Part shown: positions 1 to 64,000 of the stretch, one piece after another
Position numbering within the stretch: position 1 is the stretch's first letter
Layout of the letters: each line of letters begins with the position of its first letter
Assembly: GCA_965205975.1 (NCBI GenBank)
Contig: OZ242195.1
Span: 3,030,656 to 3,094,655, forward strand
Direction: 5' to 3'
Length of the DNA: 64,000 nucleotides
From: Candidatus Latescibacterota bacterium
GTDB lineage: Bacteria; Latescibacterota; UBA2968
Position numbers and translations under genes: made by a program
Notes under the pieces: generated by a model
The model's database searches: none
What the model saw: the letters and a program-made list of their open reading frames with translations, nothing else
Told to the model about the DNA's origin: nothing

Positions 1-160
1 GATCTACTGCGTTACCCCGGCGACTTCAAGCGAAAATATTGACCATCCCTCCTCTCTGCGTGAAGCCGGCAGTGTGCAGGCGCCCCTGCACACTACTCAA
101 ATTATCAGTTTTGTAGTACGATATAAACTAATAACTGGGATTAGAAGTTCCCTTTTTTTT

Positions 161-187
161 AGAAGGGCGCGGTTTTGCGCGCCCTTC
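161..187. terminator. GC-rich inverted repeat (GAAGGGCGCGG..CCGCGCCCTTC) preceded by a T9 run. It lies just 3' of the TonB-receptor gene and is a possible terminator or structured element.
   Basis: Perfect 10-bp inverted repeat with a TTTTG loop at 161-187, and a T-run at 150-160. The U-tract is on the wrong side for the minus-strand gene, so terminator function is uncertain. Confidence 0.3.
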
Positions 188-193
188 CGCAAT

Positions 194-2227
194 CTACCAC
201 TTGATGCGCAAGCTGAATTGCATCTCGCGCGGAGAATCCCAATAGTTGCCGATATCGTTGATTTCGGGTGCTTGCAGACCCAGCGCAAGAATATCGACAT
301 TGGTAGGCTCTAAACCCATGATGCCATACTGCTGATAGCGATCAGAATCCCAATCTTCCGGGACCCCACCAAGGGCATTCTGGCGCCAGTCCTTCTGATT
401 AAACAAATTGTATATCTCCACAGCCACGGTTATGTTCACGCCCGACATATTGCCAAATACCTTCTCGGCATTGAAGTCTGCACGCGTATGGAGGGGACCT
501 TGACGGAATCCCTGAATACCGCCCGTGCTATACGTAAACCTGTTACCCGCGTAGAGATAATACACCAGGTTGGAGCGAAGATTGCCCAGAGCTTTGCCAC
601 CAAAAGGACCGTAGTTCGATGGCGTCGCAAACAAGAACGTAATCGAACCATAGCTGCGGCGGTCGGCGGTCAGCGGGGCGCGCTCGCCAGATTCCTGGTT
701 GTGCGCCACTGCCAGCGTACCTTCGCCACTTCCCGGATTGCCGGGATGGTTGCCAGCGCGTTCCCAATATTCCCTGTCTCCATCGTCGTAATGGCCCAGA
801 CTCGATCGGGCTTCATCGGCGACAAACTGCGCGCCTTCTGACGAATAGTGAGAATACCAGGGAATCCACGACCACGCACCACCTGTGCCAGTGAAATTCA
901 CTATTCTGGTATGTTGAGTCCGCAAATAAATATTCGCCTGGTTTCCATACGCCTCAATGTAGTGATTATCGGGCAACCCTTCGCGACGGGCTTTTTCCTG
1001 CAATGACACGGGAATCTCTGCACCCGTCGTGGGATCGACATCCCAGGTGTTCCAATAGTACCCACTGGCTACGAACTGAGAGTCGGGCCATACATCGCGG
1101 CGGTGCGCGCTATTGCGCCCTCCGTCTGCCCACTGCAGGTTGTAGCCTACATTGAACGAGAACATGTTCGAGAATTTCTTGCGCAAATTGATCTCGAAAC
1201 CGCGGACATCGCGCCAGTCGCCCGGTCCAGAACCTTGAACGCCCGTCACATACTGATGGCCTCCTGGATCGATCCACTGCTGTGAGGCGCTTCTGATCCT
1301 ATTGCCCGACGCCTTGTAAAAAGTCGTCAAACCGAGCACATAATCGCTCACAAAGTTCCAGTCTAAGCCTACCTCAAAAGAAGTGGTTTCTTCGGGAGGC
1401 AAATACGGCGTGCCGTGCCGTGATCCCGAGTCATTGAACTCGTTGAACTGTTCGCCGGGATCAATCACGCCATTGCCATTCAGATCTCTATCCACGGCCT
1501 CATTGGACGTGAATTCGTTCATGAACATTTCGTGGAATTGCGGGCGCTGCGTAAACCGACCGTAGAAGAAGCGCACGAGGCTCTTTTCTGTAATCGGATG
1601 CGACACGCCAATGCGAGGCTGAAATGCTTTGATCGTGGGTCCCTTGGTTGTGGGAATATAGGCGGAACGCGTCATGCCATTCCAGGGAGCCTTAGCACCG
1701 TACCAGGCATCGGAGTCTTTGATATAGGTATTCGGGAAGAAAAGCTCGCCCCTTATACCCGCATTCACAATCATCCCCTCAAACTCGATCTTGTCCTGAA
1801 TATAGACACCAAAATCAAGGGGATTGAGGCCCACATTGTCCCCACTGGGCCAGAATGCCGTATCTGTATAGTTCTGGGAGAACCAGCGCAGGCGACGGTG
1901 CGTGGGACCATCTGACCACCGCTGCTGATACCAGTTGTTGTAGCGGATGATTTCCACACCGGCTTTCACAAAGTTCTGCTTGTTCACCTGGCTGGAAAGA
2001 TCTGCCTTAAAGCTCAACCGCTTGTAGCCATACATGCTCCAGTTGTGCGTTTCGCGGTAAATCGTGTAGTGACCTGCCGCATCCTTCACACTCGAAGACG
2101 TCAGTTTGTCACCCACCAAAAAGTGGGGATGAAATCCCGTTGTGTCGCGCGTCGTCGCCGAATACCCCAAATTCACTTCGTAAAAAGTCTTGGGAGACAG
2201 AGAATGCGTCACAGCACCGTAAAACAA
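194..2227 (-). CDS. TonB-dependent receptor, C-terminal beta-barrel portion. Probably the same gene as 2284..3468, split by a frameshift.
   Basis: 677-aa ORF rich in beta-strand Gly/Tyr/Asn motifs and ending ...FSLRIKW, the aromatic C-terminus typical of outer-membrane barrels. The listed start is a TTG. The frame stays open upstream to 2261 and overlaps the end of the upstream ORF. Confidence 0.65.
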   Translation of the reverse strand: MFYGAVTHSLSPKTFYEVNLGYSATTRDTTGFHPHFLVGDKLTSSSVKDAAGHYTIYRETHNWSMYGYKRLSFKADLSSQVNKQNFVKAGVEIIRYNNWYQQRWSDGPTHRRLRWFSQNYTDTAFWPSGDNVGLNPLDFGVYIQDKIEFEGMIVNAGIRGELFFPNTYIKDSDAWYGAKAPWNGMTRSAYIPTTKGPTIKAFQPRIGVSHPITEKSLVRFFYGRFTQRPQFHEMFMNEFTSNEAVDRDLNGNGVIDPGEQFNEFNDSGSRHGTPYLPPEETTSFEVGLDWNFVSDYVLGLTTFYKASGNRIRSASQQWIDPGGHQYVTGVQGSGPGDWRDVRGFEINLRKKFSNMFSFNVGYNLQWADGGRNSAHRRDVWPDSQFVASGYYWNTWDVDPTTGAEIPVSLQEKARREGLPDNHYIEAYGNQANIYLRTQHTRIVNFTGTGGAWSWIPWYSHYSSEGAQFVADEARSSLGHYDDGDREYWERAGNHPGNPGSGEGTLAVAHNQESGERAPLTADRRSYGSITFLFATPSNYGPFGGKALGNLRSNLVYYLYAGNRFTYSTGGIQGFRQGPLHTRADFNAEKVFGNMSGVNITVAVEIYNLFNQKDWRQNALGGVPEDWDSDRYQQYGIMGLEPTNVDILALGLQAPEINDIGNYWDSPREMQFSLRIKW

Positions 2228-2283
2228 GGCATCTGTGGTAACGTAAGTTACCCGTTGGATTTACGACGTGCAAAAAGATATTT

Positions 2284-3468
2284 TTACCGCTGTTGCGCAA
2301 ATCCAATCTGCCGCCTTCGGTCGGGCCACCAAAGGTTTTCACTGCTATTGTAAACCCCCCCTAATCGCAACTTCAAGCTGGGAGAAGCAGAAAACGTCAG
2401 CTTCCCCGTATTCCGCGTATTTGGGGGCGTCGTCAAATTGGCATTCAACAATGCCTGTGGCTCTTTGCGCCAGACCGTACTGGCAAAAAATGTCATGTCC
2501 TGACTCAGCGGACCCGCGATATTGGCATCGATGCGATGTCCCATTTTGCCCGTGTAGTCCAGGCGCTTGTGCGCCTGCACGATGTCATTGGCGCCATCGC
2601 CATCGAGATCAGCGGGGATCTCGACCTGCTCTGCAACCCAGGCGGCATTATCCCACTGGTTGCTACCCCGGTGCATGGGCGAATCGTACACATTCGCACC
2701 CCAGTGCTTCTGTCCGGCAGGTGTGAATCGATAGTCCAGCATACCGCTGTATGACGAACCACCATCGCGCGTCACCATCGAAACCACGCCACCCTGGGCA
2801 TTGCCATACTCGGCGTTGTAACCACCCGTGATCACCTGGAGTTCCTGAACCGCACTCTTGTTCAAGGTGCGTCCAATACCCGTGCGAGAACCATAGGAGT
2901 CGGTCGTTGAAATGCGAACGCCATCCACGATGTATGCCACATCCTCGCGGTCTCCGCCGCGGATCATAAGCTCATCGCCTTCGGCATCGATTGAAACGCC
3001 AGCCTGAAGCTCGATGAACTCGCCCATATCGCGCACGATGGGCACGGCTTCCAGATCCTCGGCACTCATAATATACTTACTCGTCGTCTTATCTGGCTCA
3101 ACGGGCGGGCGCTCTGCAATCACTGTGATTTCGCCCAATTCCAGCGCAGCTTCTCGAATCTGGAAATCAACCGTCGTCGTCAAGTCAACTTGAACCCTGA
3201 TGTTGGTCTGACGCTGTGAATCATAACCCACCAGCGAGGCCGTCATCGAATACGTGCCGGGATCGACGAGCAAAATCACAAAAAATCCATCGCTATCGGT
3301 GACCGCACCGCGCTGTGTGCCTTCAATCACCACATTGGCACCCGGCAATACCTCACCCGTCTGCGCGTCGCGCACTGTACCCTGCATTTTTCCCGTTGTC
3401 GCGGCATGTGAAATACCCGCGCTAACAAGCAAGGACAGCACAACTATTGAAAGTATCTTTTGCATCAA
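2284..3468 (-). CDS. TonB-dependent receptor, N-terminal part: signal peptide, carboxypeptidase-regulatory-like (CarbopepD_reg) domain and plug domain.
   Basis: Signal peptide MMQKILSIVVLSLLVSAGISHA. Motif GTVRDAQTGEVLPGANVVIEGTQRGAVTDSDGFF is typical of the CarbopepD_reg domain that precedes TonB plugs. Plug-like segment ...ELGEITVIAERPP...DGVRIS.... Ends at a TAA 56 nt upstream of the barrel ORF, in a different frame. Confidence 0.7.
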   Translation of the reverse strand: MMQKILSIVVLSLLVSAGISHAATTGKMQGTVRDAQTGEVLPGANVVIEGTQRGAVTDSDGFFVILLVDPGTYSMTASLVGYDSQRQTNIRVQVDLTTTVDFQIREAALELGEITVIAERPPVEPDKTTSKYIMSAEDLEAVPIVRDMGEFIELQAGVSIDAEGDELMIRGGDREDVAYIVDGVRISTTDSYGSRTGIGRTLNKSAVQELQVITGGYNAEYGNAQGGVVSMVTRDGGSSYSGMLDYRFTPAGQKHWGANVYDSPMHRGSNQWDNAAWVAEQVEIPADLDGDGANDIVQAHKRLDYTGKMGHRIDANIAGPLSQDMTFFASTVWRKEPQALLNANLTTPPNTRNTGKLTFSASPSLKLRLGGVYNSSENLWWPDRRRQIGFAQQR

Positions 3469-3480
3469 CTTTTACCTCCT

Positions 3481-4254
3481 TTAGTCCCAAAAATAAAACT
3501 TGAACCCAGCACTCAGATCAAACATCTGAAGCGGAAATGCCTTATCCAGACCCCATGCATCTCGAGGGCGGAGTTCGCCGAGAATAAAATGATACCGCGC
3601 ACGCACATCCAGCGCGATCGTCTGCGTCACATGCGCTTCCAACCCCAACCCCAACACTGCGGTCACGGCCGTGCGCGTATCTTCCTGACGGTCCATCACT
3701 ACCTGGGGCAAAACATCGCCCTGGGCATCTACATTCGTCGCATCTACACCGTTGGCATCGGTCGGACTCTGCCCGGGCCACACGATATTTTCTGCTACGG
3801 TCTTGTGATCGTACACACCGCCACCCGCGACGATATAGGGCGAAAAACTCCCCTCATCCATTGAACGGTCTGCATTAAAAAACCACAATCCGGACAATAG
3901 CACGCTATTAAAGCGATTCGTGTGCGAACTATTCGGGTTGATATCTTTGCTGCTATATTGTTTGGCTGTCAAAGCCTTGGGAGACCAGGTAAACTCACCG
4001 GTTTCCAGAGCACCACCATCCATCTGGGTGTGGTGAAACTCGGCTTCAACGGTCAGACGAGAGCTACTCACACGACTGGCAGTAAGCCCCCATTTATCCA
4101 CACCACTGCCAAACCGCTCACCAAAGGTGAACATGGGATTGGTATAGCTGACAAACCCGCCCAAACCCCATTTGCCGGCAACCTGAGCCGATGACATGCT
4201 TGCCGAAGCCAAAATACCTGCAGCGACAAAACTCAGAACTTTAAACCATCTCAA
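3481..4254 (-). CDS. Outer-membrane beta-barrel protein (OmpA-like / porin-family small barrel).
   Basis: Signal peptide MRWFKVLSFVAAGILASASMSSAQ. Alternating amphipathic beta-strand pattern. C-terminal ...AGFKFYFWD aromatic terminus. Confidence 0.55.
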   Translation of the reverse strand: MRWFKVLSFVAAGILASASMSSAQVAGKWGLGGFVSYTNPMFTFGERFGSGVDKWGLTASRVSSSRLTVEAEFHHTQMDGGALETGEFTWSPKALTAKQYSSKDINPNSSHTNRFNSVLLSGLWFFNADRSMDEGSFSPYIVAGGGVYDHKTVAENIVWPGQSPTDANGVDATNVDAQGDVLPQVVMDRQEDTRTAVTAVLGLGLEAHVTQTIALDVRARYHFILGELRPRDAWGLDKAFPLQMFDLSAGFKFYFWD

Positions 4255-4554
4255 AGTGCTACCTCCTTTCGCAAACTGCGAAAAATGAACGACTTAACAA
4301 CTTTACTATGCAACGCAAAACAAATCTGTACGCTATTCACCACCTCCTTTTGTTTGTTATCACATCTGAAACATATAACCAAAAAATAGCTATCAAGACA
4401 TAATAGATTGAAACTTTGTTTCCAAATTATTTCCAAAAATTCACTTTAATGTAAAAAAAAGTAACACGCTATGCAATCATTTTTTTCAGCAATCATTTAC
4501 AATGCAAACACCGGATCGCGGCTTAAATGACAGGGCGAAGCAGGCCGCGATAAC

Positions 4555-4578
4555 GGGACGGCACAGGGGCCGTCCCTT
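4555..4578 (-). terminator. Hairpin (GGGACGGC..GCCGTCCC) downstream of the cytochrome gene. Putative terminator.
   Basis: 8-bp perfect inverted repeat located about 40 nt 3' of the stop of the minus-strand ORF 4619..5830. Confidence 0.3.
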
Positions 4579-4618
4579 ACGCCGATAACCTAATACCTCC
4601 CCTCTGTGTTCATCCGTG

Positions 4619-5830
4619 TTAATCTGTGGTTGAATTTCTTGCCTCTAACCGCAACCGCTTTGCCTCCGTGCGGATCTTATCCATCTCCATCTTCATCCGC
4701 ACAATACCCTCCCAATGCGTATAATCTGGCGAATGGTGATACGCCGCCTTAAACGTGGTCGCGTGATAAAACTTGAACAACCTGAAAAACGCCTGTTCAA
4801 TCTCCGATGTATTTTCGTACAATTGCTGCCCACCCATTTCAAAAGCGTGCCCAACCACTGGATTCGCCGGACGGTCTTCGGGCATGGGATCCAGCGCATT
4901 TTCGTCGTACAACGCCTTAATCAACGCATAAGACTCCGCAACCAGCGCGTCTGCCTCGCGCTTAATCGCATCTGCACGCTCGAGGCTCTCGCGAGAAAAC
5001 CGATTGGAATGACACGGCGCACACACCTGCAACATCGCATTCCGATTCGCTTCAAACTCCTCTTTCGTCAACCGCTTCATCGCCAGATGCGGCAGAAAAT
5101 CCTCCTCGAGCGCGGCACCCGTAAACACCGCACCCAACCCGATATTGGGCACATGCCCGTGATCGCCATTGGGCATGTGGCACGTCACGCAACTCGGCGA
5201 CTTCTCGGCATCTCTATCATTATAATATAGAACACCGTGAATACTCGTTTTATACGCCTCCATCACGGGATGGTCCGGACCGCCGTGACAAACGGCACAG
5301 GCCTCGGGTTCTCGCGCAAGCGCAGCACTAAATTCATGACTCGGATGACAGGTATTGCACCCCCCCACGCTACCATCGGCAAACCGGGCACCAATGCTGT
5401 GACACCCCATACACCCCTCTTCTTGCATCGCGCGCGACTGCGCCAAAAAACGCGCATCCGACAACGCGGCCAGTTCTGCATCGGCATGCCCGCTCTCTGC
5501 AAATGCCTCGACCTCTTCTGCATGGCATTTACCACACATACCCGCCGACACCTGTCCCCGAACAGCAAAAACCGTCTCGTGGTTCTCCCCATGACAATCC
5601 GCACACCCCACATTGGCTCGAAAATGGGCACTCTCTCGCCACTGTTTGTCCATGCCCGGATCGATATTCCGATGGCATCCTTCGCACGACTGGTCACTCT
5701 GGATACGCCACAAAAAAACCGGATGTTCAACAAACTGAACCGCCTCCTCGGGCTGCAAAAAATAAAACACACCAAAGGCGCAACCCAATACCAGCACGCC
5801 AACACCGACAATTTTCATCCAGACCTTCAC
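4619..5830 (-). CDS. Membrane-anchored octaheme c-type cytochrome (HAO/ONR/OTR-like multiheme family).
   Basis: N-terminal TM helix IVGVGVLVLGCAFGVFYFL. Eight CxxCH motifs (CEGCH, CADCH, CGKCH, CMGCH, CNTCH, CAVCH, CVTCH, CAPCH), followed by a long helical C-terminal region. Confidence 0.7.
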   Translation of the reverse strand: MKVWMKIVGVGVLVLGCAFGVFYFLQPEEAVQFVEHPVFLWRIQSDQSCEGCHRNIDPGMDKQWRESAHFRANVGCADCHGENHETVFAVRGQVSAGMCGKCHAEEVEAFAESGHADAELAALSDARFLAQSRAMQEEGCMGCHSIGARFADGSVGGCNTCHPSHEFSAALAREPEACAVCHGGPDHPVMEAYKTSIHGVLYYNDRDAEKSPSCVTCHMPNGDHGHVPNIGLGAVFTGAALEEDFLPHLAMKRLTKEEFEANRNAMLQVCAPCHSNRFSRESLERADAIKREADALVAESYALIKALYDENALDPMPEDRPANPVVGHAFEMGGQQLYENTSEIEQAFFRLFKFYHATTFKAAYHHSPDYTHWEGIVRMKMEMDKIRTEAKRLRLEARNSTTD

Positions 5831-5982
5831 AATTCACGCCCTTCCAATTAGGCCCCCTTCCTACCCCAAAATGCAACCACCGATGAACACAGATGAACAC
5901 GGATGGACACGCTTCTACTTCGTGTACCTTCGTGTCGTGAACTGCTATCGCAGTTGTACCCCGTTCCGTGAATTAACTGCGT

Positions 5983-8784
5983 CTATTCACTCAATTCGCG
6001 CAACAAATCGCGCGCCTGCACATTGCCCGGCTCTCGCGCAATCACGCGCCGCAAAACCGCAACCGCGCTATCTCGCTGTCCACTTATGGCATAAGCCTGT
6101 CCCATAAACAACTCCAATCCCTGCGCTTCTGGCTCCAGTATCCACGCTTGCCGATATACAGACAGCGCACCTTCTATATCGCCGCGCTCCTGTAAAACCG
6201 TACCCAGCACAGTAAGCGCGGGCACATAAAAAGGATCGACAATCAACGCATCCAGCAAAAGGGATTCCGCAGCCTCTAACTCGCCCAAATCAGCGCGAAT
6301 AAGCCCCTGCATCGCATACACATCAGCGCGGTTGGCATGGTATTTCACCGCAACCTCAAAATGCGGCAACGCATCTGCGAGCGCACCCCGCACATAAACG
6401 CGGTGCCCGGCGTCAAAAGCCGAATCCGATTTTGCTTTCCCCGCTTCTCGCGCCTGCCTGCCCAATCCAAACGATCCCGTACCCGCATCCTCCATTTCCA
6501 ACGCCCTGTGGTATGCCGCGCGCGCCAATGCCCAATCGCCCGACAGCGCGTGTGCAGTCCCTCTTTCCACCCAATCGCCTATCGGCATCTCATCCCACTC
6601 ATAATCATCGCGCACCTCGCCATCCCCAGCCGAAAACGCCAATAACGCGAGTTGTCGAATCGCTGGCACGTATCCCGGCGCAACAGCAAGTGCGCGGCGA
6701 TAGGCTTCAATAGCACCTGCGCGATCCCCACTGCCCCACCGCGCATCCCCCACAGCCGTCTGCAAAACCGGCGAACCATCGCGCACATCGTCAAAAGCCG
6801 TATCTGCATAGCGCCCATGGTGCAACAGCAATGCACCTGTGCGCAACCGGGAAGTCAAATCGCTCTTCCCCTTCAGCAAACCCCTCATCTCCTCAAAACG
6901 CTCCTGTTTTCGCGCCAATCGCGCCAGATCCGCCGCGGTCTCCGGGTGCAGGGGATCTAACTTCGCAACAATCTCAAATTCCCGCCTCGCATCTTCAAAA
7001 AGCCCCTGCGCTTCATAGACCTGCCCCAAACTCTCGTGAAAACCCGGATCATCGCCCTGCACGCCATACACCACATCGCGATGCTCCTCAAGTGCCCTGC
7101 GAAACGCATCGCCCACAGCAGAACCATCCGGCAAATAGCCAATATCCATCAGCGCGAACGGTGCTTGCACCCGCACAATACGCGCCGAATCGGACAACGC
7201 ATTCAAAAGCGCGGGCAAACCGCGCACATCGCCCAAACGCCCCAGCGAAATCGCCGCCTTCATCCGCACCATCGCATGTGAGTCATCCATCGCCTCAACC
7301 AGCGCCGGCACCACACGCGCATCCCCCAAACCGCCCAGCAAAGACGCAGCCGCTGCGCGCCACACCGCACTCTCACCCCCGTCGTTTACCAACCGCGCCA
7401 ACGGCACCACACCACTGCCCTTTTGCCCATTGGCAATCGCTGTTGTACGCGCCACAATTTCGTCCTGATAATCGCCATACCACTGCTTTGCCCACGACGA
7501 AGCCCATTGTGCGGACTTATCGCCGTGACACTGATTGCACGCATTGGGCACGCCATTGACCACCGTATTTTCCGGTGCAGGAGATGCAATGCGATGATCC
7601 GTCAGATTCTCTCCCGTCACATAGTGATACGGCATGTGACACTGCACGCATTGATTGCCCACACTCCCCGCGCGGTGATGCCCATGCGCGACCGGATCGG
7701 CTGCAATGTCTTCATGACACGTCTCGCACAACCCCACGCCATTCCGATCCGCCACCAGATCGACATCGCGCGCTGTTCCGTGCGCGTCGTGGCATGTCGT
7801 ACACGTCAACTCGCCCTGAATATAACACGCACTCATCAAATGCAATGCTGCGGGATACAAATAAACCCTGGGCTGTCCATCGGGATAAAAAATCGCCTCG
7901 TCATCTGGCAACACAAGAGAATAATAATCGTAAAAGTTCTCACCTGGCAAATACCCGGTCGCCACAATTTCCTTGGCCGCATGACACTGGGCACACACCT
8001 CGACAGACCGTTCCTTATCCAGCGACCGCAATAACAGCAAATGCAACGGGGCATTGACCTGTCCGCGCGTCTCATCGTGTTTGCCCGACGGCCCATGGCA
8101 CGCCTCGCAATCAATACTCAGACTACCCACAGTCGTGCGATAAGACTGGGACGCCACATCGTAATGCTTTTGCACCCGGCTGGCATGGCAATCAAAACAG
8201 TGAAAATTCCAGGTGCGTCCCGCATTCGTCCAATAATAATAATCTTCTCTCGCCAAAGGCCGCGACTGAGCCACCACACCTCCTTCTTGAGCATCGACCC
8301 AATCATTTGTCGCGCCATCGTGATACAGAGGCAACACCTGCCAACGCCCATTGGGAAAAGCCGTCAAATAAGCCTGGTGCTGCCGCTTGCCAATCGCGTA
8401 ATCCACGCGGTATGCTCCAACGCGCCCTTCCTCATCTTCAGTCTCCATATAATACGCACCATCCTTGCGAAACATACGCGAACGCACACCGCCATACACA
8501 TGGGACACATTGTCAAAATCGCCCACAATCGTCGAATCACTCGGCACAGTCATCGCGACACTGTGCAAACTCTGCCGCCACTCGGCATACTTGTCGGTAT
8601 GGCAGATCGCGCACCGTTCCAACCCGGTAAACCCCGGCTCAGAAGCGCGCACCAAATTGGGCACCTCGCGCTCCCGGCTGCACGACGCAAACACCAGAAT
8701 CACCCATAAAAAGCAACCACAGATGAACACCGATAAACACCGATAAAAAGCAAGATACAAGATGTGAAATTTTCTGCACCGCAT
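5983..8784 (-). CDS. Multiheme (8x CxxCH) c-type cytochrome lipoprotein fused to PBS-lyase HEAT-like repeats and a C-terminal TPR array.
   Basis: Lipobox LVFASC. CxxCH motifs CAICH, CFDCH, CEACH, CAQCH, CTTCH, CETCH, CVQCH and CNQCH. Then HEAT-like AMVRMKAAISLGRLGDVRGLPALLNALSD repeats, then multiple TPR-like repeats to the C-terminus. 933 aa. Confidence 0.65.
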   Translation of the reverse strand: MRCRKFHILYLAFYRCLSVFICGCFLWVILVFASCSREREVPNLVRASEPGFTGLERCAICHTDKYAEWRQSLHSVAMTVPSDSTIVGDFDNVSHVYGGVRSRMFRKDGAYYMETEDEEGRVGAYRVDYAIGKRQHQAYLTAFPNGRWQVLPLYHDGATNDWVDAQEGGVVAQSRPLAREDYYYWTNAGRTWNFHCFDCHASRVQKHYDVASQSYRTTVGSLSIDCEACHGPSGKHDETRGQVNAPLHLLLLRSLDKERSVEVCAQCHAAKEIVATGYLPGENFYDYYSLVLPDDEAIFYPDGQPRVYLYPAALHLMSACYIQGELTCTTCHDAHGTARDVDLVADRNGVGLCETCHEDIAADPVAHGHHRAGSVGNQCVQCHMPYHYVTGENLTDHRIASPAPENTVVNGVPNACNQCHGDKSAQWASSWAKQWYGDYQDEIVARTTAIANGQKGSGVVPLARLVNDGGESAVWRAAAASLLGGLGDARVVPALVEAMDDSHAMVRMKAAISLGRLGDVRGLPALLNALSDSARIVRVQAPFALMDIGYLPDGSAVGDAFRRALEEHRDVVYGVQGDDPGFHESLGQVYEAQGLFEDARREFEIVAKLDPLHPETAADLARLARKQERFEEMRGLLKGKSDLTSRLRTGALLLHHGRYADTAFDDVRDGSPVLQTAVGDARWGSGDRAGAIEAYRRALAVAPGYVPAIRQLALLAFSAGDGEVRDDYEWDEMPIGDWVERGTAHALSGDWALARAAYHRALEMEDAGTGSFGLGRQAREAGKAKSDSAFDAGHRVYVRGALADALPHFEVAVKYHANRADVYAMQGLIRADLGELEAAESLLLDALIVDPFYVPALTVLGTVLQERGDIEGALSVYRQAWILEPEAQGLELFMGQAYAISGQRDSAVAVLRRVIAREPGNVQARDLLRELSE

Positions 8785-8796
8785 AACACGTCCTGA

Positions 8797-9648
8797 CTAA
8801 CGCGCCTGTACCTCTCCCCGCGCACACCGAAACCCAATATGGGCAAATATTTCGATATCAAAATCGTCGCGCGCCAGAGCTCGCTCTTCCATAATTAAAA
8901 CCGTACTCCGCACAAATACGCGGATACTGGGTTGTGGTGAAAACCAACTCCCACCGCGAAGCGTGCGATCTGGCCCATCTTCCATACCCGAATTTTGCAA
9001 ATTCACCGGATTGTGCCTGGGGCTATTTGCGTAATACGTATGCTGGTATTCATCCACCGTCCACTCCCACACATTGCCCGCCATATCCATCGCGCCATAA
9101 GGACTTGCACCATCTGGATAGCTGCCCACAGGCATGGGACCCGAACTGAAATTGAAATTACACAGCGATTCACTCGCAGGCTCATTGCCCCAGGGAAACA
9201 CGCGCCCATCCGTACCTGCAGCGGCCAACTCCCACTGCGCTTCACTCGGCAATTGCAAACCCGCCCACAGGCAATAATCCCGCGCCTGAGACCACAAAAC
9301 CCCCACCGCTGGCTGATCGGCTTGATCAAACCCCTCTAATCGAAAGTACTGCGGCTCTTCACTTCCCGTAGCCTCCGCATAAGCCAAATACTGCGCGTTG
9401 GTCACCTCGTATTTATCGATATAAAATGCGTCGAGCATCACCTCGTGTGGCGGGCGCTCATTGGAGGGACCATCGCTCGACCCCATCGTAAAAGTGCTGG
9501 CCGGAACAAAAACCTGCACATGCTCCGTACCCGCAGGCGTGGTCACAACAGATTCTTCAACCACATACTCTGGATCGGTGGGCTTGCCACAGGCCATGGC
9601 CAATGCAATACCCAAAACGCCGAACCGATAAATCGTTTTTGGTATCAT
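8797..9648 (-). CDS. Formylglycine-generating enzyme family protein (SUMF1/FGE-sulfatase domain), lipoprotein.
   Basis: Lipobox LAMACG. FGE-domain signatures MGSSDGPSNERPPHEVMLDAFYIDKYEVTNAQYLAY, GNVWEWT and RGGSWFS. Confidence 0.7.
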   Translation of the reverse strand: MIPKTIYRFGVLGIALAMACGKPTDPEYVVEESVVTTPAGTEHVQVFVPASTFTMGSSDGPSNERPPHEVMLDAFYIDKYEVTNAQYLAYAEATGSEEPQYFRLEGFDQADQPAVGVLWSQARDYCLWAGLQLPSEAQWELAAAGTDGRVFPWGNEPASESLCNFNFSSGPMPVGSYPDGASPYGAMDMAGNVWEWTVDEYQHTYYANSPRHNPVNLQNSGMEDGPDRTLRGGSWFSPQPSIRVFVRSTVLIMEERALARDDFDIEIFAHIGFRCARGEVQAR

Positions 9649-9712
9649 TGCATTCTCCTGCGACAGGCGCGAATCAACGAATCTGCGAAAGCATTTGGGT
9701 GGCGGGGTGGGG

Positions 9713-9766
9713 TTCGTCTATTCTCTATTCGTCTATTCGTCTATTCGTCTATTCGTCTATTCGTCC
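9713..9766. repeat. Tandem octamer repeat (TTCGTCTA / CGAATAGA unit, about 6 copies) in the FGE-YcaO intergenic region.
   Basis: Directly visible as ggttcgtctattctctattcgtctattcgtctattcgtctattcgtcc. Same family as the repeats at 26229-26262 and 33379-33402. Confidence 0.9.
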
Positions 9767-9768
9767 TC

Positions 9769-10779
9769 TCACATCCAAACAATATAATTGCCCGAATCCA
9801 CCATAATGCGATGCACATACGTCTCGATCATCGCGTGGTCCCGCTCGTGTTCTGTAGTCTCTAAGCTAAAAGGCCGCAACACCGGAATCTGCATCTCTGG
9901 ATCTGTCCAATCTTGCACATAAACCGAAGATTTCATACCACTCAACACCACCTGAATATCGGTTATCAAATCATCCGTAAAATGATTGGGCAAATCCCAC
10001 AGTGCAATCTCGGCATTAAAAGTCTGCAAATCAGATACAAACCGCGTCTTGTGACTCTGAACAGTCTCATTAAACGCCCGCTGCAACGCGATGCGCCCAT
10101 CCAAATGCGTACACGTACGCACCAGAGGCCCCAAATCTTTGGGACACACCACCGCGTGAACCGTCGTCACCTTCTCATTCTCCCCCGGCACGGCCACAGC
10201 CAGCATCTTTTCTGCAACGCGAGGAGCAAAATCCGTCAAATTTGGATCGATAAACTGCCGGTGTTCCAATCCCGGCCAATAAAAATGCCTCCCCACATCC
10301 AGGTGTTCGTGCATCTCCAGCAAACCGTGAAACACGCACTCCAGCACAGTATTGCCCGCCGAAACGCCATTTGCCGAATCATTCAAATGCGGCACATCCG
10401 AAGCCTTCATATCGGTCGGCACAAGTTCGACATCAGAAGTCAACTCATAAATCGGAGTCTCTCGCCCGCTCGCCAGCGCGTCAAAAAACGAAATGCGCTC
10501 GACCGCCTCTGCCATCGCCCCCGCCAGCACCTGCTGTTTGGAAAGCCCTTTGCCCATCGTGCGAAGCGCGATACCCTCCATCAGCGGCCCTTCGTATTTG
10601 CGAAACAGCGCCGACTGCACGTAATCCGTATAACAATCGGCAATCCACACCGTATCGTAAAACCGCCGCGCGCGCGTTTGAAACCGACACTTCTTGGACA
10701 GCGCCTCCCCGAACCGCTCAATAGTCTCTTCAAACGGAACCGTGCGATCGGCAATAACGATATGATGCGACTCACTCAT
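9769..10779 (-). CDS. YcaO-domain protein (ATP-dependent peptide backbone-modifying / cyclodehydratase superfamily), short standalone form.
   Basis: Contains the canonical YcaO nucleotide-binding signature ...RTMGKGLSKQQVLAGAMAEAVERISFFDA... (GKG...A.AEA.ER). 336 aa. Overlaps the upstream TPR gene by 4 nt (ATGA coupling). Confidence 0.6.
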   Translation of the reverse strand: MSESHHIVIADRTVPFEETIERFGEALSKKCRFQTRARRFYDTVWIADCYTDYVQSALFRKYEGPLMEGIALRTMGKGLSKQQVLAGAMAEAVERISFFDALASGRETPIYELTSDVELVPTDMKASDVPHLNDSANGVSAGNTVLECVFHGLLEMHEHLDVGRHFYWPGLEHRQFIDPNLTDFAPRVAEKMLAVAVPGENEKVTTVHAVVCPKDLGPLVRTCTHLDGRIALQRAFNETVQSHKTRFVSDLQTFNAEIALWDLPNHFTDDLITDIQVVLSGMKSSVYVQDWTDPEMQIPVLRPFSLETTEHERDHAMIETYVHRIMVDSGNYIVWM

Positions 10780-11999
10780 TGCGCCCGTGCCCGATTCATA
10801 TCTTCAACCGCCTCGGCAAACCGTCCCATTTGCCGAAACGTCTCCGCGCGGAGTTCTCGTGCCCATCCATTTTCGGGATCGATATCCAACGCCCGCGTAA
10901 AATCTGAAACCGCTGCCTCATACTGCCCCAGCATCCGTCGGGACTCCCCGCGATTTGCCCAAACCCACGCATCACCATCATCCATCATCACCGCCCGATC
11001 AAAATCGATCAGCGACGCCTCGGGATCATTTTCCATCCGCAACGCGACGCCGCGCCCCATAAGCGCCCACAGATGATCGGGAAAATTCTCCAGCACCCGT
11101 GTAAAATCGCGTATTGCTTCGGCACTTCGCCCCAATTGCCGCAACATATCACCCCGCGCGGCCCACAAATCCGGATCACCAGGCGCGACGACGAGTGCGC
11201 GGTCAAAATCCAAAAGCGCATCCTCCAATTGACCGATCTCCCGCAGCACCTCGCCCCGCCCGATCAACGCGCCCAGATGATCGGGCATAGCCTTCAAAGC
11301 CTCCCCAAACATCTCCATCGCAGCCCCAGCTTCATCAGCCTGTCGATAGACCTCCGCCCGTCCGGCAAACGCATCCGGATGCCCATTGCCCACCGCAATC
11401 GCCCGATCAAAATCGCCCGCCGCCGCATCGAAATGCCCCAACTGCATCAGCACATGCCCGCGGCTGATCAGCGCGCCAAAATAATCTGCATCCAACGCCA
11501 AAACCCGATTGAGATCCCCCAGTGCCTCCTCAAACCGCCCCATCTCGCGCAGGGTCTCCCCCCGGCTGGCAAGTGCCTGCGTATTGTCCGGATCGAGCGC
11601 AACAGCCTTTCCAAAGCTATCTATCGCCGCATCAAAATGCCCCATCAACCCGCAGGCAATCGCGCGATTACTCCACACCCATGGATCGTCTGGCGCCAGA
11701 GCGATTGCGCGGTCAAAATCCGCAATCGCCGCATCAAATTGTCCCAATTGTCCATAAGTAATCCCGCGATGCACAAACACAACGGCATCGCTATCACACG
11801 CCGCAATCGCCGCATCAAAACCCGCAACAGCCGCTTTCAGATCGCCACCATCGCGGTGCGCGATGGCGCGCTGAACCACAGCTTCAAAGTCATTTATAGA
11901 TAGAGGCATAAAAGAAAAAGTGGGAACCGTCAGACACCCAAAACGTAAACACAATGTAGATAAACCAAACCCCAAAATCAAGCGCAAACCCCGTGACAT
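10776..11999 (-). CDS. TPR-repeat protein, translationally coupled to the YcaO gene.
   Basis: About 9 tandem 34-aa TPR units (A..G.....G.....A...F..A). N-terminal hydrophobic segment. Confidence 0.65.
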   Translation of the reverse strand: MSRGLRLILGFGLSTLCLRFGCLTVPTFSFMPLSINDFEAVVQRAIAHRDGGDLKAAVAGFDAAIAACDSDAVVFVHRGITYGQLGQFDAAIADFDRAIALAPDDPWVWSNRAIACGLMGHFDAAIDSFGKAVALDPDNTQALASRGETLREMGRFEEALGDLNRVLALDADYFGALISRGHVLMQLGHFDAAAGDFDRAIAVGNGHPDAFAGRAEVYRQADEAGAAMEMFGEALKAMPDHLGALIGRGEVLREIGQLEDALLDFDRALVVAPGDPDLWAARGDMLRQLGRSAEAIRDFTRVLENFPDHLWALMGRGVALRMENDPEASLIDFDRAVMMDDGDAWVWANRGESRRMLGQYEAAVSDFTRALDIDPENGWARELRAETFRQMGRFAEAVEDMNRARAQ

Positions 12000-12113
12000 T
12001 TTGCACGCGATTTAGTATATTACAGCGGTCAGAGGTGAGACGACCCCACCTTATCCTTCTTGTATCTCAAAACGGGCGAGGCATGCCTCGCCCCTACATT
12101 ATGGAGGAACACC

Positions 12114-13415
12114 ATGAAACATCTGTGTATTTTTTCTATCGCCCTATTTCTGTGCTTATGCACAACAGCTTTTGCCCAGCCCAATGTGGGTGAAAAAGTA
12201 GGTGAATTTCAGCTCCAGGCCCTCGACGGCAGATCTTACGGCGTCAGTCATTCGGCCAATACCGTCTCCGTCCTGTTTTTTGTAGGCTACAACTGAGGAA
12301 CTTGCATAGGGGCGGGTCCCGCCTTTGAAAGAGATGTTCACCAACGGAACAAAGACACAGCCGGCGTACAAGTTCTCACACTCGACAGATACAATGGCAA
12401 CCGCGCACAGGCGCAATCCTATCTGACACAAGCCAGAGTAACGACGCCCATGCTCACCAATGCCTCTGGCGTCTCCGCAACTCTCGGCACTCGCAACGAA
12501 GATATCCTGGTCGTTGACCAGGGAGGTATCCTACGCCTCAGAACCACGGCAATCGCCACCGGCTCTCATCACCTGATCAACGCGCAAATCGATGCACTAC
12601 TCAACAAAACGCCTGTTATTTCTCTATTCCCAAACGAGCTTTACTTTGGCAGAACCCTTGTCGTGGGGCAATCCAAAACCGTAGAGTTTAAGATCGAAAA
12701 CACCGGTGCAGGTCCCCTCGAAATCACCGGATACTCGGCTCCCGAAGGCATCACAATGGAGCCATCCACCCTGACCATAGCGCCCGGCGAAAGCAAAACC
12801 GTACAAATCACCCTGACGCCAACACAGGCCGGCACATTATCGGGTAAAATCACCCTCCAGCACGGCGAACAAAGTGTTGGCACACTGGAAGTCCCTTTTC
12901 TCGACCTCACCATCGAAGCGCCCCAACTCCCGGTCATTTCACTGATTCAGGAAAACTTGAGCCTGGGTGAAATCGAAGTGGGCAAAGACGTCACCACAAC
13001 ATTCACCATCACAAATACTGGCTCGGGTCCACTCACCATCACAGACATCCAATCCAACATCGCGGGCATTGCATTTTCAGAAACCCAATTAACAGTGCCA
13101 CCCGGTCAATCTCAAGACATCACCGTGACTTTCAGTCCGCCAGCCGAAGGGCCTATCACCGGCACCATCGACGTATTTTCAGACGACCCTGAAAAAGCCT
13201 CAATCAGTCTGACCATCACCGGATCGGCCATCTTCATCCCCGCTGATCCACGCACCGACTTCGACGGTTCGCGCACCATTAACTTCGCGGACTTCCTCTT
13301 GTTCGTAAGTGCCTTTGGCACGACCGATGCAACCTTCGATCTCAACGGGTCCGGCACTGTTGACTTTCCCGACTTTCTCATATTCGTCCAGAACTTTGGG
13401 AAAACAATCAACTAA
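12114..13415 (+). CDS. Candidate selenoprotein. Secreted TlpA/redoxin-like thiol-disulfide oxidoreductase with U-G-T-C in place of CxxC, fused to ASH/Ig-like repeats and a C-terminal dockerin.
   Basis: ATG at 12114 with a GGAGGA RBS. Signal peptide MKHLCIFSIALFLCLCTTAFAQ. Redoxin fold ...VLFFVGYN-TGA(12294-12296)-GTCIGAGPAFERDVHQRNKDTAGVQVLTLDRY.... The frame stays open through the single TGA into the listed ORF 12450..13415. A GC hairpin GGCGG-GUC-CCGCC lies about 14 nt downstream of the TGA. Three GxGPLxI Ig-like repeats. Two dockerin Ca-binding repeats DFDGSRTINFADFLLF / DLNGSGTVDFPDFLIF. Confidence 0.55.
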
Positions 13416-13477
13416 AAAAGTAGGGACAACCACTCGGGGTTGTCCCTACCCTCTGTAGTTATCCCGCACTATTTTCC

Positions 13478-14179
13478 ATGTCCCACCGCCAAACGCTCAT
13501 CAACGCATTCAAACGCATCCTCGAAATATCGGATCACGACCATCTCTATTTGCCCTTTCAACGCGACAGCAAATTGCGGGCAAAACACTTTCCCGGCGCA
13601 GGGTCTAAAATCGGGCGAAAAAAACTCATCGACGCATATCTCCTTGAATTTGGCGACACAAACCCCGACGAAAAATTGCTCCAACACGCCACCTATCCCT
13701 GGATTCACGGGTACGACGCCAGCCTCACGCATATTCTCGATGACCTCCGAAAACACGAAAAAAAAGCACCCGCCGAACTTTCTACGGACCGAAGACGCGC
13801 ACTCGAAAAGAAATTTACCCGCACGGGTGCCGAAGAAATCTCTGCCTTCTGGAGCGTATATGCCGCCGCCGACAACAGCTATCGCAAAAGCGTCATAGAA
13901 ATGCTAGCCCGCGTCAAACCACCCGAAACGGCCCCCCCGACCGTTCAGCCTACACAAAAGCCCACAACTCGCGCCCCCTCTCAAATAGAACCCACCACAC
14001 AGTCGGGATATGCTTTGATGGGCGCGCTTATCTTCTTTGTCCCCACCTTTATATTTACTATAATACAATATTGGCGACTCCCAAATGAAAGCCACTATAT
14101 CGCCTTATCAATCGCCGGATTTTTTGGGATAGTCACACTCATCTTCCTCATCGACTACTTGCGTAAACGCAACACATGA
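13478..14179 (+). CDS. Hypothetical membrane protein (two C-terminal TM helices).
   Basis: 233-aa ORF with a Pro/Thr-rich linker and C-terminal hydrophobic helices ALMGALIFFVPTFIFTII and IALSIAGFFGIVTLIFLI. No recognisable family. Confidence 0.4.
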   Translation: MSHRQTLINAFKRILEISDHDHLYLPFQRDSKLRAKHFPGAGSKIGRKKLIDAYLLEFGDTNPDEKLLQHATYPWIHGYDASLTHILDDLRKHEKKAPAELSTDRRRALEKKFTRTGAEEISAFWSVYAAADNSYRKSVIEMLARVKPPETAPPTVQPTQKPTTRAPSQIEPTTQSGYALMGALIFFVPTFIFTIIQYWRLPNESHYIALSIAGFFGIVTLIFLIDYLRKRNT

Positions 14180-14261
14180 CCACAATGAACAAAGGCACCT
14201 ACCCCCGGCCCCTTCCTGAGAGGAAGGGGAGAAAACCTACCATCCCTCGCTTCTTGCCCTT

Positions 14262-14292
14262 CATCTGCGTCCATCTGCGTCATCTGCGGATA
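14262..14292. repeat. Tandem 9/10-mer repeat (CATCTGCGT)n ending in CATCTGCGGATA, immediately 5' of the ATG at 14293.
   Basis: tcatctgcgtccatctgcgtcatctgcggata. The same element recurs at 29235-29270, 36130-36172 and 63014-63052. Confidence 0.9.
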
Positions 14293-16071
14293 ATGATCTC
14301 CACCGTCCTCTTTCTCACCCTCCCGCTTCGCTCCTGGGCAGTTCCCCTTCAGATCGGCGACAGCCTCAATGATTTTGCCCTTGCCGACCTCAACGGCTCG
14401 TCCGTTACCCTCAGTGATTTATCTCAGAACCGCGCACTCGTCATCATCTTCAGTTCCGTCGTCTGCCCCGCCTCGCTAAAATACGACATACACCGCACAC
14501 AAATACACGAACAATATGCCCCCAGAGGTGTACACCTGATATCTGTAAATGCCAATTTTAACGAAACCGACAAAGACATCAAAGAACACTACGCCCAAAA
14601 CCCCGTACCCTTCGCTGTCCTGCGCGACCCGCACAACAAACTCGCCGATCATCTCGGCGCAACACATACCCCCCATGCCTTTCTCTTTGACGCCCAACGC
14701 CGCCTGCGCTACAAGGGCGAAATCGACAACGGCTGGGGCGTACCCGAAGACACGACCTCGCGCGGTTTATGGGACGCCCTCGATGCACTGCTCGCCAACC
14801 GCGAAATTATCAACACCAACCTGCCCAGTTTTGGCTGTGAAATCAGACGCACACCCCGGCCAACAACTGTGGCGAACACCTCTACCCCAACATTTTATCG
14901 CGACATCTTGCCCCTGCTCCAAAACCGCTGCCAGAACTGCCATCGCCCTGGCGGTATCGGTCGCGTACCCTTTTTCGACTACACAGAAGTACTCGCCTGG
15001 GCCTATCAGATGCGCGACTCCATCGAAGCCCGCATCATGCCGCCCTGGAAAGCGCGCCCAGAATACGGCGACTTCAAAAATTCCCGCAGACTCACAGACG
15101 CCGAAATACACACCTTCGCGCAATGGGTCAACAGCGGCCTGCCAGAGGGCGATCCCTCCGACCAGCCCGAACCTCTCACATTTGCCAAAAGCTGGACCCT
15201 GGGCACGCCCGATCTGATCCTCGAACCCGAAGCACCCTATTCACTCGAAGCCGTGGGGCGCGATGAATACCGCTGCTTTGTCTTGCCCACAAAACAGGAC
15301 ACAGGCAACTACGTATCGGCTATTGAAGTCCTGCCCGGAGAACGCGAAGTCGTCCACCACGTCAGCGTGTACATAGACATCTCTGGCAAAGCGCGCCTGC
15401 AACAGAAAAACGCATCATCGCCGGGCTACCCTTGCTTTGGCGGAATTGGCGTGCCCATCTACGAATCCCTGGGCGGTTGGGCACCCGGCAACACCCCCTT
15501 TGTCCTTCCAGATGGCACAGGCCGCGATTTACCGCCCAACAGCGACATCATACTTCAGATCCACTATCACAAAATTGGTCGCGCCGTAAAAGATCACTCC
15601 CGACTGGGAATCTACTTTGCCAAAAAACCCGTCCAGAAACAGCTCAGAGAAGAAGCCATCAACAGCCGTTTGCTCTTCATTCCGCCCAACATCAAACGAC
15701 ACAGAGTAACCGGAGCAATCACCATCACCCGCGACCAGCACCTGCTCGGCATCTTGCCGCACATGCACCTGCTCGGCACAGAAATGAAAATAACCGCAAC
15801 CTATCCCGACGGCACACAACACCCCTTAATATGGGTTAAACCCTATGACTTCAACTGGCAAGAAACCTATGTGTACAAAACACCCGTCGCACTCCCGCGC
15901 GGTACCCGCATCGCGCTCGAAGCCTTTTACGACAACTCTGCCGACAACCCCCGAAATCCCAACAATCCACCCAGGCTGGTGCGATGGGGCGAAAAATCAA
16001 CCGATGAAATGTGTACCGCATTTCTCTATGTCACGCACGATGATGAAAATTTAGAAACAGGTAAGAAATGA
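14293..16071 (+). CDS. Secreted three-part fusion: AhpC/TSA-redoxin-like domain, c-type cytochrome (CxxCH, PSCyt1-like) domain, and PHM/DBH-like copper type II monooxygenase domain.
   Basis: Start chosen at MISTVLFLTLPLRSWA (signal peptide). The listed ORF start 14176 would read through the tandem repeat. Redoxin-like LNDFALADLNGSSVTLSDL...VIIFSSVVCPAS. Heme site CQNCHRPGG...IMPPW. Copper-site-like motifs VHHVSVY (HH), IHYH, LPHMHLLGTEMK (HxH) and STDEMC (Met ligand), arranged as in the PHM CuH/CuM sites. Confidence 0.55.
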   Translation: MISTVLFLTLPLRSWAVPLQIGDSLNDFALADLNGSSVTLSDLSQNRALVIIFSSVVCPASLKYDIHRTQIHEQYAPRGVHLISVNANFNETDKDIKEHYAQNPVPFAVLRDPHNKLADHLGATHTPHAFLFDAQRRLRYKGEIDNGWGVPEDTTSRGLWDALDALLANREIINTNLPSFGCEIRRTPRPTTVANTSTPTFYRDILPLLQNRCQNCHRPGGIGRVPFFDYTEVLAWAYQMRDSIEARIMPPWKARPEYGDFKNSRRLTDAEIHTFAQWVNSGLPEGDPSDQPEPLTFAKSWTLGTPDLILEPEAPYSLEAVGRDEYRCFVLPTKQDTGNYVSAIEVLPGEREVVHHVSVYIDISGKARLQQKNASSPGYPCFGGIGVPIYESLGGWAPGNTPFVLPDGTGRDLPPNSDIILQIHYHKIGRAVKDHSRLGIYFAKKPVQKQLREEAINSRLLFIPPNIKRHRVTGAITITRDQHLLGILPHMHLLGTEMKITATYPDGTQHPLIWVKPYDFNWQETYVYKTPVALPRGTRIALEAFYDNSADNPRNPNNPPRLVRWGEKSTDEMCTAFLYVTHDDENLETGKK

Positions 16072-16072
16072 C

Positions 16073-17668
16073 ATGAAAAAATTCCTCAAGCTCAGCATCC
16101 TGATAACCCTGATCCACGCGCCTATCTACGCCCAATGGAACATCGCCGTATTGCCACATGAAAACACACTGGGCGATCCGCAGTGGAATTGGCTCTCCGC
16201 AGCCATTGTCGAAGGATATATCAACGCCTATTACCATGTACCGAAAATACATGCCGTTGACGAAGAATATCTGCGCCACAAACTCGGAGACACGCCAGTA
16301 AGTTCCTCTGATCTCGCACAAAAATTAGACATCCACCTGATTTTAAGTGGGCGTTACGACATTGCGGGAGGGCGCATCCAAATCGAAACCGACATGCTTC
16401 ATACAACCACAGGCGAAGTCATCGAAACCTTTACAGGTCAGGCATCCACCTCTACGCCGCTCGACGCCATATTGCCCGTACTCTACGCCATTGCAGATCG
16501 GTTAAACGCGACCCTGACACCCCATGAAAAAACCCGCCTGCAAATCCCCATGTTTCACGATCCACAAGCGCTTCACATCGCAACCGAAAGCATGGTGGCA
16601 CTGTATCGGGCACTGCGACAATCTCCCATTGACGACACGCTACTTACACAGGCTGAAGGCGGTCTAAAACGCGCCGTGCAACGCGATGCCAAAAGCGCGA
16701 TGCCCCATTATTATCTCGGGCGCATACACGAAACGCGCAACAAAATATCAGAAGCGGAAAACGCCTATCGCAACGCCCTCAAAATCGACTTTGAACACGT
16801 TGCAGCGCGCTATCGCCTATCTCTGCTCCTCAAAAAGCGCGGACACACAGAAGAAGCCATGAACGAACTCGAACAAGCCCTCCAGCAGTCGCCCATAAAC
16901 CCCGATATTCAGGCAGCCCTATCCAGCATGTTTTTCAATCAATACGCTCAAACCTTTGAAACAATCACCTCACAACTTCGCCAGGCCATCCAGGCCAATC
17001 CCGATGACCCCATTGCCTGTTATGAATTGGCCAATGCCTATAACGAACTCGACCGCATCGACGAAGCCACAAACTATTACCATCAAGCCCTACAACGCGA
17101 TTCCACATTCGCCGATGCACACTTCAAACTCGGCCTGATTGCACACCGCAAAGGGGAACACGAAAAAGCCGTTGACCAACTTCAAAAAGCCGCAGCGCAC
17201 AACACCCAATTCACCCGCGTCCATTTTCGCCTCGGCACCATCCTCTACCTCATCGAGCGCTATGACGCAGCGATCAAAGCCTTTTCAAAAGCCATCGAAG
17301 TCGAACCCAATTACGTCATCCCGCGCTATCACCTCGGCCTGAGCTATCTCGCAAACGCGCAGACAGACAGTGCTTATGAAGCCTTTCAGAAATACGCAGA
17401 ACTCACCTCAGACGATCACCGCCCGTATTTCCAAATGGCCGAGATTGCACGGCAAAAAGGAGAAACCGAACGCGCAATTAACGGATATATGCGCGCAATC
17501 GCCATCAGCCCTGTCCACGTACCGTCACACCTCCGTCTGGGCTATCTCCATGCCGAGCACCAGCGCTTTGACCTCGCTGTCCAGCAACTGCAAACCGCGC
17601 TGCGCCTGCAACCCGATCATCCGGATGCCAAAAAAATCCTCGCCGACATCCAGAAATGGACACCGTGA
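16073..17668 (+). CDS. Secreted TPR-repeat protein.
   Basis: Signal peptide MKKFLKLSILITLIHAPIYAQ. Multiple TPR units (AYRNALKIDFEHVAARYRLSLLLKKRGHTEEA etc.). Confidence 0.6.
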   Translation: MKKFLKLSILITLIHAPIYAQWNIAVLPHENTLGDPQWNWLSAAIVEGYINAYYHVPKIHAVDEEYLRHKLGDTPVSSSDLAQKLDIHLILSGRYDIAGGRIQIETDMLHTTTGEVIETFTGQASTSTPLDAILPVLYAIADRLNATLTPHEKTRLQIPMFHDPQALHIATESMVALYRALRQSPIDDTLLTQAEGGLKRAVQRDAKSAMPHYYLGRIHETRNKISEAENAYRNALKIDFEHVAARYRLSLLLKKRGHTEEAMNELEQALQQSPINPDIQAALSSMFFNQYAQTFETITSQLRQAIQANPDDPIACYELANAYNELDRIDEATNYYHQALQRDSTFADAHFKLGLIAHRKGEHEKAVDQLQKAAAHNTQFTRVHFRLGTILYLIERYDAAIKAFSKAIEVEPNYVIPRYHLGLSYLANAQTDSAYEAFQKYAELTSDDHRPYFQMAEIARQKGETERAINGYMRAIAISPVHVPSHLRLGYLHAEHQRFDLAVQQLQTALRLQPDHPDAKKILADIQKWTP

Positions 17669-18378
17669 ACCTCCTTAAAAAATGCAGTGCCGAATTTATC
17701 GGCGCATTTGCCATCGTCTTTGGCGGATGCGGGGCCATTGCCATCAACCAGCTATCCGAAGGCGCCATCACCCACGTGGGTATTGCAACATCCTTTGGCC
17801 TCATCGTCATGACAATGGTCTATGCCACCGGGCACATCTCGGGCGCGCACTTCAACCCCGCTGTCACCACCGCCTTTGCCTTCACCCGCCACTTTCCCAA
17901 ACGCGAAATTCTGCCCTACATCGCAGCGCAATGTCTCGGAGCCATCGCCGCCAGCGGCATTCACCTCTGGTCTCTCACACCCATCTTAAAAGCAAAACAC
18001 CCGCAGCAAATCCTCAACCTGGGTGTCACACAACCGATGGATAACCTTTTTGCCACAGCTTTCATCTGGGAATTCTTGCTCACCTTCTTCTTAATGCTCG
18101 TCATCATGGCCGTTGCCACAGACTACCGCGCCACGGGTCAAGCCGCCGGCCTGGCCATTGGCGGCACCATCTGGTTTGAAGCCATGTTTGCCGGTCCGCT
18201 CTCTGGTGCCTCCATGAACCCAGCGCGCAGCCTTGGTCCCGCTCTGGCTGCTGGCGATTGGACCCATTTCTCCGCTTACGTACTCGGCCCCATTCTCGGC
18301 GCAACTGCAGGCGCGTTTTTTTACGAATTCATCCGCTGCCATTCCGACCCCGGCACAGACGCCAAAGGTTGTTGTTAA
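17656..18378 (+). CDS. MIP-family channel (aquaporin/aquaglyceroporin). Candidate arsenite channel, given the adjacent arsC.
   Basis: Two NPA boxes (GAHFNPAVT and GASMNPARS), six predicted TM helices, 240 aa. Confidence 0.85.
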   Translation: MDTVNLLKKCSAEFIGAFAIVFGGCGAIAINQLSEGAITHVGIATSFGLIVMTMVYATGHISGAHFNPAVTTAFAFTRHFPKREILPYIAAQCLGAIAASGIHLWSLTPILKAKHPQQILNLGVTQPMDNLFATAFIWEFLLTFFLMLVIMAVATDYRATGQAAGLAIGGTIWFEAMFAGPLSGASMNPARSLGPALAAGDWTHFSAYVLGPILGATAGAFFYEFIRCHSDPGTDAKGCC

Positions 18379-18396
18379 TCCATAGAAAACCATCCC

Positions 18397-18819
18397 ATGA
18401 ACCGCGTACTCATCCTCTGCACGGGCAACTCCTGCCGCAGCCAAATGGCACAAGGGCTATTTAGCCATCTGAGCAATGGCACTTACGACGCCTATAGCGC
18501 AGGCGTCAGCCCCACAACAGTCAACCCACTGGCCATTCGCGCCATGCGTGAAATCGGCATCGACATATCCCACCACACATCCGACAGCATCGACCTCTAT
18601 CTCAATCGAGACTTTGATCTCGTCATCACCGTTTGCGACAATGCCAAAGAAAATTGTCCGATCTTTCCGGGCGCCAAAAACACGCGACATTGGCCCTTTG
18701 AAGACCCCGCTGATGCCCAGGGCACAGAAGAAGAGCGCATGCGCGTATTTCGCAAAGTGCGCGACCAAATACGCGATAAAATCGCAAACTTCCTCCACAT
18801 AAAAAAAGCCTCGAAATAA
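18397..18819 (+). CDS. arsC: Arsenate reductase, LMW-PTPase family (thioredoxin-coupled ArsC).
   Basis: CTGNSCRSQMA P-loop at the N-terminus, then ...VITVCDNAKENCP... and a C-terminal ...WPFEDPA...GTEEE... pattern. These match Bacillus-type ArsC. 140 aa. Confidence 0.8.
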   Translation: MNRVLILCTGNSCRSQMAQGLFSHLSNGTYDAYSAGVSPTTVNPLAIRAMREIGIDISHHTSDSIDLYLNRDFDLVITVCDNAKENCPIFPGAKNTRHWPFEDPADAQGTEEERMRVFRKVRDQIRDKIANFLHIKKASK

Positions 18820-18861
18820 CTCGAGGCTTAAAAAATTTCTGTGTCGGGGTATTATTTACCA

Positions 18862-34861: not shown

Positions 34862-37354
34862 CTAACCATGTGGCAAATAATATTCGTGAAGTTGCTCTTT
34901 CGCTATGCCCTTTGCGATCAGACCATCAACATAATCGCTATCATAACCCAACTCCCCGAGAATCTCCCTCGTATGCGCTCCCTGTTTGGGACAAGCGTAA
35001 AGCAATTGAACAGGCGCATTCTTCAAACGCACATAAGCGGGCGGCGCGAGATCGACAGCACTGCCAGCCGGATGATCTGTAAAACGAACAATAGAAATGG
35101 ATCGCCCATCGTCCCATGTGTCCAACAGATCGTCACACACCTCGTGCAAAAACATCTCGCGAATATCTTCCAGCGAATCAATGCGGTGCCCGGCCAGACC
35201 CACCTCGTTAAAAACTTTAACCCAATGGGCCACATCGCGTTTTTTGATCTCACCCTCTAAAAATTCGCCAGCATCTTCATCGGGTGTATTCTCCAACCCC
35301 GCAACACACCTCAACTTACCCATCTCATGTTCCAACCCACCCAGGAAAACCCAGCCATCGCGCGCGCGATACATGCGGTGAAGCGCGTGTTCACCAACAG
35401 CATCCTGTCCCGCTGGCTCATCGCCCGAGCACCCGGCTTCGCAAGCATACATAAAAGGCGCCTGCACGAGTTGCCCCCCCTGCGCGAGCGACGTCGTCAC
35501 AAAATCGCCGCCATCGGGCACGCCGCTGCGCCTGCGCTTGAGCAACGCCAGCACCGCGCCATAAGTAGCCGAATATCCCGTAATATAATCGATACACGAC
35601 GCCCAACCGTGCAACACCGGTCTCTTGCCCTCACCACCATAGCGCATCTGTATCCCCGTCGATCCCTGAAGCAGAGGATCAAAACCCGGTCGATTCATCC
35701 ACGGTCCCGGGCGCGGACCATTAAACGCCGTCAAATTGAGATACACAATATCGGGTTTACACCGCTTAACAGCATCGTAGTCAATACCCAAACTTTGCGC
35801 AACCCCGGGCCGGAAATTGTGAACAATAACATCGGCTGTCTCAACCAACTTCATAAAAGCCGCCCTGCCAGCCTCGTCTTTCAAATTCAAAATCACACTG
35901 CGCTTCCCGGGACTAACTTCCAGAGGAAACCAACTGGAAATGCGCGGACCAAAATAAGGCTCCGGCGGATCAATCTTAATAACCTCCGCACCGTATTCCG
36001 CCAGCGTACGCGCACTGGCTGGTCCCGCGAGCACATTGGACAAATCCAAAACGCGAATACCTTCCAAAATGGGTTTTGCTGGCGAAGTAGCCTCTGTGGA
36101 TTTTGATTCACCGCCACCTGCAAAAGATCCATCTGCGTTCATCTGCGTCATCTGCGTCATCTGCGGATACGCTTCTAACGGCCTCGACGGCCTGGGAATC
36201 GCGCATTCATCCGGCGTCTTGGCAAGCCACGTCTGCACGCCGAGTTGCCGCATCGGACCATACTCGGGATCATCAACCACAACAGTCAAAGCCGCTTCTT
36301 CGGTCTCGGATTTGTGCAACCACTCCTGTGCCGTACGCTGAATCGTACACGGCACGCCAGCAGCCGTCAAAACATCGACCCAGTGTTGTGCAGGTTCACT
36401 CGCCAGCACACTTTCAATTTTTTCCCGCGCTTTGAGATTCCATTCACGAGACAAATGGGATGAATCGGGAATATTATTCGTCAGATGCAGATTCTCATAC
36501 ACGGGCACATCGACCATACCCTCTGCGATCAAATCATCGTACACCTCCAGCGCCTTGACCAGTGACCGACTATTTCGAGAATGTCCAGCCGCAATAATAT
36601 AAAGCCATTGCCCATCGCCTGCCCGAAACGTGCCACTAAAAGGCGACCCCGCACGACTGCGTTGTTTCTGACGACCAACATTAGACGGGCCGCCATATCG
36701 CGCGGGCTTGTCCGCCACATCCAGCATAATAACCGCCATAGCAGACATCGCCGCACCAACCAGAGAAACCTCGATCACATCGCCGCGCCCGCTCTCTTCA
36801 CGCGCATACAGCGCAAGCGTAACAGCGATAGCACCGTGAATCGCCCCATAAGTCGAACCCAACGGCATCGGCGTATAAACAGGTGGCAAATCCGGTCTTC
36901 TACTTTGAAGATCTGTATATTGACCTATAGCCGCGCTGATAATACCTTCAAATGCGCGAATCGACGCTCTGTCATCCGTCGAAGCAAAACCCGGCAAAGA
37001 GAGATAAATCAACCCCGGATTCAGCGTAGTCATCTCTTCGGCTCCCAAACCCAATCGCTGCATAACGCCCGGGCGGAAATTTTCAATAACCACATCCGCC
37101 GAACGGATTAACTTCACCGCAGTCGCGAGATCATCTGCATTTTTCAGATCGAGCGCGATGCGCTGTTTGCCCCGATTAAAAACGCCATTTGCCGGCGTAT
37201 CCCAATCCGGCTTACCCGGCCGATCCACCTTAATCACCTCGGCACCCTGATCTGCGAGCAACATCCCCGTCAAAGGCCCGGCAATATAATGACCGAAATC
37301 GACAACGCGGATCCCGGTCAACGGCACTTGTTTATCGCGTTCTGGATTCATCAA
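34862..37354 (-). CDS. Tandem (two-domain) CoA-transferase family III (CaiB/BaiF) protein.
   Basis: Two complete family-III CoA-transferase units. Their N-termini are LTGIRVVDFGHYIAGPLTGMLLADQGAEVIKVDRPG and LEGIRVLDLSNVLAGPASARTLAEYGAEVIKIDPP. The inter-domain linker ...AYPQMTQMTQMNADGS... is encoded by the (CATCTGCGT)n tandem repeat at 36130-36172. Confidence 0.8.
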   Translation of the reverse strand: MMNPERDKQVPLTGIRVVDFGHYIAGPLTGMLLADQGAEVIKVDRPGKPDWDTPANGVFNRGKQRIALDLKNADDLATAVKLIRSADVVIENFRPGVMQRLGLGAEEMTTLNPGLIYLSLPGFASTDDRASIRAFEGIISAAIGQYTDLQSRRPDLPPVYTPMPLGSTYGAIHGAIAVTLALYAREESGRGDVIEVSLVGAAMSAMAVIMLDVADKPARYGGPSNVGRQKQRSRAGSPFSGTFRAGDGQWLYIIAAGHSRNSRSLVKALEVYDDLIAEGMVDVPVYENLHLTNNIPDSSHLSREWNLKAREKIESVLASEPAQHWVDVLTAAGVPCTIQRTAQEWLHKSETEEAALTVVVDDPEYGPMRQLGVQTWLAKTPDECAIPRPSRPLEAYPQMTQMTQMNADGSFAGGGESKSTEATSPAKPILEGIRVLDLSNVLAGPASARTLAEYGAEVIKIDPPEPYFGPRISSWFPLEVSPGKRSVILNLKDEAGRAAFMKLVETADVIVHNFRPGVAQSLGIDYDAVKRCKPDIVYLNLTAFNGPRPGPWMNRPGFDPLLQGSTGIQMRYGGEGKRPVLHGWASCIDYITGYSATYGAVLALLKRRRSGVPDGGDFVTTSLAQGGQLVQAPFMYACEAGCSGDEPAGQDAVGEHALHRMYRARDGWVFLGGLEHEMGKLRCVAGLENTPDEDAGEFLEGEIKKRDVAHWVKVFNEVGLAGHRIDSLEDIREMFLHEVCDDLLDTWDDGRSISIVRFTDHPAGSAVDLAPPAYVRLKNAPVQLLYACPKQGAHTREILGELGYDSDYVDGLIAKGIAKEQLHEYYLPHG
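36130..36172. repeat. Tandem 9-mer repeat (CATCTGCGT x4, then CATCTGCGGATAC) lying in-frame inside the CoA-transferase coding sequence.
   Basis: catctgcgttcatctgcgtcatctgcgtcatctgcggatacgc. On the minus strand it is translated as QMTQMTQMN in the inter-domain linker. Confidence 0.9.
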
Positions 37355-37513
37355 CTATCTCCTCAAACAAGGTCCTCTGATAACTCATTAACTGACATTA
37401 CGCATATATCGCCTGTCATCCCCATTTCATAGGCATGACAAGATATAGCGTTGCTGCGTAAGGTCAAATATATATTTTCGGAATCACCGTCGAAAACATG
37501 AGAAGTATAAACC

Positions 37514-37548
37514 AAAAAACCACGCCCAAAGGACGTGGTTTTTTATTT
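37514..37548. terminator. Bidirectional rho-independent terminator (A6-CCACGCCCAAAGGACGTGG-T6).
   Basis: GC stem with one mismatch, flanked by an A-run and a T-run. It sits just outside the left end of the IS element. Confidence 0.5.
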
Positions 37549-37619
37549 ATGAACTTGACCTGTTTTAGTTGATAACAGAATTAAACCCACTGGTCGAGTC
37601 CAAAAAGTTCTGTAAAATA

Positions 37620-38878
37620 GTAGCTCCGTGAAATAGGGGTCAGTGATTTTGTTTTAGGTACGTCATGTCCAGATAGCGTCTGCCTGTGATCCACTCATCA
37701 GACCATTCCATACACAACGCGCCGATGAGACGTTCACAAGCCTTCTGGTTGGGGAAGATCTGCACCACATCGGCACGTCTTTTGATCTCCCGGTTGAGTC
37801 TCTCCAACAGGTTGGTGGTACGAATGCGTCTTTGGTGCTGTTGTGGAAAGTGGAAGCAGGCCAGAGCATGGATAATATCCTGGTCTATCTTGTCCACGAG
37901 CTTGGGCAGTATCTCTTCATAGGTGTCCATCATAGCAGATAGGCGCGCTTGTGCAGTGGCCTGATCGGGGGCATTGAAAACGTCTTTGAGTGCTTGGGCA
38001 ACTTCGCGTTGATACTTAGGCGGTGTAATGCCTTTGACATTTCTGTGAAAATGGGTTTGACAATGCTGCCAAGAAGCCCCTTGAAAGTGTCGTTTGATGG
38101 CGTTTTGTAAGCCTTCGTGGTGGTCAGAGATAACCAGTTGCACACCCTTTAACCCACGCTTTTTAAGGTCTTTAAACAAATCCCCATACGTGGCTTCTGT
38201 CTCGGTGTGCGCCACGTCAATGGCCAAAATGTCGCGGTGCCCACTCTCTGCGATCCCAGAAACGATTAAGACGGCCTCAGAAGCGACCTGTCCTCGACTA
38301 CGGATGTGGAGATAGGTCGCATCAATGATCAGATAAGGGTATCCTTGCTCAAGGGAACGCCCCCGCCAGGCTTTAATATCTGCATCCAGGTCTTGACAAA
38401 GCTGTGAGACTTGGGACTTTGAAAAAGAGGTGCCACACAAGGCTTCTGTGATCTTTGTCACTTTGCGTGTGGAGACCCCTTGCAAATACGCCTCTTGAAG
38501 GGCAAGAATCAGTGCTTTTTCACTGCGTTGAAACCGTGAGAATAACGCACTGCTAAATCGTCCTTCCCGATCTTGAGGCACGCGCAGTTCGATACGGCCT
38601 ACGCGCGTCTTGAGGACACGAGGCTTATATCCGTTACGGTAGCCTGTCCGCTCGCCAGTTCTTTCATAAGGTTCTGCTTGTAAACACGACGTGATCTCGG
38701 CTTCCATAAACTGTTGCAGGAAGCGGGTGATGGCCTGATTGAGAAAATCAGGGTCATTCAAAAGTGCAAATTGCTCTGGCGCGGCAATTTTTATATCTTT
38801 GGGGTAAGTCATCGTAGCCTCCAAGGTTAGGGTTTATATTACTACTCACCCCTATTTTAAGATTTTTCTCGGAGCTAC
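37620..38878 (-). mobile_element. IS256-family insertion sequence (about 1.26 kb) with imperfect terminal inverted repeats.
   Basis: Left end GTAGCTCCGTGAAATAGGGGTCAG (37620-). Right end, as reverse complement, GTAGCTCCGAGAAAAATCTTAAAATAGGGGTGAG (-38878). A single mutator-type transposase ORF lies inside. No matching 8-bp target duplication is visible. Confidence 0.75.
37640..38824 (-). CDS. IS256-family (mutator-type) transposase.
   Basis: 394 aa. The N-terminal LNDPDFLNQAITRFLQQFMEAEITSCLQAEPYERT...YRNGYKPRVLKTRVGRIELRVPQDR and central DATYLHIR...VLIVSGI are characteristic of the IS256 transposase family. Confidence 0.85.
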   Translation of the reverse strand: MEATMTYPKDIKIAAPEQFALLNDPDFLNQAITRFLQQFMEAEITSCLQAEPYERTGERTGYRNGYKPRVLKTRVGRIELRVPQDREGRFSSALFSRFQRSEKALILALQEAYLQGVSTRKVTKITEALCGTSFSKSQVSQLCQDLDADIKAWRGRSLEQGYPYLIIDATYLHIRSRGQVASEAVLIVSGIAESGHRDILAIDVAHTETEATYGDLFKDLKKRGLKGVQLVISDHHEGLQNAIKRHFQGASWQHCQTHFHRNVKGITPPKYQREVAQALKDVFNAPDQATAQARLSAMMDTYEEILPKLVDKIDQDIIHALACFHFPQQHQRRIRTTNLLERLNREIKRRADVVQIFPNQKACERLIGALCMEWSDEWITGRRYLDMTYLKQNH

Positions 38879-39363
38879 GGTGACTTTTTTTCCTTTTTAC
38901 AGAAATTTAAGGACGCTATCTCCACTTCGTTGATCATGCGATAAACCACATCTCCAGATTTGTTGCGATCATAAAAACTCAATGGCAACTGGATCAAGTG
39001 GTCGAAAAGATGGCTCCTTATATCCAGCATCATGCGATTGTTTATCCAAGCAAATAGATAGTTTGAGCAAAAACCAATGATGATATTGCCGACTGTAACG
39101 CCCAGGAGCAGAAGCAAAATAAATATCAACAGCTCATAATCTTCATTTGGAAAAACATCATCAATGATAATTTTCATGATATAGGGAAAAGCCAACGAGC
39201 TAACAGTCCCCAGGATCATGAGAACAAAAACAATGCTTTGGTGTATCCAATAAGGTTTCAGAAATTTCAAGAAATGATAAAAGACATGTCCCTGCTTAGA
39301 GAGATTGAAAATGGCTGATATGACTGGTTGTTTGTTCTTCATATTCACCCGTGATGTAAACAA
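38875..39363 (-). pseudogene. Truncated ABC exporter gene. Only the N-terminal transmembrane domain fragment remains, and the reading frame runs into the IS256 right end.
   Basis: MKNKQPVISAIFNLSKQGHVFYHFLKFLKPYWIHQSIVFVLMILGTVSSLAFPYIMKIIIDDV...LPLSFYDRNKSGDVVYRMINEVE is the first about 150 aa of a type-I ABC exporter TMD. The TAG stop is formed by the IS terminal sequence ...GGAGCTAC. No ATPase domain follows. Confidence 0.7.
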
Positions 39364-39384
39364 CTCAAAGTGTGCGTATGCATA

Positions 39385-39572
39385 AGACGCTCTTTGCTCG
39401 ATAAGCTCAAGTAAACCATTCTCTCAAGCTCATATTCCCAAATGCTTGAGCTTTGAACTGTTGCCTGCCCGCGCCGTCGCACGGCAGGCAGGTCTGCCGC
39501 CAATATTCGACTTGCCAGGGTCTGTCGGCGGCTTTTTATATTTAGAAATCCGGACAAATAGATAACCGCGTA
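39385..39572. repeat. About 190-bp structured repeat, copy 1 of 3 (other copies at 43785-43993 and a shorter one at 51245-51354).
   Basis: Near-identical sequence cttgata(g/a)gctcaagtaaa(a)ccattctctca(a/g)gctca(t/c)attcccaaatgcttgagctttgaactg + ttgcctgcccgcg(c/t)cgtcgcacggcaggcagg + tctgccgccaatattcgacttgccagggtctgtcggcggcttttt. It contains GCTCAAG/CTTGAGC pairing segments, a long GC hairpin and a terminal hairpin followed by a T-run. Confidence 0.85.
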
Positions 39573-42074
39573 TCAATCCTCCCGCAGGGCATCTATTGGG
39601 CTTGCAGAGGCGACCTTCAGCGCGTGTACGAAGCCACCTAACAAGGGAAGTAGAATGCCTGCGAAAATCGCCGCTAAAATCGTCCCAACCCCAAATTGAA
39701 AACGGTAAGCAAATATCGAAAGCCACTCATCCATAAAGAAATAAGACAGCGGTAGCGCGATAACGGCGGCTACAAACCCGGGCACTGCGTAGTTTAGCAC
39801 GATCCCACTGGCTATTTTGGATGGCACAGCACCCATGACCCGTCGAATGGCAATTTCCTTTCGCCTGCGCGCCACTGCCAGAGAGATCATGCCCAGGGCA
39901 CCCATTGACGCGATGAGAACAGCGCACAAAGCCGCCCCTGAGACGATTTTGCTCCAACTGATTTCTCTGGCATAAAATTTTTGTCTTTCATCTTCTATAT
40001 AAGAAAATCTCAAGGGGTGCTCTGTTTTAAGGTCTTCCCATACGCTTGTGAGATACGTACCAAAGGCTTCGGCACTGCCCTCTCGAATCCGAATCAATAT
40101 CTCTGCCGAGAAGGCACGTTGCAAAGTTGCATCCGTGCCTACGGTGATGATCGTCGGTGAAACCTTATGGCTCAAGTCTCTAACGTGAAAATCCTTAACG
40201 ACACCCACGATGCGACCACTGACATCACTGCCAAACACGCGCGATCTTAACTTTTCTTCTGCTGGACTGATCACCTCTCCGATAGGGTCTGACAACCGCA
40301 GATGCTTTTGAAAGACTTCATTTACGATCACATCGCCAGGCATCGGATTGGGATACAATGATCTCCCCTGCAAGAGTTGCAACCCAACCGTCTCGAGAAA
40401 AGGCCCCTTCACTTGATAATAGGTGACCTCATCTATGAGATTACCATGGCTATCTTTTATCAGGACTGAGTTTGACCAACCGAACGGCAAGTTCGTCCGT
40501 GCAGAGGATGCCACGAGCGGAGACGCAGATAAAGACGCTTGCAGGCGCCCCATCTCATTTTCGGTCAACCTACCCGTTTCGAGCCTGACCAGGTTCGCAG
40601 GTTCAAAGCCCGGCTCTGCCGTAAGAACAAAAAAAGTCTGTTCAAAGATGATGATCGTGCAAAAGACAAACACCAATGTCACACCCGATTGAACAGCCAT
40701 CAATACCTTCAAAAAGGGACCAGACCTGACTACCTTTGCTGTTTTGCTCAAAACGATGAGGGCAGATACAGACGACATAAAGGTCGCCGGATAAATGGCT
40801 GTGCCCAGACCAATCAGACAGGCAAGCGAAAGAATAATGGTCGCGGTCTGAACGGGATCTACTAAAGACGTAAAGGGGGTCCGCAAAACACCTTCAAGAG
40901 GACTTGAAGCCAACTCTGCAACCATCAATCCAATAACACAAGCCAACAGGCTGTATCCAAAGCATTCGACCAATAGCTGGTATCTGAGTTGCCGCTGGTT
41001 CGCACCAAAAATTTGCCTGATGCCCAATTCTTTGGTGCGTGAATTGAACCGTGCCACGTAGAGCAACACGTAATTCAGACACGCGACAGACAGAATTAGG
41101 ACACTGATACCGCTGAGAATATATCCATACAAAGGGTTGGTGCCAGGACGCACACCTTGGCTGCCCCCCCCCGACCCACTATGACTATGATGGTGCAACT
41201 CTGTGATGGGTTGAAGTTTGGCCCTTAAGGTCTCCAAATCCCAGAACGGGTTAGCGGGGTAATTTTGGATGATCCGTGTGAGCTTTCTCTCCACTTCCTT
41301 TATGTTGGCTTCGTCTGCCAGACGTATATAATGTGTGGATGTAAAATCCCAGCCCCGTCCACCTTCTTGCTTGTCGAGAAAGGTTGACGACATACTCAAG
41401 GGCAACAGAATCTCAAAATCCAGACTTGAATTTAGGGGAGGCGTTTCCACAATGCCCTCTATTTTTACAGGGACCACTGCTTTTTTTGTCGGGTTAAAAG
41501 ATAAAGACAATTTCGGAGGTGGTTGTATCCATAACACTTGACCTACTAAATTGCCAATATTGTTGGAAAGCGTCTGAGCGAATGCGCGTGTTATTGCGAC
41601 TTGCCCTGGACGTGAGAGGAATGTACCATGAATAAGCGGGAATGAAAAAATCTCCACGAAACTCCTATCTACCAACACGACCTTATCTATATCTCTCAGA
41701 AAATCTTTGTGAGTACCTACGTGCCAAATTCTCATATCAGGATGGGAAAAGGCACCAAGTATACGGGTTGTGGCCTCGATCTCAGGAATCTCGGCAGACA
41801 TCGCCGATGCCAATGAAACTGGAAAACTGGTAGGCTCAGCTCCTGTGCCCGCCAGAGGACCCATACCTATTTGTCTGAACTTTGCCTTCCCAGTAATGCG
41901 GTATATGCGATGATGGTCTTTGTGGAACTTATCAAAGCTCCAATCATACAGGACGTAAAGCACGCAAAGATAGGTGCAGGCAATCCCTATCCCCAAACCC
42001 AGCAGGTTAATGGCGGCATACGTTTTATATTTGAGAGCATTGCGAAACCAGGTTCGGAAATAATTGAAAAGCAT
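39573..42074 (-). CDS. FtsX-like ABC-transporter permease with a MacB-like periplasmic domain, duplicated 8-TM type (paralog 2).
   Basis: 833 aa. Starts directly with TM1 MLFNYFRTWFRNALKYKTYAAINLLGLGIGIAC. There are two FtsX-type 4-TM bundles, each preceded by a large extracytoplasmic domain. About 70-75% identical to 43994..46474. Confidence 0.8.
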   Translation of the reverse strand: MLFNYFRTWFRNALKYKTYAAINLLGLGIGIACTYLCVLYVLYDWSFDKFHKDHHRIYRITGKAKFRQIGMGPLAGTGAEPTSFPVSLASAMSAEIPEIEATTRILGAFSHPDMRIWHVGTHKDFLRDIDKVVLVDRSFVEIFSFPLIHGTFLSRPGQVAITRAFAQTLSNNIGNLVGQVLWIQPPPKLSLSFNPTKKAVVPVKIEGIVETPPLNSSLDFEILLPLSMSSTFLDKQEGGRGWDFTSTHYIRLADEANIKEVERKLTRIIQNYPANPFWDLETLRAKLQPITELHHHSHSGSGGGSQGVRPGTNPLYGYILSGISVLILSVACLNYVLLYVARFNSRTKELGIRQIFGANQRQLRYQLLVECFGYSLLACVIGLMVAELASSPLEGVLRTPFTSLVDPVQTATIILSLACLIGLGTAIYPATFMSSVSALIVLSKTAKVVRSGPFLKVLMAVQSGVTLVFVFCTIIIFEQTFFVLTAEPGFEPANLVRLETGRLTENEMGRLQASLSASPLVASSARTNLPFGWSNSVLIKDSHGNLIDEVTYYQVKGPFLETVGLQLLQGRSLYPNPMPGDVIVNEVFQKHLRLSDPIGEVISPAEEKLRSRVFGSDVSGRIVGVVKDFHVRDLSHKVSPTIITVGTDATLQRAFSAEILIRIREGSAEAFGTYLTSVWEDLKTEHPLRFSYIEDERQKFYAREISWSKIVSGAALCAVLIASMGALGMISLAVARRRKEIAIRRVMGAVPSKIASGIVLNYAVPGFVAAVIALPLSYFFMDEWLSIFAYRFQFGVGTILAAIFAGILLPLLGGFVHALKVASASPIDALRED

Positions 42075-42124
42075 TGGTTACCCTTGGCAATCAAGAGACG
42101 CTTGATCTCAGCTAACTTTCGCCA

Positions 42125-43219
42125 TTAGCTGGTAGGGGTTTCAGGAGGGCCAATAAGACGATATACCCTGATCCTACCATTCGTATTCTCGTTATCTGTC
42201 GGAGATAAATACCTATATACAAACATCCCATAACAATTAAAAACATCGTTTACACCCAGTTCGTTTTTTATTTTTTCTGCATAAGGCTCTCCACTCGGAT
42301 CTGATAGAAGTATCAGAGCTGTGCTATTTGATGAATCATTGAATAGATATCTGAGCAACATATCTCCCGAAGATAAGAGATGCATGCCGTTCAAGCGGCT
42401 GAAATTGTGTATATCACTTGCCAATTCTTTCTGAGTTTTGCTATCGTCCATTTTAAAGCGAATAAACTTAGGCTGACTCATGGTAATGGGCTTAAGAAAA
42501 CGTTGTGTTATCAAATCAATTCGCATAACCTTCTCTTCCCAGGGCAGGACAAAGTGTATGATTTTTCGCGCTTCGTCATAAGCAAGCCCTTGAAAACGCT
42601 GCAACATAAAAAATAGGTCCATGTATTGTGCATCACAGACTTTGAACTTTACGATATCTTTACCTGTTTCAAGTGAGGTGACGCAAAGCATACCGTTTTT
42701 GTCTTTGTCAACGTAAGTATGAATAAAGTTTTGATCTTCAGAAACCATCATGCGATTAATGAAACGTCTCTCCGGCAGTTTCAATTGTCCTAAAAATTCA
42801 CCTTTGATCGAGAATCGAAGAATCTGCCCGGCTCCCGCATCGTAGATCAGCATTTGGTCGGTATTCGGTATCATTGTTGGCTCTCGCGGTATCTTGTACT
42901 GGCCTTCCATACCCCCTCGGTTGCCGATAGACCACTTGTAGTTACCCTCTCTGTCAAAAACTTCGACACTCCTTCTCAAGCCATCTAAAACAATGATATA
43001 GTCCTTCACAACTGTGATAGAACTTACTACCCCAAGTCCTGGCCTCATCTCCGGGAATTCGAGTGTAATCTCGTCAACCAATGAAAGTTGCGTTCCTTGC
43101 GCTTGCTTAAGGACGACCTCTTCTTGCTGGTTTTCAACAGCACTTTTTTCGCAACTTCCAAAGATAAGAAAGAAGAGTGCCATCAATCTCACAGGGGCTA
43201 ATAACTTTTTTCGATTCAT
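42125..43219 (-). CDS. 6-bladed beta-propeller lipoprotein (paralog 2).
   Basis: Lipobox LIFGSC. Repeated about 45-aa blade-like units (VVKDYIIVLD...VFDREGNYKW...). Paralogous to 46525..47652. Confidence 0.6.
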   Translation of the reverse strand: MNRKKLLAPVRLMALFFLIFGSCEKSAVENQQEEVVLKQAQGTQLSLVDEITLEFPEMRPGLGVVSSITVVKDYIIVLDGLRRSVEVFDREGNYKWSIGNRGGMEGQYKIPREPTMIPNTDQMLIYDAGAGQILRFSIKGEFLGQLKLPERRFINRMMVSEDQNFIHTYVDKDKNGMLCVTSLETGKDIVKFKVCDAQYMDLFFMLQRFQGLAYDEARKIIHFVLPWEEKVMRIDLITQRFLKPITMSQPKFIRFKMDDSKTQKELASDIHNFSRLNGMHLLSSGDMLLRYLFNDSSNSTALILLSDPSGEPYAEKIKNELGVNDVFNCYGMFVYRYLSPTDNENTNGRIRVYRLIGPPETPTS

Positions 43220-43556
43220 GAGGATAATCCTTTCTTATCGTTGGCTCGGTGCCCCCAGTCTGTTTACCGAGAACACCAAGCCAATCTTGAGCCTATCAAG
43301 CTCGGTTGCACACTTTTTTCTATGATTAAGATCAGCAATTAAGAGTACACCTAAAGCTCACTCAGAAGAAAGAAGCCAGTCTAAAGTTCATAGAAAAGAA
43401 AAATGATCGAATTCACTTGAGATAGAACTTTTGCCCAGAGATGTGTGGGTATCTGTCAATCCAGGCGACTTCGATTCTTTTTATGAATTAGCAATACCTT
43501 AGACTGAATGATGGGTAGCTAAAGATGCTCTCAAGCATCAGAGATTCCAGCGCTAA

Positions 43557-43766
43557 CTAGCCGCACGTAATAGTCTCCTCGTCATTATAGAAAATGTGAA
43601 GGCAGCTAGTATCGCACGTCACACTTCCCTCACATTGAATACAATCAAAGTAATGTGCTCCGTAAGAGTCTGTAAACCAATAATCAAGGCGGCTTCCACT
43701 GCCCTCATATCCATAGATACGCGGAGAAGACAGCCGAGACTGCACAGGCTTTGTCAAAGTTTTCAT
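43557..43766 (-). CDS. Small Cys-rich peptide (69 aa), putative precursor/bacteriocin-like peptide (paralog 2).
   Basis: MKTLTKPVQSRLSSPRIYGYEGSGSRLDYWFTDSYGAHYFDCIQCEGSVTCDTSCLHIFYNDEETITCG. Strong RBS AAGGAGGTGATA. The N-terminal about 25 residues are conserved with the peptide at 47826..48023, and the C-terminal part is divergent and Cys-rich. Confidence 0.6.
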   Translation of the reverse strand: MKTLTKPVQSRLSSPRIYGYEGSGSRLDYWFTDSYGAHYFDCIQCEGSVTCDTSCLHIFYNDEETITCG

Positions 43767-43784
43767 AGTATCACCTCCTTTCCT

Positions 43785-43993
43785 TATTGAGTCAAGTTAA
43801 AGTGTGCTTGCCCTTACTTGATAGGCTCAAGTAAAACCATTCTCTCAGGCTCACATTCCCAAATGCTTGAGCTTTGAACTGTTGCCTGCCCGCGCTGTCG
43901 CACGGCAGGCAGGTCTGCCGCCAATATTCGACTTGCCAGGGTCTGTCGGCGGCTTTTTATATTTAAAAATTCGGACAAATAGATAACCGCGTA
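43785..43993. repeat. About 190-bp structured repeat, copy 2. It forms the entire intergenic region between FtsX permease paralog 1 and peptide gene 2.
   Basis: See the copy at 39385-39572. About 95% identical. Confidence 0.85.
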
Positions 43994-46474
43994 TCAATCC
44001 TCCCGCAGGGCATCTATTGGGCTTGCAGAGGCGACCTTCAGCGCGTGTACGAAGCCACCTAACAAGGGAAGTAGAATGCCTGCGAAAATCGCCGCTAAAA
44101 TCGTCCCAACCCCGAATTGAAAGCGGTAGGCAAACATCGAGAGCCAATCATCCATAAAGAAGTAGGAGAGAGGGAGTGCGATGATGGCAGCTATAAATCC
44201 GGGTAGTGCGTAGTTCAGCACAATGCCACTGGCTATTTTGGATGGCACAGCACCCATGACCCTTCGGATGGCGATTTCCTTTCGCCTGCGCGCCACTGCC
44301 AGAGAGATCATGCCCAGAGCACCCATTGACGCGATGAGAACCGTGCACAGGGCTGCGCCAGAGACGATTTTGCTCCAACTAATTTCTCTGGCATAAAATT
44401 TTTGTCTGTCATCTTCTACGAAGGAGAACCGCAACAACCCATTGATTTTCTGGTCTTTCCAAAGCTGTTCGAGATACGGGACAAATTCATCTGCACGGCC
44501 TTCTTCGATACGAACCAATATCTCTCCTAAGCTGGCTCGTTGCAAAGTCGCATCCGTACCAACGGTGATGATGGTCGGCGCAACCGTGTGGCTCAAGTCT
44601 CTAACGTGAAAATCTTTTACCACACCCACAATGCGTCCACTGACATCACTCCCAAACACTCGTGATCTTAACTTTTTTTCTGCTGGGCTGATCACCTCTC
44701 CAAGAGGCTCTGAAGACGTTAAGTGCTTTAGGAAGGCTTCATTCACGATTACATCGCCAGGGATAGGGTTTGGGTATAGCGACTTTCCGTGTAAGAGTTG
44801 CAACCCAACGGTATCGAGAAAAGGCCCATCCACTTGATAATAGGTGACCTCATCAATGAGTTTGCCACTGCTGTCTTTCATCAAAACTGTGTTTGACCAT
44901 CCGAAGGGCAGATTCGTCCGCACATAGAAGGTCACGAGTGGAGAGGCTGATAAAGATGCCTGCAGGCGGTTGATCTCATTTTTTTTCAAGCCATCAGTAT
45001 TGAGTTTGACGAGGTTCGTCGGGTCAAAACCTGGATACGTGGTGAGGATAAAAAAAGTCTGTTCAAAGATAATAATGGTGCAAAACACGAACACCAACGT
45101 CACGCCCGATTGGACTGCCATCAATACCTTTAAGAAAGGACCAGACCTGACAGCTTTTGAGGTCTTGCTCAAAACGCTGATGGCAGATATAGATGACATA
45201 AAGGTCACCGGATAAAGGGCTGTTCCTATCCCTATCAGACAAGCTAATATCAAGAGAATAATTGCGGTCTGAAGGGGTGCCACCGAGGACGTGAGTGGGG
45301 TCTGTAAAATACCTTCAAGGGGGGGTGATGCTAACTCTGCAACTGCCAGGCCTATGATGCAAGCCAAAATGCTGTATCCAAAGCCTTCGACCAATAGCTG
45401 GTGCGTGAGGTCCTGGCGGTTCGCGCCGAAGACTTGCCTAATGCCCAATTCTTTGGTGCGTGAATTGAACCGCGCCACGTAGAGCAACACGTAATTCAGA
45501 CAAGCGACGGACAAAATTAGGATACTCATACCACCGAGAATATATCCATATAAGGGACTGGTGATTCGACTCACACCATACACCCGCTGTCGTATCGATC
45601 CAGGATTATGGTGCATATCTGTGATGGGTTGAAGCCTGCTTTTAAAGGTATCTAAATTCCATAATGAGTTAAGAGAAGCCTGCTTTTGGATCAGTCTCGT
45701 AAGTTTTCCATCTAATGCCCCGATATCTGATCCATCTGTCAAACGGATGTAATGTGAGGATTGAAAGCGCCAGTCCCAATCTCCTTCTTCCCTGTCGAGA
45801 AAGGTTGCAGACATACTCAATGGCAAAAGTATCTCAAAATCCAGGCTCGAATTGCGGGGAGGCGTTTCCACAATACCCCCTATTTCAATAGGGGCTACTA
45901 TAGGTTCCAGGTCTTTAAAGAGACTATGAGAAAATCGCAGCCATAAGACTTTGCCAATCAAACTGTCAGTATCATTGGCCAGTGTTCGAGCGAATCTGCG
46001 CGTGATCACGACTTGCTCTGGTCGAGCCAAGAAAGTTCCGCGGATAAGCGGAAAAGAGAACATCTCCTCAAAACTTCTATCGACGAACAGTACCTTTTTG
46101 ATAGGGCGCAGAAAATTTCTGTGGGTACCCACATCCCAATTCGCAAGGTCACTCGTTACGCGGGTCGTAAGTTCAATCTCTGGAAACTCGGCAGACATCA
46201 TGGGTGATAGTGCAACAGGAAAAGACATTGTCTCAGTCCCTGTCCCTGCTTTAGGAGAGCTTCCTATTGTTTCGCTGTACTTTACCTTTCCTGCAACGCG
46301 ATAGATGCGCTGATGGTTTTCGTGAAATCTATCAAAGCTCCAATCGTACAGGATGTATAACACACAGAGATAGCAACACGCGATCCCGATTCCCAAACCC
46401 AGCAGATTAATCGTTGCATAAGCTCTATACTTGAGGATATTGCGAAACCATGTTCGGAAATAATTGAAAAGCAT
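43994..46474 (-). CDS. FtsX-like ABC-transporter permease with a MacB-like periplasmic domain (paralog 1).
   Basis: 826 aa. MLFNYFRTWFRNILKYRAYATINLLGLGIGIAC.... Same architecture as 39573..42074. Confidence 0.8.
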   Translation of the reverse strand: MLFNYFRTWFRNILKYRAYATINLLGLGIGIACCYLCVLYILYDWSFDRFHENHQRIYRVAGKVKYSETIGSSPKAGTGTETMSFPVALSPMMSAEFPEIELTTRVTSDLANWDVGTHRNFLRPIKKVLFVDRSFEEMFSFPLIRGTFLARPEQVVITRRFARTLANDTDSLIGKVLWLRFSHSLFKDLEPIVAPIEIGGIVETPPRNSSLDFEILLPLSMSATFLDREEGDWDWRFQSSHYIRLTDGSDIGALDGKLTRLIQKQASLNSLWNLDTFKSRLQPITDMHHNPGSIRQRVYGVSRITSPLYGYILGGMSILILSVACLNYVLLYVARFNSRTKELGIRQVFGANRQDLTHQLLVEGFGYSILACIIGLAVAELASPPLEGILQTPLTSSVAPLQTAIILLILACLIGIGTALYPVTFMSSISAISVLSKTSKAVRSGPFLKVLMAVQSGVTLVFVFCTIIIFEQTFFILTTYPGFDPTNLVKLNTDGLKKNEINRLQASLSASPLVTFYVRTNLPFGWSNTVLMKDSSGKLIDEVTYYQVDGPFLDTVGLQLLHGKSLYPNPIPGDVIVNEAFLKHLTSSEPLGEVISPAEKKLRSRVFGSDVSGRIVGVVKDFHVRDLSHTVAPTIITVGTDATLQRASLGEILVRIEEGRADEFVPYLEQLWKDQKINGLLRFSFVEDDRQKFYAREISWSKIVSGAALCTVLIASMGALGMISLAVARRRKEIAIRRVMGAVPSKIASGIVLNYALPGFIAAIIALPLSYFFMDDWLSMFAYRFQFGVGTILAAIFAGILLPLLGGFVHALKVASASPIDALRED

Positions 46475-46524
46475 TGGTTCTCCTCAGCAATTAGAGGATG
46501 CTTGAGCACACCTCACTTTTACCA

Positions 46525-47652
46525 CTATTCGGCAGGGTTTGCAGGAGCATCAATAAGACGATAAACACGGATATTACCATTCGTATCCTCGTTATCAGAA
46601 GGAGGCGAGTACTTATAAACAAGCCTGCCTTGACAAGTAAAAATATTTCGTTCCAATTCATTGTTTACTTCTTGTGCAGAAGGTTGCACGCTCAGGTCTG
46701 ATAGAAGTATAAGCGCGGTACTATTTGAGGGATCCCTAAAATCGTACCTGAACAAAATATCTCCCGAAGGGAGGAGATGCATTCCGCTTAATCTACTAAA
46801 CTTACCAAAGTTAGGTGGAGGGGAGAATAATCCTGTTTTATCATCATCTAATTTGAGACTGACGAATTTGGGATGATTTGTGGTTATAGGGGGGAGAAAA
46901 TCTCGTGTCGCCAGATCAATTCTCATCACTTTATCTTCCCAAGATAGGGCAAAATATATGATTTCTCGCGCCTCATCATAAGCAAAGCCGTGAGAACGCT
47001 GGAACATAAAAAAAGCCCTCTCGTATTGAGCCTCGCAGACTTTGAACTTTGCAAGGTCTTCACCCGTATCAAGGGAGGTAACGTAAAGCATACCGTTTCC
47101 TTTTCGGTCACCATAAGGATAAATGAGCTTGCGATCTTCAGAAACCACCAGGGGATTAATAAGGCGTCGTTGGGGCAGTTTTAATCGTCCTAAAAATTCA
47201 CCTTGAACGGAGAAGCGAAGCGTCTGCCCAGTCCCGCCATCGTAGATCAGCATTTGTTCGGTATTCGGTATCATCGTTGGCTTGCTCGGTGATTTGTACT
47301 GGCCTTCTCCCTCTCCTCGACTGCCAATAGGCCACTTATAGTTGCCTGCTCTGTCAAAAACTTCGACACAACTTCTTAGAACATCAAAAATAATGATGTA
47401 GTCATCCATCACCGCAATTGAGCTTACCATCCCAAGTGCGGGACCTGTCTCTGGACGTTCGAGTGTAATGCCATCAATTAAAGATAGATGAGCCCCTTGT
47501 GTTTGCACTTTGAGGACGATGACATCTTGTCGCGATTGAAAACTCGCCATCCCATCTTGCTGGTTTTCAACCGCACTTTTTCCGCAACTCCCGCAGATCA
47601 GACACAGAAGTGTCAGCCCCCCTACTTGAACCCATAGCTTGTTGCGAGTCAT
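46525..47652 (-). CDS. 6-bladed beta-propeller lipoprotein (paralog 1).
   Basis: Lipobox LICGSC. Colinear with 42125..43219 (IIIFDVLRSCVEVFDRAGNYKWPIGSRGEGEGQYK...). Confidence 0.6.
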   Translation of the reverse strand: MTRNKLWVQVGGLTLLCLICGSCGKSAVENQQDGMASFQSRQDVIVLKVQTQGAHLSLIDGITLERPETGPALGMVSSIAVMDDYIIIFDVLRSCVEVFDRAGNYKWPIGSRGEGEGQYKSPSKPTMIPNTEQMLIYDGGTGQTLRFSVQGEFLGRLKLPQRRLINPLVVSEDRKLIYPYGDRKGNGMLYVTSLDTGEDLAKFKVCEAQYERAFFMFQRSHGFAYDEAREIIYFALSWEDKVMRIDLATRDFLPPITTNHPKFVSLKLDDDKTGLFSPPPNFGKFSRLSGMHLLPSGDILFRYDFRDPSNSTALILLSDLSVQPSAQEVNNELERNIFTCQGRLVYKYSPPSDNEDTNGNIRVYRLIDAPANPAE

Positions 47653-47825
47653 GACTTATCACCCTTTCCCTATTGTAAAATCAGTGCTCCTGTAATATTT
47701 TGAGAGCACTGAGTCAATTTTGAGCCTATCAAGCTTGATTGCACACTTTTATTTTTTACTGAACATACTTCATTATGGCAATAAAAAAGATAAAATAGAA
47801 GACAGATCTCTTTAAAAGCCAGCCC

Positions 47826-48023
47826 TTATCCCCAAGACCGAGCACCAGGAGGAAAGCACTGCAAAACGGAACGCCAAACGAACTGGCACTCATACAAATC
47901 AACAGGGTTTCCATCTACAACGCCATCTCCAACGTCTACCCAGGCAAGTCCAACTCCAAACTCGTATCCATATATAGGCGACGCCATATTCTGAATCTTC
48001 ACTGGTTTGGTCAATGTTTTCAT
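47826..48023 (-). CDS. Small peptide (65 aa), putative precursor/bacteriocin-like peptide (paralog 1).
   Basis: MKTLTKPVKIQNMASPIYGYEFGVGLAWVDVGDGVVDGNPVDLYECQFVWRSVLQCFPPGARSWG. Same RBS and 5' leader DNA as peptide 2. The shared N-terminal block is MKTLTKPV...SP.IYGYE.G.G. Confidence 0.55.
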   Translation of the reverse strand: MKTLTKPVKIQNMASPIYGYEFGVGLAWVDVGDGVVDGNPVDLYECQFVWRSVLQCFPPGARSWG

Positions 48024-48111
48024 AATATCACCTCCTTTCCTTATTGCGTCAAATCAAAGTGTGCTTGTCCTTACTTGATAGGCTCAAGTAAAACCGTTCT
48101 GTTCTTAAATA

Positions 48112-48834
48112 TCAATAAATAAATGTAGATAAAGGATCTATATCAAAATCTTTGGCAATAATTTGAGAATAGGGCACTCCTTTAAGATGATCGTTCAGAA
48201 GTGGTTTTTGCAATCGCAAATGTCTTTGAATCACACCAAAAAAGAGGACTGTATTTTGAGGGCGATCTTTTGAGGATAGATGACAATGCGTTATGATATT
48301 CTTTTCATTGACAACAAAGATAGCCGGGGTGCGATGAGTAAGCATTTCATTTTGGAATAGCATGTTCTCCGTATCCGGAAGCAACTCGTAATGGAGGTTA
48401 AAACTCCTTTTGTATCTTTTTAACACGCCCGCAGGAGCATTGGCAAAAGCATAAATTGGAAAGCGTTTTGAGGGATCCTGATTTTGGTACACATGCTCCA
48501 GTAACTTTATCTGGGTGATTAGACATGGCTGACAGTCTTGTGGGCTGAAGACCAGAACCAGTCCTTTTCCTGTTTCGGAAAAGTCTGTTGAAATCCAGTC
48601 GCCATTTATGTTCTTCAATTCCAACTTCGGAAATTCCTGTCCTTGATAATTGGATGCGTAGGTAGAGGCATTTATATGCTCTTTGTAATCGGCATTCTCT
48701 ATTCGGAGTTCTCTGATTGTTTTCCAATGACCAGAGTTCGTATTTCTCAATTTCCATATCCCGAATAACGCAACCAGAAGAAGAACAGATAACAGGATAT
48801 TCAAAATCAGCGACATTTTCCGAATTTCTTGCAT
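48112..48834 (-). CDS. Membrane-anchored thioredoxin-like protein (TlpA/ResA family, CxxC).
   Basis: N-terminal TM LILNILLSVLLLVALFGIW. Redoxin motif LVLVFSPQDCQPCL. 240 aa. Confidence 0.7.
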   Translation of the reverse strand: MQEIRKMSLILNILLSVLLLVALFGIWKLRNTNSGHWKTIRELRIENADYKEHINASTYASNYQGQEFPKLELKNINGDWISTDFSETGKGLVLVFSPQDCQPCLITQIKLLEHVYQNQDPSKRFPIYAFANAPAGVLKRYKRSFNLHYELLPDTENMLFQNEMLTHRTPAIFVVNEKNIITHCHLSSKDRPQNTVLFFGVIQRHLRLQKPLLNDHLKGVPYSQIIAKDFDIDPLSTFIY

Positions 48835-48977
48835 TTACTTTCTCCCCATCACCAAAAGCAACCACAGATAAACCGATGAACACGGATGGTTGCAGGTTTA
48901 GGACCTGCACTGGAGGCCATAATTCAGTGCTACGCTTGTCTCAAATGCGGGCAACCACGAGGGTTGCCCCTACGATT

Positions 48978-50879
48978 TCAAAAAAAATCAACAACAACAT
49001 CGGCCATCTTTTTACGTCCTTCGGCACTAATTATCTCAGTCGCCGGAATGCGATGTGTTGATTCCAAGTTCAATATCGTTTGACAGATTTCCTCTCTACA
49101 AAGCGGTTGACTCACGACTGTGTTGACCGTGTGATTTACAATTTTTTTCTTATCGCTAAAAACGAGCAGAATAACTTTTCCTTTTCCCAGGCTCTCTAAA
49201 ACTCGGATATTTTCCTGTATAAATTCAGGCTCGTCGATAGAATTAACGAGCAAGACATAAGCATCGGGAACGGTTCCAAAAAGCAAGATCAATGAGGGCA
49301 AAGTGTAACTCTGAGATTTTTCGTAAAAGTTATGAGGTATGATACCGGACTGGCCACCAACGACGATGATATCCGGGTCTGATTGTTCGATACCGACCAT
49401 AGCGGAATTTAGAAGTGGAATGTGCAAATCCATGGGAATCTGGATGCTCTGATGCCCGTCATATCCATTTGGAAATGTAAAATCGAAATCAAATAATGCA
49501 GATTGGTGTTCTGTACCCAATTGACCAACTTTATAGCCAATTTTCTGTAATTGTTTTCTGAGTGCCAATTGAGCAGTGAACTTTCCTTGCTGCGGTCCTG
49601 TTCCAAACACGCCCAAGACAGGTTTCTGGCTTCTGCTTCTCCAATCATAAGTTTTGGTCAAAGCCTCATAAGTTGCAAAATCTATGGTCGGTGCTGCATA
49701 ATGCAGATGTTTTTCTTCAAATGCTTTGCTTATGCTTTCGTATTGCTTATTTGCAATGGGGCTCAGACTATACACATTCTTGTTATGCTTCAATGCCAAT
49801 TCCAAAGATTCTTGTAACACATCGCGTTTCTTAATCCGGCTAATTTCATCCAAATAGCCCAGAACGAGCGTATCGCCGTATTGCAGACAATCTTCCAAAT
49901 TTTGTTGTATGATCAAATTAGATTCGGACCCCCCAATAACCTCCCCACAATCTTTGCCTATGGTTCTTTTTCCAATAACATCAACTACCCTTGTAATTCT
50001 AAACGGCAATAACTCCCGAAACCGCACCAACCCATGCATTTCTTTGTTATAGGGGAAAATAACAGCCTCGTCTATCCAGCTTGGCGCGTTTGCCTTATTG
50101 AGATCGCGGATAGAAACATCTGAGCGAGATCTGGGCATCCCGCTCATCGCATAAGTGCTACTATCTACCAGGTCGGGACATTGACTTAAGGAATGTCTCT
50201 GCAAAATTTCTGTCAGATCGTTGAACGAGATACAACCATATTTCTCTATGATCAGAGCAATCAAGCCGGAAATATGCGGAGCCGCAAAGCTCGATCCCCC
50301 AATAAATATCTGTTTGCCTTCCAGCCAATTTAGGCGTTGACGATCACCCCGTGCGACAAACTGTATTTTTTCGTGCGGGTCATAAAAGTAATCAAACTTG
50401 CCATTAACTTTTCCTCCTGCTACGCCAAAGACATTGGGAAAAGACGCGGGAATACTCGGTTGTCCATCATTTGATGTCGCAGCAACAATGAACGTCTGGT
50501 GTTTGTGTGCAAAATCACAGGCCTCCTTCAAAACATCGCTATCTCTCTCATCCAGAGTACCTAAACTCAAATTGACAATGTGACAGTGATGTTCAACACA
50601 CCAGTAAATCGCCTTGCACAAAATGTCCATTTTCGTTATCAGTTCTGACTTAAAAATTTTGACAGGCAAAAATTCAGTATTTGGAGCTTTGGAGTGGATG
50701 ACGCCAATACAGGCTGTGCCGTGGCCTATCATATCTTGGTAATTTGAATCTTGATCGCCATTACAGAAACTGGTACCATTCAACACATGCACATTTTTTT
50801 TACCCGTATTAAAACCGCTATCAATCACGCCTACCCGGGTACCTGTACCTGTCAACCCAGAAAAAAAATGCTCCATCAA
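48978..50879 (-). CDS. S8-family (subtilisin-like) serine peptidase with no signal peptide or propeptide, fused to an about 330-aa C-terminal domain of unknown function.
   Basis: Catalytic triad blocks VGVIDSG (Asp), HGTACIGVI (His) and GGSSFAAPHISG (Ser), starting at residue about 15. The C-terminal domain contains the glycine-rich VLGVFGTGPQQGKFTAQLA. Confidence 0.75.
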   Translation of the reverse strand: MMEHFFSGLTGTGTRVGVIDSGFNTGKKNVHVLNGTSFCNGDQDSNYQDMIGHGTACIGVIHSKAPNTEFLPVKIFKSELITKMDILCKAIYWCVEHHCHIVNLSLGTLDERDSDVLKEACDFAHKHQTFIVAATSNDGQPSIPASFPNVFGVAGGKVNGKFDYFYDPHEKIQFVARGDRQRLNWLEGKQIFIGGSSFAAPHISGLIALIIEKYGCISFNDLTEILQRHSLSQCPDLVDSSTYAMSGMPRSRSDVSIRDLNKANAPSWIDEAVIFPYNKEMHGLVRFRELLPFRITRVVDVIGKRTIGKDCGEVIGGSESNLIIQQNLEDCLQYGDTLVLGYLDEISRIKKRDVLQESLELALKHNKNVYSLSPIANKQYESISKAFEEKHLHYAAPTIDFATYEALTKTYDWRSRSQKPVLGVFGTGPQQGKFTAQLALRKQLQKIGYKVGQLGTEHQSALFDFDFTFPNGYDGHQSIQIPMDLHIPLLNSAMVGIEQSDPDIIVVGGQSGIIPHNFYEKSQSYTLPSLILLFGTVPDAYVLLVNSIDEPEFIQENIRVLESLGKGKVILLVFSDKKKIVNHTVNTVVSQPLCREEICQTILNLESTHRIPATEIISAEGRKKMADVVVDFF

Positions 50880-50913
50880 AAACCTCTCGCAGTGTTTAGT
50901 TCATAACGTTGAT

Positions 50914-51207
50914 CTATTCGGGAATAAGTGAATGTGTATCAGTGGCTAATTTCTCATATATATACTTCGCGACCGAATGTGTCGAAGTTAGCATTTCTTC
51001 TGTGAGTTCTTCGTCCTCTACGATCACATCAAATGCATCCTCTAAGCCTGTCACCAGGGCCAGGGTAGAAATAGAGTCGAGTATAGAATTCAAAGGAAGA
51101 TTGTCCCAATCTATATCATCGGATGTGACTTCACGGTCTAATGCCTTCAGAACCAAATCTTGAATCTGATTCTCAATCTCAGATATTGTTATTGTATTTT
51201 TTGTCAT
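50914..51207 (-). CDS. Acyl/peptidyl carrier protein-like small acidic protein.
   Basis: 97 aa and acidic. LDSISTLALVTGLEDAF resembles the phosphopantetheine-attachment DSL motif and its helix. Confidence 0.45.
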   Translation of the reverse strand: MTKNTITISEIENQIQDLVLKALDREVTSDDIDWDNLPLNSILDSISTLALVTGLEDAFDVIVEDEELTEEMLTSTHSVAKYIYEKLATDTHSLIPE

Positions 51208-51244
51208 AAAATTTTATATCCGATTGCACGATGGTTGACAATCT

Positions 51245-51354
51245 ACCCCTCAAAAGATACCTTACTATCAAGCTCACATTCCCAAATGCTTGAGCTTTGA
51301 ACTGCAGTCTGCCGCCGACACTCGACTTGCCAGGGTCTGTCGGCGGCTTTTTTA
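51245..51354. repeat. About 110-bp shortened copy (copy 3) of the structured repeat. It lacks the central GC hairpin.
   Basis: ctatcaagctcacattcccaaatgcttgagctttgaactgcagtctgccgccgacactcgacttgccagggtctgtcggcggcttttttat. It has a perfect 10-bp stem GCCGCCGACA/TGTCGGCGGC followed by a T-run on the plus strand. Confidence 0.8.
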
Positions 51355-52722
51355 TCAATATGATGTGTTCTTTAACGCTTCTTCAGCCTTTGCCAAGTTT
51401 ATATTCCGAACACATCCTGAACGGCATTCCCAGCCCACACCTTCATAGTCAGCAATAGCAGCGATTTGCTCTCGCAAAGGATCGTTGCATAAATCAAGAA
51501 CGCGCTTGCCCTTCAAGATGGGTAAAATCGGTATATGAAACGAGGAAATGGGATGTGCGATCAACAGTAGGGAACATTCACATAGCGACTTGAGGGATTT
51601 TGTCAATTGTCCCTGCCACATCTTTCGGGCATCACTTTGAATATAAGTCGGCTCCACGTCCAAGAGGCCCAACTCCACTGACGGGTCATATGCGATCACA
51701 TGATACCCTTCTGAGATGAGCATGTTTCCGAGTTTTACGAATGGACTATCCCTCAAGTCGCCTGTATTGGGCTTAAAACTCAAACCCAACATACCCAGTG
51801 TTCCTCGAACGGCAAGCGACCTTACCCTCCTTACCGTGGACCTGATATGAAGATCATTACTGGCGATGATATTGGTCAGCAGAGGTAATTCGGGTTCTTG
51901 TCGTCCGTTAGATAGCCGCAGGAGTGCTGTAAGATCCTTCGGGAGACAGGATCCTCCGAATGCGAATCCCGGCCTCATGTAGGCTTTTGACATATTGAGC
52001 TTGTTGTCTGAGCACACGACCTCCATTACTCTATTGCTGTCTATCCCGAGATATCTGCAAATATTCGATATCTCATTCGTGAAAGTAACCTTCATAGCAT
52101 GAAAAGCATTGCATACATACTTCACCATTTCAGCGATCTCGTATTCGGTAATGTACACCGGCCCAGCTTCACCGTAAATATCTAACACGCGCTGGTAATA
52201 ACCAGTCTTTGGAGCACCAATGATCCGAATCGGAGGATCATTCAGGTCCTCCATTGCGCTTCCCTCTCTCAAGAACTCCGGATAATACCAGACATTGCCA
52301 AAATTCCCGAAGGCTCCAGAGGCGATATTACGCGTCGTACCGGGCGGAACAGTGCTGCGCAAAACTATGTCAAACATGCCTCTTTTCTTTTTCACTATCT
52401 CTACCAGTGACGTTACGGCCTGATAAAGAAAACACAGATTTGGTACTCCGTCTTTCTCACCTCGCGGCGTACCTACACAGATAATCGCTACACTCGCATC
52501 CTCGACAGCTTTGAAGTAGTCAGTCGAAAGCTGGAGCCTCCCACTTCTAAGTGCTGAACTTAGCAGGTCGCTTACGCGGGGTTCTGGTTCAGGTTCACCG
52601 GCAAAAAGATGGTGGATTCTCTCCTGGGAGACATCCAGACCTGTGACGATATGACCTCGTTCAAGCAAGTAGGCAATATTCACAATGCCGACATGGCCCA
52701 AACCAACTACACAAATTTTCAT
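51355..52722 (-). CDS. NDP-sugar dehydrogenase (UDP-glucose / UDP-ManNAc / GDP-mannose dehydrogenase family).
   Basis: N-terminal Rossmann MKICVVGLGHVGIVNIAYLL and catalytic-Cys block FGGSCLPKDL. 455 aa. Confidence 0.8.
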   Translation of the reverse strand: MKICVVGLGHVGIVNIAYLLERGHIVTGLDVSQERIHHLFAGEPEPEPRVSDLLSSALRSGRLQLSTDYFKAVEDASVAIICVGTPRGEKDGVPNLCFLYQAVTSLVEIVKKKRGMFDIVLRSTVPPGTTRNIASGAFGNFGNVWYYPEFLREGSAMEDLNDPPIRIIGAPKTGYYQRVLDIYGEAGPVYITEYEIAEMVKYVCNAFHAMKVTFTNEISNICRYLGIDSNRVMEVVCSDNKLNMSKAYMRPGFAFGGSCLPKDLTALLRLSNGRQEPELPLLTNIIASNDLHIRSTVRRVRSLAVRGTLGMLGLSFKPNTGDLRDSPFVKLGNMLISEGYHVIAYDPSVELGLLDVEPTYIQSDARKMWQGQLTKSLKSLCECSLLLIAHPISSFHIPILPILKGKRVLDLCNDPLREQIAAIADYEGVGWECRSGCVRNINLAKAEEALKNTSY

Positions 52723-52861
52723 CCTGCACCCTTACCTTCCATATGTCTCACTGACCCTAATCCTGATTGATTTCCAATATTTTTAATAGCATCAAATCTA
52801 TATTTACCAGATTGAATTACCATTTACCGGGCAACCCAATATCATCTGATATCGAACAGAA

Positions 52862-53863
52862 CTACTTGGTGAATTTCTGTTGTTCAATACAAGAGACTAT
52901 GACCTCCGTTGTGTCTTCCCACTTTTTATTTTCAGGTTTGACTCGCGGAACTCTATTGCTAAGATTTGCCAATATTTCTTTAGTCACCTTACCAAGATCA
53001 GGGATTATTAATTGTCCACTCTCGACTAATTCTCGGTTTATGCACATTTCCCTTCTTCCAAGATAGATAGTAGGTACTCCTAAGAGAGCCCCTTCCCTTG
53101 CAACAGTATCTCCAGTAGTTACCACCAGGGCTGAATAGTAAATCAGGGAATGGATACTGGGACAAGGTTCAACAACCTTTCGGAAATTGGGGTGTTCAAA
53201 CTCGAGATTTATTCCCCGTTCAAGGGAGGCTATGATGCTCATTCCAGTATTTAAAATCGCATTCGTCGCTTGCATAACTTCTTCCTGACCCAGGCGTCGA
53301 TAGTTCATGCTAATAGGTGCAACATACCTGACGAAAACATACTCTCCTGGCTGAACGCCATAATCACCTAAAATCTTCGGTTGCGGGACGAATCGGTTCA
53401 AGTAAGCCAACTCTTTGAACCCGTTGTATTGAATGATGTTTCTGCCTGCCACTCCGAGTGCTTCAGGTAAGACAAGTTGATGAGCGAATAAAAGACATGG
53501 CCAAAAATTTAGCTTGTATTCGAAGTCGTCATAAAAAATCACAGACCGTACGCGACAAAACCGCGAAACTATGCCCGAATAGAATCCACAACTCGCCAAA
53601 ACATCTGTCTCCATTTCGCATACTATCTTCTTGAGATCAACGACCCTTTCCCATACCCCAAACATCTTTCTAACACCAGTTCTATGAGCACCCATTACAC
53701 GAAAGGAACAAGGGAGGTCTGACTCCGCTATGGCAACAAGGTTACCTCTTTGCCTGACAACAGCCGACACATCGTGTCTCGCCTTCAACGATTTGATGGC
53801 TGAATTAAAAAAATTGAGATGTGCGACGTGAAGAATGTCAAAGAGAATCTTCAAAGGTAGCAT
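52862..53863 (-). CDS. DUF354-family protein (GT-B/epimerase-like fold, common in sugar-modification loci).
   Basis: The N-terminal LKILFDILHVAHLNFF matches the DUF354 (W)IDI.N.PHV.FF pattern. 333 aa. Confidence 0.45.
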   Translation of the reverse strand: MLPLKILFDILHVAHLNFFNSAIKSLKARHDVSAVVRQRGNLVAIAESDLPCSFRVMGAHRTGVRKMFGVWERVVDLKKIVCEMETDVLASCGFYSGIVSRFCRVRSVIFYDDFEYKLNFWPCLLFAHQLVLPEALGVAGRNIIQYNGFKELAYLNRFVPQPKILGDYGVQPGEYVFVRYVAPISMNYRRLGQEEVMQATNAILNTGMSIIASLERGINLEFEHPNFRKVVEPCPSIHSLIYYSALVVTTGDTVAREGALLGVPTIYLGRREMCINRELVESGQLIIPDLGKVTKEILANLSNRVPRVKPENKKWEDTTEVIVSCIEQQKFTK

Positions 53864-53903
53864 CCTAAATTAGCCAAGTGATCTCTGTCCAAGTTCTATT
53901 GAT

Positions 53904-54137
53904 TTAATAGCCGTCATGTGCAAATACATACACATACCAAGAGGCCTGTTCTGGTCCTACCCCATTAGGGGGAGCTTCACAACCCCAAATTTTAGCGAGT
54001 CGAGTCACTTCTTGCTGGGCTTCCCTCTTAGAATTATAATGCGCCACAGTCTTCCAGTTTCTGAAGGAGCGGAACCTGGAACGCCAATATCGCTTTCGCT
54101 CGTCGGGATCCATCGTAATTCCAACTCGACAGGCCAT
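53904..54137 (-). CDS. Small basic hypothetical protein (77 aa) immediately 3' of the radical-SAM gene.
   Basis: ORF only, with reasonable codon usage. No recognisable family. Confidence 0.3.
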   Translation of the reverse strand: MACRVGITMDPDERKRYWRSRFRSFRNWKTVAHYNSKREAQQEVTRLAKIWGCEAPPNGVGPEQASWYVYVFAHDGY

Positions 54138-54154
54138 CTTTATCTCTTTATGGT

Positions 54155-55594
54155 TTACGAGGTTATTTCCAGATTATATCGTCGCTGCAACAAAGACGCA
54201 TCCTCTTCTGCAATCTCCATACACATCTCCATCGCCAGTTCATAGCGATAACGTGTCTGTTCACAAGCAACAGGGTTGGGGTACATCGGGTCCCCCGTCG
54301 TCGTCCGAGCATCCCAAAGACATCCACCACCACACAGATTGCGCGCCCAGCATGTCTTGCACTCTGGGCGATTATTCACATTGAACTGCGCGTCAAAATG
54401 CTGCTGCTTTTCGCGATCAATACCCACAAACACATCACCCATCTTAAACTCGGGTGCATCGGCCAGACTCGAGCAAAAATAAATTGATCCATCTGCTGCA
54501 ATAGCCAGATACTGCTTACCACCCAGGCATCCATGACAGGATTTTGCGCGCGTCAGCAATTTCTGAATCCGCGGATCAAACTCTTCACTCTCTTCACCAT
54601 TCAGAATAGCTTTGAGCGCACGGCGGCTCCGCCTGTAAATTTGTTGTTTCAAAACAGGTATGTGTTCTTCCCGAATGGCATAAGGCGCATCGGGGGAGAC
54701 AACCGCCGGACCGATGAGCGCGTTATCAGTACCCAATGAGCGCAAATCATCGGCAATCTCATCCTCATCCATATCATACGCTGTCATAATAGCTTGCAGG
54801 TACACGCGCTCAGGTGCCTCAGCAGTCAATTTCTGTACATTCTTTGCCACGACATCATAAGTACCAGAACCATTGTGAAACTTGCGAATACGGTCCTGTG
54901 TCTTACGTCCGCCATCCAGGCTGACTTTAATTTGAAACTTTTCATCGATCAAGAACTGCTTCATCTCGTCGGTCAACAGCGTGCCATTGGTCACAATGCC
55001 AAAACCAACCTGCACTCCCAGGCACGCGCCCAGAGATTTGGCAAATGGGACAAGCTCTCTCATCAATGGAAAATTCAGAAGCGGCTCCCCGCCAAAAAAA
55101 TCAATCTGGCACCGCCCCAAAGCCTGAGCTTCGGTGATGATCCAGCGTATCGATTGCTCGGCAACATCGGGTTGCATCAGCATCGCCTTACCGCCATAAT
55201 CCCCGCCATGTGCAAAGCAATAAGCACACTGAATATTGCATGTATGCGAAACGTGCAGCGACACCTGCAAACGATCTGTCTGTGATACCCCACAAGCTGC
55301 CACCCCTTCTGTCGTCGGCACCTGGGACACCAGAAGCAATGCACCATCCGCAATCAACCCCACCTGTGCCAATTCCTCAATAGCCTCGGCAATTTCCTCT
55401 GCCTCGTATTGATCGGCCAACGTCTGGACAACCTGTGAAGCAGATAAGCCCTCGCAACATTCTAAAATTGATTTGAAAAGGGGATCCAGTTCAAAAAACA
55501 GACCTGTCTCAATCTGATAGACAATCGGCTGATTTTGCTCTTCAGTTTGAAAAAGATGTATGTCGCATTTCTGAATGCATAGCATGCCAGGCAC
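54155..55594 (-). CDS. Radical SAM / SPASM-domain enzyme (peptide-modifying maturase or anSME-like).
   Basis: CNIQCAYC (CxxxCxxC) radical-SAM cluster motif. C-terminal SPASM cysteine array CHGCLGGKQY...FCSS...CKTCWARNLCGGGCLWD. 479 aa. Confidence 0.8.
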   Translation of the reverse strand: MPGMLCIQKCDIHLFQTEEQNQPIVYQIETGLFFELDPLFKSILECCEGLSASQVVQTLADQYEAEEIAEAIEELAQVGLIADGALLLVSQVPTTEGVAACGVSQTDRLQVSLHVSHTCNIQCAYCFAHGGDYGGKAMLMQPDVAEQSIRWIITEAQALGRCQIDFFGGEPLLNFPLMRELVPFAKSLGACLGVQVGFGIVTNGTLLTDEMKQFLIDEKFQIKVSLDGGRKTQDRIRKFHNGSGTYDVVAKNVQKLTAEAPERVYLQAIMTAYDMDEDEIADDLRSLGTDNALIGPAVVSPDAPYAIREEHIPVLKQQIYRRSRRALKAILNGEESEEFDPRIQKLLTRAKSCHGCLGGKQYLAIAADGSIYFCSSLADAPEFKMGDVFVGIDREKQQHFDAQFNVNNRPECKTCWARNLCGGGCLWDARTTTGDPMYPNPVACEQTRYRYELAMEMCMEIAEEDASLLQRRYNLEITS

Positions 55595-55613
55595 TCCTCA
55601 GAACAGATACAAT

Positions 55614-55790
55614 TTACTCAGGCTGATCAAAATTGTCCCAATCGTCATCATCAGGGAACGGCATGGGGGGAACAGTAATAGGATAAGGGGTACAGCCAAC
55701 TTCAAAACTATCCGTCGTCTGATATGTGCTAATACCACCCTCTTTATCCATTGTTCCATTGATCAAGATCAACTTGCGTCGAGTCGTCAT
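55614..55790 (-). CDS. Unannotated 58-aa ORF, putative precursor peptide for the adjacent radical-SAM/SPASM enzyme.
   Basis: GGAGGATAAT-ATG RBS. Translation MTTRRKLILINGTMDKEGGISTYQTTDSFEVGCTPYPITVPPMPFPDDDDWDNFDQPE. Ends 20 nt before the rSAM start codon. Below the 60-aa cutoff of the ORF track. Confidence 0.55.
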   Translation of the reverse strand: MTTRRKLILINGTMDKEGGISTYQTTDSFEVGCTPYPITVPPMPFPDDDDWDNFDQPE

Positions 55791-55849
55791 ATTATCCTCC
55801 TTAAATACAAAAATCTAAATGTCGTCATTGTCTTCGCTCCGTTTATATC

Positions 55850-55864
55850 GCAAGATCCGTGCCT
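55850..55864 (-). promoter_or_regulatory. Sigma-54 (-24/-12) promoter upstream of the peptide and rSAM operon.
   Basis: The minus strand reads AGGCACGGATCTTGC, which fits GG-N10-GC with TTGC at -12 (consensus TGGCAC-N5-TTGC). About 60 nt upstream of the peptide ATG. Confidence 0.55.
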
Positions 55865-55880
55865 AATAATGCATTAGCAT

Positions 55881-55920
55881 AAAAAAAAGCACTTAAAAAC
55901 TCTCAAGTGCTTGAAAAAAC
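55881..55920 (-). terminator. Rho-independent terminator downstream of the sigma-54 activator gene.
   Basis: On the minus strand, AAGCACUUGAGAGUUUUUAAGUGCUU followed by U8. Flanked by A/T runs on both sides. Confidence 0.6.
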
Positions 55921-55970
55921 AAGGAAATAAAATTTAAAAATTATTTGTACTGTAAATGCGGCATCCAGAT

Positions 55971-55999
55971 ATATGTGTACCTAATAGATACACATATAA
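55971..55999. promoter_or_regulatory. Palindrome ATATGTGTA-N9-TACACATAT, candidate enhancer (UAS) for the sigma-54 activator.
   Basis: Perfect 9-bp inverted arms about 110-140 bp upstream of the sigma-54 promoter, in an extremely AT-rich region. Confidence 0.4.
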
Positions 56000-56103
56000 C
56001 CGTTCATTTAGATAAAATATGCATAACCGATTGATTAATATAAAAATAAATTAAAGTGCATCTAAATGATACATTATTGTAAAATGATACACCCATTCAA
56101 CAT

Positions 56104-59100
56104 CTATCTCAACCCCAGACGATTCATCTTTCTATACAAGCTGGCGCGCACCAACCCCAGTTCTTCGGCCGTACGCTTAATATTACCCTCGTATTTTTCG
56201 AGCGCATCCATAATCAACCGTTTCTCATACTCCTGCATACTATCTTTTAAATGTCCCTGGTATTCGACAGAGACACCCGACATCGCGTGGCCGACAGCTT
56301 CCGAAAACAAATCGGGCGTAATTGCACCATCTTCTTCTACCAATGCAACCGCACGCCGAATCTCATTCTCCAACTCGCGCACATTACCCGGCCAGTTGTA
56401 ATTTGTAAGTGCCCTGATTGCACCTACTGTCAGCCCGCCAACCGACTTGTTTGCCTCTTCCTTTGCCCGAATGAGCAAATGTTCGGCCAATAACGGCACA
56501 TCTTCCATGCGTTCTCGTAAAGGCGGCATATCGATCTGAATCACGTGCAACCGATAATACAAATCTTCGCGGAAAGAGCCTTTTTCTACTTCTTTTTTTA
56601 AGTCTCGATTGGTCGCTGCAATAATGCGTACATCTACTGCGCGATCCTCTGTTTCTCCCACACGCCTAATCTCTCCTTCTTGCAACACCCGCAACAAACT
56701 CCTTTGCAATGGTGGCGGGGCATCGCCGATTTCATCTAAAAAGACCGTACCCCCATTAGCCGTCTCAAAAACCCCCTTATGATCTTCAGTCGCGCCAGTA
56801 AACGCCCCTTTTTTATGACCAAACAACTCACTCTGCAACAGCTCTGGTGAAAGGGCAGCACAATTTTGCGACAAAAAACGCTGGTCTTTACGTGTACTAT
56901 TGTAGTGTATGGAACGCGCAGCTAATTCTTTGCCAGTACCTGTTTTGCCTTGCACAAGCACGGGAATATCGCTTTTTGCCGCACGTTCTATAAGCCGGTA
57001 GATCGCCTGCATCGCATCACTTTGCCCAAACAGATCGCCAAGCTGGTGCTGTCTTTCGACCTCTTGCTGCAAATATCGCGCTTTCTCTTCCAATTGTTCG
57101 TACATCCTCGCATTGACCAGTGCTACACCCACCAGATTCGCAAATGCTTGTAAAAACGTCTGGTCTGCTTCAGAAAATGCGTTGCCTATGCCGCGATGAT
57201 CCACATATAGGGCACCCATTACACCTTCGCTAACATGAAATAGAGGCACACACAATACAGACCGAATGTTGTAGTCTATCACACTCTGATATTGATTTAG
57301 CCTATCGTCTGTTTGTGCATCAAGGCTCAAAACGGGTTCATTTGTTTCAATAACCCGACGAATAATACCCCCACTCAATTCTTCTGCATCATTCGATTCT
57401 AAATTGTGGTGGCGCACCACATCAACTACAAAGTCTTTTGGAGTCTCATTTTTAATCGCAACAATCACCCGCTCTGCTGAATAGACAGCCAACAAATTGC
57501 CCAAAGTTCCATCCAATAGCACCTTGACATCGTGCTCTGTTGTTAATTCCTGGCTCATATCATAGAGCAAATTCCAACGATCAACAGACAACGCACCAAC
57601 TGGAACCTCAGAACTGGATACGGTATCCTCACCGCGATGGAGCGTTGGAGCGGCATCCCTGCCGCGACCATCTTCGTCGCGAGATAATTGATTTAATAAC
57701 ACCTGTGTTTTCTCCAAAAAATAGGACATTTCCATTTCCTCAAACGCCTGTTTTGCCGCTTCGAGATGTGCTTGCGCTTTTGGCATATCATCGCGCTGGA
57801 GATAAAACTCCCCAGCCATCAGCAATGCCCGCGCCCAGTGGTCGCCTTTGGATTCTCTGCGACATTCAATTGCCTGCTCAAAAGCCTCTTCAGCCTCAGC
57901 AATTCGCCCTGCCTGAGCAAAAGCCGCACCAATACCGCAATATACCAGGGGCAATATGCCTGTGTACATACCCGATATTTGTTGCGTACCTTCTTTGGCT
58001 TTTTCAGCCCATTCAAGTGCTGTTTCACCATTTCCCATTCTCGCAGCAGCCGTTGCCGCAATTGCATAAGCGCGATAGATATAATCTTTTCGCGGTGTTT
58101 CCAAAAATCGCTCTGATGAAATCTCGGCATATTCCAATGCCTCGGCAAAATCATCGCGTTCCAGAGCCAATTCCCCAAGCCATAGGAAATTTGCTGCTTC
58201 CCAATACACACCCCCTCGCTTCTGCCACTCACCAATGACCTCATAACAAACGGCTTCAGCACCATTGAAATCCCCCAAATAAAAATAAATTCTTTGAAGT
58301 GCATTGAGTGCCCAAACGCGATGGTGCTCTAAACCAAGTTGTCTAAAGATCTTTACAACAGTTTCTAAATAGCCCTTAGCTGTCTCAAATCGAAATTCCA
58401 CTAATGCGGCCTGGCCTTCTCGTCCTTGTATAAAAGCCTGGTTTTGTGGATCTCCCGACTCACGGAGTTTCTCTATTTCCCGACGCATATACGCAATTGA
58501 TTCTTCGTGCCGACCAGACACATCACACAAATAAGACAAGCTGCTTAACGCCTGAATTTCGCCATCGAAATCACCGAGTTCACGATAAAGCTGCAATGCC
58601 TCCAGCATATATCCTTCTGCAATTTCACCATGTTGAAGTACGCTGTGAATCTCACCCTGGTCGTTTAAAATACGCGCTTTCAAATCTTTCCGATCAGCGG
58701 GCAATAATGCATTTGCTTCGTCTAAAAGTTTTAGTGCGCAATTGTATTCACTACAATTGCGAAACACATCTGCATAATCGCACAAAAAATCGATAGCATC
58801 TGCAGGTAATTCAAAAACGTCATCCGCTGTCCAGTCCCTCACTGCCTCGAACCGTCTCAATGCCTGGCGATACGCTTGTACCTCCAATGCTTTTTTACCC
58901 GCCAGACACATATATTTCACAGCCTTATCTCGTTCTTCTGCCGCCGCAAAATGATCCGCCAATTCTTCCGTCAATTCTTCTGCATCACCCGTCTCTTCCA
59001 GAGCATTGCCAATTTCTCGATGCAACAGACGCCGCCGCACATCTTGCATGCGGTCATAAATTGCACGCCGACACAAATCCTGTGAAAATCGATAGCGGTC

Positions 59101-60186
59101 TTCATCCTCTCCACAAGCAGCCAAAAGCCCTTCCGCAATCAAGTCATCCAGCATATCCAGCAATTCTAACTCATCACCGCGCCAAACTGCAGCCAATAAT
59201 TCGAAAGAAAAATCACTTAAAAAAACACAGGCGTATTCCAGCACCCGCTGTTGCATAGCAGGCAGGGTTGCTATGCGCCTGTACAAAACCTCTGAAAAGT
59301 CATTGGATAATAATGTTTCGGGAAACTCTCCCCACTGCCAATCGCCAGACACATCTTGCCGAACCACATCGGCATGCACCAGTGTCCTTATCGCCTCCAC
59401 GACAAACAGGGGTTGTCCGCCTGTTTCTCTGAACAGGGTTTGCAATGCATCCGACGGTATGGATCGCTCCCCTAACATCGACGCCGCTAAATATCCCACC
59501 TCTTCTTGTTGTAGATACTCCAACTGCATCTGGGTCGCTTCAGCAAATTCATTACTATGTATAAAATTCTCAATTTCCTCTGAAAGCGGTTCCAGATTAG
59601 ACCATCGGCAAGTCAGACATAACAAAAACGGGCACGGTTCTGGATCGCGCAACACATACTGCAAAAATTCCAGAGTCAATTCATCAAGCCATTGAATATC
59701 TTCCAAACACAACACAATGGGCTGTTTCTGTCGCAGACTTTTTAGTAACTGCAACCAGCGCTCCATAACAGAAAACTTGTCGGTCTCTAATGAATCGGGC
59801 AACTCTGCCATCAAATCCGTCGTCCCTTGAAAAGCCCTGATCAACGCACCGTATATTTGTCCGCCCTCTTCCTGCCCTGCGCCCTTCAAACATAGAAAAT
59901 CGTGGATCAGAGCGTCGCCCAACAGTTCTTCGGCCAGTCTCGATTTACCTACTCCCGCCTCACCCGAGATCAAAACCACGCGCTGCTTGCCAGCCTGTAC
60001 ATCCTGTAACATCGCACTCAGTATCTTCATTTCAGATTCCCGCCCGACAAATTGTGGGCGCACAACTTTTCTATGCACATCGCGCTGCTCGTCCTCCAGC
60101 AGCACAAGCTCCGATGGTAAGGCACGTACCAGTTCCTCTGCCGACTGATAACGATCAACACGCTCCTTTGCCAGCAACTTCAGCAC
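56104..60186 (-). CDS. Sigma-54-dependent transcriptional activator with a giant N-terminal sensor: STAND/AAA ATPase, TPR-like array, GAF, sigma-54 AAA+, Fis-type HTH. It is the C-terminal 1360 aa of a frameshift-split kinase fusion.
   Basis: P-loop VVLISGEAGVGKSRLAEELL. A long TPR-like helical-repeat region. GAF-like segment about residues 880-1030. Sigma-54 interaction domain VLVQGKTGTGKELAARSIHYNS...GAFTGA...GGTVFLDEIGD. C-terminal HTH IKRTAEELGLVRASLYRKMNRLGL. The first residues LKLLAKERVDRYQSAEELVRAL are the end of a protein-kinase domain. Confidence 0.75.
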   Translation of the reverse strand: MLKLLAKERVDRYQSAEELVRALPSELVLLEDEQRDVHRKVVRPQFVGRESEMKILSAMLQDVQAGKQRVVLISGEAGVGKSRLAEELLGDALIHDFLCLKGAGQEEGGQIYGALIRAFQGTTDLMAELPDSLETDKFSVMERWLQLLKSLRQKQPIVLCLEDIQWLDELTLEFLQYVLRDPEPCPFLLCLTCRWSNLEPLSEEIENFIHSNEFAEATQMQLEYLQQEEVGYLAASMLGERSIPSDALQTLFRETGGQPLFVVEAIRTLVHADVVRQDVSGDWQWGEFPETLLSNDFSEVLYRRIATLPAMQQRVLEYACVFLSDFSFELLAAVWRGDELELLDMLDDLIAEGLLAACGEDEDRYRFSQDLCRRAIYDRMQDVRRRLLHREIGNALEETGDAEELTEELADHFAAAEERDKAVKYMCLAGKKALEVQAYRQALRRFEAVRDWTADDVFELPADAIDFLCDYADVFRNCSEYNCALKLLDEANALLPADRKDLKARILNDQGEIHSVLQHGEIAEGYMLEALQLYRELGDFDGEIQALSSLSYLCDVSGRHEESIAYMRREIEKLRESGDPQNQAFIQGREGQAALVEFRFETAKGYLETVVKIFRQLGLEHHRVWALNALQRIYFYLGDFNGAEAVCYEVIGEWQKRGGVYWEAANFLWLGELALERDDFAEALEYAEISSERFLETPRKDYIYRAYAIAATAAARMGNGETALEWAEKAKEGTQQISGMYTGILPLVYCGIGAAFAQAGRIAEAEEAFEQAIECRRESKGDHWARALLMAGEFYLQRDDMPKAQAHLEAAKQAFEEMEMSYFLEKTQVLLNQLSRDEDGRGRDAAPTLHRGEDTVSSSEVPVGALSVDRWNLLYDMSQELTTEHDVKVLLDGTLGNLLAVYSAERVIVAIKNETPKDFVVDVVRHHNLESNDAEELSGGIIRRVIETNEPVLSLDAQTDDRLNQYQSVIDYNIRSVLCVPLFHVSEGVMGALYVDHRGIGNAFSEADQTFLQAFANLVGVALVNARMYEQLEEKARYLQQEVERQHQLGDLFGQSDAMQAIYRLIERAAKSDIPVLVQGKTGTGKELAARSIHYNSTRKDQRFLSQNCAALSPELLQSELFGHKKGAFTGATEDHKGVFETANGGTVFLDEIGDAPPPLQRSLLRVLQEGEIRRVGETEDRAVDVRIIAATNRDLKKEVEKGSFREDLYYRLHVIQIDMPPLRERMEDVPLLAEHLLIRAKEEANKSVGGLTVGAIRALTNYNWPGNVRELENEIRRAVALVEEDGAITPDLFSEAVGHAMSGVSVEYQGHLKDSMQEYEKRLIMDALEKYEGNIKRTAEELGLVRASLYRKMNRLGLR

Positions 60187-60961
60187 AATTTGTTGCGTCT
60201 CTTCGGGAACAGCGATATTGAACTTCGCCTATTGGTGGAGGTGACTCTCGAATATGCTTCATAATAACAGATATGGGATTTTGTCCAGAAAAGGGCGATG
60301 CGTCCGTGAGGACTTCGTATAAAATCACACCCAATGAGTACAAATCTGACCGATGATCCACCCACAACCCCTTACCCTGCTCTGGCGACATATATTCTGC
60401 CGTACCAATCGTTGCACCCGTCTGAGTAATGGAAGCACTGTGCAAATGTCTGAATTTCGCCAATCCCAGGTCCAGAATCGTGGTTTCAATCCCCTCTTTT
60501 GTCTCCAAAACCATAATATTGGATGGCTTGAGATCGCGATGCACTGCACCCTGAGCGTGGACATAAGCCAATCCATCGGCAATTTGTTGTATCAAGTCAA
60601 AAAAGTGAGACGTCCGGAATTGCTCTAACAGTACACGATCGGCAATAATTTTTTCCAATGTCTTTCCGGGCAAATATTCCATTGTAAAATAGGGACGGTC
60701 TTTGGCAAAGCCCCAGGTGTATGTGCGAACCAGACGCGGGTGCTGGAATCGGTTCAACACCTGAAACTCTCTGTGAAAACGACGGCGCACAGCCTGCTCA
60801 TCCATCATTTCATTCAAAATTTTGAGCGCGCAATCCCGATCTTGCTCCAGGTCCAAAACCCGATACACTTCACCCATGCCCCCGGCTCCCAGGTGCGCCT
60901 GGATCTGGTATCTTTTGTCGAGAATTGTGCCAATTTCGAACATACGCGTTATTCTTTGCAA
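60155..60961 (-). CDS. Ser/Thr protein kinase catalytic domain (Hanks-type), N-terminal part of the same gene as 56104..60186, across a frameshift.
   Basis: GAGGMGEVYRV...ALK (ATP-binding Lys), HRDLKPSNIM, DLGLAKF and GTAEYMSPEQ. The last about 20 residues of this frame are non-kinase-like. The kinase C-lobe end (AKFNIAVPEETQQIVLKLLAKERVDRYQSAEEL) continues in the frame of the downstream ORF. Confidence 0.8.
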   Translation of the reverse strand: MQRITRMFEIGTILDKRYQIQAHLGAGGMGEVYRVLDLEQDRDCALKILNEMMDEQAVRRRFHREFQVLNRFQHPRLVRTYTWGFAKDRPYFTMEYLPGKTLEKIIADRVLLEQFRTSHFFDLIQQIADGLAYVHAQGAVHRDLKPSNIMVLETKEGIETTILDLGLAKFRHLHSASITQTGATIGTAEYMSPEQGKGLWVDHRSDLYSLGVILYEVLTDASPFSGQNPISVIMKHIRESPPPIGEVQYRCSRRDATNCAEVAGKGAC

Positions 60962-61070
60962 GTTTTGATTGATATGTGAGATTAATAATGCGTAAGATTC
61001 AGAATTTTTTCAACCTTTTTGGCGACACGGGGCGCAGTTTGTTCTGTTGTATTTTTCAGACCCATCAATT

Positions 61071-62984
61071 CTAATTGAGATGGATAGCCCTGGCCTGTCT
61101 TTGCACCAACACCAGAACGAGAAAAATCGCCATCCCAATGACATGACATACCAGCAAAGGCCAGAGCATCAGAACCGCTGCCACCAGGAATAAGACGCGG
61201 TATAATACACTCAGCGACACCATATGAAAACCCTCAGAAGCCGCCGCAAAAGACAGCAATCCCAGAAGCGTAGCTATCGCAGTCTCAATAACGCGCCAGG
61301 TCTCTCCTTCAAAAAGGATGGGCGTGTAGCAAAAAAGCAGGGGAATAAAATAAATGCCCTTGGCAATGCGCCACGACTCAAAACCCGTACGCAGCGGATT
61401 TGCCCCCGCAATACCCGCAGCAGAATACGCAGCCAGACAAACCGGAGGCGTGACATTGGCATCCTGAGAATACCAGAAAATCAGCAAATGCGCCGCAATC
61501 AGACTCACCCCCAGATTGGTCAGCGCAGGCGCAGCCAGCACCGCGAGCACGATATAAGAAGCCGTCACCGGCAGACCCATGCCCAGAATCAGAGACGCAA
61601 TGGCAATAAGCACAACAGTAATGAGCACACTGCTTCCGGCAATCGCCGAAATGAGCAAAGAAAATTTGATCCCAACGCCAACCATCAGCACCACACCCAC
61701 AATAATACCCGCACACAGCAGAATAATACCCGTGGTAATCATATTGTGAGCACCCAGCGCAAGAGCATCGACAATATCGCGGATATTCATGCGCGTATTC
61801 TTATTCAACCAGCTCGCAACAACAATACTCGCGGTTCCCGTTGCCGCCGCAAACGTGGGTGTAAAACCGTAGATCAGTGTACCCACCAGCACCCCAATGG
61901 GAATCGCAAAATGCCAGCCTTCGCGGATCGTATCGCGGATATCCGGAAGTTCCGAAGCAGGCAAGGGCGCAATCCCCCGTTTTCGCGCGCGAAAATGAAT
62001 AAAAAAAGTAACACTCAAAAAATAGATAAGCGCCGGGATAAAAGACACACCTACAATGGTCAAATACGGAATCTGCGTCCACTGACTCATAATAAACGCA
62101 CCCGCACCCATAATCGGCGGCATGAGTTGACCGCCCGTAGATGCCGCCGCCTCGACCGCGCCTGAAAAAGTAGGCGAAAAACCCGTGCGCTTCATCATCG
62201 GAATCGTAAGCGAACCCGACCCCACCGTATTCGCCACAGCACTCCCCGAAATTGAACCGAGCATACCACTGGCAAAAACCGCCATCTTTGCCGGTCCACC
62301 CACCGTGCGCCCCAGCAGCGCGAGCGCCAGACGAATCATAAAATCGCCCGCACCCGAACGCAGGAGAAACGCGCCAAAAAGCACAAAAAGCGCGACAAAA
62401 GTAGATGAAATAGTCGCAATCGTCCCAAAAATACCATCGGGCGCGAAGTACATGCGGTAGAGCAAACGCGGAAATGACACCCCTGGAAACGCCCATATAC
62501 CCGAAATATATTGCCCCCAAAAAAGCGCGTAAGTGAGAAATACAAGCGCGAGCAGTGGAATAAAAAAACCCGTTGTCCGCCGGGTAATCTCGAGCAAAAG
62601 GAGAATCGCGATACCCGCAAAAATGAGATCAGCCGTATTCGGCACCTCATTGCGGGCGTGCAGTGCATCCTCAAAAAACACGAGATAAAGGGCGACGGCA
62701 ACAGATAGGATGGCGAAAAAATAATCGAGAATCAGCGTGCGCGGGGCATAGCGCGTAGAAACGGGATAAAGCAGATATCCCAAAAAAAGAATAAAGGCAT
62801 AATGAGCGGCATTGCGCTGTAATTCGGGCAAAACACCCAGCGTATTGCTCCACAGGTGAAACAGAGACAGGCAAACCCCCACAACAACGACGAGCACCTG
62901 ATGCCTGCCTGTAAGCACGCGATGCGGCGTACTCACTTCGCCGCCGTGATCCTGTTCAACTATGGTCCTATGAGATTCTGGCAT
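61071..62984 (-). CDS. TRAP transporter fused (DctQM-type) permease, TAXI-associated.
   Basis: 637 aa, highly hydrophobic with about 17 TM segments. Adjacent to a TAXI-family solute receptor gene. Confidence 0.7.
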   Translation of the reverse strand: MPESHRTIVEQDHGGEVSTPHRVLTGRHQVLVVVVGVCLSLFHLWSNTLGVLPELQRNAAHYAFILFLGYLLYPVSTRYAPRTLILDYFFAILSVAVALYLVFFEDALHARNEVPNTADLIFAGIAILLLLEITRRTTGFFIPLLALVFLTYALFWGQYISGIWAFPGVSFPRLLYRMYFAPDGIFGTIATISSTFVALFVLFGAFLLRSGAGDFMIRLALALLGRTVGGPAKMAVFASGMLGSISGSAVANTVGSGSLTIPMMKRTGFSPTFSGAVEAAASTGGQLMPPIMGAGAFIMSQWTQIPYLTIVGVSFIPALIYFLSVTFFIHFRARKRGIAPLPASELPDIRDTIREGWHFAIPIGVLVGTLIYGFTPTFAAATGTASIVVASWLNKNTRMNIRDIVDALALGAHNMITTGIILLCAGIIVGVVLMVGVGIKFSLLISAIAGSSVLITVVLIAIASLILGMGLPVTASYIVLAVLAAPALTNLGVSLIAAHLLIFWYSQDANVTPPVCLAAYSAAGIAGANPLRTGFESWRIAKGIYFIPLLFCYTPILFEGETWRVIETAIATLLGLLSFAAASEGFHMVSLSVLYRVLFLVAAVLMLWPLLVCHVIGMAIFLVLVLVQRQARAIHLN

Positions 62985-63013
62985 ATCAGTGGTCAGTAGT
63001 CAGTCCCTCTTTT

Positions 63014-63090
63014 TCATCTGCGTTCATCTGCGTTCATCTGCGGATACTCGCCTTTCACACTTCAAACTTCTCACTTCAAACTTCTCACTC
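63014..63090. repeat. Intergenic tandem repeats: (CATCTGCGT)x3 ending CGGATACTC, followed by (CACTTCAAACTTCT)x2.
   Basis: tcatctgcgttcatctgcgttcatctgcggatactcgcc tttcacacttcaaacttctcacttcaaacttctcact. Confidence 0.9.
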
Positions 63091-64000
63091 CCCTATCAAA
63101 GACGGCGAAATATCGATACCCTTCTCGCTATAATAGCGCACAGCACCCGCATGCAGGGGAACAGCCAGCCCCATCGTGGCTTTATCGAGAGACATTGCGA
63201 GCGTGGCCTTGTGGATATTTTGAATCTCCTCTAAATTCTCATAAATAGTTTTTGTAATCTCATAGACCACATCCTCAGGCAAATCTGCTCTACACGCCAA
63301 AAAATTGGGTTGTGCAATCGTCTCAATCGCTTCGGACTGCCCGGGATACGTATTGGCCGGAATAATATACCGCGTCCACATGGGAAACGCATTTTGGATT
63401 GCCGCGAGGTGATCATCGCTAAAAGCAAGCACAGAAACCCCGTCTGCACCGAGCTGGGCAAAAGCCTGCGTCACAGCAGCCACGGGCGGACCAGCCGAAA
63501 GCGTCGCCCCAGCAATGCGACCGTCAATCATAGCCTGAGCAGACGGACTATAACCCAAATACTCAGACGTAAAATCCTCATCCGGAGAAATATTAAGCGC
63601 TGCGAGAATCGTTCGCGTCGCGCCTTCTGTACCACTGCCGCGTTTGCCAATAACGTATTTGCGGCCGAGTTTTCTCAAGTCCTCAACAGTACCTGTTTTG
63701 GCATCGGACGCCCGAAGTATAAAATGCTCGACATTCTCCCATAGCAGGGTAATAGACCGGAGATCTCTAACCGCTTGCCCCTGATAAGTCCCCTCTCCGC
63801 GATAAGCCATCGTACCGTACAAACCCAGCAAAATCGCCAGATGTGCCTCTCGATTGACCAGCATCTGAATATTCTCGGCCGACCCTGCAGAATTGATAGC
63901 TGCTACCACAATCTTGGGCTGTAGCTTCTGTGTAATCGTCGTACTCAGCGCAACACCCACCGGATAATACGTACCGCCGGGCGTGGCTGTTGCAATAATC
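63085..64000 (-). CDS. TAXI-family TRAP-transporter solute-binding protein (partial, and the N-terminus continues beyond the window end).
   Basis: The frame is open to position 64000. The upstream translation gives ...TPGGTYYPVGVALSTTITQ, the TAXI signature. The C-terminal part ...VPLHAGAVRYYSEKGI is conserved. Confidence 0.7.
   Translation of the reverse strand, partial: IIATATPGGTYYPVGVALSTTITQKLQPKIVVAAINSAGSAENIQMLVNREAHLAILLGLYGTMAYRGEGTYQGQAVRDLRSITLLWENVEHFILRASDAKTGTVEDLRKLGRKYVIGKRGSGTEGATRTILAALNISPDEDFTSEYLGYSPSAQAMIDGRIAGATLSAGPPVAAVTQAFAQLGADGVSVLAFSDDHLAAIQNAFPMWTRYIIPANTYPGQSEAIETIAQPNFLACRADLPEDVVYEITKTIYENLEEIQNIHKATLAMSLDKATMGLAVPLHAGAVRYYSEKGIDISPSLIGE

What the first reader, a model, noticed from the sequence alone, without database searches (positions are those of the whole stretch)
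39385..39572. Three copies of a ~190-bp highly structured repeat inside the low-GC island (39385-39572, 43785-43993, 51245-51354)
Two full copies sit immediately 3' of the two FtsX permease genes. A shortened third copy lies between the NDP-sugar dehydrogenase and ACP genes. Sequence identity is above 90%.

Each copy contains mutually exclusive pairing segments (GCTCAAG with either of two CTTGAGC partners), a long GC hairpin, and a perfect 10-bp hairpin followed by a T-run on the plus strand. That T-run orientation is opposite to all flanking genes.

This fits a small antisense or structured RNA, a MITE-like element, or a recombination scar of the duplication, and does not fit a simple terminator.
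Basis: seen in the sequence. Interest (0 to 1): 0.6.

Follow-up and report, generated by a model that had tools for sequence, protein, structure and literature searches.

The report
Antisense small-RNA gene plus decayed copies
The repeat is real: its short third copy looks like an intact, undescribed small-RNA gene on the strand opposite a peptide natural-product gene cluster of an uncultured Latescibacterota bacterium, and the two long copies are promoter-less derivatives carried in a 4.4-kb duplication.

Summary
Three plus-strand copies exist (39420-39538, 43841-43959, 51264-51353), and none is expected by chance. No Rfam family matches.

Related Latescibacterota genomes added 37 copies. All lie in the same radical-SAM peptide (RiPP-type) cluster, 3-5 per cluster where 20 kb was read, and all are antisense to the neighbouring genes.

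- **Intact copies (16).** These include window copy 3. Each has a perfect TTGACA, a 17-nt spacer and TAYYTT, then a 5' hairpin and a 10/10-bp terminator stem with T5-T8. Their hexamers are conserved while the spacers and 5' hairpins differ between subtypes. The conserved unit begins at or near the promoter hexamers and ends at the T-run.
- **Promoter-less copies (24).** These include window copies 1 and 2. They have linker insertions, such as the "long GC hairpin", weaker stems and mostly broken T-runs. Promoter and intact T-run are associated (p = 3e-7).

Copies 1 and 2 are 94-98% identical only within a ~500-bp tract that also covers 350 nt of FtsX coding sequence.

Best reading (0.55): copy 3 is a gene for an ~84-nt small RNA, and copies 1-2 are derivatives. 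Their sense transcripts would be 31-33 nt perfectly complementary to that RNA. No expression data exist.

The parts
51235..51240 (+). -35 hexamer TTGACA of the proposed small-RNA promoter. It is the centre of the palindrome GGTTGACAA(T/C)C.
   Evidence: Sequence. Perfect TTGACA with a 17-nt spacer is present in 16 copies from at least 10 genomes.
51258..51263 (+). -10 hexamer TACCTT (TATCTT in most orthologues). The predicted start is near A51270.
   Evidence: The hexamer is conserved as TAYYTT while the 17-nt spacer differs completely between subtypes.
51264..51353 (+). Copy 3, the canonical intact unit. The predicted RNA is about 84 nt (~51270-51353).
   Evidence: 117.7 bits against model R1. 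It folds at -34.3 kcal/mol, z = -4.2.
51268..51300 (+). 5' hairpin: 13 pairs with two bulges and a CCCA loop. It contains the invariant block CACATTCCCAAATGCTTGAGCTTTGAAC.
   Evidence: In the 14-copy set most single-site changes give G.U on this strand (8 wobble cells) and mismatches on the other.
51311..51347 (+). Terminator hairpin: a 10-bp GC-rich basal stem (GCCGCCGACA/TGTCGGCGGC) and a 5-bp apical stem with two U.G pairs.
   Evidence: C-G to U-A double change in 5 copies; 10/10 pairs in all promoter-bearing copies.
51348..51353 (+). T6 run. It stops 1 nt before the stop codon of the convergent dehydrogenase gene (51355-51357).
51213..51241 (-). Candidate divergent promoter for the ACP-like gene: TTGTCA, 17 nt, TATAAA. 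It ends 5 nt before the ATG at 51207, shares the -35 palindrome and implies a near-leaderless mRNA.
   Evidence: Read from the sequence. Conserved in orthologous loci. Inference only.
43841..43959 (+). Copy 2, a promoter-less derivative. It lies between the FtsX stop (43994) and the 69-aa peptide gene (start 43766).
   Evidence: 94.4 bits. No TTGACA-17-TAYYTT. 9/10 stem pairs and T5.
43884..43912 (+). GC-rich hairpin inserted in the linker of copy 2.
   Evidence: Absent from copy 3 and from the other canonical copies. Other promoter-less copies carry unrelated insertions at the same place.
43814..43834 (+). Palindrome TTACTTGA-TAGGC-TCAAGTAA just 5' of copy 2. It supplies the second CTCAAG partner and is one arm of the inverted repeat that flanks the peptide gene.
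39420..39538 (+). Copy 1, a promoter-less derivative. It lies between the FtsX stop (39573) and the IS-truncated ABC transporter gene (start 39363).
   Evidence: 93.9 bits. No promoter. 9/10 stem pairs and T5.
39463..39491 (+). GC-rich hairpin inserted in the linker of copy 1.
39427..39927 (.). Tract that is 94-98% identical to 43848-44348. It covers copy 1 and the last ~350 nt of the FtsX gene and looks like a recent homogenisation (gene-conversion) tract inside an older duplication.
   Evidence: The rest of the 4.4-kb units is 55-85% identical.
48098..48109 (+). Remnant (TCTGTTCTTAAA) of a fourth copy at the redoxin-to-peptide junction. The flanks are kept and the body is deleted.
   Evidence: Compared with filled junctions in L003, L007, L008, L019, L020 and L023.

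Best explanation
**What it is.** The repeat is a lineage-specific family of small-RNA genes. It sits in the intergenic junctions of a radical-SAM/SPASM peptide (RiPP-type) gene cluster of Latescibacterota, always on the strand opposite to the genes.

**Copy 3 (shown from sequence).** Window copy 3 (51235-51353) is the intact gene. It has a sigma-70-type promoter (TTGACA, 17 nt, TACCTT). The predicted non-coding RNA is about 84 nt. It has a 5' hairpin carrying an invariant 28-nt block, a short linker, and a 15-bp interrupted terminator hairpin followed by T6.

**Its setting.** Copy 3 would be transcribed divergently from the ACP-like gene, with which it shares a palindromic -35. It runs convergent to the dehydrogenase gene and stops at that gene's stop codon.

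**Copies 1 and 2.** These are paralogous copies that have lost the promoter. They have gained a GC hairpin in the linker and were multiplied by the 4.4-kb tandem duplication of the peptide / beta-propeller / FtsX unit.

**Mechanism (inferred, not shown).** The flanking genes have no terminator of their own in these gaps. Sense transcripts should therefore run through all the copies. The small RNA would be fully complementary to the read-through RNA at its own locus. It would be perfectly complementary over 27-33 nt and 31 nt to the sense RNA at copies 1 and 2. Such long duplexes would be expected to direct RNase III-type cleavage, or to change stability or translation. That would couple the expression of the cluster's units.
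For: **Promoter**
- TTGACA-17-TAYYTT is present in 16 of 40 copies.
- The hexamers are kept while the 17-nt spacer (ACCTACCCCTCAAAAGG versus ATCGCGCTTCAGGTTGC) and the 5' hairpin differ completely between subtypes.

**Promoter and terminator travel together**
- All 16 promoter copies have T>=5 and 10/10 stem pairs.
- Of the 24 promoter-less copies, only 5 have T>=5, and the mean is 8.2/10 pairs. Fisher p = 3e-7.

**Unit boundaries**
- In different genomic contexts, conservation begins at or near the promoter hexamers and ends at the T-run.

**Structure**
- Pairing in promoter copies is 98.4% on the element strand against 90.7% on the gene-sense strand. Promoter-less copies show 84.2% against 83.4%.
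- In the 14-copy set most single-site changes in the 5' hairpin give G.U on the element strand (8 wobble cells, 5 unpaired) and mismatches on the other.
- 11 pairs have changes on both sides, against 5.5 in shuffles.
- The fold has z = -4.2.

**Position and distribution**
- The canonical copy upstream of the ACP-like gene is present in every related cluster in which that junction was recovered.
- All 40 copies are antisense to their neighbouring genes.
- The family is cluster-specific. There are none in the other ~44 kb of the window. Exact core matches fall in at most two loci per complete chromosome.

**Non-coding**
- The longest ORF is ATG-CTT-GAG-CTT-TGA (sequence).
Against: - There is no transcript evidence of any kind.
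- All genomes carrying the element are close relatives (cluster proteins are 63-94% identical). Conservation could therefore partly be inertia, and orthologous copies are not independent observations.
- The -10 hexamer matches TATAAT at only 3-4 of 6 positions, and the promoter consensus of this phylum is unknown.
- Most of the strand asymmetry comes from two constant U.G pairs.
- The covariation count was made on an alignment fitted to the model.
- Promoter-less copies keep the 28-nt block at 75-100% per position. This fits a target-site role, but equally fits a DNA-level site or gene conversion.
- The promoter-less copy at the redoxin-to-peptide junction is missing in 4 of 10 clusters, so that copy is dispensable.
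- A duplex scan against the translation start regions in the window gave nothing above background.
Confidence: 0.55

Rival explanations
1. The functional strand is the gene-sense strand. The repeat would be a cis element of the operon mRNA or of the DNA. It could be a leader or processing module: a stable 5' or 3' hairpin plus a conserved 28-nt box. Alternatively, it could be the binding site of the cluster's own regulator (an AraC-type response regulator in sister clusters), placed upstream of each transcription unit.
For: - Every copy lies just upstream of the next gene in the same orientation relative to it.
- The 28-nt block stays conserved in copies that have lost promoter, T-run and 5' hairpin pairing.
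- The sense strand folds about as well.
- Sister clusters encode a response regulator with an AraC-type DNA-binding domain next to the copies.
Against: - It does not explain why a perfect TTGACA-17-TAYYTT and a perfect stem with T5-T8 on the opposite strand co-occur so strictly.
- Short variants keep the promoter and terminator but replace the 28-nt block with another hairpin.
- The apical stem is mismatched (C.A) on the sense strand in nearly all copies.
- The window itself has no AraC-type regulator gene in the cluster.
Confidence: 0.2
2. The repeat is a non-functional duplicative scar. An intergenic junction was copied around the cluster by segmental duplication and gene conversion, and the promoter-like and terminator-like features have no role.
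For: - Copies 1 and 2 lie in a 4.4-kb tandem duplication with a ~500-bp homogenised tract.
- Many copies are visibly decaying, and one junction has lost its copy.
- All carriers are close relatives.
- More distant homologous clusters (54-58% identical protease) lack the element.
Against: - Copies sit at junctions with unrelated flanks, so simple segmental duplication does not account for them.
- The canonical copy is kept intact at one position in every cluster in which that position was recovered.
- Hexamers are conserved with diverged spacers, which points to selection on a promoter.
- Promoter and terminator integrity are tightly linked.
Confidence: 0.15
3. The repeat is a MITE-like or REP-like selfish element that carries a one-way terminator. 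Only insertions antisense to operons survive, which would explain the uniform orientation.
For: - It is multi-copy, intergenic and hairpin-rich, and all 40 copies are in the non-terminating orientation.
- Its linker accepts insertions.
- Insertion sequences are nearby: 37640-38824 in the window, and others in L002 and L020.
Against: - There are no terminal inverted repeats of 12 nt or more.
- Copy number is very low and confined to one gene cluster.
- There were no hits in the metagenome collection beyond chance matches.
- Copies occupy the same junctions in different genomes, which points to inheritance rather than fresh insertions.
Confidence: 0.1

Closest known systems
GadY of Escherichia coli (a cis-encoded antisense small RNA in the gadX-gadW intergenic region that directs RNase III processing of the operon mRNA)
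   Same: It is a short RNA with its own promoter and terminator. It is encoded opposite to an intergenic gap inside a co-directional gene set, and is therefore fully complementary to read-through mRNA.
   Different: There is no sequence or Rfam similarity. Here the gene is repeated 3-5 times per cluster, and most copies are promoter-less. Processing and expression are untested.
Multicopy sibling small RNAs and repeated type I antitoxin RNAs (for example Qrr, LhrC, Sib/Ibs)
   Same: Several paralogous units share a conserved terminator module but differ in their 5' parts. They are clustered in one genomic region.
   Different: There is no toxin ORF opposite (the small ORFs here look like peptide precursors). 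Only some copies keep a promoter. The copies are interleaved with the genes of one biosynthetic cluster.
Structured intergenic repeats that carry promoters or terminators (Correia/NEMIS elements of Neisseria, REP/BIME, ERIC)
   Same: They are hairpin-rich intergenic repeats that are co-transcribed with neighbouring genes and can supply promoter or terminator activity.
   Different: Those repeats have terminal inverted repeats, tens to hundreds of genome-wide copies and both orientations. None of that is seen here.
Intrinsic (Rho-independent) terminator
   Same: The 3' module is a textbook GC-rich stem plus T-run on the + strand.
   Different: It terminates nothing but the 84-nt unit itself. 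It faces the wrong way for every annotated gene. Its loop sequence is conserved across copies, and it is preceded by a conserved 5' hairpin and a promoter.

Membership tests
Any Rfam 15 family | Score at or above the family's gathering threshold | tested here: not met
   There were no hits in the whole window at gathering thresholds. Permissive scans of copy 1, copy 3 and a short variant gave only chance-level hits with E of 0.6-10.
Intrinsic terminator | GC-rich stem immediately followed by a U-tract on the transcribed strand | tested here: met
   Copy 3 has 10/10 pairs plus T6 on the + strand. Copies 1 and 2 have 9/10 plus T5. On the - strand the stem is followed by AGAC..., with no U-tract.
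Intrinsic terminator | Ends a gene or operon transcribed on the same strand | tested here: not met
   All neighbouring genes are on the - strand. The only + strand unit upstream is the ~84-nt element itself.
Cis-encoded antisense small RNA (GadY type) | Own promoter on the strand opposite to the genes | tested here: met
   TTGACA-17-TACCTT lies at 51235-51263. The same hexamers and spacing occur in 16 copies with diverged spacers. This is a consensus match only, and activity was not measured.
Cis-encoded antisense small RNA (GadY type) | A discrete transcript that overlaps a sense transcript | not testable with these tools
   This needs strand-specific RNA-seq or a Northern blot. There is no sense-strand terminator in the gaps, so overlap is expected but not shown.
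Cis-encoded antisense small RNA (GadY type) | Duplex-dependent processing or regulation of the target | not testable with these tools
   Only the complementarity is shown: 33 and 31 nt perfect to copy 2, and 27 and 31 nt perfect to copy 1.
MITE / REP-like mobile repeat | Terminal inverted repeats at the ends of the unit | tested here: not met
   No inverted repeats of 12 nt or more bracket any copy. The ends are a -35 hexamer and a T-run.
MITE / REP-like mobile repeat | Many copies dispersed over the genome, in both orientations | tested here: not met
   Exact core matches occur at 1-2 loci per complete 5.6-6.3-Mb chromosome, and nearly all of these loci carry recognisable genes of this cluster. 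There are none outside the cluster in the window. All 40 copies have the same orientation relative to the genes. Whole genomes could not be searched with the model.
Riboswitch / transcription attenuator leader | Lies on the coding strand upstream of the regulated gene, with conserved alternative pairings that include the terminator | tested here: not met
   The terminator faces away from the downstream gene. The alternative CTCAAG partner belongs to a palindrome present only next to promoter-less copies and is itself variable (CTCCAG, CTCCAA). The canonical copies have a single partner.

The most novel reading that the evidence does not exclude
One small RNA has built-in target sites. The intact gene (copy 3 type) would make an RNA whose promoter-less paralogues act as ready-made, perfectly complementary docking sites. 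These paralogues lie antisense in the leaders of the peptide-precursor and exporter units. A single RNA would then co-ordinate processing or translation of every unit of a natural-product cluster. Targets would be gained or lost simply by copying or deleting the RNA gene.
Probability: 0.2. Interest if true: 0.7.

Novelty: new member of a known kind. Interest (0 to 1): 0.42.

Why it matters
Regulation of peptide natural-product clusters in uncultured phyla is essentially unknown. This would be a cluster-specific small RNA with a recognisable promoter and terminator. It would give a first handle on promoter and terminator signals in Latescibacterota. It would also be a candidate switch to consider when such clusters are moved into a laboratory host. 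In addition, the set shows one RNA-gene family caught in several states: intact copies, promoter-less copies, copies with insertions and a deleted copy.

Tried and rejected
- **Rfam.** Gathering and permissive scans gave nothing.
- **Exact look-up of the FtsX protein.** It is not on record.
- **Metagenome scan with a 19-mer of the core.** It returned 8 hits, all unrelated chance matches in coding DNA of other organisms.
- **More distant homologous clusters.** Clusters whose protease is 54-58% identical (L021, L022, L026) have no copy at E <= 1. No deep divergence was therefore available for a covariation test.
- **Duplex prediction.** The RNA against the translation start regions of 18 window genes gave nothing better than random background. 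It gives no support for a Shine-Dalgarno-targeting role of the UUCCC loop.
- **Riboswitch or attenuator reading.** Rejected on orientation and because the alternative pairing is not conserved.
- **Integron attC or other recombination site.** Considered from memory only. No recombinase gene was seen in the domain scans of the cluster, and the idea was not pursued.
- **Small protein.** The longest reading frame in the unit is 4 codons.
- **Literature.** Two searches found no description of this element or of RNA regulators in such clusters.

Full report
**1. The observation**

The three copies are real. Two core blocks (27 and 25 nt) occur exactly three times, all on the + strand, with none expected by chance. 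A covariance model built later finds only these three in the 64-kb window, even without filters: 39420-39538, 43841-43959 and 51264-51353.

All neighbouring genes are on the - strand. Reading along the - strand, the neighbourhood holds:
- a radical-SAM/SPASM maturase with a PqqD-like domain (54155-55594);
- a DUF354 protein and a UDP-glucose/GDP-mannose-type dehydrogenase;
- copy 3;
- an ACP-like protein, an S8 protease fused to DUF1611 (related to QhpE and TIGR04066 maturation proteins), and a redoxin;
- two tandem units, each with a 65-69-aa peptide, a DUF5128 beta-propeller and an FtsX/MacB permease, and each followed by a copy;
- an ABC transporter gene truncated by an IS256-family transposase.

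This is a RiPP-type cluster.

Several details in the finding need correction:
- The GC hairpin is absent from copy 3.
- The perfect 10-bp stem is present only in copy 3.
- There is one CTTGAGC with two CTCAAG partners, not the reverse.
- The 97% identity of copies 1 and 2 continues for 350 nt into the FtsX coding sequence. The rest of the duplication is 55-85% identical. This points to a homogenised tract rather than selection on the element.

**2. Relatives**

Rfam has nothing. An exact scan of one genome per species with a 22-mer of the core found 10 loci. All are in Candidatus Latescibacterota assemblies, apart from one 4.5-kb contig binned as Gammaproteobacteria. Each complete chromosome has only one or two such loci. 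Nearly all of the loci carry recognisable genes of this cluster.

The metagenome scan gave only chance hits. Homologues of the protease led to five further clusters with 88-92% identical proteins, which carry 4-5 copies each. They also led to three clusters with 54-58% identity, which carry none.

In total, 40 copies were aligned. Every one is antisense to its neighbouring genes.

**3. Two classes of copy**

*Intact copies.* Sixteen copies have a perfect TTGACA, a 17-nt spacer and TAYYTT, ending 0-3 nt before the aligned unit begins. All sixteen have a 10/10-bp basal terminator stem and a run of 5-8 T.

*Promoter-less copies.* Of the other 24 copies, only 5 have 5 or more T. Their stems average 8.2/10 pairs (Fisher p = 3e-7, though orthologous copies are not independent). 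They also carry unrelated insertions of 6-100 nt in the linker.

*Subtypes of the intact class.* The intact class includes a short subtype (L006:5395, L008:1310, L019:8232). It has the same hexamers and spacing. Its spacer is entirely different, its 5' hairpin is different (UCUCAAG-N7-CUUGAGA), and its terminator stem has a C-G to U-A double change. Hexamers conserved while spacers diverge are what selection on a promoter would produce.

*Boundaries and position.* Where flanks differ between genomes, conservation begins at or near the promoter hexamers and stops at the T-run. The intact copy just upstream of the ACP-like gene is present in every cluster in which that junction was recovered. 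The promoter-less copy at the redoxin-to-peptide junction is present in six clusters and lost in four. The window is among the four and keeps only a 12-nt remnant (48098-48109).

*Window copies.* Copy 3 belongs to the intact class. Copies 1 and 2 are promoter-less, although their stems and T5 are still good.

**4. Strand**

Both strands fold about equally well as single sequences. Across copies, the evidence leans to the element strand:
- For the original 14 copies, the element strand pairs at 95.9% against 88.4% for the gene-sense strand.
- For promoter-bearing copies the figures are 98.4% against 90.7%. For promoter-less copies they are 84.2% against 83.4%.
- In the 14-copy set most single substitutions in the 5' hairpin give G.U on the element strand (8 wobble cells against 5 unpaired), and give mismatches on the gene-sense strand.
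- Much of the overall difference comes from two constant U.G pairs in the apical stem, so it is not many independent events.
- On the 40-copy alignment, 11 pairs show changes on both sides against 5.5 in shuffles. That alignment was fitted to the model and the sequences are related.

The structural evidence is therefore supportive, not decisive.

**5. Mechanism**

*Shown from sequence.* Copy 3 is a compact unit with a promoter-like site, two hairpins and a terminator on the + strand. It has no coding capacity.

*Inferred.* It yields an RNA of about 84 nt. This RNA would be transcribed divergently from the ACP-like gene. The two share the palindrome GGTTGACAA(T/C)C as -35. On the - strand, TTGTCA-17-TATAAA ends 5 nt before the ATG. 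The RNA would terminate 1 nt from the stop codon of the convergent dehydrogenase gene.

No sense-strand terminator is present in any of the gaps, so sense transcripts should cross the copies. The RNA would then be fully complementary to read-through RNA at its own locus. It would be perfectly complementary over 33 + 31 nt to the sense RNA of copy 2, and over 27 + 31 nt to that of copy 1.

In the promoter-less copies, the invariant 28-nt block and the apical part of the terminator stay conserved. The left arm of the 5' hairpin, the stem base and the T-run decay. That pattern fits retention as pairing sites. It also fits a DNA-level site or gene conversion. I rate the small-RNA-gene reading at 0.55, and the built-in-target extension at about 0.2.

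**6. Rivals**

- **Sense-strand or DNA-level regulatory module (0.2).** It explains the position and orientation. It does not explain the linkage of promoter and terminator on the other strand.
- **Functionless duplicative scar (0.15).** It fits copies 1 and 2 and the decay. It does not fit the invariant intact copy.
- **Mobile repeat with orientation filtering (0.1).** It lacks terminal repeats, copy number and dispersal.

**7. Comparison and novelty**

The element works most like a cis-encoded antisense RNA of an operon gap, such as GadY. It resembles multicopy sibling RNA families in having a shared terminator module with variable 5' parts. It is not a member of any described family.

I class it as a new member of a known kind. 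It is of moderate interest because of the host phylum, the link to a natural-product cluster, and the visible series of intact, disabled and deleted copies.

Noticed in passing
window 43286-43300 / 43817-43831 and 47720-47754 / 48051-48087: Each small peptide gene (69 aa and 65 aa, sharing the N-terminus MKTLTKPV...IYGYE) is bracketed by an inverted repeat, CTTGAGCCTATCAAG...GCACACTTT, with arms 340-516 nt apart. As RNA this would form a long-range stem that loops out the whole peptide ORF and could be a processing stalk. As DNA it could mark an invertible or mobile segment. No recombinase gene was seen nearby.
   Followed up: partly
window 55614-55790 (-) and 55850-55863 (-): An unlisted 58-aa ORF (MTTRRKLILINGTMDKEGG...DDDDWDNFDQPE) lies just upstream of the radical-SAM maturase and is probably its precursor peptide. 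It is preceded by a sigma-54-type motif, GGCACGGATCTTGC. A 1360-aa sigma-54 activator (AAA16-TPR-GAF) and a Ser/Thr kinase lie next door (56104-60961).
   Followed up: partly
window 37640-39363: An IS256-family (Mutator) transposase gene has cut the cluster's ABC transporter gene down to 162 aa. Sister clusters have 589-655 aa, followed by rhodanese and MauE/DoxX genes that are missing here.
   Followed up: partly
window 39427-39927 vs 43848-44348: There is a sharp step in identity inside the 4.4-kb tandem duplication: 94-98% here against 55-85% elsewhere. This suggests recent gene conversion over the 3' end of the FtsX genes and the adjacent repeat.
   Followed up: yes
L006:5485-5570, L019:8322-8400 (upstream of the short variant): The palindromes GTGAACATAATGTTCAC and TTGAACATTATGTTC lie between the short RNA variant and the AraC-type response-regulator gene. 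They look like an operator for a dimeric regulator.
   Followed up: no
L003, L008, L020, L023 (tails of the promoter-less copies at the redoxin-to-peptide junction): In the promoter-less copies at this junction, the former T-run reads TGATATAAAT or TGATATAAT on the gene-sense strand. That is an extended -10-like motif overlapping the redoxin stop codon. If it is active, the peptide mRNA would start at the repeat and carry its complement as leader.
   Followed up: no
L005 (VXYV01000024.1): A 4.5-kb contig labelled Gammaproteobacteria (sponge MAG SB0670_bin_2) carries this cluster with 82-95% protein identity to the window. It is probably a binning error.
   Followed up: no
L021:9332-9877: In a distant homologous cluster (55% identical protease) without the repeat, a NusG-family paralogue gene sits directly upstream of the protease gene. 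This hints at antitermination-type control there.
   Followed up: no

What the first reader, a model, noticed from the sequence alone, without database searches (positions are those of the whole stretch)
39573..48023. Tandemly duplicated three-gene module: leader-conserved small Cys peptide, 6-bladed beta-propeller lipoprotein and 8-TM FtsX/MacB-like permease
Two adjacent paralogous copies (48023-43994 and 43766-39573) each encode:
- a 65-69 aa peptide with a conserved N-terminal block (MKTLTKPV...SP.IYGYE.G.G) and a divergent Cys-containing C-terminal core, a leader/core-like organisation;
- a lipoprotein beta-propeller;
- a duplicated-FtsX permease with no cognate ATPase gene nearby.

The 5' regions of the two peptide genes, including RBS and leader DNA, are nearly identical.

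This looks like a diversifying peptide plus export/immunity (or sensing) cassette of unknown function. Family-level duplication with core divergence is typical of bacteriocin-like or RiPP systems, but the propeller and FtsX pairing is not a described maturation or export route.
Basis: partly seen in the sequence, partly recalled or inferred. Interest (0 to 1): 0.85.

Follow-up and report, generated by a model that had tools for sequence, protein, structure and literature searches.

The report
Variable peptide, propeller and permease island
Two side-by-side gene trios (a small cysteine peptide, a beta-propeller lipoprotein and a membrane permease) form the fast-diverging "specificity" part of an otherwise conserved peptide-export gene cluster in uncultured marine Latescibacterota, most likely a bacteriocin-like peptide paired with its own binding and protection proteins.

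Summary
Two paralogous trios lie on the minus strand at 48023-43994 and 43766-39573.

The small ORFs are real genes:
- 36 distinct relatives share a 21-aa leader (MKTLTKP..IYGYE) that is under purifying selection.
- Their cores are hypervariable, mostly acidic, and carry 2 or 4 Cys.

The trio sits inside a cassette conserved in at least 12 Latescibacterota loci: ACP-like, S8 protease fused to TIGR04066, membrane redoxin, peptide, NHL/DUF5128 propeller lipoprotein, optional duplicated FtsX/MacB permease, MsbA-like ABC exporter, rhodanese, MauE.

- Flanking genes are 82-91% identical between loci. Permease (76%), propeller (68%) and peptide (49%) are far more divergent.
- Peptide-core similarity tracks propeller and permease similarity, but not S8 or redoxin similarity.
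- Propeller-permease pairs without a peptide sit at a second conserved site.
- The rSAM has its own conserved precursor and is probably not the maturase of these peptides.
- A covarying long-range RNA helix brackets every peptide ORF.

Best reading: a SacP23/QHNDH-like processed and exported disulfide peptide, with a cognate binding (immunity) lipoprotein and a MacB-type clearing permease.

In this window IS256 has cut the exporter gene. This is a new variant of a known kind; function is inferred, not shown.

The parts
47826..48023 (-). Peptide B precursor (65 aa): 21-aa leader MKTLTKPVKIQNMASPIYGYE plus a 44-aa core with 2 Cys (C-x9-C)
   Evidence: ORF and RBS. The identical protein P0107 is in public data. 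It belongs to the leader family.
46525..47652 (-). Propeller B: NHL/DUF5128 six-bladed beta-propeller lipoprotein (375 aa), a class of its own (62-66% identity to all others)
   Evidence: Pfam PF17170, 49.1 bits. Lipobox LICGSC. Identity matrix.
43994..46474 (-). Permease B: duplicated FtsX/MacB-type permease, 8 TM, two periplasmic domains, no ATPase domain
   Evidence: Pfam FtsX x2 and MacB_PCD. ADOP and DarB scores are far below their cut-offs. Hydropathy.
43557..43766 (-). Peptide A precursor (69 aa): leader MKTLTKPVQSRLSSPRIYGYE plus a 48-aa acidic core with 5 Cys (framework C-x8-C-x3-C-x12-C plus one extra Cys)
   Evidence: 88% identical relative P0103 in locus L012. dN/dS for leader versus core.
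42125..43219 (-). Propeller A: NHL/DUF5128 lipoprotein (364 aa)
   Evidence: Pfam PF17170. The PDB profile search hits NHL domains at E 1e-22. 91% identical to the L012 propeller, whose peptide is 88% identical to peptide A.
39573..42074 (-). Permease A: duplicated FtsX/MacB-type permease (833 aa). TM segments at about 24-42, 323-429 (three), 458-485 and 705-816 (three); periplasmic domains at 43-322 and 486-704.
   Evidence: Nearest solved structure is MacB. Sequence variability is concentrated in the periplasmic domains.
48051..48088 (-). 5' arms of the long-range RNA helix of module B (outer CTTGAGCCTATCAAG, inner GCACACTTT)
   Evidence: Inverted repeats. Covariation. The MFE fold closes the ORF.
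47719..47754 (-). 3' arms of the long-range RNA helix of module B (AAAGTGTGC ... CTTGATAGGCTCAA)
47681..47712 (-). Conserved hairpin between the helix and propeller B (no U-tract)
   Evidence: Equivalent hairpins with compensatory changes occur in other loci.
43799..43831 (-). 5' arms of the long-range RNA helix of module A
43286..43316 (-). 3' arms of the long-range RNA helix of module A. They lie about 240-255 nt after the stop codon, as in L012.
   Evidence: (D12).
43243..43282 (-). Conserved hairpin upstream of propeller A
43826..43958 (-). Intergenic repeat X (copy between permease B and peptide A). Other copies lie at 39405-39537 and 51249-51352.
   Evidence: (D7, D8). It is also found upstream of the peptide genes in L005, L010 and L012.
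39397..39537 (-). Repeat X plus an orphan 5' arm (ACTTGAGCTTATCGAG) upstream of the truncated ABC gene; this marks the end of the duplicated unit
38875..39363 (-). Remnant (162 aa) of the cassette's MsbA-like ABC exporter, cut by the IS
   Evidence: Pfam ABC_membrane. Full-length 589-596 aa orthologues with an ATPase domain are present in the other loci.
37640..38824 (-). IS256/Mutator-family transposase that truncates the cassette. The rhodanese and MauE genes found downstream in other loci are missing here.
   Evidence: Pfam Transposase_mut, E 4e-126. Synteny comparison.
48112..48834 (-). Membrane-anchored redoxin (CQPC motif), a conserved cassette gene immediately upstream of the peptide
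   Evidence: Pfam AhpC-TSA/Redoxin. One N-terminal TM segment. Present in every cassette.
48978..50879 (-). S8 subtilisin-like protease (Asp, His and Ser motifs present, no signal peptide) fused to a TIGR04066/DUF1611 domain; the candidate leader protease
   Evidence: Pfam. NCBIfam QhpE 140.7 bits and TIGR04066 122.9 bits. PDB subtilisins.
50914..51207 (-). ACP-like protein (97 aa), a conserved cassette gene
   Evidence: NCBIfam ACP families, all below cut-off. Synteny.

Best explanation
The two trios are alternative "specificity islands" of a conserved peptide production cassette found in marine, host-associated Latescibacterota.

Proposed pathway. Every step is inferred by analogy with described systems; none has been shown.
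1. Each small gene makes a precursor with a 21-aa cationic leader and a 43-63 aa core. The core is usually acidic and carries 2 or 4 Cys.
2. The cytoplasmic S8/TIGR04066 protein, possibly together with the ACP-like protein, processes the leader. This mirrors QhpE in QHNDH biogenesis and the subtilisin-like protease predicted in the SacP23 cluster.
3. The MsbA-like ABC exporter moves the core across the inner membrane.
4. The membrane redoxin (CQPC) together with MauE forms one or two disulfides.
5. The NHL-type propeller lipoprotein encoded next to each peptide binds that particular peptide in the periplasm.
6. Where present, the duplicated MacB-type permease uses its variable periplasmic domains, powered by an ATPase encoded elsewhere, to clear or expel the peptide.

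Together, steps 5 and 6 would work like LanI plus LanFEG/BceAB self-immunity against a bacteriocin-like product.

A conserved 5'/3' RNA helix brackets each peptide ORF. It probably acts as a processing or stability element that uncouples the peptide mRNA from the downstream genes.

In this window the cassette carries two islands but has lost its exporter, rhodanese and MauE to an IS256 insertion. It may therefore retain protection while having lost production.
For: Shown by tool results:
- The peptide genes are real and follow a leader/core plan. There are 36 distinct members with invariant M1, K2, L4, K6 and IYGYE. Leader omega is 0-0.1 and core omega 0.7-1.0.
- The cassette order is conserved in at least 12 loci.
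- Flank genes are 82-91% identical between loci, against permease 76%, propeller 68% and peptide 49%.
- Peptide-core similarity predicts propeller and permease similarity but not S8 or redoxin similarity.
- Permease variability lies in its periplasmic domains, while its TM segments are conserved.
- The propeller is an NHL-type binding scaffold, with no sequence match beyond NHL-repeat and propeller families and only one nearly invariant His.
- Orphan propeller-permease pairs of peptide-linked classes sit at a second conserved site. Such orphan pairs are typical of immunity genes.
- Cassettes exist with peptide and propeller but no permease (L006, L010, L018), so the permease is accessory.
- Cys counts are 2 or 4 in 30 of 36 peptides, alongside a CQPC redoxin and MauE.
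- The S8 domain scores 140.7 bits against QhpE, and the ABC exporter is MsbA-like.

From the literature:
- QhpE cleaves the QhpC leader in the cytoplasm before export through an ABC efflux transporter (PMC7876137).
- The SacP23 bacteriocin cluster combines a precursor with a 19-aa leader and Cys-rich core, an ABC transporter, a TIGR04066 protein, an ACP-related protein and a subtilisin-like protease (PMC10731318).

RNA helix: 92% of cells pair in the outer helix, with 3 compensatory pairs and 7 one-sided changes to G-U on the sense strand. None of 500 shuffles reached the observed values. The arms flank every peptide ORF examined, and the MFE fold closes the ORF.
Against: - There is no experimental evidence for secretion, cleavage, antimicrobial activity or peptide-propeller binding.
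- Most cores are strongly acidic (mean net charge -5.6), which is unusual for membrane-active bacteriocins.
- No outer-membrane or periplasmic adaptor component is encoded in the cassette, so release from the cell is unproven.
- The permease has no ATPase partner in the window or in the loci inspected.
- The co-variation of the three genes could reflect simple linkage within an old allelic block rather than physical interaction.
- Propeller and permease are under overall purifying selection (pN/pS 0.2-0.5), and no 40-codon window is consistently enriched in non-synonymous changes across the pairs compared.
- L010 has a second peptide with no propeller of its own.
- The propeller shows no homology to any known immunity protein.
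- The structure model was too poor (pLDDT 56) to test whether variable residues form a binding face.
Confidence: 0.4

Rival explanations
1. Heteromeric periplasmic complex. After leader removal and ABC export, the peptide becomes a tightly bound small subunit of its cognate propeller lipoprotein. This would parallel the cross-linked gamma subunit of quinohemoprotein amine dehydrogenase, or the disulfide-rich light subunit of methylamine dehydrogenase sitting on its propeller subunit. The permease would handle or position the lipoprotein complex.
For: - The maturation set parallels QHNDH and MADH: an S8 protease close to QhpE (140.7 bits against a cut-off of 165), a QhpD-like rSAM nearby in two loci, an MsbA-like efflux ABC transporter, a MauE homologue and a redoxin (PMC7876137).
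- A propeller gene is the invariable neighbour of the peptide.
- Peptide and propeller co-vary.
Against: - Enzyme small subunits are conserved, whereas these cores are hypervariable with omega near 1.
- No Trp or other core residue apart from the Cys pair is invariant.
- The propeller has no conserved metal- or cofactor-type residue set.
- No dehydrogenase or cytochrome partner is encoded in the cassette.
- Orphan propellers exist without peptides.
Confidence: 0.2
2. Polymorphic signalling or kin recognition. The peptide is a secreted strain-specific signal (pherotype). The propeller lipoprotein and the permease's periplasmic domains form the cognate receptor. This would be analogous to the co-diversifying AgrD/AgrB/AgrC or ComX/ComQ/ComP blocks, or to BceAB-type sensing transporters.
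For: - A hypervariable island lies between conserved flanks, with several discrete allelic classes shared across genomes.
- Regulators stand at the head of each cassette: RR-AraC in some loci, a kinase plus sigma-54 activator in others.
- FtsX-family permeases are known (own knowledge) to signal through their extracytoplasmic domains.
Against: - No histidine kinase or other transducer is linked to the module.
- The regulators differ between loci while the module stays the same.
- Several complete cassettes and orphan pairs in one genome fit toxin/immunity collections better than a quorum-sensing circuit.
Confidence: 0.15
3. Dedicated export or maturation route. Propeller plus FtsX permease move or fold the peptide across the envelope, as MacAB-TolC exports enterotoxin STII.
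For: - The permease is MacB-like.
- DarB-type FtsX permeases export the RiPP darobactin. This is reflected only in weak NCBIfam similarity.
- The genes are adjacent to the peptide.
Against: - The cassette already has a dedicated MsbA-like ABC exporter.
- Three cassettes lack the permease.
- Orphan pairs occur without any peptide.
- No adaptor, outer-membrane factor or ATPase is encoded nearby.
- Export machinery normally recognises the conserved leader and would not need to diverge along with the core.
Confidence: 0.1
4. The small ORFs are not genes. The conserved upstream DNA would be only a regulatory or RNA element in front of the propeller genes.
For: - The peptides match no Pfam or NCBIfam family.
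- The flanking arms are conserved at the nucleotide level.
Against: - The reading frame stays open at 64-84 codons in 36 distinct sequences.
- All have a perfect RBS and ATG.
- The leader shows synonymous-only change, and a Cys framework is conserved.
Confidence: 0.02

Closest known systems
CLI_3235 / SacP23-type Cys-rich bacteriocin clusters of Firmicutes (TIGR04065 precursor, CcpM rSAM TIGR04068, TIGR04066 protein, ACP-related TIGR04069, subtilisin-like protease, ABC transporter; PMC10731318)
   Same: - A short leader (19 versus 21 aa) followed by a 42-60 aa Cys-containing core.
- A TIGR04066-like domain, an ACP-like protein, an S8 protease and an ABC exporter in one cluster.
- A related rSAM next to some loci.
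   Different: - All HMM scores are below the family cut-offs, and the peptides do not match TIGR04065.
- The protease and the TIGR04066 domain are fused here.
- The rSAM is dispensable and has its own precursor.
- The host is probably diderm (own knowledge), and the cassette adds a redoxin, MauE, rhodanese, a propeller lipoprotein and an FtsX permease, none of which appear in the published SacP23 gene table.
Quinohemoprotein amine dehydrogenase maturation (QhpC/D/E/F) and methylamine dehydrogenase accessory genes (MauD/MauE)
   Same: - A leader-bearing small Cys polypeptide.
- A cytoplasmic subtilisin-like leader protease, with QhpE as the best NCBIfam match.
- ABC efflux to the periplasm.
- A beta-propeller partner protein.
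- A MauE homologue plus a thioredoxin-fold protein.
   Different: - The cores are hypervariable with no conserved Trp, so a quinone cofactor is unlikely.
- The propeller is a 6-bladed NHL-type lipoprotein, not the QhpB or MauB subunit.
- There are no haem subunit genes.
- QhpE and QhpD scores are below their cut-offs.
Lantibiotic and peptide-antibiotic self-protection: LanI lipoprotein with LanFEG, and BceAB-type FtsX-domain transporters (own knowledge)
   Same: - A surface-anchored lipoprotein plus a membrane transporter encoded beside the peptide gene.
- Specificity for the cognate peptide.
- Orphan copies can occur.
- The lipoprotein alone can be sufficient.
   Different: - There is no sequence relationship.
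- The lipoprotein here is an NHL propeller.
- The transporter is an 8-TM fused-dimer MacB-like permease with no linked ATPase.
- The setting is the periplasm of a diderm cell.
MacB / LolCDE type VII ABC transporters; ADOP (TIGR03434) and DarB (NF038008) duplicated permeases
   Same: - FtsX fold with a MacB-type periplasmic domain.
- The duplicated architecture resembles ADOP and DarB.
- Like ADOP, it is an orphan with no adjacent ATPase.
   Different: - Scores are far below the family cut-offs (203 against 622 for ADOP; 65-83 against 700 for DarB).
- It is tightly paired with a propeller lipoprotein.
- There is no adaptor or outer-membrane partner.
- It shows allelic diversification of its periplasmic domains.
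Pherotype blocks such as agrBDC or comQXP (own knowledge)
   Same: A peptide gene and its interacting protein genes form a hypervariable block of discrete classes between conserved flanks.
   Different: There is no kinase or receptor of the known types and no homology to these systems. A signalling role is untested.

Membership tests
Pfam PF17170 (DUF5128) / NHL-type six-bladed beta-propeller | HMM match above the gathering score | tested here: met
   43.2 and 49.1 bits against a cut-off of 22.9. The family profile hits NHL domains of TRIM2, TRIM71 and Brat at E 1e-22 to 1e-12, and the Bacteroides exported protein 4raa at 1e-3.
Bacterial lipoprotein | Signal peptide ending in a lipobox with an invariant Cys | tested here: met
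   MNRKKLL..LIFGSC and ..LICGSC read from the sequence. G21 and C23 are invariant in 23 homologues. No dedicated predictor was run.
MacB/FtsX (type VII ABC) permease | FtsX 4-TM module with a large periplasmic domain between TM1 and TM2 | tested here: met
   FtsX matched twice and MacB_PCD once. 8 TM segments and two domains of about 280 and 220 aa. The second half aligns to MacB structures.
MacB/FtsX (type VII ABC) permease | A cognate ABC ATPase, either fused or encoded adjacently | tested here: not met
   No ABC_tran domain in any scanned ORF of 180 aa or more in the window, nor next to the permeases in related loci.
ADOP family duplicated permease (TIGR03434) | Score at or above the curated cut-off (622.3 bits) | tested here: not met
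   203.1 and 191.8 bits.
Darobactin exporter permease DarB (NF038008) | Score at or above the curated cut-off (700 bits) | tested here: not met
   65.5 and 82.9 bits.
CLI_3235/CcpM peptide maturation system | TIGR04066 family protein | tested here: inconclusive
   122.9 bits against a cut-off of 200, covering residues 272-520 of the S8 fusion protein. It is a related domain but not a curated member.
CLI_3235/CcpM peptide maturation system | TIGR04065 precursor, TIGR04069 ACP-related protein and TIGR04068 rSAM | tested here: not met
   The peptides match no NCBIfam family. The ACP-like protein matches other ACP models, not TIGR04069. The rSAM scores 165.8 bits against a cut-off of 500 for TIGR04068.
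QHNDH maturation (QhpD/QhpE) | QhpE (NF049966) and QhpD (TIGR03906) above their cut-offs | tested here: not met
   QhpE 140.7 against 165 bits. QhpD 254.7 against 453 bits.
Ranthipeptide / SCIFF system acting on the MKTLTKP peptides | An rSAM maturase consistently co-located with the precursor | tested here: not met
   The rSAM is adjacent in the window and L001 only. L004, L005, L012 and L019 have RR-AraC in its place. The rSAM has its own conserved precursor family. The best rSAM score is 266.5 bits against a cut-off of 425.
RiPP or leader-dependent bacteriocin precursor (generic) | A conserved leader and a variable core in a family of small genes next to a protease and an exporter | tested here: met
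   cassette synteny.
RiPP or leader-dependent bacteriocin precursor (generic) | Leader cleavage, modification and bioactivity of the product | not testable with these tools
   Requires expression, mass spectrometry and activity assays.
Known anti-phage defence systems (PADLOC) | Match of the module proteins to any defence model | tested here: not met
   No hit for peptides, propeller, permease or redoxin. Only a generic subtilase hit for the S8 protein.

The most novel reading that the evidence does not exclude
Each peptide, its NHL-propeller lipoprotein and an ATPase-less MacB-type permease form a three-part, allele-specific recognition set. This would be a new class of self-protection or kin/pherotype discrimination system in uncultured sponge- and coral-associated Latescibacterota. 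The propeller would be the specificity-determining peptide receptor and the permease its mechanotransmission partner. Peptide dosage would be set by excising the peptide mRNA at a conserved 5'/3' RNA helix.
Probability: 0.3. Interest if true: 0.8.

Novelty: new variant of a known kind. Interest (0 to 1): 0.62.

Why it matters
If the model holds, three things follow:
- It defines a new family of leader-dependent, disulfide-bonded mini-proteins. At least 23 clusters at 50% identity exist, and none is annotated.
- It gives a first functional context for two large "orphan" protein groups: DUF5128/NHL propeller lipoproteins and ATPase-less duplicated FtsX permeases.
- It shows a bacteriocin- or pherotype-like polymorphism operating among uncultured marine host-associated symbionts.

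The clear separation into conserved machinery and a swappable specificity island makes the system directly testable with cognate versus non-cognate peptide-propeller pairs.

The covarying RNA helix around a small ORF is a separate, testable example of post-transcriptional control in a peptide gene cluster.

Tried and rejected
- **Exact look-up of propeller A** found no record, although the identical protein P0001 is in the homology database.
- **Rfam scan of the whole window at gathering thresholds:** no family matched, so the repeat X and the RNA arms are not known RNAs.
- **JGI metagenome scan with the leader pattern:** 281 pattern matches, none confirmed. The family was found only in ENA, NCBI and Logan data.
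- **AlphaFold model of propeller A** from 23 close homologues: pLDDT 56. This is too poor for a fold search or for mapping variable positions, so neither was attempted.
- **Sigma-54 promoter in front of the peptides:** none found. The only good matches are upstream of the rSAM precursor and at 20418-20431.
- **Sigma-70 and terminator scans:** counts equal to shuffled controls, so uninformative.
- **Window-by-window non-synonymous/synonymous counts** in propeller and permease: no consistent hot spot of non-synonymous change, only mosaic divergence suggesting recombination.
- **PAL-like enzyme idea for the propeller:** rejected. Only a weak repeat-level match to PAL (E 6e-3) and no conserved His or metal-site set.
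- **DNA inversion switch as the explanation for the inverted repeats:** judged less likely than an RNA helix. One-sided changes are G-U on the sense strand, and no recombinase gene is linked.
- **Literature searches** for DUF5128 and for propeller plus FtsX in RiPP clusters found no description of this module.

Full report
**Observation**

All six ORFs are present on the minus strand at the reported coordinates.
- Peptides: 48023-47826 (65 aa) and 43766-43557 (69 aa). Both have the same strong RBS and the N-terminus MKTLTKPV..SP.IYGYE.
- Propellers: 47652-46525 and 43219-42125. Both match Pfam DUF5128 above threshold and start with a signal peptide ending in GSC.
- Permeases: 46474-43994 and 42074-39573. 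Both carry two FtsX modules and MacB_PCD. Hydropathy gives 8 TM segments and two extracytoplasmic domains.

The two modules are old paralogues. DNA identity is 86% over the 5' region. The peptide core cannot be aligned. Identity is about 70% in the propeller and about 75% in the permease. The last ~500 bp plus the downstream repeat are 95-99% identical, which indicates later gene conversion. None of the scanned ORFs of 180 aa or more in the 64-kb window encodes an ABC ATPase.

**Context in the window**

The region from 38 to 60 kb has lower GC than its surroundings (about 45% against 53%). It forms one minus-strand cluster, listed here from upstream to downstream:
- Ser/Thr kinase and a STAND-TPR-GAF sigma-54 activator
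- a sigma-54 promoter, GGCACGgatcTTGC, at 55850-55863
- a 58-aa peptide at 55790-55614
- an rSAM-SPASM enzyme with a PqqD-like domain, whose best matches are SCIFF, QhpD and PapB maturases, all below cut-off
- a 77-aa protein, DUF354 and a UDP-glucose dehydrogenase
- an ACP-like protein
- an S8 protease fused to a TIGR04066/DUF1611 domain (QhpE 140.7 bits, TIGR04066 122.9 bits)
- a membrane-anchored redoxin with a CQPC motif
- the two trios
- a 162-aa stump of an MsbA-like ABC exporter, cut by an IS256/Mutator transposase

**Related loci**

The propeller has more than 100 close homologues at 52-100% identity. The only names any source gives them are "6-bladed beta-propeller" from Latescibacteria MAGs. 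Genome and contig look-ups returned loci from Candidatus Latescibacterota MAGs, one MAG labelled Poribacteria, and a Tara sample.

In at least 12 loci the gene order is the same: [regulator] - ACP-like - S8/TIGR04066 - redoxin - peptide - {propeller, permease} - MsbA-like ABC exporter (589-596 aa, with its ATPase domain) - rhodanese - MauE - glycan-related genes.

The variations are informative:
- The permease comes before the propeller in the L001/L016 class.
- The permease is absent in L006, L010 and L018.
- L010 has a second peptide after MauE.
- The rSAM sub-cluster precedes the cassette only in the window and L001. L004, L005, L012 and L019 have an RR-AraC regulator there instead.
- One 5.94-Mb genome carries two complete cassettes plus one propeller-permease pair with no peptide.
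- Such orphan pairs lie at the same chromosomal site in L007, L009 and L020, between a GFO/IDH/MocA oxidoreductase with DUF5069 and, in L020, sulfatase genes.
- The orphans are orthologous to one another (83-97% identity). They belong to the same class as the L001/L016 modules, with permeases 83-85% identical.

**The peptides**

Six-frame searches and a profile search of 1.84 billion representative proteins gave 36 distinct members, falling into 23 clusters at 50% identity.
- Total length is 64-84 aa.
- The leader is 19-21 aa, with invariant M1, K2, L4, K6 and IYGYE.
- Cores are 43-63 aa with a mean net charge of -5.6.
- The Cys count is 2 or 4 in 30 of 36 members.
- The recurring Cys frameworks are C-x8-C-x3-C-x12-18-C, C-x8-C-x7/8-C-x14-16-C, and C-x6-9-C followed by x-[VP]-G.

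Leader codons evolve under purifying selection. Between window A and L012 there are 0 non-synonymous and 1 synonymous changes; omega is 0.10 for L001/L016. Cores have omega 0.7-1.0 with the reading frame preserved. No Pfam or NCBIfam model matches the peptides.

**The trio as a specificity island**

| Component | Mean identity between loci |
|---|---|
| S8/TIGR04066 | 91% |
| ABC exporter | 89% |
| Redoxin | 87% |
| MauE | 84% |
| ACP-like | 84% |
| Rhodanese | 82% |
| Permease | 76% |
| Propeller | 68% (range 62-91) |
| Peptide | 49% |

- Pairs of loci with similar cores have the most similar propellers and permeases. Window A and L012 show core 83%, propeller 91%, permease 85%. L005 and L019 show 78/87/83. 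L006 and L018 show core 53% and propeller 87%; neither has a permease.
- Core identity correlates with propeller identity (rho 0.36, Mantel p 0.002) and with permease identity (rho 0.64). It does not correlate with S8 (0.08) or redoxin (-0.07) identity.
- In the permease, the variable stretches lie in the two periplasmic domains, while the TM segments are 86-92% conserved.
- Propeller and permease are under overall purifying selection with a mosaic pattern of divergence. The island therefore looks like a set of old allelic classes exchanged by recombination, not a site of runaway positive selection.

**What the proteins resemble**

- The propeller profile matches NHL-repeat domains (TRIM2, TRIM71, Brat) at E 1e-22 to 1e-12, and a Bacteroides exported protein (4raa) weakly. 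It has no conserved metal-site-like residue set. A binding scaffold is more likely than an enzyme.
- The permease's nearest solved relative is MacB. ADOP and DarB scores are far below their cut-offs.
- The S8 domain has the Asp (IDSG), His (GHGT) and Ser (GSSFAAP) motifs, read from the sequence. It has no signal peptide, so it is a cytoplasmic protease like QhpE.
- In QHNDH biogenesis, QhpE removes a 28-residue leader from the Cys-containing gamma polypeptide in the cytoplasm, before export through an ABC efflux transporter (PMC7876137).
- The SacP23 bacteriocin cluster of a sponge-derived Paenibacillus has a precursor with a 19-aa leader and a 42-aa Cys-rich core. It also encodes an ABC transporter, a TIGR04068 rSAM, a TIGR04066 protein, an ACP-related protein and a subtilisin-like protease (PMC10731318). 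This is the closest described relative of the conserved half of the cassette.
- No PADLOC defence model matches the module.
- Published surveys note only that antiSMASH calls "ranthipeptide" and "RRE" clusters in sponge Latescibacterota, with function unknown (PMC12993501).

**The rSAM question**

The 58-aa ORF directly upstream of the rSAM belongs to a well-conserved family of its own, with 28 clusters.
- It has an invariant single Cys and a PPxPFPDDDDWDxFD tail.
- A second copy lies on the same 5.56-Mb contig.

This conserved precursor, the patchy linkage of the rSAM to the cassette, the even Cys counts and the presence of redoxin plus MauE all point the same way. The MKTLTKP peptides are more likely disulfide-bonded than rSAM-cross-linked. 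This is an inference.

**A cis element**

Every peptide ORF is bracketed by complementary arms.
- The 5' arms are ACTTGAGCCTATCAAG, about 69 nt before the ATG, followed by GCACACTTT.
- The 3' arms are AAAGTGTGC followed by CTTGATAGGCTCAA, 11-256 nt after the stop codon.
- Across 10 loci the outer helix is 92% paired. Three positions show compensatory changes, and seven one-sided changes give G-U on the sense strand. None of 500 shuffles reached the observed pairing or covariation, and slid registers collapse to 20-44% pairing.
- The MFE fold of module B closes the whole ORF with this helix.
- A second conserved hairpin follows each helix.

I read this as an RNA-level processing or stability element, for example an RNase III-type site, that sets peptide mRNA levels independently of the downstream genes. 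This is inferred and needs transcript end mapping.

An extra 5' arm plus a ~130-nt repeat X lies upstream of the truncated ABC gene and marks the end of the duplicated unit. The function of repeat X is unexplained.

**Mechanism and rivals**

| Reading | Confidence |
|---|---|
| Leader-dependent, exported, disulfide-bonded peptide whose neighbouring propeller lipoprotein binds it specifically and whose MacB-type permease, where present, clears it (works like LanI with LanFEG/BceAB self-protection) | 0.40 |
| Stable peptide-propeller complex, as in QHNDH or MADH | 0.20 |
| Pherotype signalling or kin recognition | 0.15 |
| Propeller and permease as the export route | 0.10 |

Evidence favouring the self-protection reading:
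- orphan pairs of peptide-linked classes
- cassettes that lack the permease
- divergence concentrated in periplasmic domains
- the position of the propeller directly after the peptide gene in most loci

The strongest counter-arguments:
- the acidic cores
- no linked ATPase or outer-membrane component
- the possibility that co-variation reflects linkage alone

In this window the exporter, rhodanese and MauE have been lost to IS256. The exporter is also split by IS66 in L019, and the L008 cassette is decayed. This fits loss of production with retention of the island, but it is not proof.

**Verdict**

The module is part of a larger conserved cassette that has its own exporter and protease. The rSAM link is unlikely. 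The system is a new variant of leader-dependent bacteriocin/RiPP-like clusters, with an undescribed peptide family and an undescribed propeller-permease partner pair. No experiment yet bears on its function.

Noticed in passing
window 55614-55790 (-), with 55850-55863 and 54155-55594: A 58-aa precursor sits behind a sigma-54 promoter (GGCACGgatcTTGC) and directly upstream of the QhpD/SCIFF/PapB-like rSAM-SPASM enzyme. It belongs to a conserved family of 28 clusters with an invariant single Cys and a PPxPFPDDDDWDxFD tail. A second copy lies elsewhere on the same 5.56-Mb contig. It is probably a separate ranthipeptide-like product (Cys-Asp thioether?).
   Followed up: partly
window 48051-48088 with 47719-47754; 43799-43831 with 43286-43316; same positions in L001, L004-L006, L010, L012, L016: A covarying long-range RNA helix (a 15-bp outer and a 9-bp inner stem) encloses every peptide ORF and is followed by a second conserved hairpin. 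It is probably an mRNA processing or stability element.
   Followed up: yes
window 39405-39537, 43826-43958, 51249-51352: A ~130-nt intergenic repeat (X) has a GCCGCCGACAG...GGCGGC hairpin followed by AGTTCAAAGCTCAAGCATTTGGGAATGTGAGC. It also lies upstream of the peptide genes in L005, L010 and L012. There is no Rfam match and its function is unknown.
   Followed up: partly
window 37640-39363; L019 13992-17249; L008: The cassette's MsbA-like ABC exporter is interrupted by IS256 in this window and by IS66 in L019. The L008 cassette has fragmented propeller, ABC and MauE genes. Production genes appear to be inactivated repeatedly while the modules persist.
   Followed up: partly
L007 3806-16231; L009 10001-18828; L020 10001-13615: Propeller-permease pairs without a peptide lie at a conserved chromosomal site: after a GFO/IDH/MocA oxidoreductase and DUF5069, and next to sulfatases in L020. 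Copy number varies, and L007 and L009 each have an extra conserved but distant (30% identity) FtsX permease.
   Followed up: partly
window 14176-16071 (+): A 631-aa protein combines a redoxin (AhpC/TSA) domain with a copper type II monooxygenase C-terminal (PHM-like) domain. It sits beside TPR and Ig-like proteins.
   Followed up: no
window 9769-11999 (-): A YcaO-domain protein lies next to a TPR protein, possibly another peptide-modification locus. Multihaem cytochromes lie at 4619-8784.
   Followed up: no
window 53904-54137 (-): A conserved 77-aa protein lies between the rSAM and DUF354, 166 bits to its L001 orthologue, with no Pfam or NCBIfam match. L001 has an additional 297-aa protein at this position that the window lacks.
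   Followed up: no
window 19230-33403: Sulfatases, a formylglycine-generating enzyme, penicillin amidase and an amidase-BNR protein surround the cluster. A second exact sigma-54 motif lies at 20418-20431.
   Followed up: no

What the first reader, a model, noticed from the sequence alone, without database searches (positions are those of the whole stretch)
53904..60961. Sigma-54 regulon candidate: kinase-fused enhancer-binding protein, sigma-54 promoter, cryptic 58-aa peptide and radical-SAM/SPASM enzyme
Taken in minus-strand order, the segment holds the following.
- A giant kinase/STAND/TPR/GAF/sigma-54 activator gene (60961-56104) ending in a strong terminator.
- A perfect palindrome (55971-55999) in an AT-rich spacer. 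A canonical -24/-12 sigma-54 promoter (AGGCAC-N5-TTGC, 55864-55850) lies about 110 bp from that palindrome.
- A strongly RBS-preceded 58-aa ORF that is not in the ORF track.
- An rSAM/SPASM enzyme 20 nt downstream of the peptide ORF.

This is the architecture of a bEBP-controlled peptide-maturation operon. The peptide (single Cys, Pro/Thr/Tyr-rich core, poly-Asp/Trp acidic tail) does not resemble PqqA, SCIFF, mycofactocin or streptide precursors, so the product class appears undescribed.
Basis: partly seen in the sequence, partly recalled or inferred. Interest (0 to 1): 0.85.

Follow-up and report, generated by a model that had tools for sequence, protein, structure and literature searches.

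The report
Sigma-54-controlled radical-SAM peptide cassette
This is a conserved three-gene unit of Latescibacterota bacteria, in which a giant signal-sensing activator switches on, through a sigma-54 promoter, a small fast-evolving peptide and the radical-SAM enzyme that most likely cross-links it; it is an undescribed peptide family with unusual wiring, and in this window the activator gene is broken by one extra base.

Summary
All the reported elements are present, with corrections. The "giant gene" is two overlapping ORFs here. One extra T at 60221/60222, absent from 27 relatives, splits the kinase from the STAND-TPR-GAF-sigma-54 activator. The palindrome (55970-55998) has one mismatch and is the third of three activator sites.

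- **Conservation:** kinase-activator, peptide and RRE-radical-SAM/SPASM enzyme are syntenic in about 40 loci, down to 40% enzyme identity.
- **Promoter region:** a GG-N10-GC promoter, an upstream hairpin-T-run terminator and an AAGGAGG ribosome-binding site are conserved.
- **Peptide:** it is coding (dN/dS 0.34). It has a conserved leader, one invariant Cys, a hypervariable six-residue stretch and a conserved acidic tail. No Pfam or NCBIfam model matches it.
- **Enzyme:** it is closest to thioether-forming maturases (SCIFF/CteB, QhpD, PapB), below every family cut-off, and is not a sulfatase maturase.
- **New findings:** genomes carry two or three paralogous cassettes. The activators' DNA-reading helices covary with their binding sites in three classes, never two of one class per genome. 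Peptide-core divergence tracks only the TPR domain (Mantel p about 0.001).

The cross-link chemistry and biological role remain inferred. Verdict: interpretation supported; a new variant of a known kind.

The parts
60155..60961 (-). Ser/Thr protein kinase domain ORF (268 aa; Pkinase residues 18-239 = 60910-60245). Its last ~22 codons are out of frame because of the insertion.
   Evidence: HRDLKPSN, the G-loop GAGGMG and DLG are present.
60221..60222 (-). Frameshift site: TT here where all 27 aligned relatives have a single T (GAAGTTCAAT against GAAG-TCAAT). It splits the kinase from the rest of the activator.
   Evidence: alignment. (removing one T restores a 1618-aa ORF). (relatives have a single intact ORF).
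56104..60186 (-). STAND-TPR-GAF-sigma-54 activator ORF (1360 aa). AAA_16/STAND with Walker A GEAGVGKS, 60054-59635. TPR 58560-57739. GAF 57534-57118. Sigma54_activat 57030-56533 with GAFTGA at 56808-56791. HTH_8 56235-56119, recognition helix VRASLYRKMNRL (class C).
56078..56092 (-). Upstream activator site 1 (GTGTATCATTTTACA), an imperfect inverted repeat immediately after the activator stop codon.
   Evidence: conserved position in 31 cassettes. (direct repeat AAATGATACA x2). (coordinates).
56056..56074 (-). Upstream activator site 2 (ATGTATCATTTAGATGCAC).
55970..55998 (-). Upstream activator site 3: a 29-bp near-palindrome (TATATGTGTATCTA-T-TAGGTACACATATA, one mismatch). In class C relatives the site reads GTGTATC-N6-GATACAC. 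It is about 120 bp upstream of the -24 element.
   Evidence: 14-nt arms, 93% complementary. (conserved, and covaries with the HTH helix).
55914..55940 (-). Conserved AT-rich block (TTAAATTTTATyTCyTTGTTTTT) between site 3 and the hairpin. It may be a bending or IHF-type element; this is inference only.
   Evidence: columns at least 90% conserved. No functional test was made.
55881..55912 (-). Intrinsic-terminator-like hairpin AAGCACTTGAG-N4-TTAAGTGCTT plus T8. It lies about 190 nt after the activator stop and about 16 nt upstream of the promoter motif.
   Evidence: (-13.4 kcal/mol, z -2.5). (conserved); distant loci have different stems of -13 to -19 kcal/mol (z -4.4 to -6.4) plus a T-run at the same place.
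55850..55864 (-). Sigma-54 promoter, -24/-12 elements AGGCACGGATCTTGC. It lies 60-75 nt upstream of the peptide ATG, as in most relatives.
55796..55802 (-). Ribosome-binding site AAGGAGG, 5 nt before the peptide ATG.
   Evidence: (AAGGAGGATAAcATG conserved).
55614..55790 (-). Precursor peptide, 58 aa: MTTRRKLILINGTMDKEGGISTYQTTDSFEVGCTPYPITVPPMPFPDDDDWDNFDQPE. It has a leader KL.LINGT, an invariant Cys33, a hypervariable stretch at 34-39, and a conserved tail VPP.PFPDDDDWD.FD.
54155..55594 (-). Radical-SAM/SPASM peptide maturase (479 aa from GTG; likely start ATG 55585). PqqD/RRE 55522-55367. Radical_SAM with CNIQCAYC 55252-54755. SPASM 54529-54347.
   Evidence: (CteB 5WGG, 212 bits, residues 22-455; SPASM cysteines aligned).
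53904..54137 (-). 77-aa protein of unknown function, starting 17 nt after the enzyme stop with no terminator between, so probably co-transcribed. It accompanies only some cassettes, mainly class C.

Best explanation
The segment is one copy of a conserved Latescibacterota regulatory and biosynthetic cassette.

**Proposed mechanism**
1. A protein of about 1600 aa fuses a Ser/Thr kinase, a STAND NTPase, TPR repeats and a GAF domain to a sigma-54 AAA+ activator with a Fis-type HTH. It integrates an unknown signal.
2. It binds as dimers to three inverted-repeat sites that lie in the 3' untranslated tail of its own gene.
3. From there it activates a sigma-54 promoter about 120-240 bp downstream.
4. 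An intrinsic terminator sits between the binding sites and the promoter. It stops read-through from the activator gene, so the downstream operon depends strictly on activation.
5. The operon encodes a 58-aa precursor peptide and a radical-SAM/SPASM enzyme. The enzyme's N-terminal RRE domain binds the conserved leader (KL.LINGT).
6. The enzyme most likely installs one thioether cross-link from the single invariant Cys33 to a side-chain carbon of a nearby residue. Candidate acceptors are the nearly invariant Glu30 or an Asp of the conserved DDDD run. This would be ranthipeptide-type chemistry.
7. The six residues after the Cys are free to vary.

**Copy structure.** Genomes carry two or three such cassettes, insulated from each other by matched changes in HTH helix and binding site.

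**This window.** The cassette is class C. A 1-nt insertion separates the kinase from the rest of the activator, so this copy may be silent or decaying unless the insertion is an assembly error.

**Shown:** gene content, synteny, motif conservation, coding constraint, and HTH/site covariation.
**Inferred:** sigma-54-dependent transcription, enzyme-peptide pairing, the cross-link chemistry, and the terminator's role.
For: **Synteny.** Kinase-activator, peptide and enzyme occur in that order in all 28 close loci long enough to show it. They also occur in that order in distant loci with 40-54% enzyme identity. Enzyme homologs at 30-34% identity lack the activator, so the association defines a clade.

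**Activator.** It has Sigma54_activat at 250 bits, GAFTGA and HTH_8.

**Promoter.** TGGCACGGATCTTGC-type motifs lie 60-75 nt before the ATG in 24 of 30 close cassettes under a strict pattern. The GGCAC and TTGC core columns are at least 90% conserved across all 31 aligned cassettes. GG-N10-GC promoters are also present in distant loci.

**Three binding sites and covariation.** The half-sites covary with the HTH recognition helix:
- TRAGLQKK goes with GTGCATCC..GGATGCAC.
- TRVGLHKK goes with GTGTA(T/A)(C/A)C..(T/A)TACAC.
- (I/A)SLYRK goes with GTGTATC-N6-GATACAC.

No genome among 13 has two cassettes of one class.

**Terminator.** A hairpin plus T-run is conserved in structure but not in sequence.

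**Peptide.**
- There are 28 database homologs with an invariant Cys, leader and tail.
- Pooled dN/dS is 0.36 for the leader, 0.76 for the Cys-plus-variable stretch and 0.17 for the tail. The enzyme gives 0.11.

**Enzyme.**
- It has RRE, CX3CX2C and a full SPASM cysteine set aligned to CteB.
- Its best family scores are all to thioether-forming maturases.
- Those maturases make Cys-Thr, Cys-Asp, Cys-Glu and Cys-Asn thioethers (PMC8326336).
Against: - There are no expression data. The promoter motif alone is not above chance in the window.
- The enzyme is below the curated cut-off of every thioether maturase family, so the chemistry cannot be transferred with confidence.
- One distant locus (L061) has two tandem peptides, one of which has Ile where the Cys should be. 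Distant peptides also lack the Asp run. Neither the Cys nor the Asp acceptor is universal in the wider clade.
- The cassette contains no protease, exporter or immunity gene, so the fate of the product is unknown.
- In this window the activator is frameshifted. No Shine-Dalgarno sequence is visible before the downstream ORF's GTG. The operon may therefore not be inducible here.
- The presence of rpoN in this genome could not be checked.
Confidence: 0.7

Rival explanations
1. Same cassette, different chemistry. The enzyme makes a carbon-carbon or carbon-oxygen cross-link on the Pro- and aromatic-rich core (a cyclophane, streptide or darobactin-type link involving the conserved F/W/Y residues). 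The Cys would serve as an iron-sulfur ligand or handle rather than the cross-link donor.
For: - The enzyme misses all thioether-family cut-offs.
- L061 carries a tandem peptide with Ile in place of the Cys but the same (W/Y)P...FP..F core.
- Aromatic and Pro positions (PFP, W; C.WP.F.[VI]LPPP) are conserved across both the close and the distant peptides.
- SPASM enzymes include C-C cyclases such as SuiB (PMC8326336).
Against: - Cyclophane and streptide-type families score far lower than thioether families. YhhB gives 87 bits and FxsB 74, against 225-266 for SCIFF, QhpD and PapB.
- The closest solved structure is the thioether-former CteB.
- The Cys is invariant in the 29 database peptides and in the 31 close-locus peptides.
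Confidence: 0.2
2. Self-sensing signal circuit. The mature peptide is the ligand of the TPR domain of its own activator, giving a positive-feedback, quorum-sensing-like loop. Each genome would run two or three orthogonal channels. This would be functionally analogous to TPR-receptor/peptide systems of Firmicutes that control radical-SAM peptide operons.
For: - Peptide-core distance correlates with TPR-domain distance (Spearman 0.30, Mantel p about 0.001). It does not correlate with the kinase (0.10), STAND (0.04), GAF (0.04) or the physically nearest HTH (-0.05). The AAA+ domain gives a weaker correlation (0.14, p about 0.02).
- The signal is localised to residues 800-860.
- TPR is the most variable structured domain.
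- The peptide core is hypervariable and the circuits are insulated.
- The cassette has no exporter or immunity genes.
Against: - The correlation is weak and the visible association is only partial.
- Mantel tests are liberal with related sequences.
- No export or import route is evident, and no binding data exist.
- The peptide could equally be an antagonistic or structural product.
Confidence: 0.15
3. In this particular genome the cassette is a decaying relic. The frameshift is real, the activator is not made, and the peptide operon is silent.
For: - The extra T is unique among 28 sequences.
- No ribosome-binding site is seen before the downstream ORF.
- Five other cassettes have split or internally deleted activators at other positions: L009, L013, L020, L024 and L028.
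- Frameshifted peptide variants exist in the databases: P0157, P0159, P0160 and P0162.
Against: - The peptide, enzyme, promoter, binding sites and terminator are all intact in the window.
- A single-base indel may be an assembly error. No reads are available to check.
Confidence: 0.4
4. The enzyme is an anaerobic sulfatase-maturating enzyme serving the sulfatases of this genome, and the small ORF is spurious.
For: - A sulfatase gene lies in the window at 33403-31850.
- anSME is a detectable homolog.
Against: - anSME scores 113 bits against a cut-off of 349, and against 266 for the SCIFF maturase.
- In the PDB search anSME gives 62 bits against 212 for CteB.
- The RRE domain is present.
- The small ORF is conserved, under purifying selection, and always adjacent.
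- The sulfatase is 20 kb away.
Confidence: 0.01
5. The peptide is a precursor of a redox cofactor (like PqqA or mycofactocin) or a cross-linked enzyme subunit (like QhpC), not a free peptide product.
For: - QhpD is the second-best family hit at 255 bits.
- The cassette has no exporter or protease.
Against: - The region next to the Cys is hypervariable, which does not fit an invariant cofactor.
- No qhpA/B, pqq or mft genes are adjacent.
- There are several divergent copies per genome.
Confidence: 0.04

Closest known systems
SCIFF / ranthipeptide systems (ScfA-ScfB; CteA-CteB of Clostridium thermocellum, PDB 5WGG)
   Same: - A two-gene peptide-plus-enzyme core without a dedicated protease or exporter.
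- The enzyme has the same RRE, radical-SAM and SPASM architecture, with all cluster cysteines aligned. It gives the best NCBIfam and PDB hits.
- The expected chemistry is a thioether from Cys to a side-chain carbon (PMC8326336).
   Different: - The score of 266 bits is below the 425 cut-off, at about 31-33% identity.
- The peptide has one Cys, not six, and matches no SCIFF model.
- It occurs in Latescibacterota rather than Clostridia.
- It is always coupled to a kinase-fused sigma-54 activator.
- It is multi-copy, with a hypervariable core.
PapB/freyrasin and QhpD/QhpC (Cys-Asp and Cys-Glu thioether formers)
   Same: - Both are high-scoring homologs, at 224 and 255 bits.
- The peptide offers conserved acidic candidates (Glu30, and Asp47-50) near its single Cys.
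   Different: - It is below both cut-offs (340 and 453).
- It has no repeated Cys-X3-Asp motifs.
- It has no quinohemoprotein amine dehydrogenase genes.
- Distant clade members lack the Asp run.
TOMM system kinase/cyclase fusion protein (TIGR03903), a regulator linked to another class of modified-peptide clusters
   Same: - It has the same N-terminal Ser/Thr kinase, AAA_16/STAND and TPR layout.
- The window's two ORFs hit it at 130 and 165 bits.
- In both cases the regulator sits next to a peptide-maturation cluster. For TIGR03903 this is from the family description and my own knowledge.
   Different: - The output domain here is GAF, sigma-54 AAA+ and HTH instead of an adenylate/guanylate cyclase.
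- The scores are far below the 706 cut-off.
NifA / NtrC-type bacterial enhancer-binding proteins
   Same: - It has a GAF, AAA+ (GAFTGA) and Fis-type HTH core. It scores 396 bits to NifA and 372 to NorR.
- It has palindromic upstream sites about 100-250 bp from a GG-N10-GC promoter.
   Different: - It is below the equivalog cut-offs.
- It carries about 1100 extra N-terminal residues (kinase, STAND, TPR).
- The binding sites lie in the 3' tail of the activator's own gene, upstream of a terminator.
Quorum-sensing-controlled radical-SAM peptide operons of streptococci (shp/rgg with streptide and related products)
   Same: The logic is the same: a repeat-domain (TPR-like) regulator sits next to a small peptide plus a radical-SAM enzyme operon (PMC9389541, listed; PMC8326336). 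A weak TPR/peptide-core covariation was seen here.
   Different: - The regulator family is unrelated (a sigma-54 activator against Rgg) and so is the enzyme subfamily.
- The phylum is different.
- No evidence exists here that the peptide is sensed.
GPMC system transcriptional regulator (NF038230) with the geopeptide radical-SAM maturase (TIGR04280)
   Same: NCBIfam holds a sigma-54-type regulator model and a peptide maturase model from Geobacter/Pelobacter systems. Both are hit weakly, at 207 and 114 bits.
   Different: - Both are far below their cut-offs (1200 and 400).
- No literature was found.
- That these two models belong to one system is my own unverified reading of their names. The relation is a lead only.

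Membership tests
Radical SAM / SPASM peptide maturases (superfamily level) | CX3CX2C radical-SAM cluster motif | tested here: met
   CNIQCAYC. Pfam Radical_SAM gives 57.8 bits against a 29.5 cut-off.
Radical SAM / SPASM peptide maturases (superfamily level) | C-terminal SPASM domain with the cysteines for two auxiliary 4Fe-4S clusters | tested here: met
   Pfam SPASM gives 23.5 bits against a 21.5 cut-off. CHGC...C, CKTCWARNLCGGGC and ...C all align to the CteB cysteines.
Radical SAM / SPASM peptide maturases (superfamily level) | N-terminal RiPP recognition element (PqqD-like) | tested here: met
   Pfam PqqD, residues 25-76, gives 27.5 bits against a 23.4 cut-off.
SCIFF maturase ScfB (TIGR03974) | Score at or above the curated cut-off of 425 bits | tested here: not met
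   266.5 bits.
SCIFF system | Precursor with six Cys in about 45 residues (SCIFF model) | tested here: not met
   The peptide has one Cys and no NCBIfam or Pfam hit at E up to 10.
PapB family ranthipeptide maturase (NF047865) | Score at or above 340 bits; repeated Cys-X3-Asp substrate motifs | tested here: not met
   224.5 bits. The peptide has a single Cys and no CxxxD repeat.
QhpD (TIGR03906) | Score at or above 453 bits; adjacent quinohemoprotein amine dehydrogenase genes | tested here: not met
   254.7 bits. The neighbours are unrelated.
Anaerobic sulfatase maturase (TIGR03942) | Score at or above 349 bits; no RRE domain; acts on sulfatases | tested here: not met
   113.4 bits. An RRE domain is present. 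The enzyme is paired with a conserved peptide.
Ranthipeptides (product class) | Thioether between Cys sulfur and a non-alpha carbon of another residue | not testable with these tools
   This needs mass spectrometry and NMR of the modified peptide. Only homology to such enzymes is shown.
RiPP biosynthetic cluster (general) | Short precursor gene conserved next to the modifying enzyme, under coding constraint, with a conserved recognition region and a variable core | tested here: met
   dN/dS is 0.34 overall and 0.76 in the Cys-plus-variable stretch.
Bacterial enhancer-binding proteins (sigma-54 activators) | AAA+ Sigma54_activat domain with the GAFTGA loop, plus a C-terminal HTH | tested here: met
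   PF00158 gives 250 bits. GAFTGA is at residue 1127. HTH_8 gives 45.8 bits.
Sigma-54-dependent promoter | GG-N10-GC (-24/-12) motif at a conserved position, with upstream activator sites | tested here: met
Sigma-54-dependent promoter | Transcription start about 12 nt downstream that depends on rpoN and the activator | not testable with these tools
   No transcript data are available. rpoN could not be sought outside the window.
NifA (TIGR01817) / NorR (NF003451) | Score at or above the curated cut-off (529 / 476 bits) | tested here: not met
   395.6 and 371.6 bits, covering only the C-terminal third of the protein.
TOMM kinase/cyclase fusion (TIGR03903) | Score at or above 706 bits; C-terminal cyclase domain | tested here: not met
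   130 and 165 bits. The output domain is a sigma-54 activator, not a cyclase.

The most novel reading that the evidence does not exclude
Latescibacterota run two or three orthogonal, self-contained peptide-signalling channels. In each, a kinase-STAND-TPR-GAF sigma-54 activator senses, through its TPR domain, the radical-SAM-modified peptide whose operon it switches on. Private DNA sites (HTH/site covariation) and private ligands (TPR/peptide-core covariation) keep the channels apart. This would be a sigma-54-based counterpart of the peptide quorum-sensing systems of Firmicutes, in an uncultured phylum.
Probability: 0.15. Interest if true: 0.85.

Novelty: new variant of a known kind. Interest (0 to 1): 0.62.

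Why it matters
- **New precursor family.** It adds a defined precursor family, with a single Cys, a hypervariable core and an acidic tail, to the radical-SAM peptide natural products. Its enzyme subfamily is not covered by any curated model. It comes from an uncultured phylum that sponge-microbiome surveys rate as biosynthetically rich (PMC9426513).
- **Unusually readable regulation.** Sigma-54 promoters have no basal activity. Here an activator gene, three binding sites, an insulating terminator, a promoter and the target operon are packed into 7 kb.
- **Natural orthogonal parts.** The three versions differ in helix and binding-site specificity. This is a clear natural example of how paralogous enhancer-binding circuits avoid cross-talk, and a possible source of orthogonal parts.
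- **Undescribed sensor.** I found no description of a fusion of a eukaryote-like kinase and a STAND/TPR module to a sigma-54 activator. What it senses is open.
- **Directly testable.** The predictions can be tested with two or three cloned genes.

Tried and rejected
- **Sulfatase-maturase reading:** rejected on scores and on the RRE domain.
- **Known RNA element in the spacer:** no Rfam hit at E up to 1 in 53800-61100.
- **Peptide as a member of a known precursor family:** no Pfam or NCBIfam hit even at E up to 10.
- **Wider peptide family:** a profile search of 1.84 billion representative proteins found only 14 hits. All were close relatives or frameshifted copies. The distant clade's peptides were found only through synteny.
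- **Promoter significance from the motif alone:** not significant in the window. I relied on conservation instead.
- **Second cassette copy in the window:** none found.
- **Orthology signal in the enzyme gene:** none. Nucleotide identity is about 0.89-0.91 whatever the genome or class, and slightly higher within a genome (0.907). This suggests concerted evolution but does not prove it.
- **The 77-aa protein:**
  - It has only 3 database clusters.
  - The model is confident.
  - Its function is left unknown.
- **Flanking genes of the paralogous cassettes:** they differ (GT2 glycosyltransferase, TPR protein, DUF5686, a PspF-like short activator, a UvrD helicase). They are not part of the unit.
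- **Literature:** six searches for a description of this system, and one for "geopeptide", returned nothing relevant.
- **Programmed frameshift:** considered unlikely. The other disrupted copies are broken at different positions.

Full report
**1. What is in the sequence**

Genes are described in minus-strand order.

- Two overlapping ORFs, 60961-60155 and 60186-56104, together carry these domains: Pkinase, AAA_16/STAND, TPR, GAF, Sigma54_activat, an AAA+ lid and HTH_8.
- The kinase catalytic motifs, the STAND Walker A motif and the GAFTGA loop are all present.
- A 313-nt AT-rich spacer follows.
- Next comes a 58-aa ORF (55790-55614) behind an AAGGAGG ribosome-binding site.
- Next comes a 479-aa radical-SAM/SPASM ORF (55594-54155) with an N-terminal PqqD/RRE domain.
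- Last comes a 77-aa ORF (54137-53904).

The reported palindrome is really at 55970-55998, with 14-nt arms and one mismatch.

A hairpin with a T8 tail lies at 55912-55881, at -13.4 kcal/mol. It is about 16 nt upstream of the promoter motif.

**2. The activator gene is broken in this window**

I aligned the kinase/STAND junction with 27 relatives. The window alone has TT where all the others have a single T, at 60221/60222.

- Deleting one T gives a continuous 1618-aa protein.
- Twenty-two close relatives and four distant loci (L029, L030, L032, L034) have one intact ORF of about 1600-1690 codons.
- Five other cassettes are disrupted at other positions: L009, L013, L020, L024 and L028.

This is either an assembly error or one of several independent decay events. 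I could not decide which without reads.

**3. It is a conserved unit**

A scan of one genome per species with the enzyme sequence returned 57 loci. Thirty-eight of them (L001-L038) are close or moderately distant relatives. Nearly all come from metagenome-assembled genomes labelled Latescibacterota.

- In every locus long enough to show it, the order is kinase-activator, small ORF, enzyme.
- The same order holds in a second Latescibacterota lineage, with enzyme identity about 52% and activator identity about 40% (L029, L030, L032, L034).
- It also holds in three contigs reached through database homologs at 54%, 43% and 40% identity.
- Enzyme homologs at 30-34% identity sit in unrelated contexts without the activator. 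The association therefore defines a clade whose boundary lies near 37% identity.
- Locus L021 shares the window's flanking genes, so it is the positional ortholog: tctA-like 93%, DUF354 96% and a UDP-sugar dehydrogenase 94% amino-acid identity.
- Within that ortholog the cassette has diverged much more than its flanks: activator 80%, peptide 64%, enzyme 87%.

**4. The peptide is real and has a characteristic shape**

Twenty-eight database homologs and the peptides read from the loci align as follows:

M.TRRKL.LINGT.D.EG.I..Y....S.E.(G)C-[six variable residues]-VPP.PFPDDDDWD.FDQ..

Cys33, the LINGT leader and the PFPDD tail are invariant.

Pooled Nei-Gojobori estimates across 31 cassettes:

| Region | dN/dS |
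|---|---|
| Peptide leader | 0.36 |
| Eight codons from the Cys | 0.76 |
| Peptide tail | 0.17 |
| Whole peptide | 0.34 |
| Enzyme | 0.11 |

So the ORF is under coding constraint, and the stretch next to the Cys is nearly free to vary.

- The family is narrow. A profile search of 1.84 billion representative proteins found 14 hits, several of them frameshifted copies.
- Peptides of the distant clade keep a (K)L.(L)(I/V)N(G) leader and a Cys followed by a Pro- and aromatic-rich core (C.WP.F.[VI]LPPP). They lack the Asp run.
- One locus, L061, has two tandem peptides. One of them has Ile at the Cys position.

**5. The enzyme**

NCBIfam ranks it nearest to thioether-forming maturases, but below every curated cut-off:

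| Family | Score (bits) | Cut-off (bits) |
|---|---|---|
| SCIFF maturase | 266 | 425 |
| QhpD | 255 | 453 |
| Nif11-type maturase | 246 | 519 |
| PapB | 224 | 340 |
| Anaerobic sulfatase maturase | 113 | 349 |

- The closest solved structure is CteB (5WGG) at 212 bits over residues 22-455. The radical-SAM and SPASM cysteines are aligned.
- These relatives make Cys-Thr, Cys-Asp, Cys-Glu and Cys-Asn thioethers to side-chain carbons (PMC8326336).
- A single thioether from Cys33 is therefore the most economical prediction. The nearly invariant Glu30 or the Asp run are candidate acceptors.
- The Cys-less tandem peptide and the missed cut-offs keep a different cross-link open as a rival.

**6. The regulatory region**

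I aligned 31 spacers. They show the following, in order:

1. Two adjacent inverted repeats right after the activator stop codon.
2. A third inverted repeat about 80 bp further on.
3. A conserved AT-rich block.
4. The hairpin with its T-run.
5. TGGCACGGATCTTGC. The first base is A in the window and in several relatives.
6. AAGGAGGATAACATG.

A strict promoter pattern matched 24 of 30 close cassettes at 38-81 nt before the annotated ATG. After start-codon refinement the range is 60-75 nt.

Seven of the eight distant loci have different hairpin stems, at -13 to -19 kcal/mol with z from -4.4 to -6.4, each followed by a T-run. L030 carries the same hairpin sequence as L029. A GG-N10-GC promoter follows within a few to about 15 nt in six of the eight loci. 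L060 has only a weaker GG-N10-GT, and none was detected in L037. The terminator-then-promoter arrangement is thus conserved in structure, not in sequence. I read it as a device that stops read-through from the activator gene, so that the operon depends on activation. This reading is inference.

The motif alone is not above chance in the window, with 8 matches against 5.4 expected. No Rfam family matches the region.

**7. Three insulated classes**

The half-site sequence of all three repeats covaries with the HTH recognition helix:

| Class | HTH recognition helix | Binding site |
|---|---|---|
| A | TRAGLQKKINRL | GTGCATCC-N4-GGATGCAC |
| B | TRVGLHKKINRL | GTGTATCC or GTGTAAAC ... ATACAC or TTTACAC |
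| C | (A/V)R(I/A)SLYRK(I/M)NRL | GTGTATC-N6-GATACAC |

- The window is class C.
- The 13 genomes with more than one cassette hold two or three. None holds two of the same class.
- HTH identity is 0.83 within a class and 0.74 between classes. The other domains do not separate by class.
- Enzyme nucleotide identity is about 0.89-0.91 whatever the class or genome, and slightly higher within a genome. This hints at homogenisation among copies.

**8. A hint of peptide sensing**

Among 23 intact cassettes, pairwise distance in the peptide core correlates with distance in the TPR domain. Spearman rho is 0.30 and the Mantel p is about 0.001.

- It does not correlate with the kinase (0.10), STAND (0.04), GAF (0.04) or the adjacent HTH (-0.05).
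- The AAA+ domain gives a weaker correlation, 0.14 with p about 0.02.
- The signal is localised to residues 800-860, one of the most variable stretches.
- By eye, the five C.PY(S/T)F.VPL peptides all go with an (E/D)AQNKAIVQ(V/G)REG(M/V)VAL version of this segment. The association is not exclusive.

This is suggestive only.

**9. Surroundings**

- The 77-aa gene starts 17 nt after the enzyme stop, and no terminator was found between them.
- It accompanies mainly class C cassettes. Class A cassettes are instead followed by a PspF-like short sigma-54 activator.
- It has only three database clusters, a confident beta-alpha-beta-alpha-beta model, and no convincing fold match.
- Further downstream in the window lie DUF354, a UDP-sugar dehydrogenase, an S8 peptidase-DUF1611 fusion, a redoxin, and two propeller-plus-MacB-permease pairs.
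- These genes are not seen next to the paralogous cassettes examined. I do not count them as part of the unit.

**10. Comparison and verdict**

The unit works like a ranthipeptide/SCIFF-type peptide-maturation pair under an NtrC/NifA-type enhancer-binding activator. It fails the curated membership thresholds of every named family tested.

- The activator's N-terminal layout parallels the TOMM kinase/cyclase fusion protein, with the output domain exchanged.
- Literature searches found no description of this system.
- Sponge-microbiome surveys note Latescibacterota as biosynthetically rich, without describing this cassette.

I rate it a new variant of a known kind. The chemistry, the signal and the biological role remain inferred.

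Noticed in passing
window 20418-20432 (-): A perfect sigma-54 consensus, TGGCACGGTGTTTGC. It lies just after the stop of a 778-aa ORF (22771-20435) and about 100 nt upstream of a 362-aa ORF (20318-19230). By eye the 778-aa ORF looks like a penicillin-acylase-type hydrolase; this was not tested. The motif may be a second sigma-54 promoter in the window.
   Followed up: no
window 50879-39573 (-): Downstream on the same strand lie an S8 peptidase fused to a DUF1611 P-loop domain (50879-48978) and an AhpC/redoxin (48834-48112). Two tandem pairs follow, each a DUF5128 six-bladed propeller plus a MacB/FtsX-type permease (47652-46525 with 46474-43994; 43219-42125 with 42074-39573). They could supply protease and export functions. 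They were not seen next to the paralogous cassettes examined.
   Followed up: partly
window 38824-37640 (-): An intact Mutator/IS256-family transposase gene (Pfam Transposase_mut, 421 bits).
   Followed up: no
window 33403-31850 (-): A sulfatase gene (Pfam Sulfatase, 161 bits) lies 20 kb from the radical-SAM gene. It is relevant only as the possible client of a sulfatase maturase, a reading that was rejected.
   Followed up: yes
L003 9497-10534 (also L010, L018, L019, L023, L025, L027, L031): Class A cassettes are followed, about 70-160 nt after the enzyme gene, by a short (about 345 aa) sigma-54 activator. It has only the AAA+ and HTH domains (PspF-like), at 41% identity to the big activator's C-terminus. 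Its role is unknown.
   Followed up: partly
L061 6471-7017; L037, L038, L060 downstream of the enzyme: Distant cassettes vary. L061 has two tandem precursor peptides, one without the Cys. L037 and L038 carry a second, 25%-identical radical-SAM-like gene right after the first. L060 has a 457-aa gene at the same position that was not compared. L058, L060 and L061 have glycosyltransferase genes next.
   Followed up: partly
P0157, P0159, P0160, P0162 (database peptides); L009, L013, L020, L024, L028 (activators): Several copies of the peptide and of the activator in other assemblies are frameshifted or internally deleted at different positions. This suggests recurrent decay of individual cassettes, or assembly errors.
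   Followed up: partly
All close cassettes (L001-L035) compared with the window: Enzyme genes of different classes and genomes are almost equally similar, at about 0.89-0.91 nucleotide identity. The value is slightly higher within a genome (0.907) than between orthologous classes (0.892). This star-like pattern suggests gene conversion among paralogs.
   Followed up: partly
[not shown]
   Followed up: yes

What the first reader, a model, noticed from the sequence alone, without database searches (positions are those of the whole stretch)
54155..55790. Unannotated precursor-like peptide gene directly upstream of the radical-SAM/SPASM gene
The 55790..55614 minus-strand ORF has GGAGGA 6 nt before ATG and ends 20 nt before the rSAM start. 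It falls just under the 60-aa ORF threshold, so it is easily missed.

The rSAM has CxxxCxxC plus a full SPASM cysteine array and is about 100 aa longer than typical anSME. The window also contains two Cys-type sulfatases and an aerobic FGE. That makes an anSME role possible but not necessary.
Basis: partly seen in the sequence, partly recalled or inferred. Interest (0 to 1): 0.7.

Follow-up and report, generated by a model that had tools for sequence, protein, structure and literature searches.

The report
Precursor peptide for radical-SAM maturase
The 58-codon ORF is a real, conserved gene: the precursor of a ribosomal peptide natural product that the adjacent radical-SAM enzyme modifies, in uncultured Latescibacterota, and the enzyme is not a sulfatase maturase.

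Summary
The ORF at 55790..55614(-) encodes a 58-aa peptide behind a strong ribosome-binding site.

**Evidence that the gene is real**
- An intact homologue lies directly upstream of the radical-SAM (rSAM) gene in all 30 close Latescibacterota loci, and in 4 divergent ones.
- Codon evolution fits a ribosomal natural-product (RiPP) precursor: leader dN/dS 0.38, C-terminal VPPLPFPDDDDWD 0.11, one invariant Cys, and a 7-residue hypervariable patch at 1.06.

**The enzyme**
- It has an N-terminal PqqD-type peptide-recognition domain. This accounts for the "extra 100 aa".
- It aligns full-length to the SCIFF thioether maturase CteB (212 bits).
- It scores 225-267 bits on the SCIFF, QhpD and PapB models, but only 113 on the anaerobic sulfatase maturase (anSME) model (cut-off 349).

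**Regulation and layout**
- A sigma-54 promoter (GGCACG-N4-TTGC) precedes the peptide in all 35 loci, next to a ~1600-aa kinase-STAND-TPR-GAF-sigma54 activator.
- This regulator-peptide-maturase module occurs 2-3 times per genome.
- The window also carries a separate accessory cluster: ACP-like protein, subtilisin-DUF1611 fusion, redoxin, beta-propellers and exporters.

**Verdict**
This is a new, lineage-restricted member of the ranthipeptide-like rSAM RiPPs. The product is probably a Cys-thioether macrocycle, but the chemistry is inferred, not shown.

The parts
56104..60961 (-). Dedicated regulator: Ser/Thr kinase, STAND (AAA_16) NTPase, TPR, GAF, sigma-54 AAA+ domain and Fis-type HTH. It is a single ~1600-aa protein in most loci. 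In this window it is split by a frameshift near 60221-60228.
   Evidence: Pfam and NCBIfam domains. tblastn with the fused 1603-aa L002 protein hits two frames. It is conserved directly upstream of the peptide in nearly all loci that extend far enough upstream, including loci whose rSAM is only 50% identical.
55971..56092 (-). Putative upstream activator sites. Two imperfect palindromes lie at 56092..56056 and a clean one (ATATGTGTA-N9-TACACATAT) at 55997..55971. A conserved IHF-like match (AATCAATCGGTTA) lies at 56036..56024.
   Evidence: Alignment of 25 upstream regions. The positions are conserved, and the half-site sequences differ between locus types. Function is inferred.
55879..55912 (-). 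Conserved hairpin plus T8, probably the terminator of the regulator gene, 16-24 nt upstream of the -24 element.
55850..55863 (-). Sigma-54 promoter, -24 GG / -12 GC: GGCACGGATCTTGC. The predicted transcription start is near 55839, giving a 5' UTR of about 48 nt.
   Evidence: The window has 2 exact matches against 0.13 expected. A match lies upstream of the peptide in 35 of 35 Latescibacterota loci.
55614..55801 (-). Ribosome-binding site (AGGAGGA, 55801..55795) and the 58-aa precursor peptide gene (55790..55614). The peptide has a leader at ~1-31 (LxLINGxxDxEGxI), an invariant Cys33, a hypervariable patch at 34-40, and a conserved VPPLPFP-DDDD-WDxFDQ tail.
54155..55585 (-). RRE-rSAM-SPASM peptide maturase, 476 aa from the ATG at 55585 (alternative GTG at 55594). 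The RRE is at about 55522..55367, the CxxxCxxC motif at 55240..55217, and SPASM at about 54529..54260.
53904..54137 (-). A 77-aa ORF that starts 17 nt after the rSAM stop. It is a lineage-specific small protein of unknown role.
   Evidence: It follows the rSAM in about 10 loci at 64-87% identity. Only 3 protein clusters exist in the database. It has no Pfam or NCBIfam hit.
50914..51207 (-). Acyl-carrier-protein-like 97-aa protein with an LDSIS motif. It is the first gene of the accessory cluster and follows a GC-rich hairpin after the preceding gene.
   Evidence: Weak ACP model hits, best 35.6 bits at E = 9e-9. It sits next to the S8-DUF1611 gene in L021, L029, L030, L058, L059 and L060. Hairpin seen.
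48978..50879 (-). Fusion of a QhpE-like subtilisin and a DUF1611/TIGR04066 domain. The subtilisin keeps its D/H/S triad and is the candidate leader protease.
   Evidence: NCBIfam QhpE 140.7 bits and TIGR04066 122.9 bits. Triad motifs visible. The AF2 model of the C-terminal half has pLDDT 91, and its best folds are the DUF1611 proteins 2G0T and 2OBN and the N-acetyltransferase DgcN 7XRJ.
38875..48834 (-). Rest of the accessory cluster. It comprises a membrane redoxin (48834..48112), two pairs of DUF5128 six-bladed beta-propeller plus MacB/FtsX permease (47652..39573), and a 162-aa stump of an ABC exporter (39363..38875) that abuts an IS256-family transposase.
   Evidence: The same gene set occurs in L021, L029, L030 and L058.

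Best explanation
The small ORF encodes the precursor of a ribosomally synthesised, post-translationally modified peptide (RiPP). The downstream gene encodes its dedicated radical-SAM/SPASM maturase.

Proposed sequence of events:
1. The adjacent giant kinase-STAND-TPR-GAF-sigma54 activator binds palindromes upstream and fires a sigma-54 promoter.
2. The transcript begins with the precursor gene, followed by the maturase gene.
3. The maturase's N-terminal PqqD-like RRE docks the conserved leader (LxLINGxxDxEGxI).
4. The rSAM/SPASM core then cross-links the single invariant Cys33. The most likely product is a thioether to a side-chain carbon of the invariant acidic run (Asp47-50). That would close a ring of about 15-17 residues containing the hypervariable patch and the PPLPFP segment.
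5. A QhpE-like subtilisin, fused to a DUF1611 domain and paired with an ACP-like protein, removes the leader. It may also cap the new N-terminus.
6. ABC and MacB-type transporters export the product.

What is shown and what is inferred:
- Shown: gene reality, conservation, co-location, domain content and promoter motif.
- Inferred: that the peptide is the substrate, the nature and position of the cross-link, and the roles of the accessory genes.
For: **Peptide**
- 28 homologous protein clusters, all 47-70 aa.
- An intact ORF directly upstream of the rSAM in 31 of 31 close loci.
- A second subfamily with the same LxLING..D..GRI leader in the divergent loci L029, L030, L032 and L034.
- dN/dS is 0.38 in the leader, 1.06 in residues 34-40 and 0.11 in the C-terminal block.
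- Cys33, P41, P44, F45, P46, D48 and D49 are invariant across the 29 sequences of alignment A1.

**Enzyme**
- PqqD/RRE above the Pfam gathering score, plus Radical_SAM and SPASM.
- Best NCBIfam matches are the thioether formers: SCIFF maturase 266.5 bits, QhpD 254.7, nif11 rSAM 246.3, PapB 224.5. The anSME model gives 113.4.
- Full-length alignment to CteB (5WGG), E = 1.7e-61.
- The nearest relatives outside the phylum carry canonical SCIFF peptides in the same upstream position.

**Regulation**
- GGCACG-N4-TTGC is conserved in 35 of 35 loci, with an adjacent sigma-54 activator (PF00158, 250 bits).
- The upstream region shows a conserved layout of palindromes, IHF-like site and ribosome-binding site.

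**Accessory set**
- It recurs with the module at 39% protein identity in L029 and L030.
- It matches the gene content of the P. polymyxa cluster: TIGR04068 rSAM, TIGR04066, TIGR04069 ACP-like protein, subtilisin and ABC transporter (PMC10731318).

**Chemistry precedent**
- QhpD and PapB link Cys to Asp/Glu. PapB tolerates large Cys-carboxylate spacing (PMC7876137; PMC9413430).
Against: - No product or expression data exist.
- The rSAM is below the curated cut-off of every named family, so its chemistry cannot be transferred by homology.
- The poly-Asp run is absent from the subfamily-2 peptides (C.WP.FPILPPPMT). If the chemistry is shared, the acceptor is not always Asp. A Thr sits at a similar distance there.
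- This particular copy may be decaying. The regulator is frameshifted and the ABC exporter is truncated by a transposase.
- The accessory cluster lies far from the modules in at least one genome (L058). An S8-DUF1611/ACP cassette also occurs without any rSAM (L060). Its link to this peptide therefore rests on co-occurrence only.
Confidence: 0.8

Rival explanations
1. Same precursor and maturase pair, but different chemistry from a non-alpha (ranthionine) Cys thioether. Options include an alpha-carbon sactionine, a C-C or C-O cross-link on the conserved F45 or W51, epimerisation, or anSME-like oxidation of the peptide Cys (often followed by x-P) to formylglycine.
For: - The rSAM is below the cut-off of all thioether equivalogs.
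- Besides Cys and Asp, the invariant residues include F45 and three Pro.
- The subfamily-2 cores lack the Asp run.
- Weaker hits exist to cyclophane, darobactin and dynobactin-type maturases, at 74-99 bits.
Against: - The best matches by a wide margin are Cys-thioether formers.
- The only residue type invariant across both peptide subfamilies within the core is Cys.
- Trp51 is replaced by Arg in 5 of 31 peptides.
Confidence: 0.15
2. The rSAM is an anaerobic sulfatase-maturating enzyme serving the Cys-type sulfatases in the window, and the small ORF is incidental.
For: Two Cys-type sulfatases (CMPSR and CTASR) are in the window. anSMEs are also rSAM/SPASM enzymes.
Against: - TIGR03942 gives 113 bits against a cut-off of 349. 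PRK13758 gives 75 against 441.
- PDB anSME gives 62 bits against 212 for CteB.
- An RRE domain is present.
- The peptide is conserved with the rSAM in every locus.
- The sulfatases are 21-30 kb away, and none of the annotated neighbour families at other loci is a sulfatase.
- An FGE-domain protein is already present.
Confidence: 0.02
3. The peptide is the precursor of a protein-derived cofactor or small enzyme subunit (like QhpC, PqqA or MftA), not of a secreted natural product.
For: The rSAM resembles QhpD (254.7 bits) and the protease resembles QhpE (140.7 bits). An ABC exporter is present, as in the qhp operon (PMC7876137).
Against: - No QhpA, QhpB or QhpG-like genes were found among the neighbours scanned.
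- Trp is not invariant.
- There are 2-3 divergent copies per genome, with a core evolving at dN/dS of about 1. That is not expected for a cofactor.
Confidence: 0.03

Closest known systems
SCIFF peptides and their maturase (CteA/CteB, TIGR03973/TIGR03974), the founding ranthipeptides
   Same: - The precursor lies immediately upstream of the maturase.
- The architecture is the same: N-terminal RRE, rSAM core and SPASM.
- This is the best sequence match: 266.5 bits on the family model and 211.8 bits full-length to the 5WGG structure.
- The nearest relatives outside the phylum are true SCIFF systems.
   Different: - The score is below the 425-bit cut-off.
- The peptide has one Cys instead of six.
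- No profile similarity to SCIFF peptides (hhalign probability 0.07).
- A Pro-rich, poly-Asp tail and a hypervariable patch are present.
- The system is sigma-54-controlled and multi-copy.
QhpC/QhpD/QhpE/QhpF maturation of the quinohemoprotein amine dehydrogenase gamma subunit
   Same: The rSAM resembles QhpD, which forms Cys-to-Asp/Glu thioethers. The system also has a QhpE-like intracellular subtilisin that removes a leader, and an ABC exporter.
   Different: - All scores are below cut-off (254.7 against 453; 140.7 against 165).
- No dehydrogenase subunits and no QhpG.
- The Trp is not conserved.
- The peptide is much shorter, with a single Cys.
PapA/PapB (freyrasin) and the Paenibacillus/Clostridium TIGR04065-04069 cassette
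   Same: - PapB-type Cys-Asp chemistry is the best model for an invariant Cys plus an invariant Asp run.
- The cassette of rSAM, TIGR04066 protein, ACP-related protein, subtilisin and ABC transporter is mirrored here.
   Different: - PapB scores 224.5 bits against a cut-off of 340.
- The substrate has one Cys about 14 residues from the Asp run, instead of six CX3D motifs.
- The subtilisin and the TIGR04066/DUF1611 domain are fused.
- The accessory genes form a separate cluster that can lie far from the precursor modules.

Membership tests
Anaerobic sulfatase-maturating enzyme (anSME, TIGR03942 / PRK13758) | Scores at or above the curated family cut-off | tested here: not met
   113.4 bits against 349.45, and 74.7 against 441. 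PDB anSME 61.7 bits.
Anaerobic sulfatase-maturating enzyme (anSME, TIGR03942 / PRK13758) | Acts on sulfatases, so genomic association with sulfatase genes is expected. Lacks a leader-peptide recognition domain (the latter from general knowledge). | tested here: not met
   An RRE is present (PF05402, 27.5 bits against 23.4). The conserved neighbours are the regulator and the peptide. The neighbour clusters I annotated are not sulfatases. The window's sulfatases are 21-30 kb away.
RiPP precursor / RRE-dependent rSAM-SPASM maturase pair (generic) | A short ORF next to the maturase, with a conserved leader and a more variable core | tested here: met
   Present in 31 of 31 close loci. dN/dS is 0.38 in the leader and 1.06 in the variable patch.
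RiPP precursor / RRE-dependent rSAM-SPASM maturase pair (generic) | The maturase has a PqqD-like RRE, a CxxxCxxC motif and a full SPASM Cys array | tested here: met
Ranthipeptide class | A thioether from Cys sulfur to a non-alpha carbon of the acceptor residue | not testable with these tools
   Needs MS and NMR of the product. Only homology to CteB, QhpD and PapB supports it.
SCIFF system (TIGR03973 peptide / TIGR03974 maturase) | Maturase above cut-off, and a peptide with six Cys in about 45 residues | tested here: not met
   266.5 bits against 425. The peptide has one Cys. hhalign against a SCIFF alignment gives probability 0.07.
QHNDH maturation (QhpC/D/E) | QhpD and QhpE above cut-off; QhpA, QhpB and QhpG present; conserved Cys-Trp pair for the CTQ cofactor | tested here: not met
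   254.7 bits against 453, and 140.7 against 165. No such neighbours were found. Trp is replaced by Arg in 5 of 31 peptides.
PapB / freyrasin | PapB equivalog score and repeated CX3D motifs in the precursor | tested here: not met
   224.5 bits against 340. The peptide has a single Cys, with the nearest Asp of the run about 14 residues away.
TIGR04066 / ACP-related peptide-maturation cassette | A TIGR04066 (DUF1611-fold) protein next to an ACP-related protein, with a subtilisin and an rSAM | tested here: inconclusive
   TIGR04066 gives 122.9 bits against a cut-off of 200. PF07755 passes at 38.7 bits against 25. The fold is confirmed as DUF1611/DgcN-like. The ACP-like neighbour matches only weakly. 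The gene content matches PMC10731318.
Sigma-54-dependent promoter with a dedicated enhancer-binding protein | -24 GG / -12 GC with canonical spacing, conserved upstream of the gene, and an adjacent AAA+ sigma-54 activator | tested here: met
   The presence of rpoN in the genome and actual sigma-54 dependence were not tested.

The most novel reading that the evidence does not exclude
Each regulator-peptide-maturase module could be a private peptide-signalling circuit. In this reading, the cross-linked peptide is displayed on a constant Cys/Pro-rich/poly-Asp scaffold. Its hypervariable loop is sensed by the TPR region of its own 1600-aa kinase-STAND-sigma54 regulator.

That would give 2-3 orthogonal auto-inducing or kin-recognition channels per symbiont genome, all served by one interchangeable maturase that evolves in concert.

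The hints are weak:
- Distance in the peptide variable region correlates with the regulator's TPR segment (Mantel r = 0.32, p about 0.0015). It does not correlate with the physically nearer HTH segment, nor with the rSAM.
- The activator-site half-sites differ by locus type.
- rSAM paralogues in the same genome are more alike than same-type orthologues in other genomes.
Probability: 0.1. Interest if true: 0.8.

Novelty: new member of a known kind. Interest (0 to 1): 0.45.

Why it matters
- It turns an unnamed 58-codon ORF into the key gene of a RiPP system in an uncultured, invertebrate-associated phylum. For this phylum, only automated "ranthipeptide/RRE" calls have been published (PMC12993501).
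- The family is a natural library. One highly conserved maturase is paired with dozens of precursors that differ mainly in a 7-residue loop. That is attractive for peptide engineering and for finding the cross-link chemistry of a maturase clade lying between SCIFF, QhpD and PapB.
- It corrects a plausible mis-annotation: the rSAM is not an anSME.
- It gives a testable sigma-54 regulatory circuit for a RiPP.

Tried and rejected
- **Peptide family models:** Pfam and NCBIfam give no hit for the peptide.
- **SCIFF homology:** profile-profile comparison of the peptide family with SCIFF peptides shows no similarity, so it is not a degenerate SCIFF.
- **Wider relatives:** a profile search of 1.84 billion representative proteins found only 14 hits, several of them frame-shifted copies. 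There is no wider family.
- **Known RNAs:** Rfam over the whole window finds nothing. The conserved hairpin is not a known RNA.
- **Second copy:** tblastn finds no second peptide copy in the window.
- **CTQ-like Cys-Trp or Trp/Phe cyclophane:** rejected as the main model, because Trp is not invariant.
- **Glu30 as acceptor (ExxC):** unlikely, because Lys or Gly replaces it in several loci.
- **DUF354 and UDP-glucose dehydrogenase genes** (52862..53863 and 51355..52722): not counted as parts. They are absent from the stand-alone accessory cluster in L058, and a GC-rich hairpin separates them from the ACP-like gene.
- **The 77-aa ORF:** its family is tiny and unnamed, so no function can be assigned.
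- **Carboxylate-binding Arg of PapB (Arg372):** could not be mapped, because no PapB sequence or alignment was available.
Full report
**1. Observation**

It encodes MTTRRKLILINGTMDKEGGISTYQTTDSFEVGCTPYPITVPPMPFPDDDDWDNFDQPE.

GGAGGA lies at 55800..55795, 4 nt before the ATG. The downstream rSAM ORF can start at the GTG at 55594, but that GTG overlaps the rSAM's own GAGGAG. The ATG at 55585, 8 nt after that ribosome-binding site, gives the 476-aa length seen in most related loci.

The rSAM has CxxxCxxC (C119/C123/C126) and a complete SPASM cysteine array. The window does contain two Cys-type sulfatases (CMPSR at 31850..33403; CTASR at 22793..24499) and an FGE-domain protein (8797..9648).

**2. 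Is the small ORF a gene?**

Yes, on four lines of evidence.

- A search of 5.8 billion proteins returned 28 clusters of 47-70 aa peptides at 60-90% identity, with E-values down to 1e-29. Four are in NCBI records, unnamed.
- A genome scan with the rSAM found 38 Latescibacterota loci. One is labelled Poribacteria and one only "uncultured bacterium". Many come from complete MAG chromosomes, and there are two or three loci per genome.
- In all 30 close loci with sequence upstream of the rSAM, plus the window, an intact homologous ORF sits directly upstream. The window holds only one copy.
- Codon analysis across these 31 genes gives dN/dS of 0.38 for residues 2-32, 1.06 for residues 34-40 and 0.11 for residues 41-54.

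Across the 29 sequences of alignment A1, Cys33, P41, P44, F45, P46, D48 and D49 are invariant.

The pattern is therefore a constrained leader, one fixed Cys, a freely diverging 7-residue patch and a tightly constrained VPPLPFP-DDDD-WDxFDQ tail.

Four divergent loci (rSAM 50-53% identical) carry a second peptide subfamily. It has the same L-x-L-I-N-G-x-x-D-x-x-G-x-I leader and a C-x-W-P-x-F-P-I-L-P-P-P-M-T core. L034 uses a TTG start.

A profile search of 1.84 billion representative proteins found only 14 hits, several of them frame-shifted copies. The family is narrow.

**3. What is the rSAM?**

- Pfam finds PqqD (the RiPP recognition element fold) at residues 25-76, above the gathering score, followed by Radical_SAM and SPASM.
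- NCBIfam ranks SCIFF maturase (266.5 bits), QhpD (254.7), nif11-type rSAM (246.3), a ScfB-related orphan (235.2) and PapB (224.5). All are below their curated cut-offs. The anSME model scores 113.4 against 349.45.
- Against solved structures, the SCIFF thioether synthase CteB (5WGG) aligns over residues 22-455 at E = 1.7e-61. anSME reaches only 61.7 bits, over the core.
- The "extra 100 aa" is therefore the RRE, which argues for a peptide substrate.
- The closest relatives outside the phylum (about 30% identity, Bacillota) all have canonical SCIFF peptides immediately upstream. The window's peptide family shows no profile similarity to SCIFF.

The enzyme is a separate clade within the CteB/QhpD/PapB group, with its own precursor family.

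**4. Regulation**

An exact sigma-54 promoter, GGCACGGATCTTGC, lies at 55863..55850. It puts a predicted transcription start about 48 nt before the ATG. Only two such matches occur in the window, against 0.13 expected. A match to the -24/-12 pattern precedes the peptide in all 35 loci examined, including the divergent ones.

Immediately upstream is a gene for a protein of about 1600 aa. It combines a Ser/Thr kinase, a STAND NTPase, TPR, GAF, a sigma-54 AAA+ domain (PF00158, 250 bits) and an HTH. It is conserved with the peptide and rSAM even at 40% identity.

The alignment of the intergenic regions shows a fixed layout, in this order:
1. regulator stop codon;
2. two palindromes;
3. an IHF-like site;
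4. a third palindrome (in the window ATATGTGTA-N9-TACACATAT, 55997..55971);
5. a hairpin with a T8 run;
6. the -24/-12 promoter;
7. AAGGAGGA;
8. ATG.

The palindrome half-sites differ between locus types. In the window the regulator is split by a frameshift near 60221-60228.

**5. Genomic organisation**

The invariant unit is regulator, promoter, peptide and rSAM. What follows differs by locus:
- a 77-aa lineage-specific ORF, as in the window;
- a ~300-aa methyltransferase-like gene in 14 loci, absent from the window;
- unrelated housekeeping genes.

In the window, and in the syntenic L021, an accessory cluster lies further downstream. It comprises:
- an ACP-like protein (50914..51207);
- a fusion of a QhpE-like subtilisin with an intact triad and a TIGR04066/DUF1611 domain (48978..50879);
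- a membrane redoxin;
- two pairs of DUF5128 beta-propeller plus MacB/FtsX permease;
- an ABC exporter, here truncated beside an IS256-family transposase.

The same set accompanies the divergent modules L029 and L030. In genome OZ244847.1 it stands alone, about 185 kb from one module and megabases from the other. This suggests it serves all modules in trans.

The S8-DUF1611 plus ACP pair is widespread, with at least 580 homologues. It occurs with an rSAM in a Melioribacteraceae genome. It also occurs without an rSAM, next to five tandem small proteins.

A published P. polymyxa cluster contains the same parts as separate genes: TIGR04068 rSAM, TIGR04066, TIGR04069 ACP-related protein, subtilisin and ABC transporter (PMC10731318).

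An AF2 model of the C-terminal half of the fusion (pLDDT 91) matches the DUF1611 structures 2G0T and 2OBN and the N-acetyltransferase DgcN. An acyl-transfer role working with the ACP-like protein is conceivable but unproven.

**6. Mechanism**

*Shown.* A conserved, translated-looking precursor gene. An RRE-bearing rSAM/SPASM enzyme of the thioether-forming clade. A sigma-54 promoter with its activator. A recurring set of protease, ACP-like protein and exporters.

*Inferred.* The RRE binds the LxLING leader. The enzyme links the sole invariant Cys to an acceptor carbon.

The invariant Asp run, 14-17 residues downstream, is the favoured acceptor. QhpD and PapB make Cys-Asp/Glu thioethers, and PapB tolerates large Cys-carboxylate spacing (PMC7876137; PMC9413430). 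In subfamily 2 a Thr sits at a similar distance, and CteB links Cys to Thr (the latter from my own knowledge).

The ring would enclose the hypervariable patch and the PPLPFP stretch. Leader removal by the subtilisin domain and export by the ABC and MacB systems follow by analogy with QhpE and QhpF.

My confidence that this is a precursor-maturase pair is about 0.8. That the modification is a Cys thioether, about 0.5. That the acceptor is Asp, about 0.35.

**7. Rivals**

- An anSME role is effectively excluded.
- A cofactor or small-subunit role like QhpC is unlikely. Partner genes are absent, Trp is not invariant, and there are multiple divergent copies.
- Different cross-link chemistry on the same peptide remains open.

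**8. Novelty**

Surveys of sponge Latescibacterota MAGs list antiSMASH "ranthipeptide" and "RRE-containing" clusters without analysing them (PMC12993501; PMC11832590). The only paper holding all four terms "sigma-54", "radical SAM", "RiPP" and "precursor peptide" is an Aneurinibacillus genome-mining paper, which I did not read.

I file this as a new member of a known kind: RRE-dependent rSAM/SPASM RiPPs of the ranthipeptide type. Its unusual traits are:
- a single-Cys, Pro-rich, poly-Asp scaffold with a hypervariable loop;
- modular multi-copy organisation, each module with its own giant sigma-54 activator;
- a separable accessory cluster.

**9. Further observations on module evolution**

- rSAM paralogues within one genome are more alike (93.2%) than same-type orthologues in other genomes (91.1%). 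This suggests concerted evolution. The regulators do not behave this way.
- Peptide variable-region distances correlate with the regulator's TPR segment (r = 0.32, p about 0.0015). They do not correlate with the nearer HTH segment or with the rSAM.

These hints underlie the speculative "private signalling circuit" reading.

Noticed in passing
window 60221-60228 (regulator gene 56104..60961, minus strand): The kinase-STAND-TPR-GAF-sigma54 regulator is one fused ~1600-aa ORF in most related loci. Here it is split into two overlapping frames. Several other loci (L013, L020, L024, L028) also have split regulators. This is either an assembly indel or real decay.
   Followed up: partly
window 37640..39363, minus strand: An IS256/Mutator-family transposase (37640..38824) abuts a 162-aa N-terminal stump of the ABC exporter (38875..39363). 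The intact gene is 655 aa in L058, where rhodanese and MauE genes follow it. Those two genes are missing here.
   Followed up: partly
window 8797..11999, minus strand: The FGE-sulfatase-domain protein (8797..9648) sits next to a YcaO-like gene (9769..10779) and a TPR protein (10776..11999), beside multihaem cytochromes (4619..5830 and 5983..8784). It may belong to a different system rather than being a plain sulfatase FGE.
   Followed up: no
window 20418..20431, minus strand: This is the only other exact GGCACG-N4-TTGC match in the window. It lies about 100 nt upstream of a DUF6807 gene (20318..19230) and is a second candidate sigma-54 promoter.
   Followed up: no
window 14176..16071, plus strand: A 631-aa protein fuses an AhpC/redoxin domain to the two copper type II (PHM-like) monooxygenase domains.
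   Followed up: no
window 55971..56092, and the aligned regions of L002-L035: The three palindromic sites upstream of the sigma-54 promoter keep their positions but change half-site sequence by locus type (GTGCATCC / GTGTAAAC / GTGTATC). The regulator's HTH end is among its most variable parts (identity 0.76-0.77). This suggests each paralogous regulator has its own operator.
   Followed up: partly
rSAM genes of L002-L035: rSAM paralogues in the same genome are more similar (93.2%) than same-position orthologues in other genomes (91.1%), unlike the regulators. This suggests gene conversion of the maturase. Peptide distances are uncorrelated with rSAM distances (r = -0.04).
   Followed up: partly
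L004 2480..2949 and L021 9535..10001: In these two loci a 52-aa ORF (MSVQ.LIKKRDHLAYLSLLYAIWG...) is inserted between the peptide and the rSAM. The peptides there end early, at ...DDDDWDDF and ...DDDDDDF.
   Followed up: no
L002 11587..12495, and 13 other loci: A ~300-aa class-I methyltransferase-like gene follows the rSAM in 14 loci, including the syntenic L021. It is absent from the window, where the 77-aa ORF is followed after 40 nt by a DUF354 gene.
   Followed up: no
L060 (OZ244960.1, 2325357-2347276): A second S8-DUF1611 plus ACP cassette occurs in the same genome as L021. It lies next to five tandem 101-131-aa small proteins, HlyD and ABC transporter genes and a C39-like peptidase, with no rSAM. 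The cassette appears to be a general peptide-processing unit.
   Followed up: no
window 55614..55700 (peptide residues 31-58): The conserved VPPLPFP-DDDD segment resembles eukaryotic proline-rich ligand motifs (PPLP for WW domains; FP...acidic for EVH1). This comes from memory only. It is possibly relevant for a symbiont of sponges and corals.
   Followed up: no
P0035, P0037, P0039, P0040, P0042 (public peptide homologues): Several database homologues are frame-shifted versions of the peptide. For example, PFPDDDD reads as PFPMMTIG. These are either sequencing errors or decaying copies.
   Followed up: no
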